Shown here: piece by piece, positions 1 through 64,000 of the stretch
Layout of the letters: every line of letters begins with the position of its first letter
Position numbering within the stretch: position 1 is the first letter of the stretch
NCBI GenBank assembly: GCA_963716565.1
Contig: OY970318.1
Span: 385,934 to 449,933 of the forward strand
Length of the DNA stretch: 64,000 nt
Reading direction: 5' to 3'
Source: an uncultured Candidatus Saccharibacteria bacterium
GTDB lineage: Bacteria; Patescibacteriota; Saccharimonadia; Saccharimonadales; CAIOMD01
Position numbers and translations under genes: made by a program
The notes under the pieces: generated by a model
Databases searched by the model: none
Seen by the model: the letters and a program-made list of their open reading frames with translations, nothing else
What the model was told of the DNA's origin: nothing

Positions 1-160
1 TAAATCATCTTTAACATCAAAATATACCCAACGATTTTTGCTAACTCTAAAATTCGCCAATTCACCTTCAATTTTAATCAAACCAAAGGCAAATTCTAAA
101 GTCTGGTTGGCAATTGCAACAAAATCAGTTGGCGTCAGGATGAGTTCTGGTTGGTTCACG
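1..160 (-). CDS. xseA: exodeoxyribonuclease VII large subunit, N-terminal OB-fold region; gene continues beyond window start
   Basis: Reverse-strand translation of 1-120 gives ...TLEFAFGLIKIEGELANFRVSKNRWVYFDVKDDL, matching the XseA N-terminal motif (VEGEISNF..SGHWYFTLKD). Start is probably GTG/ATG near 150-160, overlapping the 3' end of the upstream ORF. Confidence 0.4.
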
Positions 161-1198
161 GCCTGGCACTCCTGCTTCGCCCTTACGTAGAGATAATTGA
201 TAAAGTATAAAGCCTACTGGCAAGAAAACTATCATACAGACAATTCTATAGATTAACGTAGCCGATAGAGCCAAGGCTTTGGCTACTCCAGCCGAGGCCA
301 AGACACCGGTCATTAAGGCTTCATAAACACCTATGCCACCGGGCAAGATCGAAACTAATCCGGCAAAACTGGCCACCGAATAAGCTAATATTACCGCACC
401 TGGATTAACTAATTGGCCCAGAGCTATGTAAGCCAGATAAATTGTGCCAATTTCGGTAATATTAATTAGTAGCGCCCAAACAAAAGGCATCTTTAAATTG
501 CGCCAATCGCGGCGCATTTTTACAAAATCTTATGCAGATTCGTGCATAGCCTTTCAACGCGCTCGACGTTAAAATAGCTCTTTGCTAACTAATCTTTTTG
601 ATAAACGATTAGCAATTCTTGGGCAAAAATGCCGTGAAAGATTTTTATGCGATTTTCGCTACTAATGAGATAAGAAAATACTGAATACTGCGAATAAAGT
701 TAAGAAAGCTATCGATAAGACCAATAAACATGGCAATCCGCCCCACCGCTCTTGACCACTACCAAAACTTAGTAAAAACATACCAAAGAATAGGATTATC
801 AAAAAGCTAATAAAGGTTAAGCCAAAGCGCATCGTTTGAGCCAGGGTAGTATTAGCTACTGGTACTCCTTGTTTACGCATCCTAAGCCCTAGAATAAGAG
901 AAACCGGCCACACCACCGCTAGGAAAAATGTGATTAACAAAATTGAGCTCTAGCGCCACTCTATACATAAACTGCATTGGTAGATTTTGACCACCGTTTT
1001 TAAAATAAGACTGATAAAACTTAGCAATAACAAAATAATTAATTAACTGCAGAGGGATTATTAGAAGACTATCGAAATCTTAGCCCCTAGTATTTCTTTT
1101 AAGCCGTTAACAATCTGAGGCCACGAATAATAAATCAAGAAAACCAAGAGCAACGATGGTAACAACATTAATTACTACTTTGACTTGCTTTGATGTCA
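125..1198 (-). pseudogene. UPF0104 / flippase-like (lysylphosphatidylglycerol-synthase TM-region family) membrane protein, read in at least 3 frames
   Basis: ATG at 1198 (MTSKQVKVVINVVTIVALGFLDLLF...). Hydrophobic pieces 662-940 and 125-517 (...LPGGIGVYEALMTGVLASAG...) lie in different frames, ~1.07 kb in total. Confidence 0.4.
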
Positions 1199-1303
1199 TC
1201 TTCTTAAGAAGATTATACCTTAATCCGTGTATACTTGTATCAAATGAAATCCGTTGCCATATTAGGCAGACAGCCTGACATCAGTTTAGCCGAATTAGAG
1301 TCA

Positions 1304-2200
1304 CTATTTTCGGCGAAAAGATATCACTTGCCACAATCCAGAAGTGGCCCTATTGGATGTGCCAGTCGACGAGATACCGTTTGAAAGGCTTGGTGGAACC
1401 ATAAAACTTGGTTCGGTTGTTGGCTTTATCGAAAGAAATGATCTAAAAACCGGCTTAATTAAGCTCTTGCCTAAGATACAGTTGCCTTCTAAAAAATTAA
1501 ATCTTGGCATTAGTGCTTATGGTCTAAATATCGATCCAGAGCTACAACCAATCTTTCATTAACACTTAAAACACTACCTTGTCGGCATAAGGGCCACAAA
1601 ATTCGAGTAGTGCCCAATCAAAGAGCTATCCTTAATACCGCCCAGGTTTGGCACAACCAATTGTTCTTCCCTGCTGGCTTAGAATTATTGCTAATTGATT
1701 GGCAAGGCCAAGTTTTGGTGGCCTACACTAATCAAAATCCAAGATATCGAAGATTATACCGTGAGAGATCGAGAACGCCCTAAGCGCGACGTACATATTG
1801 GCATGTTACCACCAAAATTAGCTCAGATAATCATTAACTTGGCTACTAGGTGATGAACCCACTCAAAACGCCACCCTGCTTGACCCTTTCTGCGGTACCG
1901 GTGTTATCTTACAAGAAGCGGCCTTGATGGGTTTTGATGTTGTTGGCAGAGATATTAATCCAAAAATGATTAATTATTCTAAAGAAAATCTATTGTGGTT
2001 AGCTAAACGACATACCGTATTAAATTTTAAGTCCATCCGTGGCAATTGGCGATGCTACCCAATATTACTTGGCCATCACCAATAAAACCGAATGTCGCCA
2101 GCGAAACCTACTTAGGGCCAGTTTTTGACACGTTACCAGATGGAGCGCAGCTTAACTGAACATCGTAAACGAGCTAAATTTACTCCATAAAAAATTTCTG
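1304..2200 (+). pseudogene. SAM-dependent (THUMP/N2-G type) RNA methyltransferase remnant, multiple frame breaks
   Basis: Plus-strand 1880-2050 encodes ...LDPFCGTGVILQEAALMGFDVVGRDINPKMI... (motif I DPFCGTG). The flanking N- and C-terminal parts are in other frames and no ORF exceeds 72 aa. Confidence 0.3.
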
Positions 2201-2421
2201 CAAAATCTACACAAACAATTAGATGCCTGGTACTAGATTATGCTTAGCAATACCGGCCTGGTTTGTTGGAACCCAAGTTTATCACCTGCCACTTCTTGAC
2301 CAATTGGCTAATTTAGGCTACAATCGTGTAGCTTTTGAGCATGCTAAGGCTGAGCAGCTGGTTTACCATCGACCTCAGCAAATAGTAGCCAGAGAACTTG
2401 TAACACTTATAAGGAACTAAT

Positions 2422-2715
2422 ATGTCACACGTTAAAGCAGGCGGTACATCTAAAAATACCAAAGACAGCCCCGGTCAACGATTGGGAGTTAAGTTATTTG
2501 GTGGCGAAAAAGTTAAGACCGGCGGTGTAATTGTACGTCAGGTTGGCCAAACTAAGGTAGCCGGTCCGGGCACTTTTATGAGCCGTAATTTTACAATCCA
2601 TGCCGCTAAAGACGGCCTTGTTGGTTACCGCCAGCGCAAAGTCAAGCATTACAGCGGTAAAACCGTTACTCGCACCGAAGTATTTAGTAGATTAATCTTT
2701 CTCGGTCGTACTTAA
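2422..2715 (+). CDS. rpmA: 50S ribosomal protein L27
   Basis: MSHVKAGGTSKNTKDSPGQRLGVKLFGGEKVKTGGVIVRQ... is the classic L27 N-terminus. AGGAA lies 8 nt upstream of the ATG. Confidence 0.9.
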   Translation: MSHVKAGGTSKNTKDSPGQRLGVKLFGGEKVKTGGVIVRQVGQTKVAGPGTFMSRNFTIHAAKDGLVGYRQRKVKHYSGKTVTRTEVFSRLIFLGRT

Positions 2716-2790
2716 GTAAAAGCCATAGTTTTCTATGGCTTTTAACATGTCAAACGACTAAACTAAAGACAGCTCATTTTAAAAACTGAT

Positions 2791-4283
2791 ATGCTATCAA
2801 AAATTAATAAACTATCCAACCGAAGCTGGCTACTTATATTGGCGGGCACCTTTAGTTTTAGCCGATTAGCCTACTTGGCTTTTCCCTTTTGATAGCGACC
2901 ATTGGATTTTTTATTACATTGGCAAGCACTGGGTTTAATGGCGCAACATTATATGTAGACATGTGGGATCATAAATCACCACTTATTTATGCCTACAATG
3001 GCATTCTAAGTAAGCTGTTTGGCGATAATATTATCTTGCACCGTGTTTTCTTTACCGTGATTGCCATATTGGCAGTCTGGCTATTTTATAAAACCGCCCT
3101 GCTTTTATACCGACAGCTCAAATTAAAAAACCAGCCGGCCTTAGCCAGATTATCAACCCTAGTCTTTGCTTTTGTTGCTAACCTAGCGGTTTTTACCAAC
3201 AGTGGCAATAACAATGAAAACCTTGGCATTTTATTTCTGTTAGCCGTTCTTTACTGGTATTTAAGATGGCGCGAAAATCCTTTAGATAAACGACATTATT
3301 TGCTTATGAGTGGTTTAGCGGCCAGTCTTGTGTTTGTTTTAAAAGCAAACTTTGCTGTTCTTTTACTGCCGGTTGTTGTCGATCTAATCATCGTTACTAG
3401 AAAAAATGTCTATCGCTTAATTAGTAGCCTATGCCTCTTTGCGGCAGGCACATTGCTCCATCTGCTCCTTTGGGCCATATACTTCCAACAAGTTGGCACT
3501 TTTAAGCAGTTTTTGATTGCAACCTTTGAGTTTAATAGCAAATATATGTCTGCCCTGGGTTGGGATATCCACGCTACCGGTATTGTAATTTTTGTTGGCA
3601 TCTTAGTCTTGCTGCTGCTCTTTTTTGCACCATTTATTATCCGTGCCTGGACGGCTTTTATAAAAGACAAAGGCAACGATAACTTATTAATAAACTTACT
3701 GGGCATTTGCTCATTAATTTTTATGGTCTTAGCCGGTACTTTTTACTCCCATTACTTTTTAATCGCCCTGCCTTGGCTGTGCTTGGTGTTTGGTGCCACC
3801 TATCAGCTTAAATCTAAGCTAAAGCCCAGGTTATTACTTAGCTGTTTGGGCATAGTAGCCCTACTGTTGGCTGGTGCTAGCTATAAACAACTTTATAATT
3901 CTTACCTTGGCGGCGTAAAGACAGAAGCCAACAATCAAGTTGCCGTAGCTAACTATATAAATGAACACACCGCCCCAGGCGACACCTTCTTCGCCTACAC
4001 TTATGGTGCCACCTTTTATGAGTTAGCCCAGCGCGATTCTGGCAGCCGCTATATCAGCGCTTCTCACCTGCTAATCGATTACAAGCATCAATTCGGTTAC
4101 AACCTTAATGAACAATTTATCTTTGATATGATTTGCAAAGAAGCTAAATATGTAATTATGTTTAGCGACGTCAATGATATCTACCGAGTACAAAATCCGG
4201 TAGCCATGCGATTTATTAATAATAATTACCACCTAGAAACAACTTTAAATGGTTATGATATATTAGTTAGGAATAATCTATGA
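2791..4283 (+). CDS. GT-C fold membrane glycosyltransferase (ArnT/PMT-like, GT39/83 type); N-terminal 33 codons in a different frame (frameshift near 2885)
   Basis: Frame A 2791-2892: MLSKINKLSNRSWLLILAGTFSFSRLAYLAFPF*. Frame B from 2889: LIATIGFFITL...YVDMWDHKSPLIYAY... with more than 10 TM helices. The TTG at 2889 is only an ORF-caller start. Confidence 0.6.
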
Positions 4284-4756
4284 TAAAAAACATTTGGTCA
4301 CATACTGGAACTCGTTTTGCCGCCGTTGGTATTTTTAATACCCTATTCGATTTTGCCGTACTCAACTTATTGGTTTTTGGCTTTGGTTTAAATAATATCG
4401 CCGGCAACACTATATCGGTAACCCTGGCTATGGCAATCAGCTACGTGCTTAATTACCACGTGGTCTTTCGGCAAAAAACAGCTAATCATGCCAAAAAAGT
4501 TCTATTGTTTTTGTTAGTCACCGCTTTTGGTTTGTGGGTTCTGCAAAACGGCGTAATATACATATTCGTGCACTGGTTTACCTGGCCAGCTTCGGTCGCA
4601 AAAAGCTTGTTTGATTTAGTTGGCCTAGATAGCTTTACAAAAGACTTCGCCATACTAAACACTGCTAAAGTTTTTGGTACGGTGGTTAGCTTGCTGTGGA
4701 ACTTCTTTATGTACAAACGTGTAGTTTTTACCGACAAAAATACAATCGCCTCTTAA
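4280..4756 (+). CDS. GtrA-family membrane protein (polyisoprenol-linked sugar translocation)
   Basis: RFAAVGIFNTLFDFAVLNLLVF... signature with 4 TM helices. ATGA overlap with the upstream glycosyltransferase stop suggests an operon. Confidence 0.8.
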   Translation: MIKNIWSHTGTRFAAVGIFNTLFDFAVLNLLVFGFGLNNIAGNTISVTLAMAISYVLNYHVVFRQKTANHAKKVLLFLLVTAFGLWVLQNGVIYIFVHWFTWPASVAKSLFDLVGLDSFTKDFAILNTAKVFGTVVSLLWNFFMYKRVVFTDKNTIAS

Positions 4757-4841
4757 AAAGAAGTGCTTTTTTAATAGTACAGCTCTTATTCTGGTTGTTT
4801 ATGTGGTGACTAATGCAATAAGTCGTTATATAACAAGAATG

Positions 4842-6074
4842 CTAAAGCCCTAGAGCGTTTTTGGCGGCTTCTAGTTGTGAATCGATGTTATTAGTTATAT
4901 CGGTTTCGGTTGGTTCTAGTACGGCGTCCGGTTCGATGCCTTCTTTATCGATATTCTGACCAGCCGGTGTGTACCAGCGAGCTACCGTTACTTTTAGAAC
5001 ATCGCCTGCATCAAAGGTGCTGAATTCTTGCACGCTGCCCTTGCCGAATGAAGTTACGCCAACGATAGTTGCAAGGTTATTATCTTTTAAGGCACCAGCC
5101 ACGATTTCGCTAGCACTAGCACTGCCCTCGTTAATCAACACAACTGTTGGTATGCCATTTAATATCCCGTTTTCATCGGCACGATAAGTTCTAATTGTAA
5201 TACCGGCCCGTTTTTCCTCTAAAATAATCTGCCCATCTTTTAGCCAAGCCTCAGAAACGCCAACTGCTCCATCAAGATATCCACCCGGGTTATTTCTTAA
5301 GTCTAGAATGATACCGCTAACATTAGCCGCATCAAATTCACTAGCTATTCTATTAAAACTACTTACCGTATCGTCAGCAAAACGACTAATTTTAACGTAC
5401 CCAATGTTGCCTTCTAAAGTTTTGCTTTCAACGCTAGGCAAAGTGATGACTTGTCTGGTAATAGTAAATTCTAATGCCTGCCCATCGCGAATAATAGTTA
5501 GTTTTACGTTAGTGCCAGCCTCTCCGCGAATATTAGTCACTGCCTCGTCTATGCTCATGCCAACTGTGTCTTTATCGTCAATCATATAAATAATGTCACC
5601 AGCCTTTAATCCGGCTTTTTCGGCTGGCATTCCACTTATGGGCGCAATAACTACAATATCTGAACCCTGCTTGCCAAGTTCGGCTCCAATACCGCTAAAT
5701 GAGCCATTTAGCTGCTCATTAAAAGCATTGGCTTCGTTTGCATCTAAATACGCCGTGTAGGGGTCTCCAGCGGCCTCTACGAGGCCTTTTTTGATACCTG
5801 TAAGTAAATCATCGATGTTTAGTTGGCCATCGTAGCCTTGTTTCAATAAGCGATATAGTTCATCAACCGAACTGTAGTCTAAATTGTCTGGCAAGCCTTG
5901 GTTCTCGCCTACCGGCTGACGGCCAAATTTTATTGCCCAGTTGCCGTTGCCAAATTGATAGCCGGTATAAAAAACACCAGCCAGCACCAAAACACCAGCA
6001 AAGCCTGCCAAAAAAGCGCGCCATTTACTTCTTTGTTTTATAAAACCAGCCGTTTTTCTTCGCCACCTAATCAT
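4842..6074 (-). CDS. ctpA: carboxyl-terminal processing peptidase (S41, CtpA/Prc-like) with PDZ domain
   Basis: PDZ segment GIGAELGKQGSDIVVIAPISGMPAEKAGLKAGDII. Catalytic segments LINEGSASASEIVAGAL and TSFGKGSVQ. N-terminal TM anchor. Confidence 0.9.
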   Translation of the reverse strand: MIRWRRKTAGFIKQRSKWRAFLAGFAGVLVLAGVFYTGYQFGNGNWAIKFGRQPVGENQGLPDNLDYSSVDELYRLLKQGYDGQLNIDDLLTGIKKGLVEAAGDPYTAYLDANEANAFNEQLNGSFSGIGAELGKQGSDIVVIAPISGMPAEKAGLKAGDIIYMIDDKDTVGMSIDEAVTNIRGEAGTNVKLTIIRDGQALEFTITRQVITLPSVESKTLEGNIGYVKISRFADDTVSSFNRIASEFDAANVSGIILDLRNNPGGYLDGAVGVSEAWLKDGQIILEEKRAGITIRTYRADENGILNGIPTVVLINEGSASASEIVAGALKDNNLATIVGVTSFGKGSVQEFSTFDAGDVLKVTVARWYTPAGQNIDKEGIEPDAVLEPTETDITNNIDSQLEAAKNALGL

Positions 6075-6115
6075 TACCGTTTAGTGTACCATAATCCAAC
6101 AATTTCTATCTTAAC

Positions 6116-7273
6116 TTATGGAAAACGTAAGAAATATAGAGTGCCTAGCCAACCTGTATTGTTTAAATCTATCCACATTTCAGAATACTCACCATGGATT
6201 ACGTTATATTGACTAACATATATTCTGCCACTAGCAACTGTTTCGACATACATAGCATGCCCATAACCACCGGCTTTAGAGATTGCTACGTCACCCGGCT
6301 GAGGATCATAATAAACAGGAATGCCCCAATCGTAAGCATTGCTTACCCAGTCAGCAGCATTACCCCTATAGCCCCAGTAAGGCATGTGGCGTCCAGACTG
6401 AAAGACTTTAAAGGCCGTATAAGAAACACATTCACGATTTAACATACCCCACCAATCAGACATTGAATCCTGTGGAGCTGTCGCCCAGGGTGGATCGGTT
6501 GGGTATCCTCCGCGCGTACCATCTCCGCTAAATTGCTGGAAACTAGCAGCAATTTGAGCCAGCAAAGCAAGTTGCTGTTGCCTTAAATCAGCTGCCGTCT
6601 GCCTGTAGGCATCCTCTCGGCCTTGTGTATCATTAAGCAAGCGCTGCTGTTCTGCTCTGGTCATATTCAAAGACGTCTGTTCTGATTGTTGCTGAGAAAG
6701 CAGGGCTTTCTGCTCTTCTTGTTGGGCTTGGATTTGCTGTTTTAGGGCAATAACTTTTTCTGTCGAATCTTGTATGCCAGTCTTTAATTTTTCTAGATAA
6801 GTCTGATCGTTAATAAATTGGCTGAAGCTTTCACTGCCAACAAGCAACTCAACAGTCGAGGCTCCGCCCTTTTTATATAAGGCCTGCAGACTAGCCTTCA
6901 ACAGACTCTTTTGCCTGTCCAGCTCTACCTGCGCCTGCTCTAACTGCACCTGTAGCTCATTAATTTTTGTAGTTGTTAAATCGATTTGTGCCTGAAGCTG
7001 CGATATTTGAGTATTTAAAATTGCCAACTTATTTTGCAATGTGTCAGCTTCGCCTGCTAGTCTTGTGGCTTCGGCATTATTTGCATCTATTTGAGCCTGC
7101 AAGGCATTAGCTTGAGCTCTTAGCTCATCAACCGTGGCAGCTTTAACGTTTTTACTGCCATAAAACGAATACGGCACAATAAACGCGCTGGCGATAACAA
7201 CAACCAACACAACCGACAGAAGCCATGTTGTCTTTGATAATTTTTGTTTTCTGAATTTTAGCAAACGCTTCAT
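6116..7273 (-). CDS. PcsB-like secreted peptidoglycan hydrolase: signal/TM, long Q/L/A-rich coiled coil, C-terminal CHAP domain
   Basis: C-terminus CVSYTAFKVF...GDVAISKAGGYGHAMYVE (Cys...His CHAP). Residues ~40-230 are heptad-like (LQAQIDANNAEATRLAGEADTLQNKLAILNTQISQLQAQIDL...). It sits directly downstream of ftsE-ftsX. Confidence 0.7.
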   Translation of the reverse strand: MKRLLKFRKQKLSKTTWLLSVVLVVVIASAFIVPYSFYGSKNVKAATVDELRAQANALQAQIDANNAEATRLAGEADTLQNKLAILNTQISQLQAQIDLTTTKINELQVQLEQAQVELDRQKSLLKASLQALYKKGGASTVELLVGSESFSQFINDQTYLEKLKTGIQDSTEKVIALKQQIQAQQEEQKALLSQQQSEQTSLNMTRAEQQRLLNDTQGREDAYRQTAADLRQQQLALLAQIAASFQQFSGDGTRGGYPTDPPWATAPQDSMSDWWGMLNRECVSYTAFKVFQSGRHMPYWGYRGNAADWVSNAYDWGIPVYYDPQPGDVAISKAGGYGHAMYVETVASGRIYVSQYNVIHGEYSEMWIDLNNTGWLGTLYFLRFP

Positions 7274-7415
7274 TACTTCTTATGTTATACCAAAAAAAGG
7301 CATTTTAGACAATAGACAATTGACGTTGGACGTTAGAACTTAACACAAGCAAGACCAAGCTACTTTTTAACAATCATTCATCTATCGTCTATTATCCAAC
7401 GTCAAGCGTCTAGCT

Positions 7416-8354
7416 TCACCAGCGCTTGAGTTTAAGGTGTTTTTCCATCGCAATCATACTAGAAATCGCCCCTATCAATATGCCAATAAATACGGCTCCT
7501 ACATACAAGGCGACAATAATTTTTGACTGGGTAAAGAATTGATAAGTTTCGGCAAATTCGGCTTGGTTGGCCATTTTACCAAGCAATGAATAAACGGCTG
7601 CCACAACTAAACTTGCCGCCACAATACCAGCGATAACTCCATATAAACTAGCTTCTATTAAAAATGGACCCCTAATATAGCCAGGTGTTGCCCCAATTAA
7701 TTTCATAATTTTTATTTCTTCAGAGCGGGTAAAGATTGCCATCCTGATAGTATTAAAAATTATCAACATACTAACGACTGCAAAAACGATAGCCGCCACA
7801 AAACTGGCACTGGTTATATAGCGTTGAGCCGATGCAGCACTGTCGATTGTTTTTTTAGCATCGGTTTTGCCAAGCGTTACACTATCAACAGTTGATTTAT
7901 AATCTTCCCTTTGCGGTATCTGCCCAACTTCTTCTATTTTTGACAAATCCGATACACTAACTTCTAGCGAAGCCGGCAACGTATCACCACCAACTAAAGC
8001 TAAGCCTTCTAATAGTTCTGGATCGTTTTTAAAACTCTCGCTAAATTGTTGCTGGGCTTGTTCTTTAGAAATATACGAAACATCGGCCACGTAATTATTG
8101 TTAGTTAATTCACTGCGCAATCTGACCACTTCGGAGTCTTTAGCGTCACTAACCAAATATACTGACACTTTTAAATTCTTAGATAGTTCGTCTATGGCGT
8201 TTCGAGCTGTAACATTTAGTACCACAGCCAATAGTATTATGGTCAAAGCCACAACCATAACTGCTGTGGCGGCTACGCTTAACCAAGAATTCCTAAAGAA
8301 GTTAGCTATACCACTAGCAAGAATTCTTCTTAGAGTTATTAAGTCCCGTTTCAT
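7416..8354 (-). CDS. ftsX: cell-division ABC transporter permease FtsX
   Basis: 312 aa with an N-terminal TM, a large extracytoplasmic loop and 3 C-terminal TM helices (FtsX topology). It is adjacent to ftsE; its ATG overlaps the ftsE stop. Confidence 0.75.
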   Translation of the reverse strand: MKRDLITLRRILASGIANFFRNSWLSVAATAVMVVALTIILLAVVLNVTARNAIDELSKNLKVSVYLVSDAKDSEVVRLRSELTNNNYVADVSYISKEQAQQQFSESFKNDPELLEGLALVGGDTLPASLEVSVSDLSKIEEVGQIPQREDYKSTVDSVTLGKTDAKKTIDSAASAQRYITSASFVAAIVFAVVSMLIIFNTIRMAIFTRSEEIKIMKLIGATPGYIRGPFLIEASLYGVIAGIVAASLVVAAVYSLLGKMANQAEFAETYQFFTQSKIIVALYVGAVFIGILIGAISSMIAMEKHLKLKRW

Positions 8355-9040
8355 TATTTATAGCCCCCACTGGCTTTATCACTAATTATCTGACCGTCTT
8401 TCATAGAAATAACTCGGCGCTTAAGTTGGTTAACAATTTCTTGATTGTGAGTAGTTAAAAGCACGGTGGTGCCATATTTATTAATTTTTTCTAAAACCCT
8501 TATGACGTCCCAGGCGTGCTTAGGATCTAAGATTGCCGGTAGGTTCATCGGCAATTAATATTTTTGGCTGCCTAGCAACCGCTCTAGCAATAGCTAACCG
8601 CTGCCTTTCGCCACCAGATAGTTCACTTGGATAGTTGTTTTCTTTGCCACTCAAATTAACTAGTGAAAGCACTTTTGGTACCGTAAACTTATTTCTTTAT
8701 TACTGGCACCCAACAATTTCTAAGGCAAAGGCAACGTTTTCGAACACGGTTTTATTAGGCAATAGTTTAAAATCCTGAAAAACAACACCTATTTTTCTTC
8801 GTAAATATGGAATGTCTTTATCTTTTAAAGTCTTCGTAATCAATACCATTAACAATAATCTTACCGCTGGTAGGCTTTTCTTCGCGGGTCAGCATTTTCA
8901 GTAGGGTCGATTTGCCAGCCCCACTCGGGCCAACAATAACCACAAATTCTTTGGGTTCAACATGCAATGACACCGTCTTTAGAGCCGTTCCTCGCCTGAT
9001 TATAGTTTTTTGTTACTCTATCTAGTAAAATCATCTGCTA
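8354..9040 (-). pseudogene. ftsE: cell-division ATPase FtsE, frame-disrupted (at least 2 breaks)
   Basis: C-terminal piece 8354-8554 (..[33 protein letters not shown]..). The Walker-B/signature region ([13 protein letters not shown]) near 8590-8640 is in another frame. The Walker-A region (IVGPSGAGKSTLLKML) near 8900-8960 is in a third frame. Confidence 0.7.
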
Positions 9041-9136
9041 ATTGATTATACAAAACTTGTGCTTATTAAGTCTAAAGAAGTTTTTAGGTAAGCCTCTATA
9101 AAATCGTTAATTTCGCCATCTAAAACACCCTGTGTA

Positions 9137-10092
9137 TTACTGGTTTCGATACTTTGTCCGTAAGTCTTTAACCATATTATAAGGATGTAGAACATAATTG
9201 CGGATTTGATTGCCCCAAGCTGCTTGTTCGTTTGGACCCTTTAATTCATCAATTTTTTCTTTGTGTTGTTCTATCTGCAGTTGAACCAATTTTGAGCGCA
9301 AAATGGTTAACGCTGTTTCTTTATTTTGCAACTGTGAACGTTCATTTTGAATAGTTACGGTAATATTGGTTGGCAAGTGAGTTATTCTAACAGCTGAATC
9401 AGTAGTATTAACACTTTGACCGCCATGGCCACCGGCTCTAAAAACGTCTATTTTTAAATCTTTTTCGTCAATTATCGACCTCACCAGGTTGATCAATTTT
9501 GGGCATTATTTCTACTCTAGCAAAACTGGTTTGTCGTAAATGATCGGCATTAAATGGGCTTAAACGTACCAGACGATGAACGCCCTGCTCGCCTTTTAGT
9601 TTGCCATAGGCTAAGTTGCCATTTATTTCTAAGGTTACACTTTTTAAGCCCGCTTCTTCACCAGATGATTGATCAATTATTTTACAGTTCAAGACCTTTA
9701 GATTTTTCTACCCAGCGGGTATACATTCTAAGCAACATCTGCGCCCAGTCTTGAGCATCAGTACCGCCCGCACCAGCATAAATACTCATAATTACATCAT
9801 AATCATCGTACGGGCCGCTATATAAAAGCTCGTGGTTCAGTTTATTGAATTGGTCAAAAGTTTCTTGAACTTGATTAGCAATCTCTTTGTTTATAGTTAG
9901 TCGTTCAGCTATTAACGTCAATAGTTTCACCAACCTGTTTTTTTAATATGTTGCCAGGGCTCAATTTTTGCTTTTAATTTCGATATTTGGCGATTAACCA
10001 CTTGAGCGTTAGATTGATCTTGCCAAAAATCTGGTTTTTGCGTCTCTTGGTTTAACTCATCAATTCTGCCCAATTATATCTTGAGCCTTCAT
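9137..10092 (-). pseudogene. prfB: peptide chain release factor 2, fragmented into at least 4 frames
   Basis: Three fragments: 9682-9933 (..AGAGGTDAQDWAQMLLRMY..), 9468-9692 (..GVHRLVRLSPF..) and 9137-9496 (..[23 protein letters not shown].. GGQ motif). A candidate start MKAQDIIGQN-TGA sits at 10092-10060 with the downstream region (DELNQETQKPDFWQDQ) in the +1 frame. The extreme C-terminus is missing or in another frame. Confidence 0.75.
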
Positions 10093-10319
10093 CTGCTTTA
10101 AAGCGCTGTCGATTTTAGAGCAATATCTTTTAGAAGTTCTTAGTCGTCATTCATCATTCAATAATTATACTCTATTAATTGCCATAAGCCTTGGTTGCAA
10201 TGAATTATATATAGCTATTTGCTAATATCTGATGCAATTTTTGGAGTCTATTTTGTTTGTTGCACCGTAGAAACCAACCCCCCAGACATTTTTTGAATCT
10301 AAGCAAATTCGAGCACATT

Positions 10320-11500
10320 TAATAATTTGCTGGCAAGTTATGCGCCTTGATGCGATCGGGAATTTTATTGTACTCTTCAACTTCATCATCAAATACTAGG
10401 CGAGTATTGTAGCCATTTACCAGCTGGCCGACAGTTTGAACGCTGCGATTAAAATCACCCAGCATATATTGCTTAGCGGCCTTGAGCTCACTTAAGCTAA
10501 ACTGACCCTTTGGCGACCGATTTTAATTCTTTGGCCATTAGCTTAAACAAAGCTTCGCAGTTTTCTGGCAATACTTGGCCACCCACCCACCAAATATTGT
10601 TGGTCTTTAGCCGACATTTGCCATAATTAATTCCATAAACCAAGCCCTGCTCCCTGGCTGTGCCGAATATCCTAGAATGCAGGGTATTAAATAAAACAGC
10701 AAATAGCGTGTCCCAAGCATCATTCTTCCTGTGGTTTCTGAACATGATCTAATACGGTTTCCCAAAAATAATAGACATTGTCTATAGCGTTATTTTTTTC
10801 CACGATAGGAGCTTCTAGCTTTGTCAAACCGTTTTCTATGCAATGAAATCCGGCCCTTGCCACCATCTAAATCTAGTCGTTGCAAGCGCTTTGTGATGGC
10901 AGGCTTGTGCTTGCTCACCGGCCCAGCAATAATAAATCTTAGGTTCGACGTATGGTGAGTGCGTTTATAATGATCTTTAATATCATCTAGGTGGATATTT
11001 TTTAGCTGTTTCTCTCTTTCGGAAAAGTTTAGTTCTTTATAGCCCATTGCCTTGCTTAAGCCAATTACCAACCTAGAAAAGTGATCATTGTGTAAACCGC
11101 GAAGCTCATCTTTAATATTGGACTTTTCTGCTACAAACGCCTCTTTAACAAATAGCGGAGCTTCAATAGCCAAACATAATAAATCTAAAATACGATCTGT
11201 TTCAAAATCAGCGCATTCGGCTTCGTAGACAATATCGTAATCGCCAGTTGAGGCATTACAATAAGCTCCATTTTTATTAAATTCTTTAAAAAAATTATTT
11301 GGCGATCTAAAACGCTTATTGGCACCCAGTAGCATATGCTCCATAACATGCGCTGTATCCCATTTATCATTTGGTGATAAATAATCACCTGCTCTAAAAT
11401 TAAAGTAAAAATTTGTAACCGAAGCGCTGGGCACATTCAATTAGTAGGCCCATGATGCCGTTGGGCAATTCTATTTTTTCTACCGTATGTTTCATTTATT
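10320..11500 (-). pseudogene. M16-family (insulinase/pitrilysin-like) zinc peptidase, frame-disrupted
   Basis: 10790-11440 contains HVMEHMLLG (HxxEH inverted zinc motif). 10497-10745 and ~10320-10500 continue the C-terminal half in other frames. Confidence 0.55.
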
Positions 11501-14093
11501 AGCGATGTTTCTTTTTACGATTTTGGCGTTCTTTTTTACGAGTTCGACGCTTTTTTGCGTTGAGCTGTACTTTATTCTTAGTTTTTCTTGGTACTAAAAT
11601 CGCCTTCATCTACTATTTCGGCTTCGGTTATTGTATCGGCATTATCAACCGAGCTACGAGCTGCTCTGGTTAGTTCTGTTTCGTGCATTTTGCTTTCTTC
11701 GGGTACTTTTATCTACTGGCATAGCATGCATTAAATTACGTAGAACTTCTCGTCTTAACACTTTTTGCATAGCTTCAAACATAGCCTGGCCACGACGTCG
11801 ATATTCTACTAAAGGATCACGCTGACCAACGCTTGTCCAATGAATACCTTCGCGCAAGTGTTGCATATCTTCTAGGTGCTGCATCCATAAATTATCAAGA
11901 ATTTGAAAATATATATCACGTTCAATTAGACGCATAATTGGTGCCGTAAAGGCTGTTTCGCGAGCTTTATATAACTCTAGAGCTTCTTGATTTAGGACCA
12001 TAGCAAACTTATCGGCTTCGGCATCAAATAATCTATCTAGAGTTGGCTGCATCAAACGGAAAAACTTCGTTAATATATTTTTCGTAATCTTTTACTTTGA
12101 CCAGCCAACATAGCTAATTCGCTAGATTCTTCTTTAATAAATTGCTTTATGCGATCTTCAATATTAGCGTTTTCTAGCAAAGCTCGTCGAGTTTCGTAAG
12201 TGACTTTACGATGGCGATTCATAACGTCATCATACTTAACAACATTCTTGCGAGCATCAAAGTTAAAGCCTTCTACCTTCTTTTGAGCACCTTCTAATGA
12301 CTTGCTAACAACTCGGTTTTCTAGTGGCATATCTTCATCGACTTTTAATCTATCCATTAAAGCAGCAATTTTTTCGCCACCAAAAATACGCATTAAGTCA
12401 TCTTCGGTGCTAACATAAAATTGGGTAGTACCTGGATCGCCCTGACGGCCACAACGACCTCTTAGCTGATTATCGATTCGCCTAGATTCGTGACGTTCAC
12501 TACCAAGAACAAATAAGCCGCCAAGTTCAACTACACCCTCACCCAACACAATGTCAGTACCTCGACCAGCAATGTTAGTAGCCAAGGTGACTGCACCTTT
12601 TTGACCAGCTTTAGCAATAATGGCTGCTTCTTTTTCGTTGTTTTTGGCGTTTAGCATCTCGTGCGGAACGCCGGCTTTTGTTAAAGCATTATGGATTTCT
12701 TCGTTACTTTCAATAGAAGCCGTACCCAGTAGAACCGGTTGCCCTTTTTCGTGTAAGTTCTTTAACAGCCTTAACAATAGCTCTAATTTTTGCTGCTTTG
12801 GTTTTATAAATTCTGTCTGGCAAATCTTTTCGTTTTATTGGCCGATTAGTTGGTATGTCAATGACATCTAGCTTATAGATCTGATGGAATTCTTCGCTTT
12901 CGGTCATAGCCGTACCAGTCATACCGGCTAGTTTTTCGTACAATCTAAAGTAGTTCTGGAATGAAATCGTCGCTAGCGTCATTGATTCTTCTTGAACTTC
13001 TACACTCTCTTTGGCCTCGATTGCCTGGTGTAAACCTTCGTTATAACGACGACCCTTTAGTAAGCGACCAGTAAAGTCATCAACAATAATTACTTCGCCA
13101 TCGTTGGTTACAACATAATCTTTGTCGCGAACAAATAATGTTTGAGCTCTTAGGGCCTGTTCTAGGTGATAAATAGTTCGGACGTTAGCTTCTTCGTATA
13201 AATTCTTAATACCTAGCAGTTTTTCTACTTTTTCAACGCCATCATCGGTTAAGGTCACCCGTTTTTCTTTTTCGTCGACAACGTAATACTTGGGTTCTAG
13301 TTGGGCTATAACCCTGAGCAAATTGTTGATAGGCTTGACCACTCGATGTGCTTGGCGCCGAAATAATCAACGGCGTTCGAGCTTCGTCAATTAATATTGA
13401 GTCAACTTCGTCAACTATAGCATAGTGCAATTTACGCTGACGCAGTTGATCGACTTCGCGCACCATGTTGTCTCTTAAATAATCAAAACCAAATTCGTTG
13501 TTAGTGCCATAAGTAATATCTGCTTTGTAAGCTTCTTGTCGAGTACAGGGTCTTAGATGTCTAAAGCGTTCATCGGAATGGTCTTCGTTGTTATAATCTG
13601 GGTCATAAATTAACGACACATCTGGGTAAATTACCCCTACCGTTAGGCCTAAGAAATTATAGATTGAACCCATCCACCCGGCATCACGCTGGGCTAAGTA
13701 TTCGTTAACCGTAACAACGTGCACCCCTTGGCCGGTTAAGGCATTTAGATACACCGGTACTGTGGCTACTAAGGTTTTACCTTCACCAGTTTTCATTTCG
13801 GCAATATCACCTTCGTGCAATACAATGCCACCAATCAGCTGAACATCAAAATGCCTTTGGCCTAGTTTGCGTTTAGCTGTTTCACGAACCACCGCAAAAG
13901 CATCCGGCAAAATTTTATCTAACGACTCTTTTTTTAGGCGCTCTTTCAAAACGGTAGTTTGGGCGGCCAAATCTTTATCTTTTAGCTTGGAATACTTAGA
14001 TTCCAGCTTGTTAATTTCTACCACTCTACGGCGCAAACGACGGACTTTACCCTTTTGATTGTCGCCAAGTACCCGCTTTAAAAAACTCGCCAT
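11500..14093 (-). pseudogene. secA: preprotein translocase ATPase SecA, split into at least 5 frames
   Basis: N-terminus at 13242-14093 (..[35 protein letters not shown]..). Continuing fragments are 12710-13342 and 12070-12777 (..[32 protein letters not shown]..). Fragment 11654-12055 and a basic C-terminal tail (KNKVQLNAKKRRTRKKERQNRKKKHR) near 11500-11580 complete the gene. Each junction diverges from SecA consensus as expected for 1-nt indels. Confidence 0.85.
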
Positions 14094-14191
14094 AAGTTAT
14101 CAAACCTCTCTTAAAAAGTTTAAGCTTTTGTTAGCTTAGTATCACTACGTTGCTATATTGTACCTTATCCAACCCTATTTCGAAATAATGT

Positions 14192-14569
14192 CTAACTTGT
14201 TTTTTTACGAATGATTTTACCCAAAAAGGCTCTAACTTGGGTTTCGCGATGACCGCGCTTGGCCGAAAAACTGGCCTTGTATTTTCTTAGCTGGGCTTTG
14301 AGCTTTTCTTCTACAATATCAATGGCTGCATACATGTTCACCGTACTATCACTGGCCGTAATAGTTTCGCCAGGCAATTGCAGACTAACCTCAACCGTGC
14401 AACGTCTTTTTGTACGATCCTTGCCTTCGCTTAAACGAACCTCGGCAAAAGCACTTTTGCGAGCATGGCGAGGCATATAATTGTCTAATTTGGAAATTTT
14501 TTGGTTTATATAGCTCTCTAGGTCTTTGGTTGTTTCGGTATGAATAGTTTTTATTTCTATCCTGTTCAT
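14192..14569 (-). CDS. hpf: ribosome hibernation promoting factor / RaiA (S30AE family)
   Basis: 125 aa with the typical beta-alpha-beta-beta-beta-alpha pattern (MNRIEIKTIHTETTKDLESYINQKISKLDNY...). Its ATG overlaps the serS stop (TAATG). Confidence 0.75.
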   Translation of the reverse strand: MNRIEIKTIHTETTKDLESYINQKISKLDNYMPRHARKSAFAEVRLSEGKDRTKRRCTVEVSLQLPGETITASDSTVNMYAAIDIVEEKLKAQLRKYKASFSAKRGHRETQVRAFLGKIIRKKTS

Positions 14570-15807
14570 TAAATCTTTTCCCTTCCACCCATGTATGGTC
14601 GCAGAGCTTCTGGTAACAGTAGCTCTTTGCCATCAACTTGGCAGTTATCCATAACGGCCACTAGCGTTCTGGCTAGCGCCACAGCCGTACCATTTAGTGA
14701 ATGGGCCAGCTCAATTGTGCCGTCTTGGCGACGAACCTTTATGTTTAGATTTCGGGTTTGATAGTCTGTGCAGTTAGAACAACTGGTTAACTCGCGATAA
14801 GTCTGATCTATGGGGCTCCAATATTCGATGTCATATTTTTTGGCGGCCGCAGCACCTAAATCGCCACTAGCAATATCTATAACCCTATACGGTATACCTA
14901 AGGCCTGCCAGACCGCCTCTTCGATTTCTAATAGTTTTGCGTGCATAGCTTGGCTGTTTTCGGGAAGTGTAAAGGCATACATTTCTAACTTATTAAACTG
15001 GTGGACCCTAAACAACCCCCTGGTATGTTTGCCATAAGCGCCAGCTTCTTTGCGGTAACACGGACTGTAAGCGCAATACGTTAAAGGCAAGGCAGCTTCA
15101 TCTAAGACTTCATCTTTATGATAGCCGGTTAATGGAATTTCGGCAGTGGCAATCATAGTTAGGTCTTCGCCTTCTATATAGTACTCATCACTCTGCTCGC
15201 TAGTTCTTGGCGCAAAGCCAGCACCGGCAGCTACGTTTGAAGATACCATGTGCGGAACGGCCATAAATTGAAAATCTCTTTTAAGCAATAAGTCTAGGGT
15301 GAACTGGTAAAGGGCGTTTTCTAGAAGAGCTAGGTCGCCTTTTAAATAATAAAACTTATTACCAGCAACTTTGGCACCGCGATCAAAATCTATCCAATCG
15401 TGCTTTGTAGCAAGTTCTAGGTGATCAACCCCGCCAGTTTTTTTGTCACCAAATTCCGACACCACCTTATATTCACTCTCACTGCCAATTGGCACGTCTT
15501 CTGCTGAAAGGTTTGGTATAGCCCTTAATAAAGCACTGAATTCAGCACTAATCGGCTCTAGCTCGGCCTCTAATTTGGTGATATCTTCTTTAAGCTGTCG
15601 ACCCTTTTCTATCTGCTCGGTCGAAGGCTTTTCTTTGCCGCTAGCTACTTGATTGCGCTCCTGGCGTAGCTGTTCTAGGGCGCCCAGCCCTTCGCGACGC
15701 TGTTTGTCTAGTTGTAGAAGCCTGTCTACATCTAAACTAAAACCTCGCTGCTGATTGTTTTCTTTTACTTTGTCAGGATCTTTTCGAATAATCTCTATAT
15801 CTAACAT
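14569..15807 (-). CDS. serS: seryl-tRNA synthetase
   Basis: N-terminal coiled-coil arm. Class-II motifs (..FRVHQFNKLEMYAF.. and ..GDLGAAAAKKYDIEYW..). C-terminus ..TAVALARTLVAVMDN.. Confidence 0.9.
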   Translation of the reverse strand: MLDIEIIRKDPDKVKENNQQRGFSLDVDRLLQLDKQRREGLGALEQLRQERNQVASGKEKPSTEQIEKGRQLKEDITKLEAELEPISAEFSALLRAIPNLSAEDVPIGSESEYKVVSEFGDKKTGGVDHLELATKHDWIDFDRGAKVAGNKFYYLKGDLALLENALYQFTLDLLLKRDFQFMAVPHMVSSNVAAGAGFAPRTSEQSDEYYIEGEDLTMIATAEIPLTGYHKDEVLDEAALPLTYCAYSPCYRKEAGAYGKHTRGLFRVHQFNKLEMYAFTLPENSQAMHAKLLEIEEAVWQALGIPYRVIDIASGDLGAAAAKKYDIEYWSPIDQTYRELTSCSNCTDYQTRNLNIKVRRQDGTIELAHSLNGTAVALARTLVAVMDNCQVDGKELLLPEALRPYMGGREKI

Positions 15808-15846
15808 GCTAGTAATTATACTTCTTTTAAGGACAGCTCGCCAAAG

Positions 15847-16626
15847 CTATTTTTTACGCTTGCTCAGATGATCGAGAGTCAGTTGGGTGCGAGATTTAGC
15901 GTAAGTACAAAATTCACAGTCGCCACCCATAACGGCCACGCCAATTTTATCGGGCATGGGGCCTTCTAGGCATTTTTTTACATCTATCAAGGTAGGCTCT
16001 ACCCAGTTATCGTTACCCTTATAAGATATAAGTTTGGTTTTAAACTCTACCTTGTCAAAAAAGCCTTCGGCCTCACTTATGCCATTGGTATAAACAAAAT
16101 AGCCTGTATCACTCACCTTAAAGCCGTTCTGCCTGAATAACCATTGATAAACTTCCATTTGCCGTTTATAGGTAATCTGCCAATCGGCGTCTAAGCTTAC
16201 TTCGGTCTTTTTTGAGGTAGCCTTATAGTCAACAATTATTAGTTCGCCACTAGGTGTAACCCAAACATCATCAATGGCGCCAAACACTAAAAAATTGGTT
16301 GGTTTGTGCAGATATTGGATACCCACAAAATTCTCGCGCCACTTGCTTAAATCTTTATGCTCAAACGGGATTGCATCAATTTTGTGTTCAATCATCCAGT
16401 GGTGTGCAATCTGTTTTTTGCGGAATTCATCAAACTCTTTCTTTAACAATTCATCTATTGCCTTGTTTATTTGGAAAGGTGGGCTGCTCGGCCGTTTAAT
16501 GCCAATTACCCTGTCTAGCCAAAGACATCTGGGGCATTGCACGAATAAATCAATCTTACTGCGACTTAATTTAAAGGACTCAGTTTGGCCAGGTTTATAT
16601 TTAGTATCGTATCTTGAATATGCCAT
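15847..16626 (-). CDS. PD-(D/E)xK nuclease-superfamily protein with four-Cys cluster (Cas4-like fold)
   Basis: N-terminal VQCPRCLWL, core GAIDDV...ELIIVDYKAT (D...D/E-x-K) and C-terminal GGDCEFCTYA. No CRISPR array or other cas genes lie nearby. Confidence 0.5.
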   Translation of the reverse strand: MAYSRYDTKYKPGQTESFKLSRSKIDLFVQCPRCLWLDRVIGIKRPSSPPFQINKAIDELLKKEFDEFRKKQIAHHWMIEHKIDAIPFEHKDLSKWRENFVGIQYLHKPTNFLVFGAIDDVWVTPSGELIIVDYKATSKKTEVSLDADWQITYKRQMEVYQWLFRQNGFKVSDTGYFVYTNGISEAEGFFDKVEFKTKLISYKGNDNWVEPTLIDVKKCLEGPMPDKIGVAVMGGDCEFCTYAKSRTQLTLDHLSKRKK

Positions 16627-16635
16627 TAAAACTCC

Positions 16636-17349
16636 TTAAATAGTTAGGGCAACAGTTAGTGCGGCGATAGCAGCCGTTTCGGCTCTTAATGTCATATCCG
16701 ACAAGTTTATATGAGGCAGGTTATTCTCTCTAAATATGTCCTTTTCTTTTTCGCTCCACCCGCCCTCTGGCCCAATTAAAATACCAAATTCCTGTTCTTT
16801 CGGCAGCAACCGACCCGATCCTTCCGTAGCCTGTTCGCATATATACAGTGACAGATTTTTATATTCTTCTAGGGCTTCTGTTAAACTGATTGGCTCCCTA
16901 ATAACTGGTATGTCACTGCGGCCACACTGTTCGGCGGCTTCTATAGCAATTTTTTGAGACCGTTCTACATTTAAATCGGTTTTTTCGCTACGCTCAGAAA
17001 TTATTGGCACTAAGTCGCTTACGCCTAATTCGGTTGCCTTTTGGATTACCCAGTCGTTCTTGTCATTTTTTAGCAGCGACCATAATAAATAAACATGTTT
17101 TTTGGGCATCTTACGCTCTATCTCGGTGACCATTTCTAGTAAAACCGACAGCGAAGATTCGATGTCTTTTATCTTATATAAGCGTTCTTCTGTGTCATTG
17201 AATAGAATCAACTGATCGCCGGATTTATATCGCAATACTTTTAGCCACTGATTCAGAAGATTAGCGTCGTGAATCCACACTATTTGGCTAAGCTCTAGCT
17301 TGCCTGCTTTGTCGTGGACAGACTCTACATAGAATCTATGCAACTTCAT
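16636..17349 (-). CDS. rsmE: 16S rRNA (uracil1498-N3)-methyltransferase RsmE
   Basis: N-terminal MKLHRFYV... and C-terminal ..ILIGPEGGWSEKE...LSDMTLRAETAAIAALT, both RsmE hallmarks. Confidence 0.8.
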   Translation of the reverse strand: MKLHRFYVESVHDKAGKLELSQIVWIHDANLLNQWLKVLRYKSGDQLILFNDTEERLYKIKDIESSLSVLLEMVTEIERKMPKKHVYLLWSLLKNDKNDWVIQKATELGVSDLVPIISERSEKTDLNVERSQKIAIEAAEQCGRSDIPVIREPISLTEALEEYKNLSLYICEQATEGSGRLLPKEQEFGILIGPEGGWSEKEKDIFRENNLPHINLSDMTLRAETAAIAALTVALTI

Positions 17350-17362
17350 TAGCCAAAAACCC

Positions 17363-18179
17363 TTAAGGCCTCAAACTACCGGCAAAAACTTGCCAGGCTA
17401 AAGCACTTTTTGCAACTACACTTAAAATCATATAAACCCGTTCGCCAAATAGGTAGTTCTTCCAGGGGCCAATCTTTTTATACTGTAAACACATGTTAAT
17501 AGCAAAACAGTTAAAGAATATAAAAATACTGGCGTAAATTCCGTACACAAAACCAGGTACGCCACCGCTACCAAAAGCACTGGCTCCTACAAAATAAATA
17601 ACCAACACTAGCCATGGAATAAAACCGCTTAAACAACCAATCCAAAATGTATACCAGTTGGTTTTTTGGGTAGCTTGATTCCATAGTTCCATGCCCAATC
17701 CCATCAAATTCATAATTGCGGTAAGGAAGAATATCATGACTAGATTGCTTAGCTCATACACGCCACTAAGCATGGCAATCGCCACCATCATAGTGCTGGC
17801 ACTGACGGCATATTCTATCCAGCGAGCTTTATTAATGCCCTTTTTTAAATCTTTTTCGTATCTTTTACGATATATTGTTGCCACAATTAAGTGTGCAAAG
17901 GCCGACATAAACAAAAATGATACTGTTAGCCAAGCAAATTGAACATCAAACAAGTTGCGAGTGGCAGTTTCTAAGGCTTTGAGTCGATTCATTAAAAGTT
18001 AAATAGGTAGTAGTGACTGGCAAAAAGAAACTTTTAGCAATAATAGCCATAACTACAGCTTGGACAACATGCAAACCGGCCATTATATAATTAAAACGAT
18101 TTAAATATTGCATAGTTATTTGGCGGCGTTTTTTAGAGCCAAAAGATAGCCTAAAGTAGGTCAGTTTGATTTTTTTCAT
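17363..18179 (-). CDS. heliorhodopsin (7-TM retinal protein), interrupted by one frameshift near 17950-17990
   Basis: C-terminal 209-aa piece: ..ARWIEYAVSASTMMVAIA..FWIGCLSGFIPWLVLVIYFV..VPGFVYGIYASIFIFFNCFAINMCLQYKK..GERVYMILSVVAKSALAWQVFAGSL. This is collinear with characterised heliorhodopsins, including the retinal-binding Lys in the SVVAKSALAW segment. The N-terminal piece (..MQYLNRFNYIMAGLHVVQAVVMAIIAKSFFLPVTTTYL..) is in another frame at 17946-18115. Confidence 0.75.
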
Positions 18180-18230
18180 TCGCTTATCCTCCTATTTATA
18201 ATTTTACATTTAAGTAGATTATCCATGGTT

Positions 18231-18935
18231 CTATTTCCAAAGCTGCAAATTTTTCGTTAATTCGGCGGCAATCTCATTTGGTGCAAAGAATGCAATACCG
18301 TAGAATGTCGTAGCTTCAATGGTCTGCTCTTTCATGGTGTCAATAATTTCTTGGTCATTAGTCGTATCTTGCATCTCTTTGATAAAAACGTGGTGTTTTA
18401 GTTTGCGTTCGCAGACGTTAGTGTAAATCTTATGCAATTCTTTCTCATCAGCTCGCATGATGATAATCGGATATTGAGGGTTGCGGGGCAACTTTTCGCC
18501 ATCTTGGCTAACAAAATAATCGCCACTAACTAATTGCTCTTTGTCTACCATGCTACCGATTATTGCATTCATATGTGCAACGGCATTTGTAACGCGCCAA
18601 GGCTCTAGATCTTTATTGACAACGGCTACAATGCGCCTAGAAAAATCTTGGGGGGAACTTCTGCCATGGCTAATGTCAGATTTTGTTGCAAAGACTTCAG
18701 GGTAAAACTCCCGGGTTGTATTATCAACTTCTAATCTAAGTTGTGGGAATGGTACACCTTCGCGGGCCGTTACGCCCTCGAATACCCAAAAAACCCGTTC
18801 ACTGATGCCCCAACCACATGCCGGTGGCATTCCGTATTCCAGCATTTCTACGTAATCAATATCTAACATCATAGCTTCTTCGTCACCGCTATCACGCATT
18901 TGTTGTTGTTCTACAAATCGATTTAGCTGTTCCAA
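18231..18935 (-). CDS. ORF combining the LysRS C-terminal motif-3 region (aa 1-70) with a ~160-aa PTH2/DUF2000-like domain
   Basis: N-terminal part ..EYGMPPACGWGISERVFWVFEGVTAREGVPFPQLR is LysRS motif 3. It continues without a stop into RIVAVVNKDLEPWRVTNAVAHMNAIIGSMV...YPIIIMRADEKELHKIYTNV...HVFIKEM. There is no internal ATG before aa ~120. Confidence 0.4.
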   Translation of the reverse strand: MEQLNRFVEQQQMRDSGDEEAMMLDIDYVEMLEYGMPPACGWGISERVFWVFEGVTAREGVPFPQLRLEVDNTTREFYPEVFATKSDISHGRSSPQDFSRRIVAVVNKDLEPWRVTNAVAHMNAIIGSMVDKEQLVSGDYFVSQDGEKLPRNPQYPIIIMRADEKELHKIYTNVCERKLKHHVFIKEMQDTTNDQEIIDTMKEQTIEATTFYGIAFFAPNEIAAELTKNLQLWK

Positions 18936-18964
18936 CGGGTCATTTAGTTCGCTAAAACCATTGC

Positions 18965-20062
18965 CTAGCTCGCTACCGCCGATAATGGCTGAAAACGCTG
19001 AACGGTGTTAGGCTTAATGGGGTCTACCTTGGCGAGCGGGCTAATAAATAATGGCATACTCACCAACCAGATCGGGCCAGCAATATCTTTGCGTAGATTC
19101 TTCCAAAGTTTATCAATTCCCCGCGATATGTTTTCGGCTTTTTCTACCTCTAGTTTGTTTTCGACTAACAGTTTCTTAACTTCTTCTAAACTGCAGTTAA
19201 AAACATCTATACCATATTTTTGCTGCATTAAATCGGCATAATCTTGTTGTGGCCAATCTTGGCTTAAATCTACATCAAAACCATTAACTTTAAACTGTAA
19301 CTTGCCATAAACCTCGTTTAGCACATAACTATACATTTCGGTTGTTAGCTTTATGCCATCTTGCCAGTCGGCATAAGCCCAGTACCATTCCATGGCAATA
19401 TGTTCTGGCAAATGTTCATCAGAATAATTTTCGTTTCTAAAGCGTGGACCAATATCAAATACCTTTTCGTAACCACCACCTATCAACCTTTTTAGTGGTA
19501 GTTCTTGGCTTATTCTTAAATAAAAATCTTGGTCTAGCGCATCCATGTGAGTAACAAATGGCTTAGCATCAGCTCCGCCAGTGGTATGTTCTAATACCGG
19601 AACATTCATTTCGTAAAAACCATTGTCTACCAAGAATTGTCTCGTAGCTTGCCAAAAATGGCTACGTCTTATGTACCGTTCATAGACGTCTTTATTTATA
19701 TTTGTATCTATGTAGCGGCGCCTTAAACGTTCTTCTTTATTAGAAAAACCATCGTAGCTATTGGGCATTGGCCTTAAGCTTTTTGTAAGCAACCTTAAGG
19801 TTTTAGCTTCAACCGATATCTCACCAGTTTGTGTCTTGATAACCAATCCCGAGCCTTCTATAAAGTCACCAATATCTAGTAAGGCTAGATCTTCTAAGCC
19901 AATAAAACCATCAGCAGGCTGGGTGGATCCAACGGTTCCCTCTTTAATAAAAAGTTGTACCGAACCACTAGCGTCTTTAATGGCAATAAAAGCGATTTTA
20001 CCAAATTTTCTAATATTAATAATTCGGCCAGCTACGGTAACTTCTTTACCCTTTAAGTTCAT
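18965..20062 (-). CDS. lysS: lysyl-tRNA synthetase (class II), N-terminal 365 aa; reading frame breaks near 18950-18975
   Basis: OB-fold anticodon-binding N-terminus (VTVAGRIINIRKFGKIAFIAIKDASGSVQLF). Catalytic core through ..FISPLAKVDPIKPNTVQRFQPL, then out-of-frame residues SAVAS*. Motif 3 is found in the next ORF. Confidence 0.85.
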   Translation of the reverse strand: MNLKGKEVTVAGRIINIRKFGKIAFIAIKDASGSVQLFIKEGTVGSTQPADGFIGLEDLALLDIGDFIEGSGLVIKTQTGEISVEAKTLRLLTKSLRPMPNSYDGFSNKEERLRRRYIDTNINKDVYERYIRRSHFWQATRQFLVDNGFYEMNVPVLEHTTGGADAKPFVTHMDALDQDFYLRISQELPLKRLIGGGYEKVFDIGPRFRNENYSDEHLPEHIAMEWYWAYADWQDGIKLTTEMYSYVLNEVYGKLQFKVNGFDVDLSQDWPQQDYADLMQQKYGIDVFNCSLEEVKKLLVENKLEVEKAENISRGIDKLWKNLRKDIAGPIWLVSMPLFISPLAKVDPIKPNTVQRFQPLSAVAS

Positions 20063-20235
20063 CAAAACCAGCTACAACAGATTGGCATTGATGAGTCCGA
20101 TTAGCCTTAGCCGGATATGGATTAAAGCCCTTATCTTTTAACGCCTGCAGTTTGCGCAGTCGTTCATCCCTTAACTCTTTTAGTGTAGCCATAACTTAAA
20201 AACTAGTATAACAAATAATGTCTGGGTGGGTTATG

Positions 20236-20850
20236 TTATTCAGTTGGCTCGATAGTTTCGTCTGTCTGGTTGGCAATAACTACGTATCTCTGCCAATCTG
20301 TACCGATAGGCCAACAAGTTACTAGGCTAATTTTTTTGCCATCACCTTGTTCCAAAATACTAAAATCATTTGAGTTTACTATTTTTTTAGACTCAACGAC
20401 GTATTTATAGATTTTGCCCTCGCGATATATTAGCACTTCGTCACCATTTTCTAAGCGATGCAAAGTTGAAAATATAGTTTCGTAATAACTACCACCCCGA
20501 CCAGAACTATGCCCAAAGAACGCTACGTTACCCGTTTCACCTGGCATGGCAGTACCCGGCATGTGCCCCACTCCATTGCCAAAACCACGATACAGGTCCC
20601 AGGTATTCCCTGGATAGAATAAATTAGCTATCACATTTAAGGCTGGAATCTCTAGCCGGTCCGTTACTTCTTTATCATTTTCTTGTGATTTAGCTTGCTC
20701 GTAGGCTGCAACATTATCTTCTTTGTCAAAGGTTATATTCTTCCATAGCCCAGAAAAGTTTATGGCAATCCATATACCAACAACGCCCAATATCCCAACA
20801 GCAATAAGTAACAACGCCCATTTAAGTTTTTTAGATTTTGGCTTATCCAT
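20236..20850 (-). CDS. sortase-family transpeptidase
   Basis: N-terminal TM anchor, catalytic His (AFFGHSS), LVTCWP (TLxTC Cys motif) and a downstream Arg. Confidence 0.8.
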   Translation of the reverse strand: MDKPKSKKLKWALLLIAVGILGVVGIWIAINFSGLWKNITFDKEDNVAAYEQAKSQENDKEVTDRLEIPALNVIANLFYPGNTWDLYRGFGNGVGHMPGTAMPGETGNVAFFGHSSGRGGSYYETIFSTLHRLENGDEVLIYREGKIYKYVVESKKIVNSNDFSILEQGDGKKISLVTCWPIGTDWQRYVVIANQTDETIEPTE

Positions 20851-20867
20851 CTAAAGATAGTTGCTAA

Positions 20868-21329
20868 CTAGCCTAGTTCAGCAATAACGTATTTAGCAGT
20901 TTCAACAGGTGTAGATATCTCTACTTCTTCACCAACTTTTTTATTAAGCAAAACCAGGCCAATTGGCGATTCATCGGAAATCTTGCCAGATAGTGGATCG
21001 GCTTCTACGGTGCCAACAATTTTAAACTCTAAGGTCTTACCGCCCCGCCCTTTTAGCTTTACATTAGAGCCCATTTTAACCTTGTCACTATTCCTTGGAG
21101 CGCTAATTTTTTCGACATTTTTTAGGATGTGTTCGATTTCGCTAATACGATTTTCGTTGCGCTCTTGTTCGTTACGAGCAGCCGCATATTCAGCGTTCTC
21201 ACTTAAATCGCCTAACTCGCGAGCACTTTTAATGCGTTCAGTTATTTGGCCGCGCTCGGCAACCAATCCGCCCAATTCTGCCATGAGCTCATCAATACCA
21301 TCTTGAGTCAACTTAAATTGCTTTTTCAC
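20868..21329 (-). CDS. greA: transcription elongation factor GreA
   Basis: N-terminal coiled coil with the DLSENAEYAAAR motif and a C-terminal FKBP-like domain. Confidence 0.9.
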   Translation of the reverse strand: MKKQFKLTQDGIDELMAELGGLVAERGQITERIKSARELGDLSENAEYAAARNEQERNENRISEIEHILKNVEKISAPRNSDKVKMGSNVKLKGRGGKTLEFKIVGTVEADPLSGKISDESPIGLVLLNKKVGEEVEISTPVETAKYVIAELG

Positions 21330-21405
21330 TTGATCTCCTACTTAATTAAAAACCCTCAGTCACCTCTGTAATGTCAACCAATGTTGCCATAGTATATAGC
21401 AAAAT

Positions 21406-22659
21406 TTATTTGTTGCCTAGTACTTTTATGAATTCCTTTTCGGACATCATTTGGGTATTGTCATGGGTACGCTTCTTGACTTCTAACTGTCTTTTTTCGA
21501 GCGTTTGCTCGCTAATTACCACTCTGTAGGGTATGCCATATAAATCGGCATCGTTAAATTTGACGCCCGCTCTTTCGTCCCTATCATCCCAAAAGATACT
21601 TACGCCTTGTTCGTTGCAATCATCATAGAACTTTTTAGAAGCTGCTTTTACATTTTCTGAGTCGCCGATTTGAGCCAAATAGACCTTAAATGGGGCTACG
21701 TTTTCTGGCCAAACTAAGCCTCTTTCGTCACTAAATAACTCAGCCAAAACGCCCATTATTCTGCCTGGACCAATGCCATAACAACCCATATAAACCGGTT
21801 GCACTTGCCCGTCTTTATCAGTGTAAGTTAAGCCTAGCGGCTTACTATATTTTGTTCCCAACGGGAATATGTTGCCTACTTCAATGCCCGATTTTTCTAC
21901 CAGATGGGCTTTATCAATCCCTAGCTCGGCCAACAGCTCATCATCTAGCACTTCTTTATTGATGGCTATCTTTTTATCTTGATCTATATAAATGGTGTCT
22001 TCGCCAATATCACTAATAGTTTGGAATTCATGGCTAAATTTAGAAAAACTCCCGCCGCTAGCAAAAGTAATGTATGTTATATCTCCAATACCCAGCCGTT
22101 TAAATACCTTGTGATAAGCATCAGTCATCTTGTTATAAAAAGCTTCGTGTTCTTCGGGCGTACGGCTGAAGGAATATAAATCTTTCATTAAAAATTCCCG
22201 GCACCGCAAAAGACCACTCTTGGCTCTAAGTTCATTACGGAATTTTGTTTGGAACTGATACGGATAGCATGGCAAATCTTTATAGCTATTAACAAAGCGT
22301 CTCATTAAATTTGTCAGCGGTTCTTCGTGGGTTGGCGCCAGGCCGGCTTCGACATTATTAGATAGTTTGGTCTTAAACCAAATATCAATTACTTGGTCAT
22401 TCCAGCGACCAGTAACCTCCCAGATATCTTTGGGCTGAAGCGCCGTTAAACTAATTTCGCAGCCCCCCACTTCATCCATTTCTTCGCGGATAATTTGAAC
22501 AATATTATCTAGCACTCTCTTGCCGAGGGGCAAAAAGGCATATACACCAGCCATCTGCTTATCTATAAAACCAGCCTTTATAAGTAACTGAGCGTTTTTG
22601 GCCGGTTCGTCAACCGGAACAATACGGCTGGTTTTGGTAAATAACTGGCTAGCTTTCAT
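21406..22659 (-). CDS. proS: prolyl-tRNA synthetase, short form lacking the bacterial INS editing domain
   Basis: 417 aa with class-II motifs and C-terminal ..GIPYRVVISEQTLEKRQLEVKKR. There is no insertion between motifs 2 and 3. Confidence 0.85.
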   Translation of the reverse strand: MKASQLFTKTSRIVPVDEPAKNAQLLIKAGFIDKQMAGVYAFLPLGKRVLDNIVQIIREEMDEVGGCEISLTALQPKDIWEVTGRWNDQVIDIWFKTKLSNNVEAGLAPTHEEPLTNLMRRFVNSYKDLPCYPYQFQTKFRNELRAKSGLLRCREFLMKDLYSFSRTPEEHEAFYNKMTDAYHKVFKRLGIGDITYITFASGGSFSKFSHEFQTISDIGEDTIYIDQDKKIAINKEVLDDELLAELGIDKAHLVEKSGIEVGNIFPLGTKYSKPLGLTYTDKDGQVQPVYMGCYGIGPGRIMGVLAELFSDERGLVWPENVAPFKVYLAQIGDSENVKAASKKFYDDCNEQGVSIFWDDRDERAGVKFNDADLYGIPYRVVISEQTLEKRQLEVKKRTHDNTQMMSEKEFIKVLGNK

Positions 22660-22683
22660 GGGTTAAAATGATTGTACCAGCTC

Positions 22684-23433
22684 TTAGCCTCTAAATACAA
22701 AAAGCGCTAAAAAGGCTACCCCGTTTTTTAGCGCGTGTAAGCCCACACAAACCCATAAGTTCTTAGTTTTTTCGTATAAGAAAATCATCACCATCGATAA
22801 TACAAATACATCCACGCCCACATTCCACTGAAAATGCACTACCGCAAAAAGCACGCTGGCAAAGATCGCGGCCAATAATTTTGGCCACTTTTTAGCTAAG
22901 CCCCTGTAAAGGAACCCCCTAAACAACATCTCTTCGGCCAGTGGCGGCAAAACAACTAACCCAATGAATGCCAAGCCAAGCTGCCAGCCATTAGCTGTTT
23001 GGTAGCCAATTTCCTGAGTCTGTTCTAGATCAAATCCTGGAATCAACTGCGCCAGCGATAACATCGCTATCAAAGCGGCATAATACATTATTGCCCCTAA
23101 AACCATCCAGCCAATATCGGAATTTTTTAATTTATTAAACCCTAGTTCTTTAAAACTGCTTTTACGATGTTTTAAGAATAGCCAAAGAACAGTTAATAAG
23201 GTTGCCGACGAAATGCCGGTTAAAGCTAAGTTCAACCAAGGTGAACTGTTTAAGAGCGTCTGGATATCTTGGCCACGATTTACCGCCTGAATAATTACAA
23301 ATGGCACAAACATGATTACCACTGACGCAATGTAAGCCAAAACCGAAACTACTATTGAACCTAGCGGACCCCACTTTAGGCTAGATTTATCTGCCACTTC
23401 TATCGTTTCTTCGGTTGACTTTATTTTGTTCAA
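22684..23433 (-). CDS. CPBP-family (CAAX/Abi) intramembrane metalloprotease
   Basis: Polytopic membrane protein with the AEEMLFRGFLYRGL motif (EExxxR) and a later HxxxN-type motif (LHALKNG). Confidence 0.8.
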   Translation of the reverse strand: MNKIKSTEETIEVADKSSLKWGPLGSIVVSVLAYIASVVIMFVPFVIIQAVNRGQDIQTLLNSSPWLNLALTGISSATLLTVLWLFLKHRKSSFKELGFNKLKNSDIGWMVLGAIMYYAALIAMLSLAQLIPGFDLEQTQEIGYQTANGWQLGLAFIGLVVLPPLAEEMLFRGFLYRGLAKKWPKLLAAIFASVLFAVVHFQWNVGVDVFVLSMVMIFLYEKTKNLWVCVGLHALKNGVAFLALFVFRG

Positions 23434-23446
23434 AATTTTCCCCTAC

Positions 23447-24604
23447 CTATAAGAATCGCTTTACGTCAACCACTGTTATTAAAATAAATAGTGCCATTAA
23501 AGCCATAAAGCCAATTCCATGTATCAGATCTTCAGTCTTTGGCCTCAAAGGCTTCTTAAATAATCTAAATAACAACGTCACAAATATTTTGCCACCGTCT
23601 AGCGCTGGTATCGGCAAAATATTCATTATAGCTAGCGACAAACTTAAAAGCGCAATTACAAATAAGGTAAACTCATAACCTAGTGTTTCGCCCTGTCGTA
23701 AGATGACAAAAATGCCAACTGGCCCCGAAACGTTTTGGCCGGCCGCGCTGGCATCTTCTTTGGCCTGCTGGCCGTGGCCAGTTACGGCGTTATATAAAGC
23801 TTTGCCCAGGTTGCCCAAAGCCGAGCCAACGCCTTCTAAAGTTAAGCCCGTAAACTGGGTCATAGTTCCAACGGCAACAACCGGAGCCGACCACGTAGCT
23901 TTGGCCAAGGCATATTCACTTGTACCGACACCTAAATAGCCTTTTTGCTCGCCAGCGGCAATACTAGCTTGAACTTCTGCTTCGCTTAACAAGGTGATAC
24001 TTTTTGATTGGTACTCTTTGTCTCTAACATAACCAACCTCAATAGTTTGACCAGCATAATAAGCCGTAGCTTCTAGCAATTGGTCTCGCGTTTTAACATT
24101 CTTCTCGCCAACTTTATTTATTTTATCGGCGATTTTTAGCCCAGTTTTTTCGGCTGGCGAATCTTTATCAACATAATTAACAATTATCTCTTGTAGAGTA
24201 ATTTTGCTATCACTACTAACCCTAAACTGATTTTCTACAACTTGCGGCATCCCAATTACTGACACAATCGTGAATACTACGAAAGCAACTATAAAGTTTG
24301 CCGTTACACCAGCTAACAAAATCCGCATCTTGGCTGGTAACCTGGCCGCACCATACGCACCCTTTTGCTTATCGGCATCGTGTTCGCCTTTTAACCTAAC
24401 AAAACCGCCCAAAGGCAATAAGTTGTAGGAGTAATAGCTCCTAAATATCCCCTTGCCCATCGTGCGCCCATAAATTTTTGGCGGAAAGCCAAGCCCAAAT
24501 TCTTCAACTTCTACTTTATTGCGCTTGGCTACTAAAAAATGACCATATTCGTGAGCTATTACCAGCAGAACAAACAATAAGATACCGATAATTAATAACG
24601 TCAT
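23447..24604 (-). CDS. rseP: RIP zinc metalloprotease RseP (site-2 protease, M50) with PDZ domain
   Basis: HEYGHFLVAK (HExxH) in TM1, a central PDZ domain and a C-terminal NILPIPALDGG motif. Confidence 0.85.
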   Translation of the reverse strand: MTLLIIGILLFVLLVIAHEYGHFLVAKRNKVEVEEFGLGFPPKIYGRTMGKGIFRSYYSYNLLPLGGFVRLKGEHDADKQKGAYGAARLPAKMRILLAGVTANFIVAFVVFTIVSVIGMPQVVENQFRVSSDSKITLQEIIVNYVDKDSPAEKTGLKIADKINKVGEKNVKTRDQLLEATAYYAGQTIEVGYVRDKEYQSKSITLLSEAEVQASIAAGEQKGYLGVGTSEYALAKATWSAPVVAVGTMTQFTGLTLEGVGSALGNLGKALYNAVTGHGQQAKEDASAAGQNVSGPVGIFVILRQGETLGYEFTLFVIALLSLSLAIMNILPIPALDGGKIFVTLLFRLFKKPLRPKTEDLIHGIGFMALMALFILITVVDVKRFL

Positions 24605-25303
24605 CTAAGTCCCAAACCTTCTCTGCCGATTGGCGTATTCATTTATTACTTCATCTAGATCGGTTTCGTTAAAATCTGGCCACATTTTATCTACAAACAT
24701 CAGCTCGCTATAAGCTGCCCGCCACAGCATAAAATTGCTTAGCCGTTTTTCGCCCGAAGTTCTAACAATAATATCCATCGGTGGTATTTCTGGGTAATAC
24801 AGGTTGTCGGCCACAGTCTGCTCTGTGATCATTTCGCCCCCTACGCCACTATTAATTATTTTTTTAACAGCTTCAACAATTTCTAGCTGCCCTCCATAAT
24901 TAAAGCATAAGCTAATCGTAATCTTTTTATTATTCTTAGTTTTATTTTCGGCATTATTAATCATTTTTAGAACGTTTTTATCAATATTTTTTCGATCGCC
25001 CAAAAAACATATTTTGGCACCAGCTTGATCAAATTCTTTTAAGTGCCTCTTTAAACCTTCAATCACTAGCCTCATTATAGAGCCAACTTCGGCCTCGGTT
25101 CTTTGCCAGTTTTCGGTAGAAAACACGTAAACGCTTAGGTACTTAACACCCCGCTCAATGGCATGCAAGGTAACTTTTCTTAAAGCTACAGCGCCTTCTT
25201 CGTGGCCCACGTTAACACTAACATTATGCTGCTTGGCCCATCGCCGGTTGCCATCCATAATAATTCCTATGTGTTGAAGTAATAATTTGTTCATTTTTAC
25301 CAC
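24605..25303 (-). CDS. uppS: undecaprenyl-diphosphate synthase (cis-prenyltransferase)
   Basis: HIGIIMDGNRRWAKQ plus ..SVYVFSTENWQR and C-terminal ..RQRRFG. Confidence 0.9.
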   Translation of the reverse strand: MVKMNKLLLQHIGIIMDGNRRWAKQHNVSVNVGHEEGAVALRKVTLHAIERGVKYLSVYVFSTENWQRTEAEVGSIMRLVIEGLKRHLKEFDQAGAKICFLGDRKNIDKNVLKMINNAENKTKNNKKITISLCFNYGGQLEIVEAVKKIINSGVGGEMITEQTVADNLYYPEIPPMDIIVRTSGEKRLSNFMLWRAAYSELMFVDKMWPDFNETDLDEVINEYANRQRRFGT

Positions 25304-26394
25304 TTTCTTTCAACAGAATACTTAACAATTTCGGAATAAAATCCCCTTAGCTCTTGAGGCAATTGAGAACTCTCTATTACCTTTATGGCCTTTTTTGCCG
25401 CCAGTTTTGCTTCGTTTTCAACCCTATCTTTTGCACCGCATTTTTCGATTATCAGCTTAACTTTTTTGAATTCGTCTTCGGTCAATTTTGGGTTACCAAG
25501 TTGCTTTTTTATTACCGCCTGCTCTGCTGGTTTGGACATTTTCATTGCGTAAAGTATTAACAGGGTTCTTTTGCCCTCTCTTAAGTCATCCATATTTGGT
25601 TTGCCGGTAGTTCTGCTATCACCAAACATACCCAGAATGTCATCTTGTAGCTGAAAAGCCAAGCCAGCCGAAAGCCCAAACTCCACTACCGTATTTAAGA
25701 GTTCTTTATCATTACCGCCTGCTAATGCCATACCCATCTGAATTGGATTTATAAATGTGTAGTAGCTACTTTTGGCTTCATATACGTTGTGCACCGTTTG
25801 CTGGCTAGGCATTGTTTTGCCGTTGCCAGCTATTAGGTCGTCGATTTGGCCATAACAAGTAATGATTATATTTTTATGCAGTGCTTTCAGTGTCTGCCTA
25901 ATCCGATCATCGGTTTCACCACAATTAAGAACCAGATCATTAGCTAAATGCTGAGCTAGCGAACCAACGCTAACAGCTAGCATATTGGCTAGATGTAACC
26001 GCTTAGACTTTGATACCGAGTTTAATTGTGTTAAATATAGCTCGTGTACCGTTGGCAGGCCGCGACGAAAAGCTGAACAATCCATAACATCATCAATAAT
26101 CAACAAATAATCCTGAATCAGCTCTAAAGCAACTGCCAAATCGGCTCCAACTGATTCTAATGGCTTATCACTCATCTGGTTATAGGTGTGCCAAGCTAGC
26201 GCACCACGTATTCGCTTGCCGGGGCCATTACTAAACCTAGCCAACAGCTCAATAGCTTCTAGGCTATTTTGGGATACAGATTTCTTTTTATAATCTTTAT
26301 AGTAGCCATTGAGTCTGTCTTCTATGGCCTCATCTATCAAAATTTTATAGTGGCTTAAAATTTTAACCGTTTTAATATCGGTATCTTTTGTCAT
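25297..26394 (-). CDS. trans-polyprenyl diphosphate synthase (IspA/IspB family)
   Basis: First and second Asp-rich motifs: LIIDDVMDCSAFRRG and FQLQDDILGMFGD. Confidence 0.85.
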   Translation of the reverse strand: MTKDTDIKTVKILSHYKILIDEAIEDRLNGYYKDYKKKSVSQNSLEAIELLARFSNGPGKRIRGALAWHTYNQMSDKPLESVGADLAVALELIQDYLLIIDDVMDCSAFRRGLPTVHELYLTQLNSVSKSKRLHLANMLAVSVGSLAQHLANDLVLNCGETDDRIRQTLKALHKNIIITCYGQIDDLIAGNGKTMPSQQTVHNVYEAKSSYYTFINPIQMGMALAGGNDKELLNTVVEFGLSAGLAFQLQDDILGMFGDSRTTGKPNMDDLREGKRTLLILYAMKMSKPAEQAVIKKQLGNPKLTEDEFKKVKLIIEKCGAKDRVENEAKLAAKKAIKVIESSQLPQELRGFYSEIVKYSVERKW

Positions 26395-26413
26395 ATATCA
26401 CCTAATTAGCGAC

Positions 26414-26977
26414 CTAGACGGTCAAGATATCTTTTTCTTTATCAGATGCCAAGGCATCAACTTGCTGCTTATTTTTGAACATTAGATCTTCAATTTGTTT
26501 TTCGACTCGCTTGTAGTCGTCCTCGCCCATTTGCTTATCGGCCTTGGCCTTTTTGGCCACATCTAAGATTTCGTGCCTGACGTTTCTGGCGGCAATCATA
26601 GCTTCTTCAACCTTTTCGCCCAATTGCTTAACAATTTCTTGGCGGCGCTCGGTACTTAGTGGTGGAATTTGGATTCGCACTACTCGGCCATCATCCATCG
26701 GGTTCAATCCCAAAGTCTGGTCTTCGCGGATAGCATCGCTTATAACGCCAATATTTGTTGGGTCGAAGGGGGTAATTTGTAGCAACTGGCCCTCTGGGGC
26801 ACTTACGGTTGCCAGCTGCTTTAAGGGCATCAACACGCCATAAGCCTTTACCAATACACCGTCAACCATAGCTGGATGAGCGCGACCGGTACGTACTTTT
26901 TTTAGCTCTTCTTCAAAATGAGCTTCTACTTGGGCCAGTTTTTGTTTTACGTTTTCAACGATTTGATTAGAATCCAC
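26414..26977 (-). CDS. frr: ribosome recycling factor
   Basis: 187 aa, ..KVRTGRAHPAMVDGVLVKAYG..LQITPFDP.. typical RRF. Start is GTG. Confidence 0.9.
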   Translation of the reverse strand: MDSNQIVENVKQKLAQVEAHFEEELKKVRTGRAHPAMVDGVLVKAYGVLMPLKQLATVSAPEGQLLQITPFDPTNIGVISDAIREDQTLGLNPMDDGRVVRIQIPPLSTERRQEIVKQLGEKVEEAMIAARNVRHEILDVAKKAKADKQMGEDDYKRVEKQIEDLMFKNKQQVDALASDKEKDILTV

Positions 26978-27065
26978 TCGGCTTCCCTCTTTAAAAGTAC
27001 CTCTATTGTACCAAAAAACCGGCCAGTATTACTACCGCCGGTTTTTTATTCAAAATTGTTATTTT

Positions 27066-27665
27066 TTAGTTAACTTCACCGAGGGCGACGCGAGAAAAGC
27101 GCCTAACTACGATGTTTTCGCCAAGCTTGGCAATAGCTTCTTTTACATAATCACCCACTGTTTGGTCAGGGTTCTTTATGTAGGGCTGATTTAGCAAACA
27201 AACTTGATCGTAATATTTAGCCATCTTGCCTTCGGCGATTTTTTCTAGCATTTCGGCTGGTTTGCCGGTACTTTTTAGTTCTTCTAGAACTAAAGCTTTT
27301 TCTTTTTCGACTGCCTCTTTTGGTACATCTTCTGGGGTAACATATTGTGGTGCACTAGCAGCAATATGCAAGGCAATATTGTGTACATACTCTCTAAAAA
27401 GTTCATTACGAGCTACAAAATCGGTTTCGCAGTTTACTTCTAAAAGTACACCAATGCGATCGCTGTGTACGTAAGCGTCAACCACACCACTGCGAGCTTC
27501 ACGTTCGGCTCGTTTGTCGGCCTTAGCTAAACCTTTAACGCGCATCGCTTCTAGCGCTTTGTCAAAATCGCCACCATTTTCTACTAAGGCCTTTTTGGCA
27601 TCAGTTATGCCTACGCCAGTTAATTCGCGTAATCTTTTGATAGTTTCAACTGTAATTTCGGCCAT
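27066..27665 (-). CDS. tsf: elongation factor Ts
   Basis: MAEITVETIKRLRELTGVGITDAKKAL (UBA-like N-terminus) plus the dimerisation core. 199 aa. Confidence 0.9.
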   Translation of the reverse strand: MAEITVETIKRLRELTGVGITDAKKALVENGGDFDKALEAMRVKGLAKADKRAEREARSGVVDAYVHSDRIGVLLEVNCETDFVARNELFREYVHNIALHIAASAPQYVTPEDVPKEAVEKEKALVLEELKSTGKPAEMLEKIAEGKMAKYYDQVCLLNQPYIKNPDQTVGDYVKEAIAKLGENIVVRRFSRVALGEVN

Positions 27666-28397
27666 TTATTTACCCTCCCCTTTATTATCCTCTACCTTCT
27701 TAGCCCTGGCTGATTTGCCAGCTTCGATAGCATCTTTAATATAATTAGTAATCAAATTAATGGTTTTTATAGCGTCGTCGTTAGCGGCAATTGGATATTC
27801 GATTTTAGAAGGATCAACGTTGGTGTCAACGATAGCCACAATTGGCACGCCTAAACGGGTAGCTTCACGAATAGCTGTAGCTTCTTCTATAGCATCAACC
27901 ACAAACACGGCTCCTGGCTTACCTGGCATCTCTTTTATGCCGCCAAAAATAAAGTTCATGGCGTCGATTTGTTCTTGGAAGCGCTGAACTTCTAGCTTGT
28001 TATATTTATTAGCTAATTCACCACTAGCCATTTTGGTTTCTAAGTCTTTAAGTTTCTTAATGCGACCGCTAATGGTGTTAACGTTAGTCAAAGTACCGCC
28101 TAGCCATCGCTCTACAACGTATGGTTGGCCGGCAGCTTCGGCTGCAGCCTTAACTAGGTCTTTGGCTTGTCTTTTGGTGCCAACAAAAAGCACTTGCTGG
28201 CCTCTGGCAACTACACCTTCGACAAACTTCATTGCCGTCTCAATCTGCTCAACGGTTTTTTCTAGGTTAATAATGTGAATGTCACCCCTGCGGCTATGAA
28301 TGAAAGGTGCCATTTTAGGGTGCCAACGGCTAGTTTTGTGCCCAAAATGAGCACCAGCTTCTAGCAAAGCTTTAATATCTACTACGTTTGTAGCCAT
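27666..28397 (-). CDS. rpsB: 30S ribosomal protein S2
   Basis: ..LLEAGAHFGHKTSRWHPKM..ERWLGGTLTN.. Classic rpsB-tsf-frr order. Confidence 0.9.
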   Translation of the reverse strand: MATNVVDIKALLEAGAHFGHKTSRWHPKMAPFIHSRRGDIHIINLEKTVEQIETAMKFVEGVVARGQQVLFVGTKRQAKDLVKAAAEAAGQPYVVERWLGGTLTNVNTISGRIKKLKDLETKMASGELANKYNKLEVQRFQEQIDAMNFIFGGIKEMPGKPGAVFVVDAIEEATAIREATRLGVPIVAIVDTNVDPSKIEYPIAANDDAIKTINLITNYIKDAIEAGKSARAKKVEDNKGEGK

Positions 28398-28588
28398 TTA
28401 TATATCCTTTTCTTCTTCGTTTGGCAGTCACCCCGAGCGGGGAGGATATCTCTACCAAACTGAATCGTTAATTATTAAATCTCTGCTATATTATCAGATT
28501 AGCCAAATATGTTCAAGGGGTAGCTACTATTTACTAGACTGCGCACCCTTGACTAAAAGCCTCAAAACACCTATACTAGCCCGAGCTT

Positions 28589-28933
28589 ATGAAAAAATCT
28601 ATTCACCCCGACGATTACCGCTTGGTTGTGTTCGAAGACTTGAACAACGGCCAGCGTTTTATTACTCGCTCAACAATCAAAACCACCGAGACAATCAAGC
28701 TCGAAGATGGTAAGGAATATCCGCTATCTAAAATCCATATTTCTAGCGCCAGCCATCCATTCTTTACTGGTCAAGAAAAACTGGTTGATATTGAAGGCCG
28801 TGTTGACCGCTTTAAAGCCCATCAAGCTGCTGCCGAAAAAGCCCGCCTATCCAAAATAGAAGCCGCCAAGAAAAAGAAGCCTGCACCCAAAGCCAAAAAA
28901 GAAGTTCCTGGCGATATTCTCGTTAGCAAATAA
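28589..28933 (+). CDS. rpmE: 50S ribosomal protein L31 (type B, no Zn-ribbon cysteines) with Lys-rich C-terminal extension
   Basis: [17 protein letters not shown]... followed by the tail ..[18 protein letters not shown]. Confidence 0.8.
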
Positions 28934-28981
28934 CTCTACAAGCCATATATCTCTAATAGATTAAGCCTGTATACTATTAAT

Positions 28982-30037
28982 ATGGAAGAAAAATACGCCC
29001 CTATCCAAGCCGAGTACAACGAGCTAAAAGAACGCCTTCAAGACAAAGATGTTTATAGCTCGCCAGATTACATAAAACTAGCCAAGCGCTTAAGCCAGCT
29101 AGAAGATATAGTTGCTTTATTCGAAGAACAAGCCCGCTTAAAGCAACAATTAGCCGATGCCATTACTTTAATTGATAGCGACGACGAATTATCCCAGCTG
29201 GCCCGCCAAGAAAAATCTCAGCTTGAAACCCAACTATCAGAGATAAACACCAAACTCGAAGAGTCATTATTGCCCAAAGACCCTAACGATTCGCGTGATG
29301 CTATTATCGAAATTCGAGCCGGAGCCGGTGGTGACGAAGCCAGCTTATTCGCCGGCGAGCTATACCGCATGTATGCCCGTTACTGCGAAATTAACAAGCT
29401 AAAAGTCGAGCTGGTCAGTGAAAGCGCTAACGAAAGCGGCGGGTTTAAAGAAATAATTTTTGCCGTGCGCGGTGATAGCACCTATAAAACATTCAAGTTC
29501 GAAGCCGGCGTACACCGGGTCCAGCGCGTTCCAGTTACCGAAAGCCAGGGCCGGATTCACACCAGTACCGTTACGGTGGCTGTTTTGCCAGAGGCCGAAG
29601 AATCAGACATTGTTGTTAGCCCCAGCGACTTACGCATAGACGTTTATCGCGCTAGTGGCCATGGCGGCCAAAGTGTAAATACAACCGATTCGGCCGTTAG
29701 AATTACCCACTTGCCCTCTGGTTTAGTTGTTACCTGCCAAGACGAAAAGAGCCAAATTAAAAATAAAGATAAGGCTATGGGGGTATTACGCTCTCGCCTT
29801 TTGGCCCAAAAAGTTGAAACCGAGCAACAAAAGCTGTCGCAAGACCGCCGCAGATTAATTGGCTCTGGAGACCGCAGCGAAAAGATTCGTACTTACAACT
29901 TCCCGCAAGATCGCATTACCGACCATCGCATTGGTTATAGCCGCAGTAACATCCCTGGCGCCTTAAATGGTGAGATTCAAGATTTAATCGATAATTTACA
30001 GTCCTTTGAGCGCCAGCTTATTCAGCAAGAAGTTTAA
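28982..30037 (+). CDS. prfA: peptide chain release factor 1
   Basis: PVTES (PxT) tripeptide motif and [23 protein letters not shown] (GGQ). 351 aa, intact. Confidence 0.9.
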
Positions 30038-30038
30038 T

Positions 30039-30845
30039 ATGACTATTGGCAAGTGGCTTAAAAGCGCTACTAACAAATTAAAATTGGCTAATATATCAAG
30101 TGCCCGCCTAGACGCCTTACTACTGCTAGAGTATGCCCTAAAGTTTGACCGTTCCCACCTATTAGCCCATCAAGATTCCAGTATTAAGCCAGGGCCACTT
30201 TTAGTGCTTAACCGACTACTAAAAAGGCGCCTAAAATATGAACCAATAGCCTATATAAGGGGCTTTTGCGAATTTTACGGCCGTGAATTTGTAGTTAATA
30301 AAAACGTACTTGTGCCTAGACCGGAATCCGAAGATTTCATTGAATTGCTCAAAAAGACACCCCCAAAGCCAGCCCAAAGATTATTAGATATTGGCACTGG
30401 CAGCGGCATCTTAGCCATTACCGTAAAGCTAGAATTCCCCAGTTTACAGGTTTTTGGCAGCGACATATCTAAAAAAACTATTAAGGTTGCGACTGTTAAT
30501 GCTAAATCCCTAGGCGCAGATGTAAAGATTGCTAAGGCCAATTTAATGGGCAAGTCTTTTGGCAAATGTGACTATATTCTGGCTAATCTACCCTACGTGC
30601 CAATCGGCTACGAAGTTTCGCCAGCGGTTAATCACGAGCCCCGTAGAGCACTTTACGGTGGCAAAGACGGCCTAGATTTAATCAGAACTCTCGCGCCATT
30701 GGCCCACAAACATCTTAATAATGGCGGCTATATCCTTTTAGAGTCTCTACTTGAACAACAAGCGCAAATCAAAATTATCTACCAGCAGGTCGGTTTTAAA
30801 TTCGTCGCTAAAAGCACTCTTGTTCAGTGTTTCCAAAAAATCTAA
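30039..30845 (+). CDS. prmC: release-factor glutamine N5-methyltransferase (HemK/PrmC)
   Basis: LDIGTGSGILAI (SAM motif I) and NLPYVP (NPPY-type motif). ATG 2 nt after the prfA stop. An alternative in-frame start lies at 30006. Confidence 0.8.
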   Translation: MTIGKWLKSATNKLKLANISSARLDALLLLEYALKFDRSHLLAHQDSSIKPGPLLVLNRLLKRRLKYEPIAYIRGFCEFYGREFVVNKNVLVPRPESEDFIELLKKTPPKPAQRLLDIGTGSGILAITVKLEFPSLQVFGSDISKKTIKVATVNAKSLGADVKIAKANLMGKSFGKCDYILANLPYVPIGYEVSPAVNHEPRRALYGGKDGLDLIRTLAPLAHKHLNNGGYILLESLLEQQAQIKIIYQQVGFKFVAKSTLVQCFQKI

Positions 30846-30876
30846 CGGGCAAATGTTTAATTGTATAAACACTATC

Positions 30877-31626
30877 TTAGATTGTTTTGTCTTGCCAGTC
30901 CGAAAAAACAATAATAACTAGCAGCAAAACCGTAATAATGCTTAAAAGCTGCCGCCTTAATGCCGGGGTCAGCTTACTCTTGGCGTGAAAATAATACATA
31001 GCCGCTAATCCGTAGCCCAAAACGCTTAGCACTAAGGCTATTTGCGGCAAAAACAAATAATCTATAGCCCAATGCCCTAATATCCAAGCCATTATCATGC
31101 CAAACCAACCCCAGATGTTGGCAATGACTGATGTCATTGGTTCTTCAAAGGCACTAAGTAGGTGGCGAGCCACGGCGTAACATATTAACCAAACTACAAT
31201 CATGCCAATTAATATTGAGCTATTGGGAAACGCCCGGTAATAGCCTATTAAAGCCAAAACTTGAGCTATCAAAGCCTGGATAACAACCATAAGTGGCCTT
31301 GACTGTTGTTTTAGCCAAACCAGCCAAACCATATACAAGGCGGCCCAAACAGCTTGTATGTACCAAGTTCTGGTGCCGGCCATAAAAGCGACCGCCGAAA
31401 GCCCAATAAAGATATCTACCAAATTTGCCCGAATGTTCGACACCCAGTAGCGCGGTTTTACGGCCAACATTCGCCACTTGGCTAGTAGCACCATTACGGC
31501 AGCGATAATGACTAGATCTAGCCTAATAAAAACAATCAGCACAATCGGCAATAAGGCGTTCAATAGAATATGAAAAGCGTAAGACAGGCCGGATTCCGGT
31601 TTTAATCTGTATAGTAGTTTACTCAT
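30877..31626 (-). CDS. polytopic integral membrane protein, function unknown
   Basis: 249 aa with ~8 hydrophobic helices and no recognisable catalytic motif. It lies immediately downstream of the LCP gene. Confidence 0.4.
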   Translation of the reverse strand: MSKLLYRLKPESGLSYAFHILLNALLPIVLIVFIRLDLVIIAAVMVLLAKWRMLAVKPRYWVSNIRANLVDIFIGLSAVAFMAGTRTWYIQAVWAALYMVWLVWLKQQSRPLMVVIQALIAQVLALIGYYRAFPNSSILIGMIVVWLICYAVARHLLSAFEEPMTSVIANIWGWFGMIMAWILGHWAIDYLFLPQIALVLSVLGYGLAAMYYFHAKSKLTPALRRQLLSIITVLLLVIIVFSDWQDKTI

Positions 31627-31628
31627 GG

Positions 31629-33221
31629 TTAGGGTCCAACAACAATTATAAAGTCTGCCTGGTAAGTATCCAAAGGCAGGCCTTCAACATTAGCCACTGC
31701 TTCGGTGTTATAGCGTAATTCCATGTATCTTACAGTATACGGCTTTTGGCCATTGGTTTTATCTATAACTTGAGTAGCAGTTACGCTAACTGGCGCATCG
31801 GCCACCTGGATAACATTGTAGCCATAGCTAGTTAGCTCATCGGCCTTCTGCTGAGCCAAACCATATTCGGTAGTACCATTTAGCACAATTATTGATGGGT
31901 TTTCTTTGGTTATAAAACCATCTTTTAGCTTTTCGCGCACAAAAGCTCTTACTTCGTCATAGCCATTTATTGGTGCTGCGCTACCGTTAACAACCTCTTC
32001 ACCTTCATCCGACAATGTGTAGTTTTTGATATTTTCAGGGCTAACATCTTTTATAAAGTTATAAACTTTCATCATATCGTCAATCGATAAGTTAGTGCGC
32101 ACCCGATCCCCAAAAGCATCTAATAATCCCGAGATTTTTAGGGGGTTGGCAAATGTGCCAATTGATATAGCTTTGTCTTTTATTGCCAGCAACACTGCTT
32201 GCTGATTTTGGCCACGGCTTAAATCGCTGTTAGCTGCCGAACCATACAAACCGTGCCTAGAACGAGCATATGCCAAGGCCATCCCTCCATCAAGCTGATG
32301 GGAACCCGCTTCTAGATAAAGTGGTTGACCGCCAATTATCATCACTCCGTCATAATAATCTTCGGCTAGCGTAATGGTTATGCCGCCTAAAGTATTAACA
32401 GCCTCTTCTAAAACTGTAAAATCCATCATACCGTAGTAATTTATTGGAATGCCCATATACTCTTCCACTACCTCGGTGAGTTTATTTAAGCCAGCCATCT
32501 CGGCGGCATCGTTATCGTCGGGATTTTCGTTGAGCGCTCTTAATTTTGCTTCTACATAAATCGCATTAATTTTTGTAGACCCAAAATCAGTATCTACCGG
32601 GAAGTCTCTTGGTATGCTCAACAACCCTAACCCCTTATTAATAGTATCTAGGCTAACGATCATTAAACTATCAGTAGCGTCCGGGCCACCTTCGTCTGGC
32701 CTGCCCGTGCCCGGCTTGCCAATAAGCAATATGTTCACTCGGCCATCACCCTCTCCGGTAAGTAAGTTCGGATCAAAATTAGAATCAAATGCTAGGGCCG
32801 TACCACCGCCCTGGAAGACCTTGTGAGCATTCCACCAAGCCTTGCCAAATAGATATCCGCCAGTCAATAAAACGGCTACTACTACAATTAGAACCATTCT
32901 TGCTACAATCTTAAACACTTTGCGAGTGTTCTTAACTGGAGCCACCGAGTTGGTTGGGCGTGCTTGTCTGCCCTTACGCCCAAAACGTCGGCTGGGGGCC
33001 GCATTAACTTGAGCATACTGGCTAGTTTCGGTTAATTTTGGTGACATTCGGCCCCTAAATCCTTCTGGTTTATTAAAATCATCCAACCTATTACTGCCTG
33101 GTCTCTGCATTTGCCCACTAAAACCATCGGTACTACTTGAATTTAACGGTTTTCTGGGACCCGACACTAAAAAGCCCTCTATGGACTTCGGTTGTTTTGA
33201 ACGGTTTATGAATCTTGTCAT
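31629..33221 (-). CDS. LCP-family (LytR-CpsA-Psr) glycopolymer phosphotransferase
   Basis: Basic, disordered cytoplasmic N-terminus and a single TM. LCP core ..ILLIGKPG...DATDSLMIVSLD...LLSIPRD.. plus a C-terminal LytR_C-like domain. Confidence 0.8.
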   Translation of the reverse strand: MTRFINRSKQPKSIEGFLVSGPRKPLNSSSTDGFSGQMQRPGSNRLDDFNKPEGFRGRMSPKLTETSQYAQVNAAPSRRFGRKGRQARPTNSVAPVKNTRKVFKIVARMVLIVVVAVLLTGGYLFGKAWWNAHKVFQGGGTALAFDSNFDPNLLTGEGDGRVNILLIGKPGTGRPDEGGPDATDSLMIVSLDTINKGLGLLSIPRDFPVDTDFGSTKINAIYVEAKLRALNENPDDNDAAEMAGLNKLTEVVEEYMGIPINYYGMMDFTVLEEAVNTLGGITITLAEDYYDGVMIIGGQPLYLEAGSHQLDGGMALAYARSRHGLYGSAANSDLSRGQNQQAVLLAIKDKAISIGTFANPLKISGLLDAFGDRVRTNLSIDDMMKVYNFIKDVSPENIKNYTLSDEGEEVVNGSAAPINGYDEVRAFVREKLKDGFITKENPSIIVLNGTTEYGLAQQKADELTSYGYNVIQVADAPVSVTATQVIDKTNGQKPYTVRYMELRYNTEAVANVEGLPLDTYQADFIIVVGP

Positions 33222-33295
33222 TGTTTTTTAGATTACTCAATTATAGCAAAAACTCGCACAAAAACTTTAAGTTTAGTTTACAATGTATCCGTATC

Positions 33296-34009
33296 ATGAT
33301 TCCTAACCAAAGCCAGCCTAAACAAACGCTTCCTGCGCCACAATCATTACCTCCGCGCAACAATAGTGCCGAACGTTTTAACCACAAAGAAAGTATAAAA
33401 AACGTGGTTTATACAGTTTTGTTATTTATATTGGCACCATTATTTGCCTTATTTATGATAATGTTTTGTTTTCAAAGTTATGTGGTTGATGGTTCTAGCA
33501 TGGAGCCAACTTTGCAAAACGGTAATCGCGTATTTATATTAAAGCTACCCAAAACTTGGTCTAAAATCAGGGGCAATCAATATATTCCTGCCCGTTATGA
33601 TGTAATTGTCTTTAAAAAACCCACCGACCCGAATGTACAGCTTATAAAAAGAGTGATTGGCCTGCCCGGCGATAAGGTGGTCGTAAAAGACGGCGTTATT
33701 ACAATCTATAATAGCCAATACCCCAACGGTTTTAACCCAGATGCGGATGCCAGCTACGCTACCACCTCTGAAGATGCTGATGGCAATGTTGATTTAACTG
33801 TGGGCGATGGCATGTTGTTTGTCTGCGGCGACAATCGTAACCCTGGCGGTTCATTAGATTCCCGTAATAGCCTAGGCTTAGTACCAGTAGAAAACATTGT
33901 TGGACGTTTATGGGTCCGCTATTACCCATTAAGCGACTTTAGGTACTTCAGCGCCCTAGAATATGCTCAACAATTTTGGCAAATTCTTCCTCTGTCTTAT
34001 AGGTTATAA
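33296..34009 (+). CDS. lepB: signal peptidase I (S26)
   Basis: ..VDGSSMEPTLQNGNRVFI.. (Ser box), ..LIKRVIGLPGDKV.. (Lys box) and ..GDNRNPGGSLDSR. The ORF could start at TTG 33215. The ATG at 33296 is preferred. Confidence 0.8.
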   Translation: MIPNQSQPKQTLPAPQSLPPRNNSAERFNHKESIKNVVYTVLLFILAPLFALFMIMFCFQSYVVDGSSMEPTLQNGNRVFILKLPKTWSKIRGNQYIPARYDVIVFKKPTDPNVQLIKRVIGLPGDKVVVKDGVITIYNSQYPNGFNPDADASYATTSEDADGNVDLTVGDGMLFVCGDNRNPGGSLDSRNSLGLVPVENIVGRLWVRYYPLSDFRYFSALEYAQQFWQILPLSYRL

Positions 34010-34823
34010 CCAACTTACCGCTGCCCTTTTTGCTACGCTGTACGTAAACTTTTTGCGCCTTTAGGCGTTTTTGAATCTTGTTGGTGATTGTATCTATAAC
34101 CGTTTCATGCTTATTAGTGGTGCTGACCTGCCCTTTTTTGACTGCCACCACGTATTGTTCAGCCTGCCTAACGGTCCACTTTTTTTCTAGAATATACTGC
34201 AATAGCATTGCCTGCTCTTTAGGGTGATCTTGCAGACTCAACAAGGTCCTGGCGTGGCCTTCGCTAATTTCACCGGCTTGTAGAGATTTTTGTATATTGG
34301 CAGGTAAGTTAAGTAATCTAATATTATTGATGATGGTTGAGTTAGCCTTGCCTATTCGCTTAGCAATATCGTCATATTTTTGATTGAACTCGGTGTGTAA
34401 CTTGTAAAGCGATGCTGCTAGTTCTAACGGAGTTAAATCTTCTCTTTGAACGTTCTCTAAAAGTGCCAGCTCTAGCTGTTCGTGATCGGTTACGCTTCTA
34501 ACAATTGCCGGGATTTCTTTTAAGCCAGCTATTCGAGCCGCTCGCCATCTTCTTTCGCCAGCAATAATTGAATATAGATTATTTTCTATTTGACGCACCA
34601 CTATGGGTTGCAAAATGCCATATTCCACGATCGACTGAGCCAATCCCCTTAGGGCTTCTTCGTCAAAACCCTGTCTAGGTTGATCATCTTTGGGCTTAAC
34701 CACGTCTAATGCTAACCTGTGGACCTTTTCGTGTACCCCTGTGGTTACTTCTGTAATATCCATTTCTACTGGGATTAATACATCAAAACCCCTACCTAGG
34801 CCTTTATTTTTACTTGTTGACAC
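33948..34823 (-). CDS. parB: chromosome partitioning protein ParB/Spo0J
   Basis: ..KGLGRGFDVLIP.. and a ParB box with an HTH (..IAKRIGKANSTIINNIRLLNLP..). It ends with a TGA stop. Confidence 0.9.
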   Translation of the reverse strand: MSTSKNKGLGRGFDVLIPVEMDITEVTTGVHEKVHRLALDVVKPKDDQPRQGFDEEALRGLAQSIVEYGILQPIVVRQIENNLYSIIAGERRWRAARIAGLKEIPAIVRSVTDHEQLELALLENVQREDLTPLELAASLYKLHTEFNQKYDDIAKRIGKANSTIINNIRLLNLPANIQKSLQAGEISEGHARTLLSLQDHPKEQAMLLQYILEKKWTVRQAEQYVVAVKKGQVSTTNKHETVIDTITNKIQKRLKAQKVYVQRSKKGSGKLVITYKTEEEFAKIVEHILGR

Positions 34824-35625
34824 GATTAATTACCTCCTTGGCTAGATTTTTATAGGCCCTAGCCCCTTTAGACCATTTATCATATTCAGCTATCGGCAAA
34901 CCATAACTTGGCGCTTCGGCTAAACGTACATTACGCGGTATAACAGTTTCGAACACTAAATCTCCAAAAGCCTTTAGCATTTCATCATATACCTGTTTGC
35001 TAAGGGTCGTTCTGGAATCAATCATAGTCATGACTATACCCAGCATCTGCAAGGTGGGATTTGCTCCCTGTTGAATCCTTTGAACAACCTGCAAAAGTTG
35101 GCTTAAGCCTTCCATGGCATAATACTCTGCTTGTACTGGAATAATCACGTCTGTTGCAGCAATTAAAGCATTCACTGTTAATAAGCCCAGCGAAGGCGGG
35201 CAATCTATAAGTATGATGTCGTAGGGCTGTTCGTGCCGAATTAAGAAGTTTTTTAACACCTTATCTCTGTCTGGCATGCCGGCCATGCGAACTTCGGCGC
35301 CAGACAGATCAGCGCTAGATGGCAATAGCCACAAGTTTTTAACAGTAGTATTTAAGATAATGTCGTTCTGGCTTAAGTTTTCTAACAAGCCCTGGTAGAT
35401 AGTATGCTTTAGTTGCATCTTGTCTACCCCTAGGCCGCTAGTGGCATTAGCTTGGCTGTCTAAATCAATAACTAGAATCTTTAACCCTGCCTTAGCCAAA
35501 TAAGTAGCCAAGTTTATTACGGTCGTAGTTTTGCCTACCCCGCCTTTTTGGTTTAAAACGCTAATTACCCTCATGTCTTTAAATACATTACCACCTAAAG
35601 TGGTAAAGGTAAACTCTTCTGTCAA
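34810..35625 (-). CDS. parA: chromosome partitioning ATPase ParA/Soj
   Basis: Deviant Walker A NQKGGVGKTTT. The listed start is TTG; the ATG at 35574 (MRVISVLNQKGG) is the more likely true start. Confidence 0.9.
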   Translation of the reverse strand: MTEEFTFTTLGGNVFKDMRVISVLNQKGGVGKTTTVINLATYLAKAGLKILVIDLDSQANATSGLGVDKMQLKHTIYQGLLENLSQNDIILNTTVKNLWLLPSSADLSGAEVRMAGMPDRDKVLKNFLIRHEQPYDIILIDCPPSLGLLTVNALIAATDVIIPVQAEYYAMEGLSQLLQVVQRIQQGANPTLQMLGIVMTMIDSRTTLSKQVYDEMLKAFGDLVFETVIPRNVRLAEAPSYGLPIAEYDKWSKGARAYKNLAKEVINRVNK

Positions 35626-35771
35626 CTAGCCGTATAATCCTAGCTTTTATTTACTATGTAATCTATTGCGATGGGTCTACTTTTATCTTATCTAAAGAGA
35701 TCAGCTAATTGCCTAGCGTTCATAACATCCTCGGTAACCGACTATTTTACGACACTGCGTATACCTATCTT

Positions 35772-38700
35772 CTACTGAAGAGTTATCAAGATCCAAACAA
35801 GATTGTTGGCGTCTTTAGTACTAGTAGCTTTACCTAGTAAGGAGCCAGCACTTGGAGTAACTGAAACTGTGGCTATGCCTTCTTGATTACCGGCTATTAT
35901 CATGTCGCCACCAGCAACGGTTGTAAATCTATCTACCTGCACTTGCACATTACCACCTATGGCTACCCCTACTTCGTCACCCTCTGCAAAAGCCTCTTCT
36001 ACAATTACGCCTATAACCTTGGTATCACCTTCCGCCTCGGTGGTAGTTATATAGCCGTCTCTGGTATTGTCTATTACTACCACGCTACCGGCGGCAATTG
36101 GTTTGCTGGCATAGAACTTCTTAGTAATGGCCTGTCTGGTATTCACCTTGGCAGCTAATTGCAGGTCGCTACTAACACTCAAGTTAGCCACCTGAACATT
36201 ACCCGTTACGGTTAGGTTACCGGTGATAGTAGTTAGATTAAGATCAGAGTTGTATTGTAGATTGCTGCTTAGAGTAGCCACTCTGCTACTTAGTTCTTCT
36301 ATGGTTTGTTGTTGTTGTTGAATAGCGGTAGCTAAGTATGGGGTTAGACCAGCGTAAGAGATAGACTTAATGCCCTGGGCGTCGGTATAGACTAAGTCTG
36401 GGAAGAGTTGTTCGTACTCTTGAGCGATGAAGCCAACGTGTAAGGTGTCAGTCTCGGCATCGGCTAGCATGTGGTAAGACACTGTTCTAAGGCCTAGTAT
36501 CTGATTTAGGGCATCACCATAGGTTGTGATGTCTTTCTTGAGTCTTTCGTCGGAAGTACAGGTTATACCGCCAGCCGTATTGGGGGTAACCGTACAGGTG
36601 CCACCAGCGTTTTCAAAGCGGGCTACGGCAGTGCCATCGGCTACTGAAGCACTGCCAACATGTAACAGATAGCCTGGGGAGGTGTTGGAGATACCAACGT
36701 TGCCAGCCATAATAGCCATTTTGCCTTGGTCTAAGTTCAGTATCTGCCCAGTTTGGAAGCTAAAACTGCTAATATTATTCTCTTGAACTGCTAGAATATT
36801 TTGACGGATACCAAAGTCGTAAATACGCAGAACGTCCAAAGCCCCGCTATAAATACCGCCATAAACATACATATTATTGTTGTAGACTACGGCAGCATGG
36901 TAATACCTGGTATAGCTACCATCAGTAACACCGGACGACCAAGTATTAGCAGCAAAGTTATAAATCCGCACCGTACCAAAGACTCCGCTGCTATAACCGC
37001 CAAAGACATACATATTATTGTTGTAGACTGCAGCAGAGTGAGCATATCTGCCATAAGTACCGTCTGACGCTCCGGCCGACCAGGCATCAGTTGTAAAGTT
37101 ATAAATACGCAAACTACCATCGTAATTGCCGTCATAAACGTACATTTTATCACCGTAAACCACTGCGGCGTGTCTGTATCTGGTTATCCCTGTATCGGCA
37201 GTCCCGGCCGACCAGCTGCCTGTAGCGAAATCATAGATTCGCATAGTGTCTAGAGCGCTACCGTCAAAACCGCCAAAAACATACATTTTATTGTTGTAGA
37301 CTACGGCAGAATGTTGCAGCCTACCATTACCAGTGTCGGCAGTCCCGGCCGACCAGCTGCCTGTAGCAAAATCATAGATTCGCATAGTGTCTAGGGCGAT
37401 ACTGCCATTACCACCACCATAAACATACATTTTATTGTTGTAGACTACGGCAGAATGGTAGCCCCTGATATTACCTGTATCGGCAGTCCCGGCCGACCAG
37501 CTGCCTGTAGCGAAATCATAAACTCGCAAAGTATCTAAATAGCTGCCACCATTAATTCCACCAAAAACATACATTTTATTGTTGTAGACTACGGCAGAGT
37601 GAGCATATCTGGCATAACTGGTATCTGAGGTACCGGAAGACCAAGTGGCAGTTACGTCATATGTAACATTTTTATTAACTACAAGGGGGTTATTAGTGGA
37701 TGTGGAGTTCAAGCTAGCGCCGGCATCAGCGTTAAGTTTGGCGGCAGTATGTATAGCATTACCTGCCACATCTAAAGCATAGCCTGGCATAGCCGTACCA
37801 ATCCCCACATTCCCGCTACTGTCAATTACCAATCTGTCACCGGTACCTAATCCGGTTGTAGAGATCTTAAATTTATCACTATCACTATCGTCTATTCCCA
37901 TAGTGAATAGATTAGTGCCATCGGTTAGCTCAAAGCCAATCTGGGAGTCGTAATCACCAGCATTGGTATTAGACACTGTTAGTTGGGTTAGAGCTGTGCC
38001 AGTGTTCATTACTTCTAGCTTTTGGTCAGGCGAAGTGTCGCCGATGCCAACGTTACCACCATCGGCCACTCTAAGTACACTTGCCGCGTCGTGCTGAACA
38101 TCAAAATACCCAGTACCGCTAACGTTATAAACCATATTGTAATTACCTTGGGTAATGGTCGTGTTTTCAGAAAGTGTTCCGCCCAATTTTACGTTTGGCG
38201 CAGTTGCCGTTAAGCCGTTGGAAGCTGTTACATCTGGGTTGATGCTCGCCCAGATGGAGCCATCCCAGTACATAAGTTTCTTGGTGTCCTTTTGAACCCT
38301 TACATCGCCTATAGCATTGGAAGAAGTTCCCGTAAAGTAACAGTCCGTGGGTATACCGTAACCACCGGCATTAGACCACGACAATCCATCAGTGCCATAC
38401 TTTGCGTTGCCTCCAGAACTTGATGCTCTTTCCAAAAAGATTCTATCACCACTTATATATGCCGTGACTAACCAATATGTAGTACTTTGGGTGAGATTAG
38501 CATTCGAAAAGCTATAATAATAAGCATCGCCCGCATTTGGACCAGGAGTTACAGTACTATCGCTAGTTGCCACGAGCGTACCAGGTACACCTCCATTGTT
38601 TGTATATATATAACCCCTTAAAGTTGTAGACGAGGCGTTAGTATTTGACCTACTTTGCCAAAACTGATAAATGCCCATACCATTACCAGTAATGTCCTCC

Positions 38701-41699
38701 GCATGCCAATCAGTAGACGCTGAATAATTGGCATAAAACTGGCTACTCCAGACTCCGCCAACTGAAGCGTACAGACCCAGTACCCCTGGCAGCGCAGCGG
38801 CATTGGCTACAGCAGACTTCCATTGCACGTCCCCAAAGCCACAATTTATGCTGCCCTGTAAACAAACTGTGCCGGTTTCACTGGGCAAAGTAACCGTATA
38901 ATTACTGGCTGAGGTGTTAGCCGTAGCAATAGTAGTAACGCCAGTAGATGTACCTTTCATAGCTAGCATGGAGTTGTCGAAGGTCTTTAGAGCCGTAACG
39001 CTTTGGGCAGTACCTAGTAGCATGTCCCCTACACTCCAGCTGCGGTTAGCACTCAAGTCATAGCTGGTACCGTTAATACTGAGGGTTCGGGAAGTGGGAA
39101 CACCACCTAGGCCACCTAAAGTGACATCTGGGTTAAGAATATCCCAGCTACTATTATTAAAGTACATTATCTTTTTGGTGTCTTGCTGAATGCGAGTGTC
39201 ACCAAGATAAGAGTTAATAACAGCCGATGTGTTCTTATACTGCGGGTTGCGCCAGTAGAACAAACTAAAGCTTGGCGTGCCTTCTGGGTCATAATCGGTA
39301 TCTATGTAAACGGAATCAGCCCCTCCACCATAAGATTGAGCAGTTTCTGCAGAATTGCCATTTCTGTACCATACAAAATAGTACAACACTCCGTTTGTTA
39401 AGTTTAGGTTATCAAATTGCGCATAATACGTAGCGTCAGCAGTTATATTAACTGTGACATAACTGACACCGGCAAGTCTTGTAGTAGGCGCCCCTGCACT
39501 ACTTTGAAATACATAAACTTTAAAGCTGTCGTTATTCCTAGCCCTAATATAACTTCTGTACGTACCCAGTCCCTGACCCGTTATAGGGTAAGCATTTGCA
39601 CTAGCTACGCCCCATGCATCAACAGCTTCGCCCCAAGCTTTTGAATTAATTATATTTTCTGTATTGGTTGGCAACGCCGCCGCATTAGCTACAGCCGCCT
39701 TCCATTGCACGTCCCCAAAACCACAATTTATGCTGCCCTGCAGACAAACCGTACCAGCTTCACTAGGCAGAGTAATCGTGTAGTTGCTAGCTGATGTATT
39801 GGCGGTAGCAATAGTAGTAACGCCAGTGGAAGTACCTTTCATGGCTAACATGGAGCTGTCGAAGGTCTTTAGAGCCGTAACGCTTTGGGCAGTACCCAGT
39901 AGCATGTCCCCTACGCTCCAGCTGCGGTTAGCACTCAAGTCATAACTGGTACCGTTGATGCTGAGGGTTCGGGAGGTGGGAACACTACTGTCACCAGGGC
40001 AGGTTCCCCAACTAGGCGCGGCTCCAGTAGTGCCAATTAGACATTGGCCAGTCGCACCAGCGGCTGTAGCTTGGATAGCGCTAGTAGTGTTACCGTACAG
40101 AACGCCGTATTGAGCGAAGGTAGCGGCACCAGTACCACCGTTAACTACGTCTACGGTAGCTACGGTACCAATTACTCCAGCCGCCGTGTTAGTGACTATG
40201 CCAGCAGTAGATAGGTTGTTAACCGTTAGGCTACTAGCCGTTAGGCCACCATTGAAGGCGGAAGCTGTAGAAGTATTAGCCCCTCTACCAGTAACGTCAG
40301 CTAGGTCGTCGGCTTCGGCAGTCAGGTAGCTGCCAGCTGGTTGTTTGTTATTGAAGATATTCCAATCGGTGTCGCTTAAAGCACCAGTGGTAGCAGCCGA
40401 AGCTAGAGCTAAGCTGAGTTGTTGGGTGCTTAAGCCCAGTCCGTTAGCGGTACCTAGGGTGACGGCACTATGTAAGTCGCTAGTTAAAGCTACTACGCCA
40501 GTAGCGGCTGGTAGGGTTAGAGTGTAGTTGTTAGCTGAGGTGTTAGCCGTAGCAATAGTAGTAACGCCAGTGGAAGTACCTTTCATGGCTAACATAGAGT
40601 TGTCGAAGGTCTTGAGAGCGGTAACGCTTTGGGCAGTACCAAGTAGCATATCCCCTACACTCCAGCTGCGGTTAGCACTCAAGTCATAGCTGGTACCGTT
40701 AATACTGAGGGTTCGGGAAGTGGGAACACCACCTAGGCCACCAAGTGAAAGGGCTGACCAACTAGGAATGTTAGTGTTAATACCATCGCCTATGGAAGTT
40801 AGAACGTAAGTATCGGTGGTAGTGTTGCCGCCTAATCTAGTTGGTGTGCCAGCTAGGCCGCCGTAGATGAGGTCGCCCAGGGTGGACATAGGGTTGGTCA
40901 TGCCGCCACCGCCAGCCAAAGCAAAGTCGCTAGCTTCATGGCCGTCTAGCAAATCAGCATTAAGATTAGTGACTTTGTAGTTAGAATCTACCCCGAATGG
41001 AGCTGATGAACCAGTGGCACCACCATTGAAAGCCGGGATGCCAGTGACGACTTCGTTCTGGTTGAGGTTGAAGTAGTTAGCCTTGGCTGTTGACCAACTG
41101 GGATCGGTTTCGTTAGTTAGAAAGCCCGATACATTGACGGTTGGGATATTGATGTCTGGGATATTGATGACGTCACCACTGTTGCCGGCTGTAACGATCA
41201 TCTGGTATTCATCGCCATCGTAGAAGTACAGCTGGTTGGTTTGGTTGTCGACGTAGATTTGGCCAATGACAGGGTTAGCTGGAGCTTCACTGGGAGTGAC
41301 TACTACTGAGCCGTTAACTCGAAGATTACCATTGATGTCTAGTTGGCTGATTTGGCCTAGGGCGGTGGCGAGGTCGGTATTTAATCTACTCAATGATAGC
41401 GATGCTAAAGTATAGGCTTCATCATTGTTGGTATTCTGAGGCTCATAACTATTATCCATTCGATTAATAGTTATAGCTAGAAGAATAATTAACAGGCCGC
41501 CTAGCAAACTAGAAACGACAACAAAGAATCCAGGTTTACGAATTTTGGGGCGATAACCAAAAAAGGACTTTAGTGGAGTGGGCGTTGCCGGCGTAAGAAC
41601 TGAGCTGTTTTCTAGCACACTGGGCTGGGGCACAACAATGCCGTCTGACATGGGACTGATGGTTGGTGGAGTTGGGGCTGGTAGGGTGTCTGGGTTCAT
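35772..41699 (-). CDS. giant fibre protein G1 (1975 aa): N-terminal TM anchor, tail-fibre-like repeats, Kelch beta-propeller, S74 chaperone domain, unique C-terminal tail
   Basis: Pro/Thr-rich N-terminus (MNPDTLPAPTPPTISPMSDGIVVPQPSVLENS) followed by one TM helix (FFVVVSSLLGGLLIILLAITI). Tail-fibre motifs IYVDNQTNQLYFYDG and NADLLDGHEASDFA. Three ~250-aa repeats (..VPTSRTLSINGTSYDLSANRSWSVGDMLLGTAQSVTALKTFDNSMLAMKG..TLPAATG..). Six Kelch-type blades (..AVVYNNKMYVFGG..). Then SDERLKKDITTYGDALNQILGLRTVSYHM..HVGFIAQEYEQLFPDLV. Confidence 0.8.
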   Translation of the reverse strand: MNPDTLPAPTPPTISPMSDGIVVPQPSVLENSSVLTPATPTPLKSFFGYRPKIRKPGFFVVVSSLLGGLLIILLAITINRMDNSYEPQNTNNDEAYTLASLSLSRLNTDLATALGQISQLDINGNLRVNGSVVVTPSEAPANPVIGQIYVDNQTNQLYFYDGDEYQMIVTAGNSGDVINIPDINIPTVNVSGFLTNETDPSWSTAKANYFNLNQNEVVTGIPAFNGGATGSSAPFGVDSNYKVTNLNADLLDGHEASDFALAGGGGMTNPMSTLGDLIYGGLAGTPTRLGGNTTTDTYVLTSIGDGINTNIPSWSALSLGGLGGVPTSRTLSINGTSYDLSANRSWSVGDMLLGTAQSVTALKTFDNSMLAMKGTSTGVTTIATANTSANNYTLTLPAATGVVALTSDLHSAVTLGTANGLGLSTQQLSLALASAATTGALSDTDWNIFNNKQPAGSYLTAEADDLADVTGRGANTSTASAFNGGLTASSLTVNNLSTAGIVTNTAAGVIGTVATVDVVNGGTGAATFAQYGVLYGNTTSAIQATAAGATGQCLIGTTGAAPSWGTCPGDSSVPTSRTLSINGTSYDLSANRSWSVGDMLLGTAQSVTALKTFDSSMLAMKGTSTGVTTIATANTSASNYTITLPSEAGTVCLQGSINCGFGDVQWKAAVANAAALPTNTENIINSKAWGEAVDAWGVASANAYPITGQGLGTYRSYIRARNNDSFKVYVFQSSAGAPTTRLAGVSYVTVNITADATYYAQFDNLNLTNGVLYYFVWYRNGNSAETAQSYGGGADSVYIDTDYDPEGTPSFSLFYWRNPQYKNTSAVINSYLGDTRIQQDTKKIMYFNNSSWDILNPDVTLGGLGGVPTSRTLSINGTSYDLSANRSWSVGDMLLGTAQSVTALKTFDNSMLAMKGTSTGVTTIATANTSASNYTVTLPSETGTVCLQGSINCGFGDVQWKSAVANAAALPGVLGLYASVGGVWSSQFYANYSASTDWHAEDITGNGMGIYQFWQSRSNTNASSTTLRGYIYTNNGGVPGTLVATSDSTVTPGPNAGDAYYYSFSNANLTQSTTYWLVTAYISGDRIFLERASSSGGNAKYGTDGLSWSNAGGYGIPTDCYFTGTSSNAIGDVRVQKDTKKLMYWDGSIWASINPDVTASNGLTATAPNVKLGGTLSENTTITQGNYNMVYNVSGTGYFDVQHDAASVLRVADGGNVGIGDTSPDQKLEVMNTGTALTQLTVSNTNAGDYDSQIGFELTDGTNLFTMGIDDSDSDKFKISTTGLGTGDRLVIDSSGNVGIGTAMPGYALDVAGNAIHTAAKLNADAGASLNSTSTNNPLVVNKNVTYDVTATWSSGTSDTSYARYAHSAVVYNNKMYVFGGINGGSYLDTLRVYDFATGSWSAGTADTGNIRGYHSAVVYNNKMYVYGGGNGSIALDTMRIYDFATGSWSAGTADTGNGRLQHSAVVYNNKMYVFGGFDGSALDTMRIYDFATGSWSAGTADTGITRYRHAAVVYGDKMYVYDGNYDGSLRIYNFTTDAWSAGASDGTYGRYAHSAAVYNNNMYVFGGYSSGVFGTVRIYNFAANTWSSGVTDGSYTRYYHAAVVYNNNMYVYGGIYSGALDVLRIYDFGIRQNILAVQENNISSFSFQTGQILNLDQGKMAIMAGNVGISNTSPGYLLHVGSASVADGTAVARFENAGGTCTVTPNTAGGITCTSDERLKKDITTYGDALNQILGLRTVSYHMLADAETDTLHVGFIAQEYEQLFPDLVYTDAQGIKSISYAGLTPYLATAIQQQQQTIEELSSRVATLSSNLQYNSDLNLTTITGNLTVTGNVQVANLSVSSDLQLAAKVNTRQAITKKFYASKPIAAGSVVVIDNTRDGYITTTEAEGDTKVIGVIVEEAFAEGDEVGVAIGGNVQVQVDRFTTVAGGDMIIAGNQEGIATVSVTPSAGSLLGKATSTKDANNLVWILITLQ
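36264..36554 (-). other. peptidase S74 intramolecular-chaperone autoproteolysis domain (variant A) of G1
   Basis: S-x4-K dyad (SDERLK) followed by the conserved HVGFIAQE...FPELV-type block and a QQQQQ coiled segment. Confidence 0.6.
36790..37650 (-). other. six-bladed Kelch-type beta-propeller in G1
   Basis: Six tandem ~48-aa units, each Y(A/R)RY.H(S/A)AVVY(N/G)(N/D)KMYV(F/Y)GG....LR(I/V)Y(D/N)F(A/T)T..WS(A/S)G. Confidence 0.6.
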
Positions 41700-41723
41700 A
41701 TTTTTATTGTTTTATGTTTTACA

Positions 41724-44700
41724 TTATTCAAAAACAAAGTAATTAAATTTATACACTGCCTGCTCTAGCGGAGATTGTTTTAGGTAAATGAAGAACTTAT
41801 CTTGAGTAGCGTCTGCGGAATAACGCAAACCAGCTGCTTCTGCATTGCTAGGAGTTAGGATTACTTTTGGATTCTTATTGAATTGCTTATTAAATACCAA
41901 TTCTGCAAATGCCTCATTAACCGCCGTACCCTCCCCCGTTGTAACGGTAATCGTTCCGCCTGTATCATTGCCCATCACTTCAGTTATAGCTCCCTCTCCA
42001 GCGGCGATACCTGGAGTAACGGTTGGCGTATCACCAGCCGAGATAATGTGACCGTTTACAGTAATATTGCCCACACTTAGATTGTCTTTAACTACTACTG
42101 AGCCTTCAAAGATAGCTTGGTCGGTAACGGTTAGACTAGCTACGTTAACTGTATTAACTTGTAAGTGATTTAGCTCAACATCACCGGAGGCGCTTAATAA
42201 GCTCTGAACCGTGGCTAGACCTTCTGATACTAATGATATTTCGGTATTTAAATCATCTATCTGACTAGTGTTTACAGCAATTTCTGCCTGTTGTTCTTGG
42301 ATGCCCTTAATAACTATCGGAATAAGACCTTCATACTTGATGTTATTTATCTCTCCATTTTTCCAGCCGACTATTTCTGGGAATAGTTCGTTTACTTCTT
42401 CGGCAATTAGTCCGTAGTCGTGTATCCCGCCATCGGCAGCCAAAGTATTGCTAGACGCCTTCCAGTCAAAACTGACCGGTCTTAACTGATCTATGGCCGA
42501 CAAGGCACTATCTAGATTTTGAACGTTTTCTTTGTACTTGATAGACGACAACGAGCAACTGGCGCCACGGGTTATTTCGTAGTTAGTGGTTTCCCAGCAC
42601 ATGTAATAACCACTCGAGCCACTGGGTAGATAGTCCATGAAGTAGTGAGGGTCAGGACTTCCCGAGTCAAATTCCATCATCGGGGTGGCAAGATCCTCTG
42701 GGAATATACTAAATAACGTGCCACCCTTCCATAGCTGGAATGAATGATTGCCGGTTCCGGCCGGGCCGAATTGCATTTGGGCATTAGTGTCATCAATAAA
42801 TATACTGCCCTGAGTACTAAGCCCAGCAGTGGCAGACAGATAGCCATAAATTGTTGCAGGGCCATTAACTACCAGATAGTCATTCATGGTTGCAGTACCA
42901 TTAACGACCAAGTCGTTGCCTACGGTTGTGGTGGTTTCGCCAACGGTGAGAAGTGGGGTGCCAAAAGCATCTACTACTTCTAGAACACCTTTAACGCGTA
43001 AAGCATTACTTGAATAATCACCTATGATTGTTGATGCAAATTCAGCTGATGGGTCGCTAGTTGCAGCAGCAGGACCGCCAGCGATAGCCGTGGGGTCACT
43101 AGTGCTAGCTGAAGGACTACTAGTACTAGCCGAGGGATCGCTGACGGTGGCAGTTGGGCTGCCACAATAAAGACCACAGCCAACGATATCGCCTTGAGAA
43201 TCGAGCTTAGCTAAGAAGATATTGTAGTTATAGTTGTTGTCAAAACTATCAGTGCCACCCGTAATTGCATAACCACCATCGGCAGTTTGAATTATATAAT
43301 AAGTCGTTTCGTATCCGCCGCCGCCAAAGGTTGTATCCCAAGAAAGATTGCCACTGCCATCAAACTTAGCTATATAGGAGTCGCCGCTAGTATTATAAGT
43401 AACACCCGTAACGGCAAATCCAAACGCGCCGCCACCATCATCAGTCTGCGTCAAAGAGTACCCTTCATCATAGTCTCCGATTCCTCCGTCCCAAGTTTTA
43501 TCCCAAGAAATGTTACCACTGCCGTCGAACTTGGCTATAAACATATCTCCATCGCTATCTTCTAATTCGGTATAGCCAGTTATGGCGTAGCCGCCATCAG
43601 CAGCCTGAACGACTTGATACCCATAATCGAATCCAGAACCTCCCCAGATGGTACTCCAAGAAAGATTGCCACTACCATCGAACTTGGCTATGTAGGCTTC
43701 TTCATCACCGCTGCCATAACTATCGGTTTCGCCAGTTATGGCATAGCCACTATCAGCAGTCTGGATTATTGAGGCGCTATCATCATATTCGGTACCGCCC
43801 CAAATTAGGTCCCAAGAAAGATTGCCACCACCATCGTATTTAGCAATGAATGCATCACAATTTACACTATAACTGCAAGTATCGCCAGTGAGTGCATATC
43901 CGCCGTCAGCGGTTTGAACTATCGAATCACCACCATCATACTCGGTACCACCCCAAAGTACATCCCAAGAAAGATTGCCGCTGCTGTCGTATTTAGCAAC
44001 GAACGCATCATAATAACCACTGCCGTAACTTCTGGTATAACCACTTACTACGTAACCACCGTCAGCAGTTTGAACTATTGATTGACCAATATCGCTGTTT
44101 GCTCCGCCCCAAGTCTTAGCCCAAGATAAATTAAGATCACTGTCATATTTAAGTATGACCATGTCTTCGCTACCGCTGCCATAGCTGCTGGTGTAACCAG
44201 TTACTGCATAGCCACCGTCAGCAGTTTGTACCACAGTATGACCATAATCGGCATCATAACTATTGTAATCCCCCCACACCACCACACTACTCATATAACT
44301 ATCAAAGGAATCTTCGTTAGTAACAGTTACTTGCATATTAGTAGTGTCGGCGTTTAGTAGGCCAACGTTAGAGCTGTTCTGGACAACAAAGGCCGAGTTG
44401 GCATCGGACTCAACTGTAGCATTGCCATTTACAAAGGTGTCTTGGTTGAGGTTTATCTGGGTAGCGTTGGTAGTACCAATGTTTAGAGCGGCAGCCGTAT
44501 TGGCGTCTAGCAGCGGAGTTAACAAGCTGGTGCCCAGTATGCCGGTGCCAGATATGTTCATGTGGCCAACTTGTTGGGTGCCGGGAGTGCTCGCTTGCAG
44601 CTCAACATTGCTACCACCACCAGCTCCCTCTAACAAATCCTTATTAATAGTCCCGTTATAAAAGTACAGGTTGGTGCCATTCCACCATAAATCACCACTA

Positions 44701-47700
44701 TTAGGAGCAGCTGGGTTAACACCGCCAGCTGAAGCCGTCACGTTTAATGAAGCCTCTGATGTAGTAGCGGCAGCCACTTGCAAACGAGCCGTTGGGGCAG
44801 CTATTCCTACTCCCACATAACCATTGTTCAATATAGTCATAGCCGTAGTCGCACCGGCGTCGCCGACTTTGAATTGTAAGTTGGCGTTAGTCAGGGTGTT
44901 GCCGCCAGACGTAGTACCTTGTAGAACTAAAGTACCGTTAGCAGCTGTTGAACCGTAGACGGTTGGCGTGGTAGTAGAAGTAGCAAAGACTGGGTTGGCT
45001 ACAGTGCTAATCGTTACGGTGTCAGTAGCTCCGGCTACGGTAGTGATGTTAGTACCTTGAGCTATGGTAATAGTGTCAGTGTCGGTAATAGATTGGGGGG
45101 TACCACTGCTACCGGCTAGGGTTAAGGAAGTTATACCACCGCCGGCGCCAAGGCATGAGCCCCAGCTAGGAGCCGCACTAGTATTGCTGACTAGGCATTG
45201 GCCAGTAGTGCCGGCAGCCGTAGCAGCAACTGCGCTGGTACCGTTACCGTAAAGTACGCCATATTGAGTTAAGGTGGTTGCACCAGTACCGCCCAAACTA
45301 ACACCAACCGTGCTAGTTGTGCCCAGTACACCAGCAGCTGTATTAGTGACTATGCCGGCAGTGTTAAGGGCAGAAAATGTTATTGTTCCAGAACTAGTAA
45401 TGCCAGCAGCTGCAGCAATTTGACCGCTAGTATTTACCTGGAATAAATCGCCGCTACCAACAGTTAGTAAGGCCAAAGGCGAAGCGTCGCCGATGCCCAC
45501 ATTGCCACTGCTGTCTACAACTAGCCTGTCATTAGTTCCCAAACCCGTAGTAGAAATCTTAAATTTATCACTGTCACTATCATCTACGCCGACAGTAAAT
45601 AAATTGGTGCCATCCGCTAGTTCAAAGCCAATCTGAGCATCATAGTCGCCAGCATTAGTATTAGACACCGTAATCTGGGTATTGGCCGCCGTGGCACTCA
45701 TAACTTCTAGTTTTTGGTCGGGCGAAGAATCGCCGATGCCAACATTGCCGCTGGTGCCTATTATCGTCATCCTTTGGGCTATTCCGCTCTCTACTATTGA
45801 GAAACTAGCCCCGCTCGGAGCTGATTCATAGTGCCACTTATTGGCTCCGTTTTCGGCGAAATATTGCATGGCGTACCAGCCTAATGGAGTATCAATTGTA
45901 AAGGCCGCATTTGCCCCAACCGCCGACACCTCTAGCTGGGTGGCCGGTGCCGCCGTCCCTACTCCTACATAACCATTGTTTAGGATGGTCATAGCCGTAG
46001 TGACGCCAGCGTTACCGACTTTGAATTGTAGGTTGGCGTTGGTTAGGGTGTTACCGCCAGACGTAGTACCTTGTAGAACTAAAGTACCGTTAGCAGCTGT
46101 TGAACCGTAAACGGTTGGGGTAGTTGTGGATGTGGCGAAAGTTGGGTTGTCGACAGTGCTAATCGTTACAGTGTCAGTAGCTCCAGCTACGGTAGTGATG
46201 TTAGTACCTTGAGCTATGGTAATAGTGTCAGTGTCGGTAATAGATTGGGGGGTGCCACTGCTACCGGCTAGGGTTAAGGAGTTCATGCCACTGCCACCTA
46301 CTCCACAAGCTCCCCAACTAGGCGCGGCTCCAGTAGTGCCAATTAGACATTGGCCAGTCGCACCAGCGGCTGTAGCTTGGATAGCGCTAGTAGTGTTACC
46401 GTACAGAACGCCGTATTGAGTGAAGGTAGCGGCACCAGTACCACCGTTGGATACATCTACAGTAGCCACTGTACCAATGACCCCAGCTGCGGTGTTAGTG
46501 ACTATCCCAGCAGTAGATAGGCCATTGACGGTTAGGCTACTAGCCGTTAAGCCGCCATTGAAAGCGGAAGCTGTAGAAGTATTAGCCCCTCTACCAGTAA
46601 CGTCAGCTAGGTCGTCGGCTTCGGCAGTCAGGTAGCTGCCAGCTGGTTGTTTGTTATTGAAGATATTCCAATCGGTGTCGCTTAAAGCACCAGTGGTAGC
46701 AGCCGAAGCTAGAGCTAAGCTGAGTTGTTGGGTGCTTAAGCCCAGTCCGTTAGCGGTACCTAGGGTGACGGCACTATGTAAGTCGCTAGTTAAAGCTACT
46801 ACGCCAGTAGCGGCTGGTAGGGTTAGAGCGTAGTTGTTAGCTGAGGTGTTAGCGGTAGCAATAGTAGTAACGCCAGTGGAAGTACCTTTCATGGCTAACA
46901 TAGAGTTGTCGAAGGTCTTGAGAGCGGTAACGCTTTGGGCAGTACCAAGTAGCATATCCCCTACACTCCAGCTGCGGTTAGCACTCAAGTCATAGCTGGT
47001 ACCGTTAATACTGAGGGTTCGGGAAGTGGGAACACCACCTAGGCCACCAAGTGAAAGGGCTGACCAACTAGGAATGTTAGTGTTAATACCATCGCCTATG
47101 GAAGTTAGAACGTAAGTATCGGTGGTAGTGTTGCCGCCTAGTCTAGTTGGTGTGCCAGCTAGGCCGCCGTAGATGAGGTCGCCCAGGGTGGACATAGGGT
47201 TAAACATACTAGCTCCGCCAGCACAGGCTCCCCAAGTGGGAGTGGCGTTAGAACCAGACAACAAACATAGTCCAGCTGTGCCAGTACCGGCTAGTACCTG
47301 CATTTGGGTAGCGTTAGTCCAAACAATACCGCCATTGCTAGCTGTTAGGTTGGCGTTAGTACCGCCATTAGCCAGTGGAACAGTAGCTACCGTACCCAGT
47401 ACACCGGCAGCGGTGTTAGTAACTATGCCGGCGGTAAACAGGTTGTTGACGGTTAGGCTAGTAGTAGTTAGGCCACTAGTGAATGATGGGTTGCCAGTAA
47501 CAGTTTCATTCTGGTTGAGATTGAAGTAGTTATTGCTGGCAGCCGACCAAATAGGATCGGTTTCGGCAGTTAGATAGCCAGACAGGTTGATGTTTGGGAC
47601 ATCAATTACATCACCGCTATTGCCAGTTGTAACGATCATTTGGTATTCATCGCCATCGTAGAAGTACAGCTGGTTGGTTTGGTTGTCGACGTAGATTTGG

Positions 47701-48134
47701 CCAATGCTAGGACTGGTTGGAGCATCGCCGGGAGTGATTACGACTGAACCATTGACCTGGAGGTGGCCGTTAATGTCTAGTCGGCTAATTTGGCCAAGCA
47801 AGGAGTTAAGGTCAATACCAGAACCGTCAAGCGACAAAGACACCAGGGTGTAGGTATCGCCTTGAGCTGTATCCCCTGTTGGGGGCTTTCGTAACTGGCT
47901 GAATATGGCAACTAGAATGATGATTAACAAACAGGTCAGCAAACCATAAACCATCATCCAGGTTCGGCGCTTTTTAGATTGGTAGCCGGGATAAGGTTGT
48001 GATGGGGCTGGTGTTACTGGTGCTACTGGGGAGGTGGTGCTGTTTTCTAGCACGCTGGGCTGGGGCACAACAATGCCGTCTGACATGGGGCTGATGGTTG
48101 GTGGAGTTGGGGTTGGCGTAATGTCTGGGTTCAT
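41724..48134 (-). CDS. giant fibre protein G2 (2136 aa): TM anchor, tail-fibre-like repeats, 7-blade SBBP beta-propeller, S74 chaperone domain (variant B), C-terminal beta module
   Basis: Starts 24 nt upstream of G1. N-terminal ~660 aa are identical to G3. An internal ~1.15-kb duplication (..ITSLTLAGSSGTPQSITDTDTITIAQGTNITTVAGATDTVTISTV..) is present. Seven YDxxGNLSWxxxWGG / QTADGGYAxTG blades. SSIKYKENVQNLDSALSAIDQLRPVSFDWK..YGLIAEEVNELFPEIV. Confidence 0.8.
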   Translation of the reverse strand: MNPDITPTPTPPTISPMSDGIVVPQPSVLENSTTSPVAPVTPAPSQPYPGYQSKKRRTWMMVYGLLTCLLIIILVAIFSQLRKPPTGDTAQGDTYTLVSLSLDGSGIDLNSLLGQISRLDINGHLQVNGSVVITPGDAPTSPSIGQIYVDNQTNQLYFYDGDEYQMIVTTGNSGDVIDVPNINLSGYLTAETDPIWSAASNNYFNLNQNETVTGNPSFTSGLTTTSLTVNNLFTAGIVTNTAAGVLGTVATVPLANGGTNANLTASNGGIVWTNATQMQVLAGTGTAGLCLLSGSNATPTWGACAGGASMFNPMSTLGDLIYGGLAGTPTRLGGNTTTDTYVLTSIGDGINTNIPSWSALSLGGLGGVPTSRTLSINGTSYDLSANRSWSVGDMLLGTAQSVTALKTFDNSMLAMKGTSTGVTTIATANTSANNYALTLPAATGVVALTSDLHSAVTLGTANGLGLSTQQLSLALASAATTGALSDTDWNIFNNKQPAGSYLTAEADDLADVTGRGANTSTASAFNGGLTASSLTVNGLSTAGIVTNTAAGVIGTVATVDVSNGGTGAATFTQYGVLYGNTTSAIQATAAGATGQCLIGTTGAAPSWGACGVGGSGMNSLTLAGSSGTPQSITDTDTITIAQGTNITTVAGATDTVTISTVDNPTFATSTTTPTVYGSTAANGTLVLQGTTSGGNTLTNANLQFKVGNAGVTTAMTILNNGYVGVGTAAPATQLEVSAVGANAAFTIDTPLGWYAMQYFAENGANKWHYESAPSGASFSIVESGIAQRMTIIGTSGNVGIGDSSPDQKLEVMSATAANTQITVSNTNAGDYDAQIGFELADGTNLFTVGVDDSDSDKFKISTTGLGTNDRLVVDSSGNVGIGDASPLALLTVGSGDLFQVNTSGQIAAAAGITSSGTITFSALNTAGIVTNTAAGVLGTTSTVGVSLGGTGATTLTQYGVLYGNGTSAVAATAAGTTGQCLVSNTSAAPSWGSCLGAGGGITSLTLAGSSGTPQSITDTDTITIAQGTNITTVAGATDTVTISTVANPVFATSTTTPTVYGSTAANGTLVLQGTTSGGNTLTNANLQFKVGDAGATTAMTILNNGYVGVGIAAPTARLQVAAATTSEASLNVTASAGGVNPAAPNSGDLWWNGTNLYFYNGTINKDLLEGAGGGSNVELQASTPGTQQVGHMNISGTGILGTSLLTPLLDANTAAALNIGTTNATQINLNQDTFVNGNATVESDANSAFVVQNSSNVGLLNADTTNMQVTVTNEDSFDSYMSSVVVWGDYNSYDADYGHTVVQTADGGYAVTGYTSSYGSGSEDMVILKYDSDLNLSWAKTWGGANSDIGQSIVQTADGGYVVSGYTRSYGSGYYDAFVAKYDSSGNLSWDVLWGGTEYDGGDSIVQTADGGYALTGDTCSYSVNCDAFIAKYDGGGNLSWDLIWGGTEYDDSASIIQTADSGYAITGETDSYGSGDEEAYIAKFDGSGNLSWSTIWGGSGFDYGYQVVQAADGGYAITGYTELEDSDGDMFIAKFDGSGNISWDKTWDGGIGDYDEGYSLTQTDDGGGAFGFAVTGVTYNTSGDSYIAKFDGSGNLSWDTTFGGGGYETTYYIIQTADGGYAITGGTDSFDNNYNYNIFLAKLDSQGDIVGCGLYCGSPTATVSDPSASTSSPSASTSDPTAIAGGPAAATSDPSAEFASTIIGDYSSNALRVKGVLEVVDAFGTPLLTVGETTTTVGNDLVVNGTATMNDYLVVNGPATIYGYLSATAGLSTQGSIFIDDTNAQMQFGPAGTGNHSFQLWKGGTLFSIFPEDLATPMMEFDSGSPDPHYFMDYLPSGSSGYYMCWETTNYEITRGASCSLSSIKYKENVQNLDSALSAIDQLRPVSFDWKASSNTLAADGGIHDYGLIAEEVNELFPEIVGWKNGEINNIKYEGLIPIVIKGIQEQQAEIAVNTSQIDDLNTEISLVSEGLATVQSLLSASGDVELNHLQVNTVNVASLTVTDQAIFEGSVVVKDNLSVGNITVNGHIISAGDTPTVTPGIAAGEGAITEVMGNDTGGTITVTTGEGTAVNEAFAELVFNKQFNKNPKVILTPSNAEAAGLRYSADATQDKFFIYLKQSPLEQAVYKFNYFVFE
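42250..42548 (-). other. peptidase S74 intramolecular-chaperone domain (variant B) of G2; the equivalent in G3 is at ~49087-49385
   Basis: SSIKYK (S-x4-K) followed by ..DYGLIAEEVNELFPEIVGWKNGEINNIKYEGLIPIVIKGIQEQQAEIA. Confidence 0.6.
43165..44270 (-). other. seven-bladed SBBP-type (PF06739-like) beta-propeller of G2
   Basis: Repeats of ..GxSIVQTADGGYAITGYTxSYGSG..DAFIAKYDGSGNLSWDxxWGG.. ending in GDIVGCGLYCGS. Confidence 0.6.
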
Positions 48135-48136
48135 GC

Positions 48137-48325
48137 CTACATTCCCCTCTTAGTTAGGCCTGAGGATAAAGAAGCCCTGCTACCAAAAACCACAAAAAGC
48201 ACCGAACTCATCTTAGCGAGGGTGCACTTAACAATTTGGCTGGTGTTTTTTTGCCTTGTCATACCTTTGGTTTTATTTTTGTTTAGTACGGTTTGTCTTG
48301 ATTTGCTTTTTACTGTTTTGGACAA
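48137..48325 (-). repeat. ~190-bp leader immediately upstream of the G2 ATG, identical to 55118-55306 upstream of G3
   Basis: The identical TTG-initiated 62-codon ORF is called at both sites. The leader ends in AAGAGGGGAATGTAGGC-ATG (GAGGGG Shine-Dalgarno ~9 nt before the ATG). Confidence 0.7.
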
Positions 48326-48335
48326 ACTAAGGCTA

Positions 48336-48364
48336 TTGTGGGCCCACTACCCTCTCAATTCAAG
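48336..48364 (-). promoter_or_regulatory. candidate sigma70-like promoter for G2 (TTGAAT - 17 nt - CACAAT), minus strand; the equivalent for G3 is at 55316-55344 (TTGAAG - 17 nt - CACAAT)
   Basis: The motif and 17-nt spacing are conserved between the two otherwise diverged inter-gene spacers, right at the 5' edge of the identical leader. Confidence 0.25.
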
Positions 48365-48560
48365 ATAGAAAATGCAAATTATGTGTTCAGTAAAAGTTTG
48401 GTAAAAAACTAATGTTTTTAGTGCTGAATAGTAGTCTTTAATACTACATTACAGACATTGATAGTAAAACTTTCTAGCTTAGGCCTTTTGTTTTTTGTTG
48501 TAATAATTATTACAGATTCCAAAAAACAAATTATTTATCCACAGCTTGTTTATGTTTTTC

Positions 48561-51500
48561 TTACTCAATTATAAAGTAGTTAAACTCGTACGTAACTTGC
48601 TCTAGCGGCGATTGCTCTATAAGACGTATCAAGAATTTGTCCACTGTTCCGTCGGCGTAGTAAAGCAAATCAGACGTTTCAATATTGCTTGGAGTTAGTA
48701 CTACCCTGGGTTGTCTGCTAAATGGTTTGCTAAAAACAAGCTCCACCAAATCGTTAGTCGTAGTACCCTCCCCCGTTGTAACGGTAATCGTTCCGCCTGT
48801 ATCATTGCCCATCACTTCAGTTATAGCTCCCTCTCCAGCGGCGATACCTGGAGTAACGGTTGGCGTATCACCAGCCGAGATAATGTGACCGTTTACAGTA
48901 ATATTGCCCACACTTAGATTGTCTTTAACTACTACTGAGCCTTCAAAGATAGCTTGGTCGGTAACGGTTAGACTAGCTACGTTAACTGTATTAACTTGTA
49001 AGTGATTTAGCTCAACATCACCGGAGGCGCTTAATAAGCTCTGAACCGTGGCTAGACCTTCTGATACTAATGATATTTCGGTATTTAAATCATCTATCTG
49101 ACTAGTGTTTACAGCAATTTCTGCCTGTTGTTCTTGGATGCCCTTAATAACTATCGGAATAAGACCTTCATACTTGATGTTATTTATCTCTCCATTTTTC
49201 CAGCCGACTATTTCTGGGAATAGTTCGTTTACTTCTTCGGCAATTAGTCCGTAGTCGTGTATCCCGCCATCGGCAGCCAAAGTATTGCTAGACGCCTTCC
49301 AGTCAAAACTGACCGGTCTTAACTGATCTATGGCCGACAAGGCACTATCTAGATTTTGAACGTTTTCTTTGTACTTGATAGACGACAACGAGCAACTGGC
49401 GCCACGGGTTATTTCGTAGTTAGTGGTTTCCCAGCACATGTAATAACCACTCGAGCCACTGGGTACGTGATCCATGTAGTAATGAGGCGTGGGGCTTCCC
49501 GAGTCAAATTCCATCATTGGACTGGCAAGATCTTCTCCGGTTATATTGAATAACGTGCCACCCTTCCATAGCTGGAATGAATGATTGCCGGTTCCGGCCG
49601 GGCCGAATTGCATTTGGGCATTAGTGTTATCAATAAATATACTGCCCTGCGTGCTAGGCCCAGCAGTGGCAGACAGATAGCCATAAATTGTTGCAGGGCC
49701 ATTAACTACCAGATAGTCATTCATGGTTGCAGTACCATTAACGACCAAGTCGTTGCCTACGGTTGTGGTGGTTTCGCCAACGGTGAGGAGTGGAAGGCCT
49801 GGATCGTCTAATGTTGCCATTTCAAACCCCGCCATCATCATACCGCCACCTCCGACCGGAGGTAATCCTGATGCTACTTCTAAGACACCTTTAACACGTA
49901 GCGCATCAATCTGGTAACCGCCTGCGATAGAAACGGAGTAGGCCGATGGGTCACTAGTCGTAGCAGCAGGATTCGCAACTATAGCTGTTTGGCTCGTTGT
50001 GATATACGCTGGGCTATAGGCACTCATGCTGGGGTCGCGAATTGTTACGCTTGGAGTGTAACAATGCGCACCACAACCAACAATATTACCCTGAAAATCG
50101 AATTTGGCTAAAATCATATTAATATTAAGATCAATGGGCTGGCTGTCACCAACAACCATAAAGCCGCCACTAGTAATCTTAACCATATCCCATCCTATGC
50201 CCCAATCGTATGGGAGGCCCGTAGTTACAAAGTTTTCTACCCACAAGAAATTGCCGCTGCTATCAAATTTGGCTAGCGACAGCTCGTAATCAGAGGTAGA
50301 ATTCAGCATGGTGCCCGCTATAACATAGCCACCATCGGCAGTTTGAACAATTGCATTGCTTTCGTCGATGTCGTTATAGGGACTGCTTAAAGTCCTATCC
50401 CACATCAGATTGCCACTGCTATCAAATTTAGCTATGAACATGTCATCGTCAGCGCCATATACATCATCGTTTACATCTGTTGTGCCGGTAATAGCATAGC
50501 CCCCATCAGCCGTTTCAATTATGGAACTACCGTATTCGTACGTATATCCTCCGCTGTCCCACTGCCTGGATAGCAAAAGATTGCCACTGGCATCAATCTT
50601 CATAAAAAACATGGCCCAGCCACCGCCACTACCATCGCCGCTACCCGTGATTAAATAACCACCGTCAGAAGTCTGAGCCATCTTTGTTTTATAGCCAAAA
50701 CTCAGATCACTATCACCGTACGTTTTAGTCCACAAAAGATTGCCACTGCTGTCGTAATTAGCCAGAAAATAGTTACTGTAGCTGGTACCGGCATAAAAGC
50801 TATTAGTTTGACCACCAACCATATAATCACCGTCGACAGTTTCAAAAACACTAAAGCCCCTTTCTTGATGCTGGTCACCATCGCCAGCCCATATTGCATC
50901 CCATAACAAATTACCACTACCATCATATTTAGCAATAAACATATCTTCACAATTGCCAGGGGAGTAGGAACTACAAGTAGTAACTTCAAAACTTCCGCTC
51001 TCTCCGGTTATTACGTAACCGCCGTCACTAGTTTGTATTATAGAATACCCTATATCTGATCTCGTACCACCCCAAGTTCTATCCCATTGCAGATTTAAGT
51101 TACTATCATATTTGGCTATAAGCGCATTATTAGAATCAGGATAGCCCGCAGCAAAATATTCTGTATAACCGGTAACGGCGTAACCGCCGTCGGCAGTTTG
51201 AACAACCGAGTGACCTCTTTCGCTTTTAAAGCCATCGTATACCCTATCTCCCCACACCACCACACTACTCATATAACTATCAAAGGAATCTTCGTTAGTA
51301 ACAGTTACTTGCATATTAGTAGTGTCGGCGTTTAGTAGGCCAACGTTAGAGCTGTTCTGGACAACAAAGGCCGAGTTGGCATCGGACTCAACTGTAGCAT
51401 TGCCATTTACAAAGGTGTCTTGGTTGAGGTTTATCTGGGTAGCGTTGGTAGTACCAATGTTTAGAGCGGCAGCCGTATTGGCGTCTAGCAGCGGAGTTAA

Positions 51501-54500
51501 CAAGCTGGTGCCCAGTATGCCGGTGCCAGATATGTTCATGTGGCCAACTTGTTGGGTGCCGGGGGTATATAATTGTAAGTCAATATTATTTTCGGTAATT
51601 CCCGCCAGCAAATCTGTATTAATAGTCCCGTTATAAAAGTACAGGTTGGTGCCATTCCACCATAAATCACCACTATTAGGAGCAGCTGGGTTAACACCGC
51701 CAGCTGAAGCCGTCACGTTTAATGAAGCCTCTGATGTAGTAGCGGCAGCCACTTGCAAACGAGCCGTTGGGGCAGCTATTCCTACTCCCACATAACCATT
51801 GTTCAATATAGTCATAGCCGTAGTCGCACCGGCGTCGCCGACTTTGAATTGTAAGTTGGCGTTAGTCAGGGTGTTGCCGCCAGACGTAGTACCTTGTAGA
51901 ACTAAAGTACCGTTAGCAGCTGTTGAACCGTAGACGGTTGGCGTGGTAGTAGAAGTAGCAAAGACTGGGTTGGCTACAGTGCTAATCGTTACGGTGTCAG
52001 TAGCTCCGGCTACGGTAGTGATGTTAGTACCTTGAGCTATGGTAATAGTGTCAGTGTCGGTAATAGATTGGGGGGTACCACTGCTACCGGCTAGGGTTAG
52101 CACGGTCATGCCGGCACCAGCGCCCGCACAGGAACCCCAAGCGGGAGCAGCACCGGTTACGGCTATAAAACATTGCCCTGTTATTCCGGCGCTCGTGGCA
52201 CCCACGGCATTAATACCCCTACCGTACAACACACCATATTGGGTTAAAGTAGTCTCGCCGGTACCACCGTTAGCCACGCCCACAGCAGCCACAGTGCCTA
52301 ACACCCCAGCAGCTGTGTTGGTGACAACGCCAGACGTAGAGAGTCCGCTAAGAGTAATCGTACCAGAAGATGTAATGCCGGCCGCTGTAGCAATTTGACC
52401 ACTTGTATTAACCCTAAACAGATCGCCGCTACCAACAGTTAATAAAGCCAAGGGCGAGGTGTCGCCAATACCTATACTACCAGTACTAATCACTACCAAC
52501 CTGTCATTCGTACCTAGCGCAGTGGTCGAGATCTTGAATTTATCGGTATCGCTATCGTCTACACCAATGGTAAAAGCGTTAGTGCCATCAGCTAGTTCAA
52601 AGCCAAATTGGCTATCATAGCTACCAGCATTGGTATTAGACACCGTAATCTGGGTATTAGCCGCCGTGGCACTCATAACTTCCAGCTTTTGGTCGGGCGA
52701 AGAATTACTAATGCCCACATTGCCGCTGGTAACTAGTACTGTCATTCTTTGAGTGGCGATGCTGCTTTCTACAATCGAGAAGCTGGCTCCCCCAGGCGCC
52801 GATTCATTGTGCCACTTATTGGCTCCGTTTTCGGCGAAATATTGCGTAGCAGAGTAGCCCAATGGGGCATTTACTGTAGATCCTACATTTGCCCCAGTTC
52901 CAGACACCTCTAGCTGGGTGGCCGGTGCCGCCGTCCCTACCCCCACATAGCCATTGTTCCGTATAGTCATAGCCGTAGTCGCACCAGCGTCACCAACTTT
53001 GAATACCAAGTTAGCGTTTGTAGCAGTATTACCAGCTACCGCCGAGTTGCCTTGCAGGGTTAGAGTACCGTTAGCGGCTGTTGAGCCGTAAACGGTTGGG
53101 GTAGTTGTGGATGTGGCGAAAGTTGGGTTGTCGACAGTGCTAATCGTTACAGTGTCAGTAGCTCCAGCTACGGTAGTGATGTTAGTACCTTGAGCTATGG
53201 TAATAGTGTCAGTGTCGGTAATAGATTGGGGGGTGCCACTGCTACCGGCTAGGGTTAAGGAGTTCATGCCACTGCCACCTACTCCACAAGCTCCCCAGCT
53301 AGGTGCGGCTCCAGTAGTGCCAATTAGACATTGGCCAGTCGCACCAGCGGCTGTAGCTTGGATAGCGCTAGTAGTATTGCCGTACAGAACGCCGTATTGA
53401 GCGAAGGTAGCGGCACCAGTACCACCGTTAACTACGTCTACGGTAGCTACGGTACCAATTACTCCAGCCGCCGTGTTAGTGACTATGCCAGCAGTAGATA
53501 GGTTGTTAACCGTTAGGCTACTAGCCGTTAGGCCACCATTGAAGGCGGAAGCTGTAGAAGTATTAGCCCCTCTACCAGTAACGTCAGCTAGGTCGTCGGC
53601 TTCGGCAGTCAGGTAGCTGCCAGCTGGTTGTTTGTTATTGAAGATATTCCAATCGGTGTCGCTTAAAGCACCAGTGGTAGCAGCCGAAGCTAGAGCTAAG
53701 CTGAGTTGTTGGGTGCTTAAGCCCAGTCCGTTAGCGGTACCTAGGGTGACGGCACTATGTAAGTCGCTAGTTAAAGCTACTACGCCAGTAGCGGCTGGTA
53801 GGGTTAGAGTGTAGTTGTTAGCTGAGGTGTTAGCCGTAGCAATAGTAGTAACGCCAGTGGAAGTACCTTTCATGGCTAACATAGAGTTGTCGAAGGTCTT
53901 GAGAGCGGTAACGCTTTGGGCAGTACCAAGTAGCATATCCCCTACACTCCAGCTGCGGTTAGCACTCAAGTCATAGCTGGTACCGTTAATACTGAGGGTT
54001 CGGGAAGTGGGAACACCACCTAGGCCACCAAGTGAAAGGGCTGACCAACTAGGAATGTTAGTGTTAATACCATCGCCTATGGAAGTTAGAACGTAAGTAT
54101 CGGTGGTAGTGTTGCCGCCTAGTCTAGTTGGTGTGCCAGCTAGGCCGCCGTAGATGAGGTCGCCCAGGGTGGACATAGGGTTAAACATACTAGCTCCGCC
54201 AGCACAGGCTCCCCAAGTGGGAGTGGCGTTAGAACCAGACAACAAACATAGTCCAGCTGTGCCAGTACCGGCTAGTACCTGCATTTGGGTAGCGTTAGTC
54301 CAAACAATACCGCCATTGCTAGCTGTTAGGTTGGCGTTAGTACCGCCATTAGCCAGTGGAACAGTAGCTACCGTACCCAGTACACCGGCAGCGGTGTTAG
54401 TAACTATGCCGGCGGTAAACAGGTTGTTGACGGTTAGGCTAGTAGTAGTTAGGCCACTAGTGAATGATGGGTTGCCAGTAACAGTTTCATTCTGGTTGAG

Positions 54501-55115
54501 ATTGAAGTAGTTATTGCTGGCAGCCGACCAAATAGGATCGGTTTCGGCAGTTAGATAGCCAGACAGGTTGATGTTTGGGACATCAATTACATCACCGCTA
54601 TTGCCAGTTGTAACGATCATTTGGTATTCATCGCCATCGTAGAAGTACAGCTGGTTGGTTTGGTTGTCGACGTAGATTTGGCCAATGCTAGGACTGGTTG
54701 GAGCATCGCCGGGAGTGATTACGACTGAACCATTGACCTGGAGGTGGCCGTTAATGTCTAGTCGGCTAATTTGGCCAAGCAAGGAGTTAAGGTCAATACC
54801 AGAACCGTCAAGCGACAAAGACACCAGGGTGTAGGTATCGCCTTGAGCTGTATCCCCTGTTGGGGGCTTTCGTAACTGGCTGAATATGGCAACTAGAATG
54901 ATGATTAACAAACAGGTCAGCAAACCATAAACCATCATCCAGGTTCGGCGCTTTTTAGATTGGTAGCCGGGATAAGGTTGTGATGGGGCTGGTGTTACTG
55001 GTGCTACTGGGGAGGTGGTGCTGTTTTCTAGCACGCTGGGCTGGGGCACAACAATGCCGTCTGACATGGGGCTGATGGTTGGTGGAGTTGGGGTTGGCGT
55101 AATGTCTGGGTTCAT
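48561..55115 (-). CDS. giant fibre protein G3 (2184 aa): paralog of G2 with a diverged SBBP propeller and partly diverged C-terminal module
   Basis: Same N-terminus, TM and first ~660 aa as G2 (DNA identical at a 6981-bp offset). Blades of the form YDGSGNLLWDxxW with longer inserts. Same variant-B S74 domain. C-terminal ..FSKPFSRQPRVVLTPSNIETSDLLYYADGTVDKFLIRLIEQSPLEQVTYEFNYFIIE. Confidence 0.8.
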   Translation of the reverse strand: MNPDITPTPTPPTISPMSDGIVVPQPSVLENSTTSPVAPVTPAPSQPYPGYQSKKRRTWMMVYGLLTCLLIIILVAIFSQLRKPPTGDTAQGDTYTLVSLSLDGSGIDLNSLLGQISRLDINGHLQVNGSVVITPGDAPTSPSIGQIYVDNQTNQLYFYDGDEYQMIVTTGNSGDVIDVPNINLSGYLTAETDPIWSAASNNYFNLNQNETVTGNPSFTSGLTTTSLTVNNLFTAGIVTNTAAGVLGTVATVPLANGGTNANLTASNGGIVWTNATQMQVLAGTGTAGLCLLSGSNATPTWGACAGGASMFNPMSTLGDLIYGGLAGTPTRLGGNTTTDTYVLTSIGDGINTNIPSWSALSLGGLGGVPTSRTLSINGTSYDLSANRSWSVGDMLLGTAQSVTALKTFDNSMLAMKGTSTGVTTIATANTSANNYTLTLPAATGVVALTSDLHSAVTLGTANGLGLSTQQLSLALASAATTGALSDTDWNIFNNKQPAGSYLTAEADDLADVTGRGANTSTASAFNGGLTASSLTVNNLSTAGIVTNTAAGVIGTVATVDVVNGGTGAATFAQYGVLYGNTTSAIQATAAGATGQCLIGTTGAAPSWGACGVGGSGMNSLTLAGSSGTPQSITDTDTITIAQGTNITTVAGATDTVTISTVDNPTFATSTTTPTVYGSTAANGTLTLQGNSAVAGNTATNANLVFKVGDAGATTAMTIRNNGYVGVGTAAPATQLEVSGTGANVGSTVNAPLGYSATQYFAENGANKWHNESAPGGASFSIVESSIATQRMTVLVTSGNVGISNSSPDQKLEVMSATAANTQITVSNTNAGSYDSQFGFELADGTNAFTIGVDDSDTDKFKISTTALGTNDRLVVISTGSIGIGDTSPLALLTVGSGDLFRVNTSGQIATAAGITSSGTITLSGLSTSGVVTNTAAGVLGTVAAVGVANGGTGETTLTQYGVLYGRGINAVGATSAGITGQCFIAVTGAAPAWGSCAGAGAGMTVLTLAGSSGTPQSITDTDTITIAQGTNITTVAGATDTVTISTVANPVFATSTTTPTVYGSTAANGTLVLQGTTSGGNTLTNANLQFKVGDAGATTAMTILNNGYVGVGIAAPTARLQVAAATTSEASLNVTASAGGVNPAAPNSGDLWWNGTNLYFYNGTINTDLLAGITENNIDLQLYTPGTQQVGHMNISGTGILGTSLLTPLLDANTAAALNIGTTNATQINLNQDTFVNGNATVESDANSAFVVQNSSNVGLLNADTTNMQVTVTNEDSFDSYMSSVVVWGDRVYDGFKSERGHSVVQTADGGYAVTGYTEYFAAGYPDSNNALIAKYDSNLNLQWDRTWGGTRSDIGYSIIQTSDGGYVITGESGSFEVTTCSSYSPGNCEDMFIAKYDGSGNLLWDAIWAGDGDQHQERGFSVFETVDGDYMVGGQTNSFYAGTSYSNYFLANYDSSGNLLWTKTYGDSDLSFGYKTKMAQTSDGGYLITGSGDGSGGGWAMFFMKIDASGNLLLSRQWDSGGYTYEYGSSIIETADGGYAITGTTDVNDDVYGADDDMFIAKFDSSGNLMWDRTLSSPYNDIDESNAIVQTADGGYVIAGTMLNSTSDYELSLAKFDSSGNFLWVENFVTTGLPYDWGIGWDMVKITSGGFMVVGDSQPIDLNINMILAKFDFQGNIVGCGAHCYTPSVTIRDPSMSAYSPAYITTSQTAIVANPAATTSDPSAYSVSIAGGYQIDALRVKGVLEVASGLPPVGGGGMMMAGFEMATLDDPGLPLLTVGETTTTVGNDLVVNGTATMNDYLVVNGPATIYGYLSATAGPSTQGSIFIDNTNAQMQFGPAGTGNHSFQLWKGGTLFNITGEDLASPMMEFDSGSPTPHYYMDHVPSGSSGYYMCWETTNYEITRGASCSLSSIKYKENVQNLDSALSAIDQLRPVSFDWKASSNTLAADGGIHDYGLIAEEVNELFPEIVGWKNGEINNIKYEGLIPIVIKGIQEQQAEIAVNTSQIDDLNTEISLVSEGLATVQSLLSASGDVELNHLQVNTVNVASLTVTDQAIFEGSVVVKDNLSVGNITVNGHIISAGDTPTVTPGIAAGEGAITEVMGNDTGGTITVTTGEGTTTNDLVELVFSKPFSRQPRVVLTPSNIETSDLLYYADGTVDKFLIRLIEQSPLEQVTYEFNYFIIE
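50065..51255 (-). other. SBBP-type beta-propeller of G3 (diverged from G2)
   Basis: VVQTADGGYAVTGYT..ALIAKYDSNLNLQWDRTWGG.. through ..FQGNIVGCGAHCYTPS. Confidence 0.55.
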
Positions 55116-55117
55116 GC

Positions 55118-55306
55118 CTACATTCCCCTCTTAGTTAGGCCTGAGGATAAAGAAGCCCTGCTACCAAAAACCACAAAAAGCACCGAACTCATCTTAGCGA
55201 GGGTGCACTTAACAATTTGGCTGGTGTTTTTTTGCCTTGTCATACCTTTGGTTTTATTTTTGTTTAGTACGGTTTGTCTTGATTTGCTTTTTACTGTTTT
55301 GGACAA
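55118..55306 (-). repeat. second copy of the ~190-bp leader (upstream of G3)
   Basis: Identical to 48137-48325. Confidence 0.7.
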
Positions 55307-55539
55307 ACTAAGGCTATTGTGGGCCCACTACCTCTGAACTTCAAGACATAAAATGTAAAAAAAGTATTCATTCGAAGCTTGGTAAAATACGGTTGTCTCA
55401 CAGTACAAATAGTAGTCATTAATACTACAGTTAAGACAGGGGGTTGCGCTATGCCCCATCTTTATAACTAGAAATATGTTGTAATTACCAATACAGCTGC
55501 TAGCGCTACTCAATACTTATCCACAACTAAAATTTTATT

Positions 55540-58500
55540 TTATTCAATTACTACGTAATCAAAGATGTAGGTAGTATTTTCTTGTGGCAATTGTGTGAGG
55601 TTAATAGTAAAGCCGTCTGATGAAGCACCTCTAAAGATGTTCAATTCGGCGGCATTGGCATCACCTGCCGTTAATATAACTCTTGGCTGCTTGCCAAATG
55701 GTCTATTAAATATCAACTCTACCAATTTATCGGCCAATACATTCTTGCCCGTAGTAATTGTTATGGTTCCGCTGGTGTCATTGCCTAGTACTTCGGTTAC
55801 GGCTCCTTCGCCGGCGGCGACACCAGCTACTATTGTAGGCGTCTCACCAGCGGAGATGATATGCCCATTAACACTCAAGTTAGCCACCTGAACATTACCC
55901 GTTACGGTTAAGTTACCGGTGATAGTAGTTAGATTAAGATCAGAGTTGTATTGTAGATTGCTGCTTAGAGTAGCCACTCTGCTACTTAGTTCTTCTATGG
56001 TTTGTTGTTGTTGTTGAATAGCGGTAGCTAAGTATGGGGTTAGACCAGCGTAAGAGATAGACTTAATGCCCTGGGCGTCGGTATAGACTAAGTCTGGGAA
56101 GAGTTGTTCGTACTCTTGAGCGATGAAGCCAACGTGTAAGGTGTCAGTCTCGGCATCGGCTAGCATGTGGTAAGACACTGTTCTAAGGCCTAGTATCTGA
56201 TTTAGGGCATCACCATAGGTTGTGATGTCTTTCTTGAGTCTTTCGTCGGAAGTACAGGTTATACCGCCAGCCGTATTGGGGGTAACCGTACAGGTGCCAC
56301 CAGCGTTTTCAAAGCGGGCTACGGCAGTGCCATCGGCTACTGAAGCACTGCCAACATGTAACAGATAGCCTGGGGAGGTGTTGGAGATACCCAGATTACC
56401 GGCAGAATTAACGCGAAGTCGTTCTGCGTTATTTGAATATATTGCCGTATACGGTGATCCGCTGTTTGTGCTTACATAAACTCCGCCATATATCGTGCTA
56501 AGACCACTATCATACGCAAGCCAACTAGACGTTCCCGTAGATGATATCACTGCAAGATAGCTCGCATTTCTATTAACACTTTCAACCACAACTGTTGCGT
56601 TAGAAGCAACGTCTCCTGTGTTTGCAGTATTATAGACGTGCAATGAACGCCCTAACGTTGTTATTGGGCTGCCTGTTCCTATCCCCATGTTTCCGCTACT
56701 ATCAATCACCAGCCTGTCATTAGTGCCTAATCCCGTAGTAGAGATCTTGAACTTATCACTATCACTGTCGTCTACACCCATAGTAAATAGGTTCGTGCCG
56801 TCAGTTAGCTCAAAGCCAATTTGGCTATCGTAATCACCAGCGTTAGTATTAGATACTGTTATCTGAGTTAAGGCCGTGCCAGTGTTCATTACTTCTAGCT
56901 TTTGGTCAGGAGAGATGTCGCCGATGCCAAGGTAACCAGCAGTAGTCACCCTAAAGCCTACATTCCACGACGACACTGTTGAGCCAGCGGCTACGCCTGA
57001 GCTATACAAAAGACTAAAGTAATCGCTATTTTTTTGAAGTTGGTAGTTAGAACCAGCATCAGAACTAATCCAGTTTGTACCGTTAAAATACGAATCGAAC
57101 GCCATAGCCATGTTGTCATGCGACTGATTAAGCTGTTGATAAAGCGGATAGGTGTCGGCGGATGTGAATATCTTAATATGAGGTCCAGCTGCTGCACTTG
57201 AGTCTGTACCAGAAAGCGTCAATTTACTATCCGGGCTACTTGCCCCAATACCAATATTACCAGCGAAGTAGTTATTGTTAGCTGAGCTATTGTAAATGCC
57301 AAAGCTGCCGCTTGGTGCCGTTGATGTGCCCATTAACAAATACGTGTTGTTGGTCGCGCCAGCAAGCGAATTAATATTTATGCCAACTTTATTGGTGTTA
57401 GCTTGTACGCCATCAATATAAATTCCCTTCCCAGTCGTCACCGTGCCAGCAACAGTTCCTTGATAAATGTACAGCGGTACTAGTTCGGTGGTAGCCGTAC
57501 TAGCACTAGTGTTAGTGTATACTTCTATGCCTCGCATACTAGAAATTGCACCGCCACCAGTTAGATTATTACCAACAATAAAACGAGAGTTTCTAAACAC
57601 TGCTTGATTGGATGCGGAGCTAGCCGTCAAGGTACGGGCTACCACTAATGACATATCTGCTGTATCGGCAGTATTAACTTGAGTCTGCGTAACCCCAATA
57701 CCAACAGTTGGACCAGATGCAGCAACTTGATCGCTAACATTAAGTCTATAAGAAGGGCTAGCAGTGCCTATGCCAACATTACCTAGGTCATTAACTACCA
57801 ATGCAACTGCGTTGCTAGAATCCCTAGCAATTAGAATGGCTGGCAGTTTATCCGGGCTAGCGTCGTTGGCATTATCACTAAAGGCAGTATTTACAGTTAA
57901 ACTGGTGTTAGAAGCAATGGCGGTGACTGTTCTGGTTTCGCCAGTTACGGTTATTCGATCACCAACTACTAGTTCGGTAGTAAATAAGGTACCTACGCCT
58001 GTTACGGTGGTAGAAGCAGTTGGATCAATACTACCCGTTAAAACACTTGTAGCTGCACCAGTAAAACGACCAGATCCAGCAACATCAAGTTTGGTCAAAG
58101 GCGTAGTAGTGTTAACGCCTACATTCCCAGTAAAATAGCTAGTTCCAGTTATTGTGTTAACGTTAAAGTAAGAAGCCCCAAGTCTATTCACCACATTTAG
58201 AATTGTTCCGTCGCTTGCAGTAGACGAAAGCTGCCCTATGGTTACGTCTTTATCATTCACCAGCAAGGCCCCCCTCGTTCTGCCAGCACCAGCTTTCATA
58301 ACTTCGAAAATACCAGTTGGGTTAGTAGTGCCGATGCCCACATTACCGGAACTATCAATTCGCAAGCGCTCTGATTTTGCTGTAGCACCAATTGCAGTGG
58401 TAGAAAATGTAAAATATGAGCCCCTAGCCGACTCGGTGAAGTTTTCTGCTGCAAACATTTTAATTGCGGCAGCAGTTTCCGTTCCCCAAGTTGACACCCC

Positions 58501-61500
58501 ATAGCCGGAACCTGCAAGGCCACCGAGCTGATCATCAGCCAGGACGGCAGTCGGCGAAGCGGCAGTTCCCCTTGCCCTTCTTGCAACAAACGCAGAACCG
58601 CTTGATGTGCCATAACTACTAAGTGTCATTTTTAGGTCAGCATCACTCGACAACTCTAGCAAAGAACTCGGGGCTGTCGTCCCTATCCCAACATAGCCAC
58701 TGGTATTCATGACGCTTAATCTATTTACGTTGTTGGTTCTAAGATGAAAATCATGTGACGTCATAGATCCAGCAAAAACACTACTACTACCACCCGAAAC
58801 ACCCATAACAAACTCTATATCATTTGTTACGTCCCTACCCATAAAATATGCTTGACCGGAACCCTGCACAGAAATGGCTGAGTCCATTTGTGCTTGACTT
58901 ATAAGAGCTGGAGAACTTTCTATGCTTTGCCCGGGTTGCACAACTGAAAGACGAAAAGTTGGAGCCGTAGTGCCAATACCAACATTGCCATTCATCATAA
59001 AAGCTGAATATGTTCCATCGCCGTTCAAATAGGCGGGTTTAGCGTTTGAATATAAAGCATAGCTACTACCGGCTAGGTCAGAAGCAGAGCCAAGAGTCGC
59101 ATAACCAGATGAGTTCACCCTACCAGTAACAACGGATGCACCATTGCCAAACAAAACCCCCCCCGTACCAGCATCGTAACTAAGGTAGACGGAACCAGTA
59201 CTATAAGGATTAAGAACTAAATTATTTGTCGCGACTCCTCTTATTGATGGAACAGTCGGCGAGTTAACACCACCCGAGTAAATATCTAAATAGCTACCAA
59301 CACTTAAATTCTGCCTTGGGGCTGTATTGCCACTGATACCAATATTCCCACTACTATCTATTACTAGCCTGTCATTAGTACCTAATGCAGTGGTAGAGAT
59401 TTTGAATTTATCACTATCGCTATCATCTACACCAAGCGTAAAAGTATTTGTGCCATCGGCCAGCTCAAAGCCGATTTGGGCATCATAGCTACCGGCATTG
59501 ATGTTGGAAACTGTCAACTGGGTATTAGCCGCCGTAGCACTCATAACTTCTAGTCTTTGGTCGGATGAAGAGTCGCCGATACCAACATTACCGCTACTTA
59601 ATATTCTCATCGATTCCGTAAGGGTTGAATCCGTTACGTTGCGTCGAGTAGAAAAGATAATATCCCCCCTGGTGTTACTACTGCCGTCGGTGACGTATCC
59701 TTTAATTGCAGCAAATTTCCACTGTTGGCTACCAGCACTGAAAACAATAGCCCCTCCGTTTCCGACTGCTCCTCCTGCACCACCATCTAATAGCAAAGCG
59801 CCTCCCATTGCCCCTGCTGTATTAAAATCTCCAGTAGTTTGACCAGTTCCTGTCACAACAAGCTGAGATTGGGGGTTGGTAGCTCCTACTCCCACATAAC
59901 CATTGTTTAGAATAGTCATAGCCGTAGTCGCACCAGCGTCACCAACCTTGAACTGTAAGTTAGCGTTAGTTAGGGTGTTGCCAGCTACAGCCGAGTTGCC
60001 TTGTAGGGTTAGAGTACCATTAGCAGCTGTTGAACCGTAAACGGTTGGGGTAGTTGTGGATGTGGCGAAAGTTGGGTTGTCGACAGTGCTAATCGTTACG
60101 GTGTCAGTAGCTCCAGCTACGGTAGTGATGTTAGTACCTTGAGCTATGGTAATAGTGTCGGTGTCGGTAATGGATTGGGGGGTACCACTGCTACCGGCTA
60201 GGGTTAAGGAGTTCATGCCACTGCCACCTACTCCACAAGCTCCCCAGCTAGGTGCCGCTCCAGTAGTGCCAATTAGACATTGGCCAGTTGCACCGGCGGC
60301 TGTAGCTTGGATAGCGCTAGTAGTATTGCCGTACAGAACGCCGTATTGAGCGAAGGTAGCGGCACCAGTACCACCGTTAACTACGTCTACGGTAGCTACG
60401 GTACCAATTACTCCAGCCGCCGTGTTAGTGACTATGCCAGCAGTAGATAGGTTGTTAACCGTTAGGCTACTAGCCGTTAGGCCACCATTGAAGGCGGAAG
60501 CTGTAGAAGTATTAGCCCCTCTACCAGTAACGTCAGCTAGGTCGTCGGCTTCGGCAGTCAGGTAGCTGCCAGCTGGTTGTTTGTTATTGAAGATATTCCA
60601 ATCGGTGTCGCTTAAAGCACCAGTGGTAGCAGCCGAAGCTAGAGCTAAGCTGAGTTGTTGGGTGCTTAAGCCCAGTCCGTTAGCGGTACCTAGGGTGACG
60701 GCACTATGTAAGTCGCTAGTTAAAGCTACTACGCCAGTAGCGGCTGGTAGGGTTAGAGTGTAGTTGTTAGCTGAGGTGTTAGCCGTAGCAATAGTAGTAA
60801 CGCCAGTGGATGTACCTTTCATGGCCAGCATAGAGTTGTCGAAGGTCTTTAGAGCAGTAACGCTTTGGGCAGTACCCAGTAGCATGTCCCCTACACTCCA
60901 GCTGCGGTTAGCCGTTAGATCATAGCTGGTGCCGTTAATGCTGAGAGTTCGGGAGGTGGGGACGCCACCACCTGGGCACACATCCCAGCTAGGAGTAGTA
61001 TTAGAGCCAGACAATAAACACAGTCCAGCGGTAGCTGTGCCAGATAATACTTGCATTTGAGTGGCGCTAGTCCAGACAATACCACCATTGCTGGCTGTTA
61101 GGTCAGCGTTAGTGCCACCGTTAGCCAGTGGAACAGTAGCTACGGTACCAATTACTCCAGCCGCGGTGTTAGTGACCATGCCGGCGGTGTTAAGGGCAGA
61201 AAATGTTATTGTTCCAGAGCTAGTTATGCCAGCAGCTGCAGCAATTTGACCGCTAGTATTTACCTGGAATAAATCGCCGCTACCAACCGTCAACATGGCT
61301 AATGGAGAGGTATCGCCAATGCCAAAGTTGCCAGCCGCAAACCTACCCCATTCAGTAACAAGACCTGTAGTGCCAGCTCCAAAAATCATCGGTCGGCTAG
61401 ATGAACCATTAAGAATATTTAGGCTTGTAGTAGCCGAGGAGGCACGTATAAAAGCCGCTGATGGATTTGAGGTACCACTAGAACTAAGACCTATTTCTAT

Positions 61501-62478
61501 AATTCGACCAGTATCGTTTACCGCTTGTATAGACGCAAAAGCGTTTGTTCCATTGGAAGCGTTCGTAAAGCTAATCCCCCGGTACCAGGAATCACTATTT
61601 ACCCTAACATCTAGCGGATAGCTCGGAGTGCTAGTGCCAACACCTATAGCTGTATCAAATATACCCGTACCACTTATCCAAAAATTGGCCGTTTGGGCTG
61701 ATGTGTTCTGGTTTTGAATATAATTACCACTTCCTGAGCCAGCCAAAGCAAAATCACTGGCCTCATAACCATCTAGTAGATCAGCGTTAAGATTAGTGAC
61801 CTTGTAGTTAGAATCTACCCCAAATGGGGCTGATGAACCAGCAGTACCACCATTGAAGGCTGGAATGCCAGTGACTACTTCGTTCTGGTTGAGATTGAAG
61901 TAGTTAGCCTTGGCTGTTGACCAACTGGGATCGGTTTCGTTAGTTAGAAAGCCCGATACATTGACAGTCGGAATGTTGATGTCTGGGATGTCAATGACGT
62001 CACCGCTGTTGCCGGCCGTAACGATCATCTGGTATTCATCGCCATCGTAGAAGTACAGCTGGTTGGTTTGGTTGTCGACGTAGATTTGGCCAATGACAGG
62101 GTTGGCTGGAGCTTCACTGGGAGTAACTACTACCGAACCGTTAACTCGAAGATTACCATTGATGTCTAGTTGGCTGATTTGGCCTAGGGCGGAGGCAAGG
62201 TCGGTGCCAGAACTATTAATTGGCAAGGATAACAAAGTGTAAGCACCGTCTTGGCTAGGGCCGGTCTGCGAAGCCTGTCGCATCTTGCCAGCCAAAGCAA
62301 CCAATAAGACTACCAACAAGCTGGTAAGCACAATAAATAACACAGGCCACATTCTCTTTTTCGAAGGGTTGGCCTCAACAACAGACGCTCGCAGCACAGG
62401 ATGTTCTGGTAATTTTGAAGCCATCGCCGTTGTAGGGCGCGGGTTTTTCACTGGTTCTTCGATATAATCAATATCCAC
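55540..62478 (-). CDS. giant fibre protein G4 (2312 aa): distinct cytoplasmic N-terminus, TM anchor, tail-fibre-like repeats, ~12 GNVGIGTTxP-headed beta-repeats (no propeller), S74 chaperone domain (variant A), C-terminal beta module
   Basis: GTG start at 62478 (an ATG alternative lies at 62424). After the TM it shares the G1-type tail-fibre N-terminal region. The repeats are GNFGIGDTSP/GNVGIGTTAP/GNVGIGTTNP/GNIGIGASSP... C-terminus has the same SDERLKKDITTYGDALNQ... block as G1 (~55960-56250), followed by NGHIISAGETPTIVAGVAAGEGAVTEVLGNDTSGTITITTG...YIFDYVVIE. Confidence 0.8.
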   Translation of the reverse strand: MDIDYIEEPVKNPRPTTAMASKLPEHPVLRASVVEANPSKKRMWPVLFIVLTSLLVVLLVALAGKMRQASQTGPSQDGAYTLLSLPINSSGTDLASALGQISQLDINGNLRVNGSVVVTPSEAPANPVIGQIYVDNQTNQLYFYDGDEYQMIVTAGNSGDVIDIPDINIPTVNVSGFLTNETDPSWSTAKANYFNLNQNEVVTGIPAFNGGTAGSSAPFGVDSNYKVTNLNADLLDGYEASDFALAGSGSGNYIQNQNTSAQTANFWISGTGIFDTAIGVGTSTPSYPLDVRVNSDSWYRGISFTNASNGTNAFASIQAVNDTGRIIEIGLSSSGTSNPSAAFIRASSATTSLNILNGSSSRPMIFGAGTTGLVTEWGRFAAGNFGIGDTSPLAMLTVGSGDLFQVNTSGQIAAAAGITSSGTITFSALNTAGMVTNTAAGVIGTVATVPLANGGTNADLTASNGGIVWTSATQMQVLSGTATAGLCLLSGSNTTPSWDVCPGGGVPTSRTLSINGTSYDLTANRSWSVGDMLLGTAQSVTALKTFDNSMLAMKGTSTGVTTIATANTSANNYTLTLPAATGVVALTSDLHSAVTLGTANGLGLSTQQLSLALASAATTGALSDTDWNIFNNKQPAGSYLTAEADDLADVTGRGANTSTASAFNGGLTASSLTVNNLSTAGIVTNTAAGVIGTVATVDVVNGGTGAATFAQYGVLYGNTTSAIQATAAGATGQCLIGTTGAAPSWGACGVGGSGMNSLTLAGSSGTPQSITDTDTITIAQGTNITTVAGATDTVTISTVDNPTFATSTTTPTVYGSTAANGTLTLQGNSAVAGNTLTNANLQFKVGDAGATTAMTILNNGYVGVGATNPQSQLVVTGTGQTTGDFNTAGAMGGALLLDGGAGGAVGNGGAIVFSAGSQQWKFAAIKGYVTDGSSNTRGDIIFSTRRNVTDSTLTESMRILSSGNVGIGDSSSDQRLEVMSATAANTQLTVSNINAGSYDAQIGFELADGTNTFTLGVDDSDSDKFKISTTALGTNDRLVIDSSGNIGISGNTAPRQNLSVGSYLDIYSGGVNSPTVPSIRGVATNNLVLNPYSTGSVYLSYDAGTGGVLFGNGASVVTGRVNSSGYATLGSASDLAGSSYALYSNAKPAYLNGDGTYSAFMMNGNVGIGTTAPTFRLSVVQPGQSIESSPALISQAQMDSAISVQGSGQAYFMGRDVTNDIEFVMGVSGGSSSVFAGSMTSHDFHLRTNNVNRLSVMNTSGYVGIGTTAPSSLLELSSDADLKMTLSSYGTSSGSAFVARRARGTAASPTAVLADDQLGGLAGSGYGVSTWGTETAAAIKMFAAENFTESARGSYFTFSTTAIGATAKSERLRIDSSGNVGIGTTNPTGIFEVMKAGAGRTRGALLVNDKDVTIGQLSSTASDGTILNVVNRLGASYFNVNTITGTSYFTGNVGVNTTTPLTKLDVAGSGRFTGAATSVLTGSIDPTASTTVTGVGTLFTTELVVGDRITVTGETRTVTAIASNTSLTVNTAFSDNANDASPDKLPAILIARDSSNAVALVVNDLGNVGIGTASPSYRLNVSDQVAASGPTVGIGVTQTQVNTADTADMSLVVARTLTASSASNQAVFRNSRFIVGNNLTGGGAISSMRGIEVYTNTSASTATTELVPLYIYQGTVAGTVTTGKGIYIDGVQANTNKVGININSLAGATNNTYLLMGTSTAPSGSFGIYNSSANNNYFAGNIGIGASSPDSKLTLSGTDSSAAAGPHIKIFTSADTYPLYQQLNQSHDNMAMAFDSYFNGTNWISSDAGSNYQLQKNSDYFSLLYSSGVAAGSTVSSWNVGFRVTTAGYLGIGDISPDQKLEVMNTGTALTQITVSNTNAGDYDSQIGFELTDGTNLFTMGVDDSDSDKFKISTTGLGTNDRLVIDSSGNMGIGTGSPITTLGRSLHVYNTANTGDVASNATVVVESVNRNASYLAVISSTGTSSWLAYDSGLSTIYGGVYVSTNSGSPYTAIYSNNAERLRVNSAGNLGISNTSPGYLLHVGSASVADGTAVARFENAGGTCTVTPNTAGGITCTSDERLKKDITTYGDALNQILGLRTVSYHMLADAETDTLHVGFIAQEYEQLFPDLVYTDAQGIKSISYAGLTPYLATAIQQQQQTIEELSSRVATLSSNLQYNSDLNLTTITGNLTVTGNVQVANLSVNGHIISAGETPTIVAGVAAGEGAVTEVLGNDTSGTITITTGKNVLADKLVELIFNRPFGKQPRVILTAGDANAAELNIFRGASSDGFTINLTQLPQENTTYIFDYVVIE

Positions 62479-62631
62479 CGCCAGCCCTACCCTTTCACCT
62501 TAGTCGAAGAGATCAAATTATATATCATTTGCCTTTTGGTTTGTTTACCCCTCATACAATCTGTATACATTTTCTCTGCATTTACTCTCTATTACAAGAT
62601 AAAAATACACTTTTTTTGTTCAATAAAATAA

Positions 62632-62645
62632 CCCTCGAAAGAGGG
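62632..62645 (-). terminator. putative intrinsic terminator for the upstream minus-strand gene (hairpin CCCTC-TTTC-GAGGG followed by TTATTTTATTG on the minus strand)
   Basis: Plus strand reads aaCCCTCgaaaGAGGGcatttt. A T-rich tract follows on the minus strand, ~165 nt downstream of the 62808 stop. Confidence 0.4.
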
Positions 62646-62807
62646 CATTTTAACCAATTATACGTAGTTTAAGCAACAACGGTACAGATTAAAAAGTTCA
62701 TATAATTATAGATACCATCAGTTGAAATCGTTGTATTAATTATAACTAATACAGATTGCGCATATGCTTTATCCACACATCATTGCATTAAACTAAATAA
62801 GATATGT

Positions 62808-63671
62808 CTATAGCGTTATTACAAGATACATTGACGCGACCGCTATAACTGCTATTAGAGCCGTCATGGACATAGCCTGGGCCAAAGAGCCATAAATTGT
62901 GGATTTTGCCAGCGGATTACGGCCAGCGGCAATGATAGAACTTTTAACAGAGCTATAAGCGATTACTATTATAGATATAAGCCCAATTATTGCGATGGCC
63001 ACGCACACAGTCAAGCGCAAAGCCGAAACTGGTTTGCCTGCAATTTTAGCAGCCCACTTCTCTATTGCGTTTAAATCGTTATCTTCATTAGATGTTATTG
63101 AATTTACCCCAATTTGGATGGGAATATAACCAACATAAACGTCTATAGTCCTGCCTTGATCATCTATGGCCGTTTCTTCTTGTGCATTTTCACTATTCTG
63201 GCTAAAGGCTGCTTGGGCAACGCCTATCACCCTATCGCCATCCTGAGCTTTAGCACCTACACCGTTTATTGATGATTGGGCGATAAAGTCGCCAGTACTG
63301 ATATCGCCAGCAAGATTGGTCACTATAGCCATGGCTTGACCGCTTATTGCAACTTGTACTTTGTTACTTTCTGAATTAACCGCTAGCAACGAATCTCCCA
63401 ATTCGACAGCTACCCCTAATAGGTATTCACTGTTTTGCTTGCTGGCCAATACAACCTCTTTGTCATCGTCTTTGCTTAAACTTACCAGATTACCCGATAC
63501 AATCTCTTCTTCGGTAGAAAAGGACTTAGAAAGATTCTCGGCAGCCGCAATTGCAACAATACCCGTAACTCCCGTAGCCAAGAAACCTAGGGTGCAGATC
63601 CCAATAATACTTACAATTCTGCTCGTCGCCTGTTTAAAACGCGCCAGGTTGTGCTTAGATATGACTTTCAT
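62808..63671 (-). CDS. membrane protein, function unknown (N-terminal TM, ~200-aa extracytoplasmic domain, two C-terminal TM helices)
   Basis: 287 aa with hydrophobic segments at aa 20-45 and 225-285. No recognisable motif. Confidence 0.4.
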   Translation of the reverse strand: MKVISKHNLARFKQATSRIVSIIGICTLGFLATGVTGIVAIAAAENLSKSFSTEEEIVSGNLVSLSKDDDKEVVLASKQNSEYLLGVAVELGDSLLAVNSESNKVQVAISGQAMAIVTNLAGDISTGDFIAQSSINGVGAKAQDGDRVIGVAQAAFSQNSENAQEETAIDDQGRTIDVYVGYIPIQIGVNSITSNEDNDLNAIEKWAAKIAGKPVSALRLTVCVAIAIIGLISIIVIAYSSVKSSIIAAGRNPLAKSTIYGSLAQAMSMTALIAVIAVASMYLVITL

Positions 63672-63747
63672 AGATTATAGGACCCACCCAATCATTTTAT
63701 AAACATTAGCCTAACCAGATTTTATATCGTTTACTCTAAGCGCGCAA

Positions 63748-64000
63748 TTATTTAACACTAATCTCTTTAATCGAGATTCTGGTTTTTTGCTGGCGATGCC
63801 CTTGTACTTTTTTAACTCTCTTTTTAGCTTCAAATCTAATAGATAGGACCTTATCGTCTTTTACCATGGATTCAACAACTTCGGCGACCACCTTCGCACC
63901 TTCAACAACAGGCTGACCGACTAATGTCTTGTCGCCATCTATAACCAATAAGGGTTGGAATTCTATAGCTTTTTTATCTTTTATTAGTTCAATATCAACA
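63748..64000 (-). CDS. rplU: 50S ribosomal protein L21, C-terminal part (gene continues past window end)
   Basis: ..VVEGAKVVAEVVESMVKDDKVLSIRFEAKKRVKKVQGHRQQKTRISIKEI matches the L21 C-terminus (..GHRQ..T...I). Confidence 0.65.
   Translation of the reverse strand, partial: VDIELIKDKKAIEFQPLLVIDGDKTLVGQPVVEGAKVVAEVVESMVKDDKVLSIRFEAKKRVKKVQGHRQQKTRISIKEISVK

Follow-up and report, generated by a model that had tools for sequence, protein, structure and literature searches.

The locus analysed here raises the question of what four very long, adjacent genes are doing in a small bacterial chromosome. In the window (the whole stretch of 64,000 nucleotides that was analysed), positions 35772-62478 are occupied by four long minus-strand ORFs, G1 to G4 (Table 1). 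A first-pass annotation had read them as plausibly encoding tail fibres with four different ligand specificities, and had noted that a long run of repeats in G4, before the Peptidase_S74 (S74) domain, lies where a receptor-binding domain would be expected. The reading that we consider likely is that G1-G4 are membrane-anchored mosaic surface fibres, built with beta-helix modules of the kind found in the mosaic adhesive trimers (MATs), prey-recognition fibres of Bdellovibrio bacteriovorus, together with S74, and that they serve in recognition of a host surface. A protein identical to G4 is present in public collections, where it comes from a 799,209-bp contig.

Table 1. Positions of the fibre genes, their parts and the neighbouring membrane-protein gene in the window.
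Feature	Position (nt)	Strand	Residues	Remarks
G1	35772-41699	-		1975 aa
G2	41724-48134	-		2136 aa
G3	48561-55115	-		2184 aa
G4	55540-62478	-		2312 aa, GTG start
Partner gene	62808..63671	-		287-aa membrane protein, AAGRNPLAKS motif; directly upstream of the fibre genes
G4 predicted transmembrane helix	62275..62358	-	~41-68	hydropathy scan and positive-inside pattern
Anchor-adjacent conserved module	61738..62250	-	G4 77-247	common to G1-G4
Shared mosaic stalk	59902..61737	-	G4 248-859	DNA blocks 92-97% identical to G1, G2, G3
G4 tandem array of MAT-type beta-helix modules	56251..59901	-	860-2076	12 (up to 14) modules
81-aa module, first G4 copy	59338..59592	-	963-1047	
81-aa module, second G4 copy	56683..56937	-	1848-1932	
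G4 Peptidase_S74 core	56083..56250	-	2077-2132	Ser2077 and Lys2082 (SDERLK)
G4 post-S74 beta-sandwich	55543..55836	-	~2215-2312	H-type-lectin-like, weak evidence
G1 six-blade Kelch propeller	36792..37649	-	1351-1636	six ~48-aa repeats
G1 post-S74 domain	35802..36140	-	~1854-1966	Phage_cement_2 (PF09956), 24.0 bits, equal to the cut-off
G2 seven-blade beta-propeller	43155..44246	-	1297-1660	DUF5122-like
G3 seven-blade beta-propeller	50046..51218	-	~1300-1690	

The genes are surrounded by those for ParA, ParB, LytR, RF1 (prfA), PrmC, ribosomal protein S2 (rpsB), tRNA synthetases and FtsX, and the nearest named homologs of the RF1 encoded in the window are from Saccharibacteria or Saccharimonadales (70-72% identity). 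The bacterium is Saccharibacteria-like (CPR/Patescibacteria) and the locus is chromosomal, not phage. A tRNA search over the window found none. Orthologs of the partner gene occupy the same position in two related loci (L003 and L004). SecA and a class II tRNA synthetase are each broken into several ORFs within the window, so that assembly errors are possible.

It is very improbable that G1-G4 are the tail-fibre genes of an integrated or infecting virus, coding for alternative receptor-binding fibres of a phage or prophage as the first-pass annotation had implied, even though S74 is a module typical of phage fibres, the C-terminal parts of the proteins have matches to “tail fiber protein” families of PHROGs (phrog_1980, 1.4e-16; phrog_9942, 3.8e-16) and the C-terminal domain of G1 reaches the Phage_cement_2 cut-off. 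No phage genes flank G1-G4, their neighbours being housekeeping genes instead, and the synteny of parA, parB, lytR, prfA, prmC and rpsB around the locus is preserved in three related contigs. All four proteins begin with a predicted cytoplasmic tail followed by a transmembrane anchor, which would be unexpected on a virion fibre. Furthermore, the beta-helix array of G4 matches one of 50,697 phage records, and weakly, and the nearest solved relatives are cellular fibres of Bdellovibrio.

All four proteins carry one hydrophobic N-terminal helix, located in G1-G3 at aa 55-84 and preceded in G4 by a KKR motif, as would suit a signal anchor that keeps the N-terminus inside and places the C-terminus outside; G1-G4 would therefore probably have a signal-anchor topology in which the body of the protein is exported. 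Among the top 150 cluster representatives, about 45 have at residues ~70-250 the conserved module that follows the anchor; the rest of these proteins varies, some bearing S74, some a pectate-lyase beta-helix and some other bodies. In the 21 MATs of strain HD100 the signal peptide is followed by an N-terminal beta-rich domain of ~130 aa (Caulton et al. 2024, PMC10769870). The module in the window is unrelated to it: when its profile was compared by hhalign with a profile of the Bdellovibrio-type domain made from six database homologs, the probability was 0.3% (E 0.19), and BLASTP gave no match before aa ~260.

Comparison of the paralogs confirmed that G1-G4 share stalk blocks and S74 and differ in the module that precedes S74. 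At the DNA level, blocks that are 92-100% identical abut blocks with saturated synonymous divergence. A possible concentration of high dN/dS in the variable modules had been put forward as a check; between G2 and G3 the ratio stays under 1 for all segments that allow a computation, so that it gives no pointer to positive selection. The variable region is not uniformly conserved among relatives either, since the modules differ in all three loci compared: beside parA, L001 has a beta-helix array, L002 a glycine-rich module and L003 a single shorter gene lacking a propeller. As the relatives keep the position next to parA with one gene or with other modules, module swapping is supported, and the segment that lies between the shared stalk and S74 is a swappable cassette.

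The slot is filled in G1 by a Kelch propeller, whose six blades had been recognised correctly: Kelch families of Pfam match aa ~1327-1573 (E 1e-44 to 2e-48; PF01344 149.7 bits, PF24681 164.8 bits). The description of the G2 and G3 propellers as seven-bladed and diverged also stands, each having the repeat QTADGGY...AK[YF]D.SGN seven times, with 30-60% identity between the two proteins, whereas the flanking blocks are 98.6-100% identical. Their label as SBBP propellers does not, because PF06739 gave no listed match in G2 or G3 at a maximum E-value of 10 (with HMMER filters that drop most matches above ~0.1) and G2 matches instead the DUF5122 beta-propeller (PF17164, 28.5 bits, cut-off 27). Among solved structures, CylK comes closest to the G2 module (E 6e-7), and the G3 propeller has nothing significant in Pfam, PF17164 appearing at E 8.7. 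Four different putative ligand specificities for G1-G4 are plausible.

G4 has in the same slot an array of repeats, of which about 12 had been predicted. Twelve heads were indeed found (aa 860, 963, 1044, 1164, 1261, 1378, 1451, 1566, 1740, 1848, 1929 and 2027), running from nt 59901 down to 56400, although the array spans 56251-59901 and not 56480-59870, and the strict motif GN(V/I/F/L/M)GIG(T/D)xxP fits only five of the heads. All 12 fit the looser G[NY]xG[IV]G..P (0.0025 expected in shuffled G4 sequence), and every module opens with the capping-loop motif, G(N/Y)xG(I/V)G..P...L; two degenerate heads are present at aa 1592 and 1698, and the array terminates at the S74 serine, S2077. Outside the heads the units, 73-174 aa long, share weak full-length homology (23-33% identity). 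Nor are the heads a hallmark of G4, since there are three in G1 and four each in G2 and G3.

Several lines of comparison relate the array to MATs. A sequence search against the PDB matched aa 1291-1393 to Bd1334 (8OML, E 6.9e-10), aa 1284-1394 to Bd2439 (8OL4, E 9e-9) and aa 1246-1543 to Bd2133 (8OND, E 3e-4), these entries being identified in PMC10769870, and the heads agree with the published capping-loop sequences of MAT fibres, LVGIGTATPAAPLH and AVGIGTTNPSGILH (Supplementary Fig. 18, PMC10769870). When an AlphaFold2 (AF2) model of aa 1150-1580 was compared with the PDB by Foldseek, the top 15 matches were all Bdellovibrio MAT fibres and the next one was phage T5 pb1; the TM-score was 0.65 to the beta-helix domain of Bd3182 and 0.2-0.3 to most targets, for a model of low confidence (mean pLDDT 60.6, pTM 0.34) that represents a monomer of an expected intertwined trimer. 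As judged from these similarities, the flagged stretch is a chain of about 12 beta-helix shaft modules of MAT kind, presumably trimeric, and not a new type of receptor domain. Modules of this generic type are found in G1-G3 too, as well as in hundreds of proteins in the databases, and the proposal that the run is a discrete terminal receptor-binding domain is not supported.

How much of the array could contribute to specificity is a separate matter. An 81-aa module with two copies in G4 is common to all four genes (G1 1215-1300, G2 796-881, G3 797-881), and a 523-nt block (G4 aa 2030-2203) with 99.8% DNA identity to G1 takes in nearly all of the last G4 unit (aa 2027-2076). Part of the array cannot therefore bear a specificity proper to G4, because its last unit is shared with G1 and two units are common to G1-G4. 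The whole array could even be a pure length spacer, with specificity residing elsewhere, namely in the G1-G3 propellers and the domain after S74; besides the shared units, this would be consistent with the variable unit lengths, with the lack of visible conserved pocket residues across the G4 units and with the generic character of the heads, 25 of 119 homologs having at least 12 (maximum 21), a distribution within which the length of the G4 array is ordinary. This possibility seems to us rather unlikely, since the beta-helix that directly precedes S74 in Bd3182 has a cleft with capping loops at its borders, for which the authors drew parallels with the clefts of T5 pb1 and of K1F and with O-antigen bound on the P22 tailspike (PMC10769870), and since for about 900 aa of the array G1-G3 contain nothing closely similar, a length that would exceed what a pure spacer needs.

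The S74 domain itself is clear in the four proteins, with one PF13884 match per gene (G4 52.9 bits, G1 54.2, G2 48.5 and G3 48.4; cut-off 22). The motif SDERLK is present in G1 (aa 1716) and G4 (aa 2077), and in G2 and G3 it reads SSIKYK, with Ser and Lys retained and Asp exchanged for Ser; both Ser and Lys are invariant in an alignment of 21 sequences, which suggests that S74 of G1-G4 cleaves itself. A helical extension continues in G4 to about aa 2178, and the model of the region (pLDDT 86-93) has as top fold matches the ICA domain of MyRF and the K1F chaperone.

The first-pass annotation overlooked the domain that lies beyond, which is lectin-like in three of the proteins (G2-G4) and cement-like in the fourth, G1. 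The lectin-like type is also present in P0064, P0286 and P0338, the last of them carrying the same C-terminal domain as G4 without a Pfam S74 match, and the G1 type is conserved in L001 and L002, in the genes beside parA. H-type lectins (PF09458; Helix pomatia agglutinin, 2CE6; coral lectin SLL-2, 3WMP) have a size and strand pattern similar to the post-S74 domain of G2-G4, but the matches fall below the curated threshold (16.1 bits, cut-off 24; E 0.012 for G2 and 0.0075 for P0013). A model of the domain (pLDDT 68-89) gave weak Foldseek matches (E 0.02-0.4) to both lectins and to two tip structures, one from a pyocin fibre and one from a phage tailspike, with 2CE6, 4Q56 and 3WMP at E 0.08-0.13 and probability 0.80-0.92. 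The DNA of G2 and G3 is 100% identical across S74 and the coiled coil and 74% identical (dS ~1) over the last 92 codons, and because it diverges between these two genes the post-S74 domain may be the real tip of the fibre. A simple model of S74 as a discarded end does not explain this domain.

It is thus conceivable, though we regard it as doubtful, that the distal binding domain is the post-S74 module (H-type-lectin-like in G2-G4, a cement-like barrel in G1), with S74 either remaining uncleaved or yielding by cleavage a chaperone-plus-lectin trimer that is functional, attached or released. The divergence between G2 and G3, the lectin and tip-like fold matches and the domain of P0338 would fit such an arrangement, and sequence downstream of an S74 domain is known in MyRF. 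Against it, cleavage is expected from the invariant Ser and Lys and would leave the anchored fibre without this domain, the similarity to lectins is under the Pfam cut-off, the Foldseek E-values are those of weak matches, and most of the database homologs examined end right after S74.

The preferred reading remains that of anchored surface fibres. G1-G4 would be long, probably homotrimeric proteins fixed in the cell membrane by the N-terminal signal-anchor helix, from which the mosaic beta-structured stalk would project outward. In G4, nt 56251-59901 would code for ~12 triple-beta-helix modules arranged head-to-tail, each bounded by a capping loop (GNVGIGTxxP...L), and would fill the slot held by propellers in G1-G3; this array is most likely a segmented, solvent-exposed shaft that sets the reach of the fibre, and its modules may present clefts like that of Bd3182. 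The S74 chaperone at the chain end would drive folding of the trimer and then cut itself at Ser2077. Exchange of cassettes between paralogs and between strains would diversify the genes, whose products, probably displayed at the surface and binding glycans or the host, would have as their likely role to recognise and attach to the surface of the host bacterium.

Among known systems, the ICA domain of MyRF (7DC3) ranks first in fold similarity to the S74 region of G4; there the S74-type domain is also internal and both flanking sequences stay functional after cleavage. MyRF is, however, a eukaryotic transcription factor with its membrane anchor C-terminal to the cleavage site, and in G4 the anchor is N-terminal, so that cleavage would release the C-terminal piece. 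The L-shaped tail fibre pb1 of phage T5 (4UW7, 4UW8) and the K1F endosialidase chaperone (3GW6), which come next after the MAT fibres in fold similarity, have, as G4 probably does, a trimeric beta-helix followed by a Ser-Lys intramolecular chaperone, but unlike the phage S74 fibres G1-G4 are cellular and membrane-anchored, their capping-loop array is far longer and S74 is not at the C-terminus. MATs of Bdellovibrio differ in that they have the ~130-aa N-terminal domain in place of a cytoplasmic tail, a transmembrane signal-anchor and an unrelated conserved module, and in that G1-G4 have roughly double the length (about 2000-2300 aa versus about 1000 aa), have propellers inserted ahead of the last beta-helix unit and an extra domain after S74, and are encoded by four genes in a single tandem block beside parAB. 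Bd3182, Bd1334, Bd2133 and Bd2439 nevertheless share with G4 the same beta-helix module and capping-loop motif. As here, the fibre body of MATs is closed by S74 with SDxxxK, the build is mosaic, with one end conserved and the distal end swapped, and several paralogs are found per genome, in an organism that also lives on other bacteria.

The four neighbouring genes G1-G4 fill the right-hand 27 kb of the window (see the table) and code for proteins of a common plan, and sequence-identical copies of all four products are present in public collections, on one contig of 799,209 bp. Each product contains a single strongly hydrophobic N-terminal helix preceded by basic residues (aa 41-68 in G4 and aa 55-84 in G1-G3), which fits a predicted signal anchor with most of the protein outside the cell, and gives one match, well over the Pfam cut-off, to the intramolecular chaperone Peptidase_S74 (S74). 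It is quite probable that G1-G4 are membrane-anchored, S74-folded trimeric fibres with interchangeable outer parts: the N-terminal helix would anchor them in the membrane, S74 would fold them as trimers and, in G4, a long chain of capping-loop beta-helix modules would replace the propellers of the paralogs.

Coordinates of the genes, domains and compared stretches
Feature	Sequence	Position	Strand	Details
G1	window	35772-41699	-	ORF, 1975 aa
G2	window	41724-48134	-	ORF, 2136 aa
G3	window	48561-55115	-	ORF, 2184 aa
G4	window	55540-62478	-	ORF, 2312 aa
Post-S74 beta domain, ~90-110 aa	window	G4 55543-55836; G2 41727-~42000; G3 48564-~48840; G1 35802-36140	-	
G4 array	window	59901 to 56251		ends at S74 serine
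G4 heads	G4 protein	aa 860, 963 (without Pro), 1044, 1164, 1261, 1378, 1451, 1566, 1740, 1848, 1929, 2027		
Decayed G4 heads	G4 protein	aa 1592, 1698		
G4 match to 8OML (Bd1334)	G4 protein	aa 1291-1393		E 6.9e-10
G4 match to 8OL4 / 8ONF (Bd2439)	G4 protein	aa 1284-1394		E 9e-9
G4 match to 8ON4 (Bd1334)	G4 protein	aa ~1303-1393		E 5e-8
G4 match to 8OND (Bd2133)	G4 protein	aa 1246-1543		E 3e-4
G1 Kelch blades	window	36792-37649		aa 1351-1636
G1 ~190-aa domains, two copies	window	38057-39779		aa 640-1215
G2 vs G3, first block	G2 protein	aa 1-650		98.6% DNA identity (1.95 kb)
G2 vs G3, second block	G2 protein	aa 1049-1148		100% DNA identity
G2 vs G3, S74 and coiled coil	G2 protein	aa 1844-2043		100% DNA identity (600 bp)
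G2 vs G3, propeller				57% DNA identity; pS 0.76, saturated
G2 vs G3, last 92 codons				74% DNA identity; dS ~1
G2 stop to G1 start	window	41700-41723		24 nt
TTATCCACA sites	window	48535-48543, 55517-55525, 62769-62777		perfect 9-mers
Terminator-like hairpin	window	62631-62646		
Partner gene	window	62808-63671	-	~280 aa
Partner gene counterparts	L004; L003	5176-5997; 3-197		
P0064	L003	643-5166		1507 aa
Tandem fibre genes	L005	2-838; 1212-7154		complete one is P0338, 1980 aa
Split SecA and class II synthetase ORFs	window	12070-14093, 18231-20065		

The distal stretch of G4, described in the first-pass annotation as a run of GNVGIGTTxP-headed repeats, is a chain of MAT-type shaft modules in which the head is the capping loop, because PDB sequence matches, the capping-loop motif and Foldseek matches agree. 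A PDB sequence search with this array returned only four Bdellovibrio fibre chain sequences and one chance match; the matched chains are mosaic adhesive trimer (MAT) fibres (Caulton et al. 2024, PMC10769870), and entries were assigned to Bdellovibrio proteins from the data-availability section of that paper. MAT beta-helix domains are intertwined trimers of ~95-135 aa, bounded by consensus-motif capping loops whose motif is also found in MyRF, and the capping-loop sequences LVGIGTATPAAPLH and AVGIGTTNPSGILH (Supplementary Fig. 18, PMC10769870) match the G4 heads. G4 aa 1150-1580, modelled as a monomer with AlphaFold2 from 26 sequences, gave low overall confidence (mean pLDDT 60.6; 70-88 around the heads); the best 15 Foldseek matches of this model in the PDB are all MAT fibres, including 8OML (E 5.6e-9) and 8ONC (Bd3182, TM-score 0.65), and phage T5 pb1 and T4 gp34 rank after them. 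A database search gave 893 proteins at E ≤ 0.001 among 8000 candidates scored, many of them carrying S74, and the named homologs belong to CPR groups (Uhrbacteria, Moranbacteria, Nomurabacteria, Yonathbacteria) and to Bdellovibrio-like predators; cultured phages gave one weak match among 50,697 records. At least 12 heads occur in 25 of the 119 homologs listed, with 21 as the highest number seen there. By itself, the G4 stretch is not very unusual and counts as an ordinary member of an already known family of modules.

Heads were scored as G[NY]xG[IV][GSN]..P, and 12 matches to the loose motif were observed in G4 against a mean of 0.0025 in shuffled G4 sequence. The units measure 73-174 aa and are weakly alike along their whole length (for instance, 29% over 129 aa between those at 1261 and 860). 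The first description needs correcting on three points: the head is not peculiar to G4, there being 3 in G1 and 4 each in G2 and G3; two G4 units correspond to an 81-aa module found in all four genes; and nearly all of the last unit falls inside G4 aa 2030-2203, a 523-nt block with 99.8% identity to G1. The Bd2133 tip measures 142-150 Å for 370 residues and the 782-aa Bd3182 ~550 Å (PMC10769870); scaled from these dimensions, the array would add very roughly 45-50 nm, and the entire fibre could exceed 100 nm. The array could be a spacer only, an idea compatible with membrane-anchored trimeric fibres that we think possible and rather unlikely; in such fibres, any of three parts might be the binding seat: the array clefts, the propellers or the post-S74 domain.

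As to the modules ahead of S74 in the paralogs, the six Kelch blades described in G1 were recovered. In G2 and G3, in which seven-blade SBBP propellers had been reported, seven QTADGGY...AK[YF]D.SGN repeats are indeed present in each, but the Pfam SBBP model does not match either protein; these modules are seven-repeat and propeller-type, and the SBBP label is wrong. The G2 module just clears DUF5122 (28.5 bits, cut-off 27) and that of G3 clears no Pfam model; among solved proteins, CylK (E 6e-7) is closest to the G2 module. An NCBIfam search gave nothing useful. G1 also contains two copies of a ~190-aa domain lacking a Pfam match, each after one copy of a repeated stalk block (VPTSRTLSINGTSYDL...), which are extra lateral domains absent from the first description.

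S74 is internal, with ~180 aa after it that include a beta domain. When G4 aa 2020-2312 were modelled, S74 was predicted with confidence (pLDDT 86-93) and gave the MyRF ICA domain and the K1F chaperone as best matches, and the last ~90 aa were modelled as a beta-sandwich (pLDDT 68-89) whose fold weakly matches H-type lectins (2CE6, 4Q56, 3WMP) as well as the tips of a pyocin fibre and a tailspike. A below-threshold Pfam H_lectin match agrees with this weak resemblance of the G2-G4 domain to H-type lectins; the last domain of G1 is of a different type, and its match to Phage_cement_2 lies at the cut-off. The post-S74 domains of G2 and G3 have 74% DNA identity, and the adjoining S74 and coiled coil 100%. 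That the post-S74 domain is the true binding tip is also compatible with the fibre reading, and we regard it as a minority prospect.

At the other end, the conserved anchor module right after the transmembrane (TM) helix matches the Bdellovibrio MAT N-terminal domain with a profile-profile probability of 0.3%, and is distinct from that domain, which defines Bdellovibrio MATs. Scans of genome and metagenome contig collections with the module gave no confirmed relatives, and a word-indexed protein search gave only short proteins with the common motif FNGG..APF.VDS...NLNADLLDG. An exhaustive HMMER search, which yielded 446 proteins at E ≤ 0.001, revealed a wider family: of the 150 best-scoring cluster representatives, ~45 are proteins of 600-2500 aa with a single copy of the module at residues ~70-250. 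One related protein, P0286, follows the full plan, from tail and TM helix through anchor module and S74 to the C-terminal domain, in a different chromosomal context. A further contig, L005, carries two tandem fibre genes, and the complete product, P0338, combines the same anchor module and the C-terminal domain of G4 type, without a Pfam S74 match, with a pectate-lyase/NosD-type right-handed beta-helix in the variable slot. This fold often marks polysaccharide-degrading enzymes.

DNA comparison of G1-G4 showed blocks of 92-100% identity adjoining unrelated or old sequence. Between G2 and G3, Nei-Gojobori dN/dS is 0.1-0.5 where computable, the propeller dS being saturated, and positive selection or in-place hypermutation was rejected on these values. 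The pattern is one of old cassettes shuffled by recombination and homogenised locally by recent gene conversion, not of rapid change in place. Three contigs of relatives retain the order (prfA, prmC,) lytR, parB, parA with a fibre gene beside parA. The variability attributed to the distal modules holds across strains, as the parA-adjacent locus is not uniformly conserved and differs among L001, L002 and L003: the L002 gene has a G1-type C-terminal domain, a G2-type S74 and a glycine-rich module where G1 has Kelch, the L001 gene has a beta-helix array ahead of S74, and L003 has a single fibre gene, P0064, with tail, TM anchor and anchor module as in G1-G4 and a C-terminal domain of G4 type. P0064 takes up the entire space from parA to the ortholog of the window gene upstream of G4; since the window has four genes where L003 has this one between partner gene and parA, the window's lineage has multiplied a single fibre gene into four.

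The upstream gene codes for a conserved membrane protein with the motif AAGRNPLAKS and TM helices at either end, and its counterparts in L004 and L003 are also directly upstream of fibre genes. The middle part of the product is weakly similar to the G1 post-S74 domain (BLASTP E 0.006), and it may be an anchoring or assembly partner of the fibres. A terminator-like hairpin follows this gene; a promoter and terminator scan gave no enrichment over shuffled sequence. G1 and G2 are probably co-transcribed, since only 24 nt separate the G2 stop from the G1 start codon, and intergenic stretches of ~330-425 nt precede each of G2, G3 and G4, of which ~215 nt ahead of the start codons are identical between G2 and G3. 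These partly homologous regions hold the only three perfect TTATCCACA 9-mers (DnaA-box consensus) of the window, each 15-31 nt beyond the stop codon of the upstream neighbour of G2, G3 or G4; the chance expectation is 0.59 per window, and three were reached in 5 of 100 shuffles.

Immediately downstream of G1 are ParA, ParB, a signal peptidase, a LytR-family protein, PrmC, RF1 and S2, and farther away an M50 protease, tRNA synthetases, FtsX, an S41 protease and a CHAP-domain protein. A prophage reading was rejected, these neighbours being bacterial housekeeping genes and the locus not viral. RF1 has its closest named relatives in Candidatus Saccharibacteria / Saccharimonadales (70-72% identity; 81-95% for metagenomic relatives), and this single marker, taken with the 0.8-Mb contig, would point to a Saccharibacteria-like CPR/Patescibacteria affiliation. 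SecA and a class II (Asp/Lys-type) tRNA synthetase each appear broken into two or three overlapping ORFs, and the same synthetase is a single 502-aa gene in L002, which suggests assembly frameshift errors or pseudogenes and bears on the trust placed in a tandem array of near-identical repeats such as G1-G4.

Little is understood of the way in which ultrasmall CPR bacteria locate host cells and stay attached to them; a recent Saccharibacteria study terms the host-recognition mechanism of episymbionts largely unknown (PMC11623550), and passages of the Saccharibacteria literature on attachment name type IV pili and a few lectin-like proteins. In the Southlakia Tn-seq study, the envelope factors named as essential are pili, a type IV secretion system and VCBS, dockerin and FN3 proteins. 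G1-G4 would serve in attachment to a host bacterium, given how cultured Saccharibacteria live, the precedent set by MAT fibres and the cost of the ~27 kb that a Saccharibacteria-like genome of ~0.8 Mb devotes to four fibre genes; if so, their modules would be host-range markers and targets for genetic tests. More speculatively, a widespread family of membrane-anchored MAT-like fibres, proper to episymbionts of the Saccharibacteria and related CPR groups, could set the attachable host, host range shifting by parAB-adjacent cassette exchange and the internal S74 being a programmed site of breakage at which, once the fibre is assembled, a soluble trimeric lectin-like head would be released or a new tip exposed; this tentative proposal, if true, would offer a genetic handle on host recognition by episymbionts.

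A full-text literature search found no paper linking Patescibacteria or Saccharibacteria to S74 or MAT-type fibres, and in public annotation CPR proteins of this sort already bear the name "tail fiber domain-containing". In the supplementary files of PMC10769870, a term search found no CPR name, and "Candidatus" appears only twice, in a table where MAT proteins of further organisms associated with predators are listed (Uabimicrobium, an Omnitrophica bacterium) and which also includes Micavibrio and Dokdonia. The module family of the G4 stretch is known; G1-G4 share parts with the prey-recognition fibres of Bdellovibrio and have their distal modules exchanged among paralogs and related strains.
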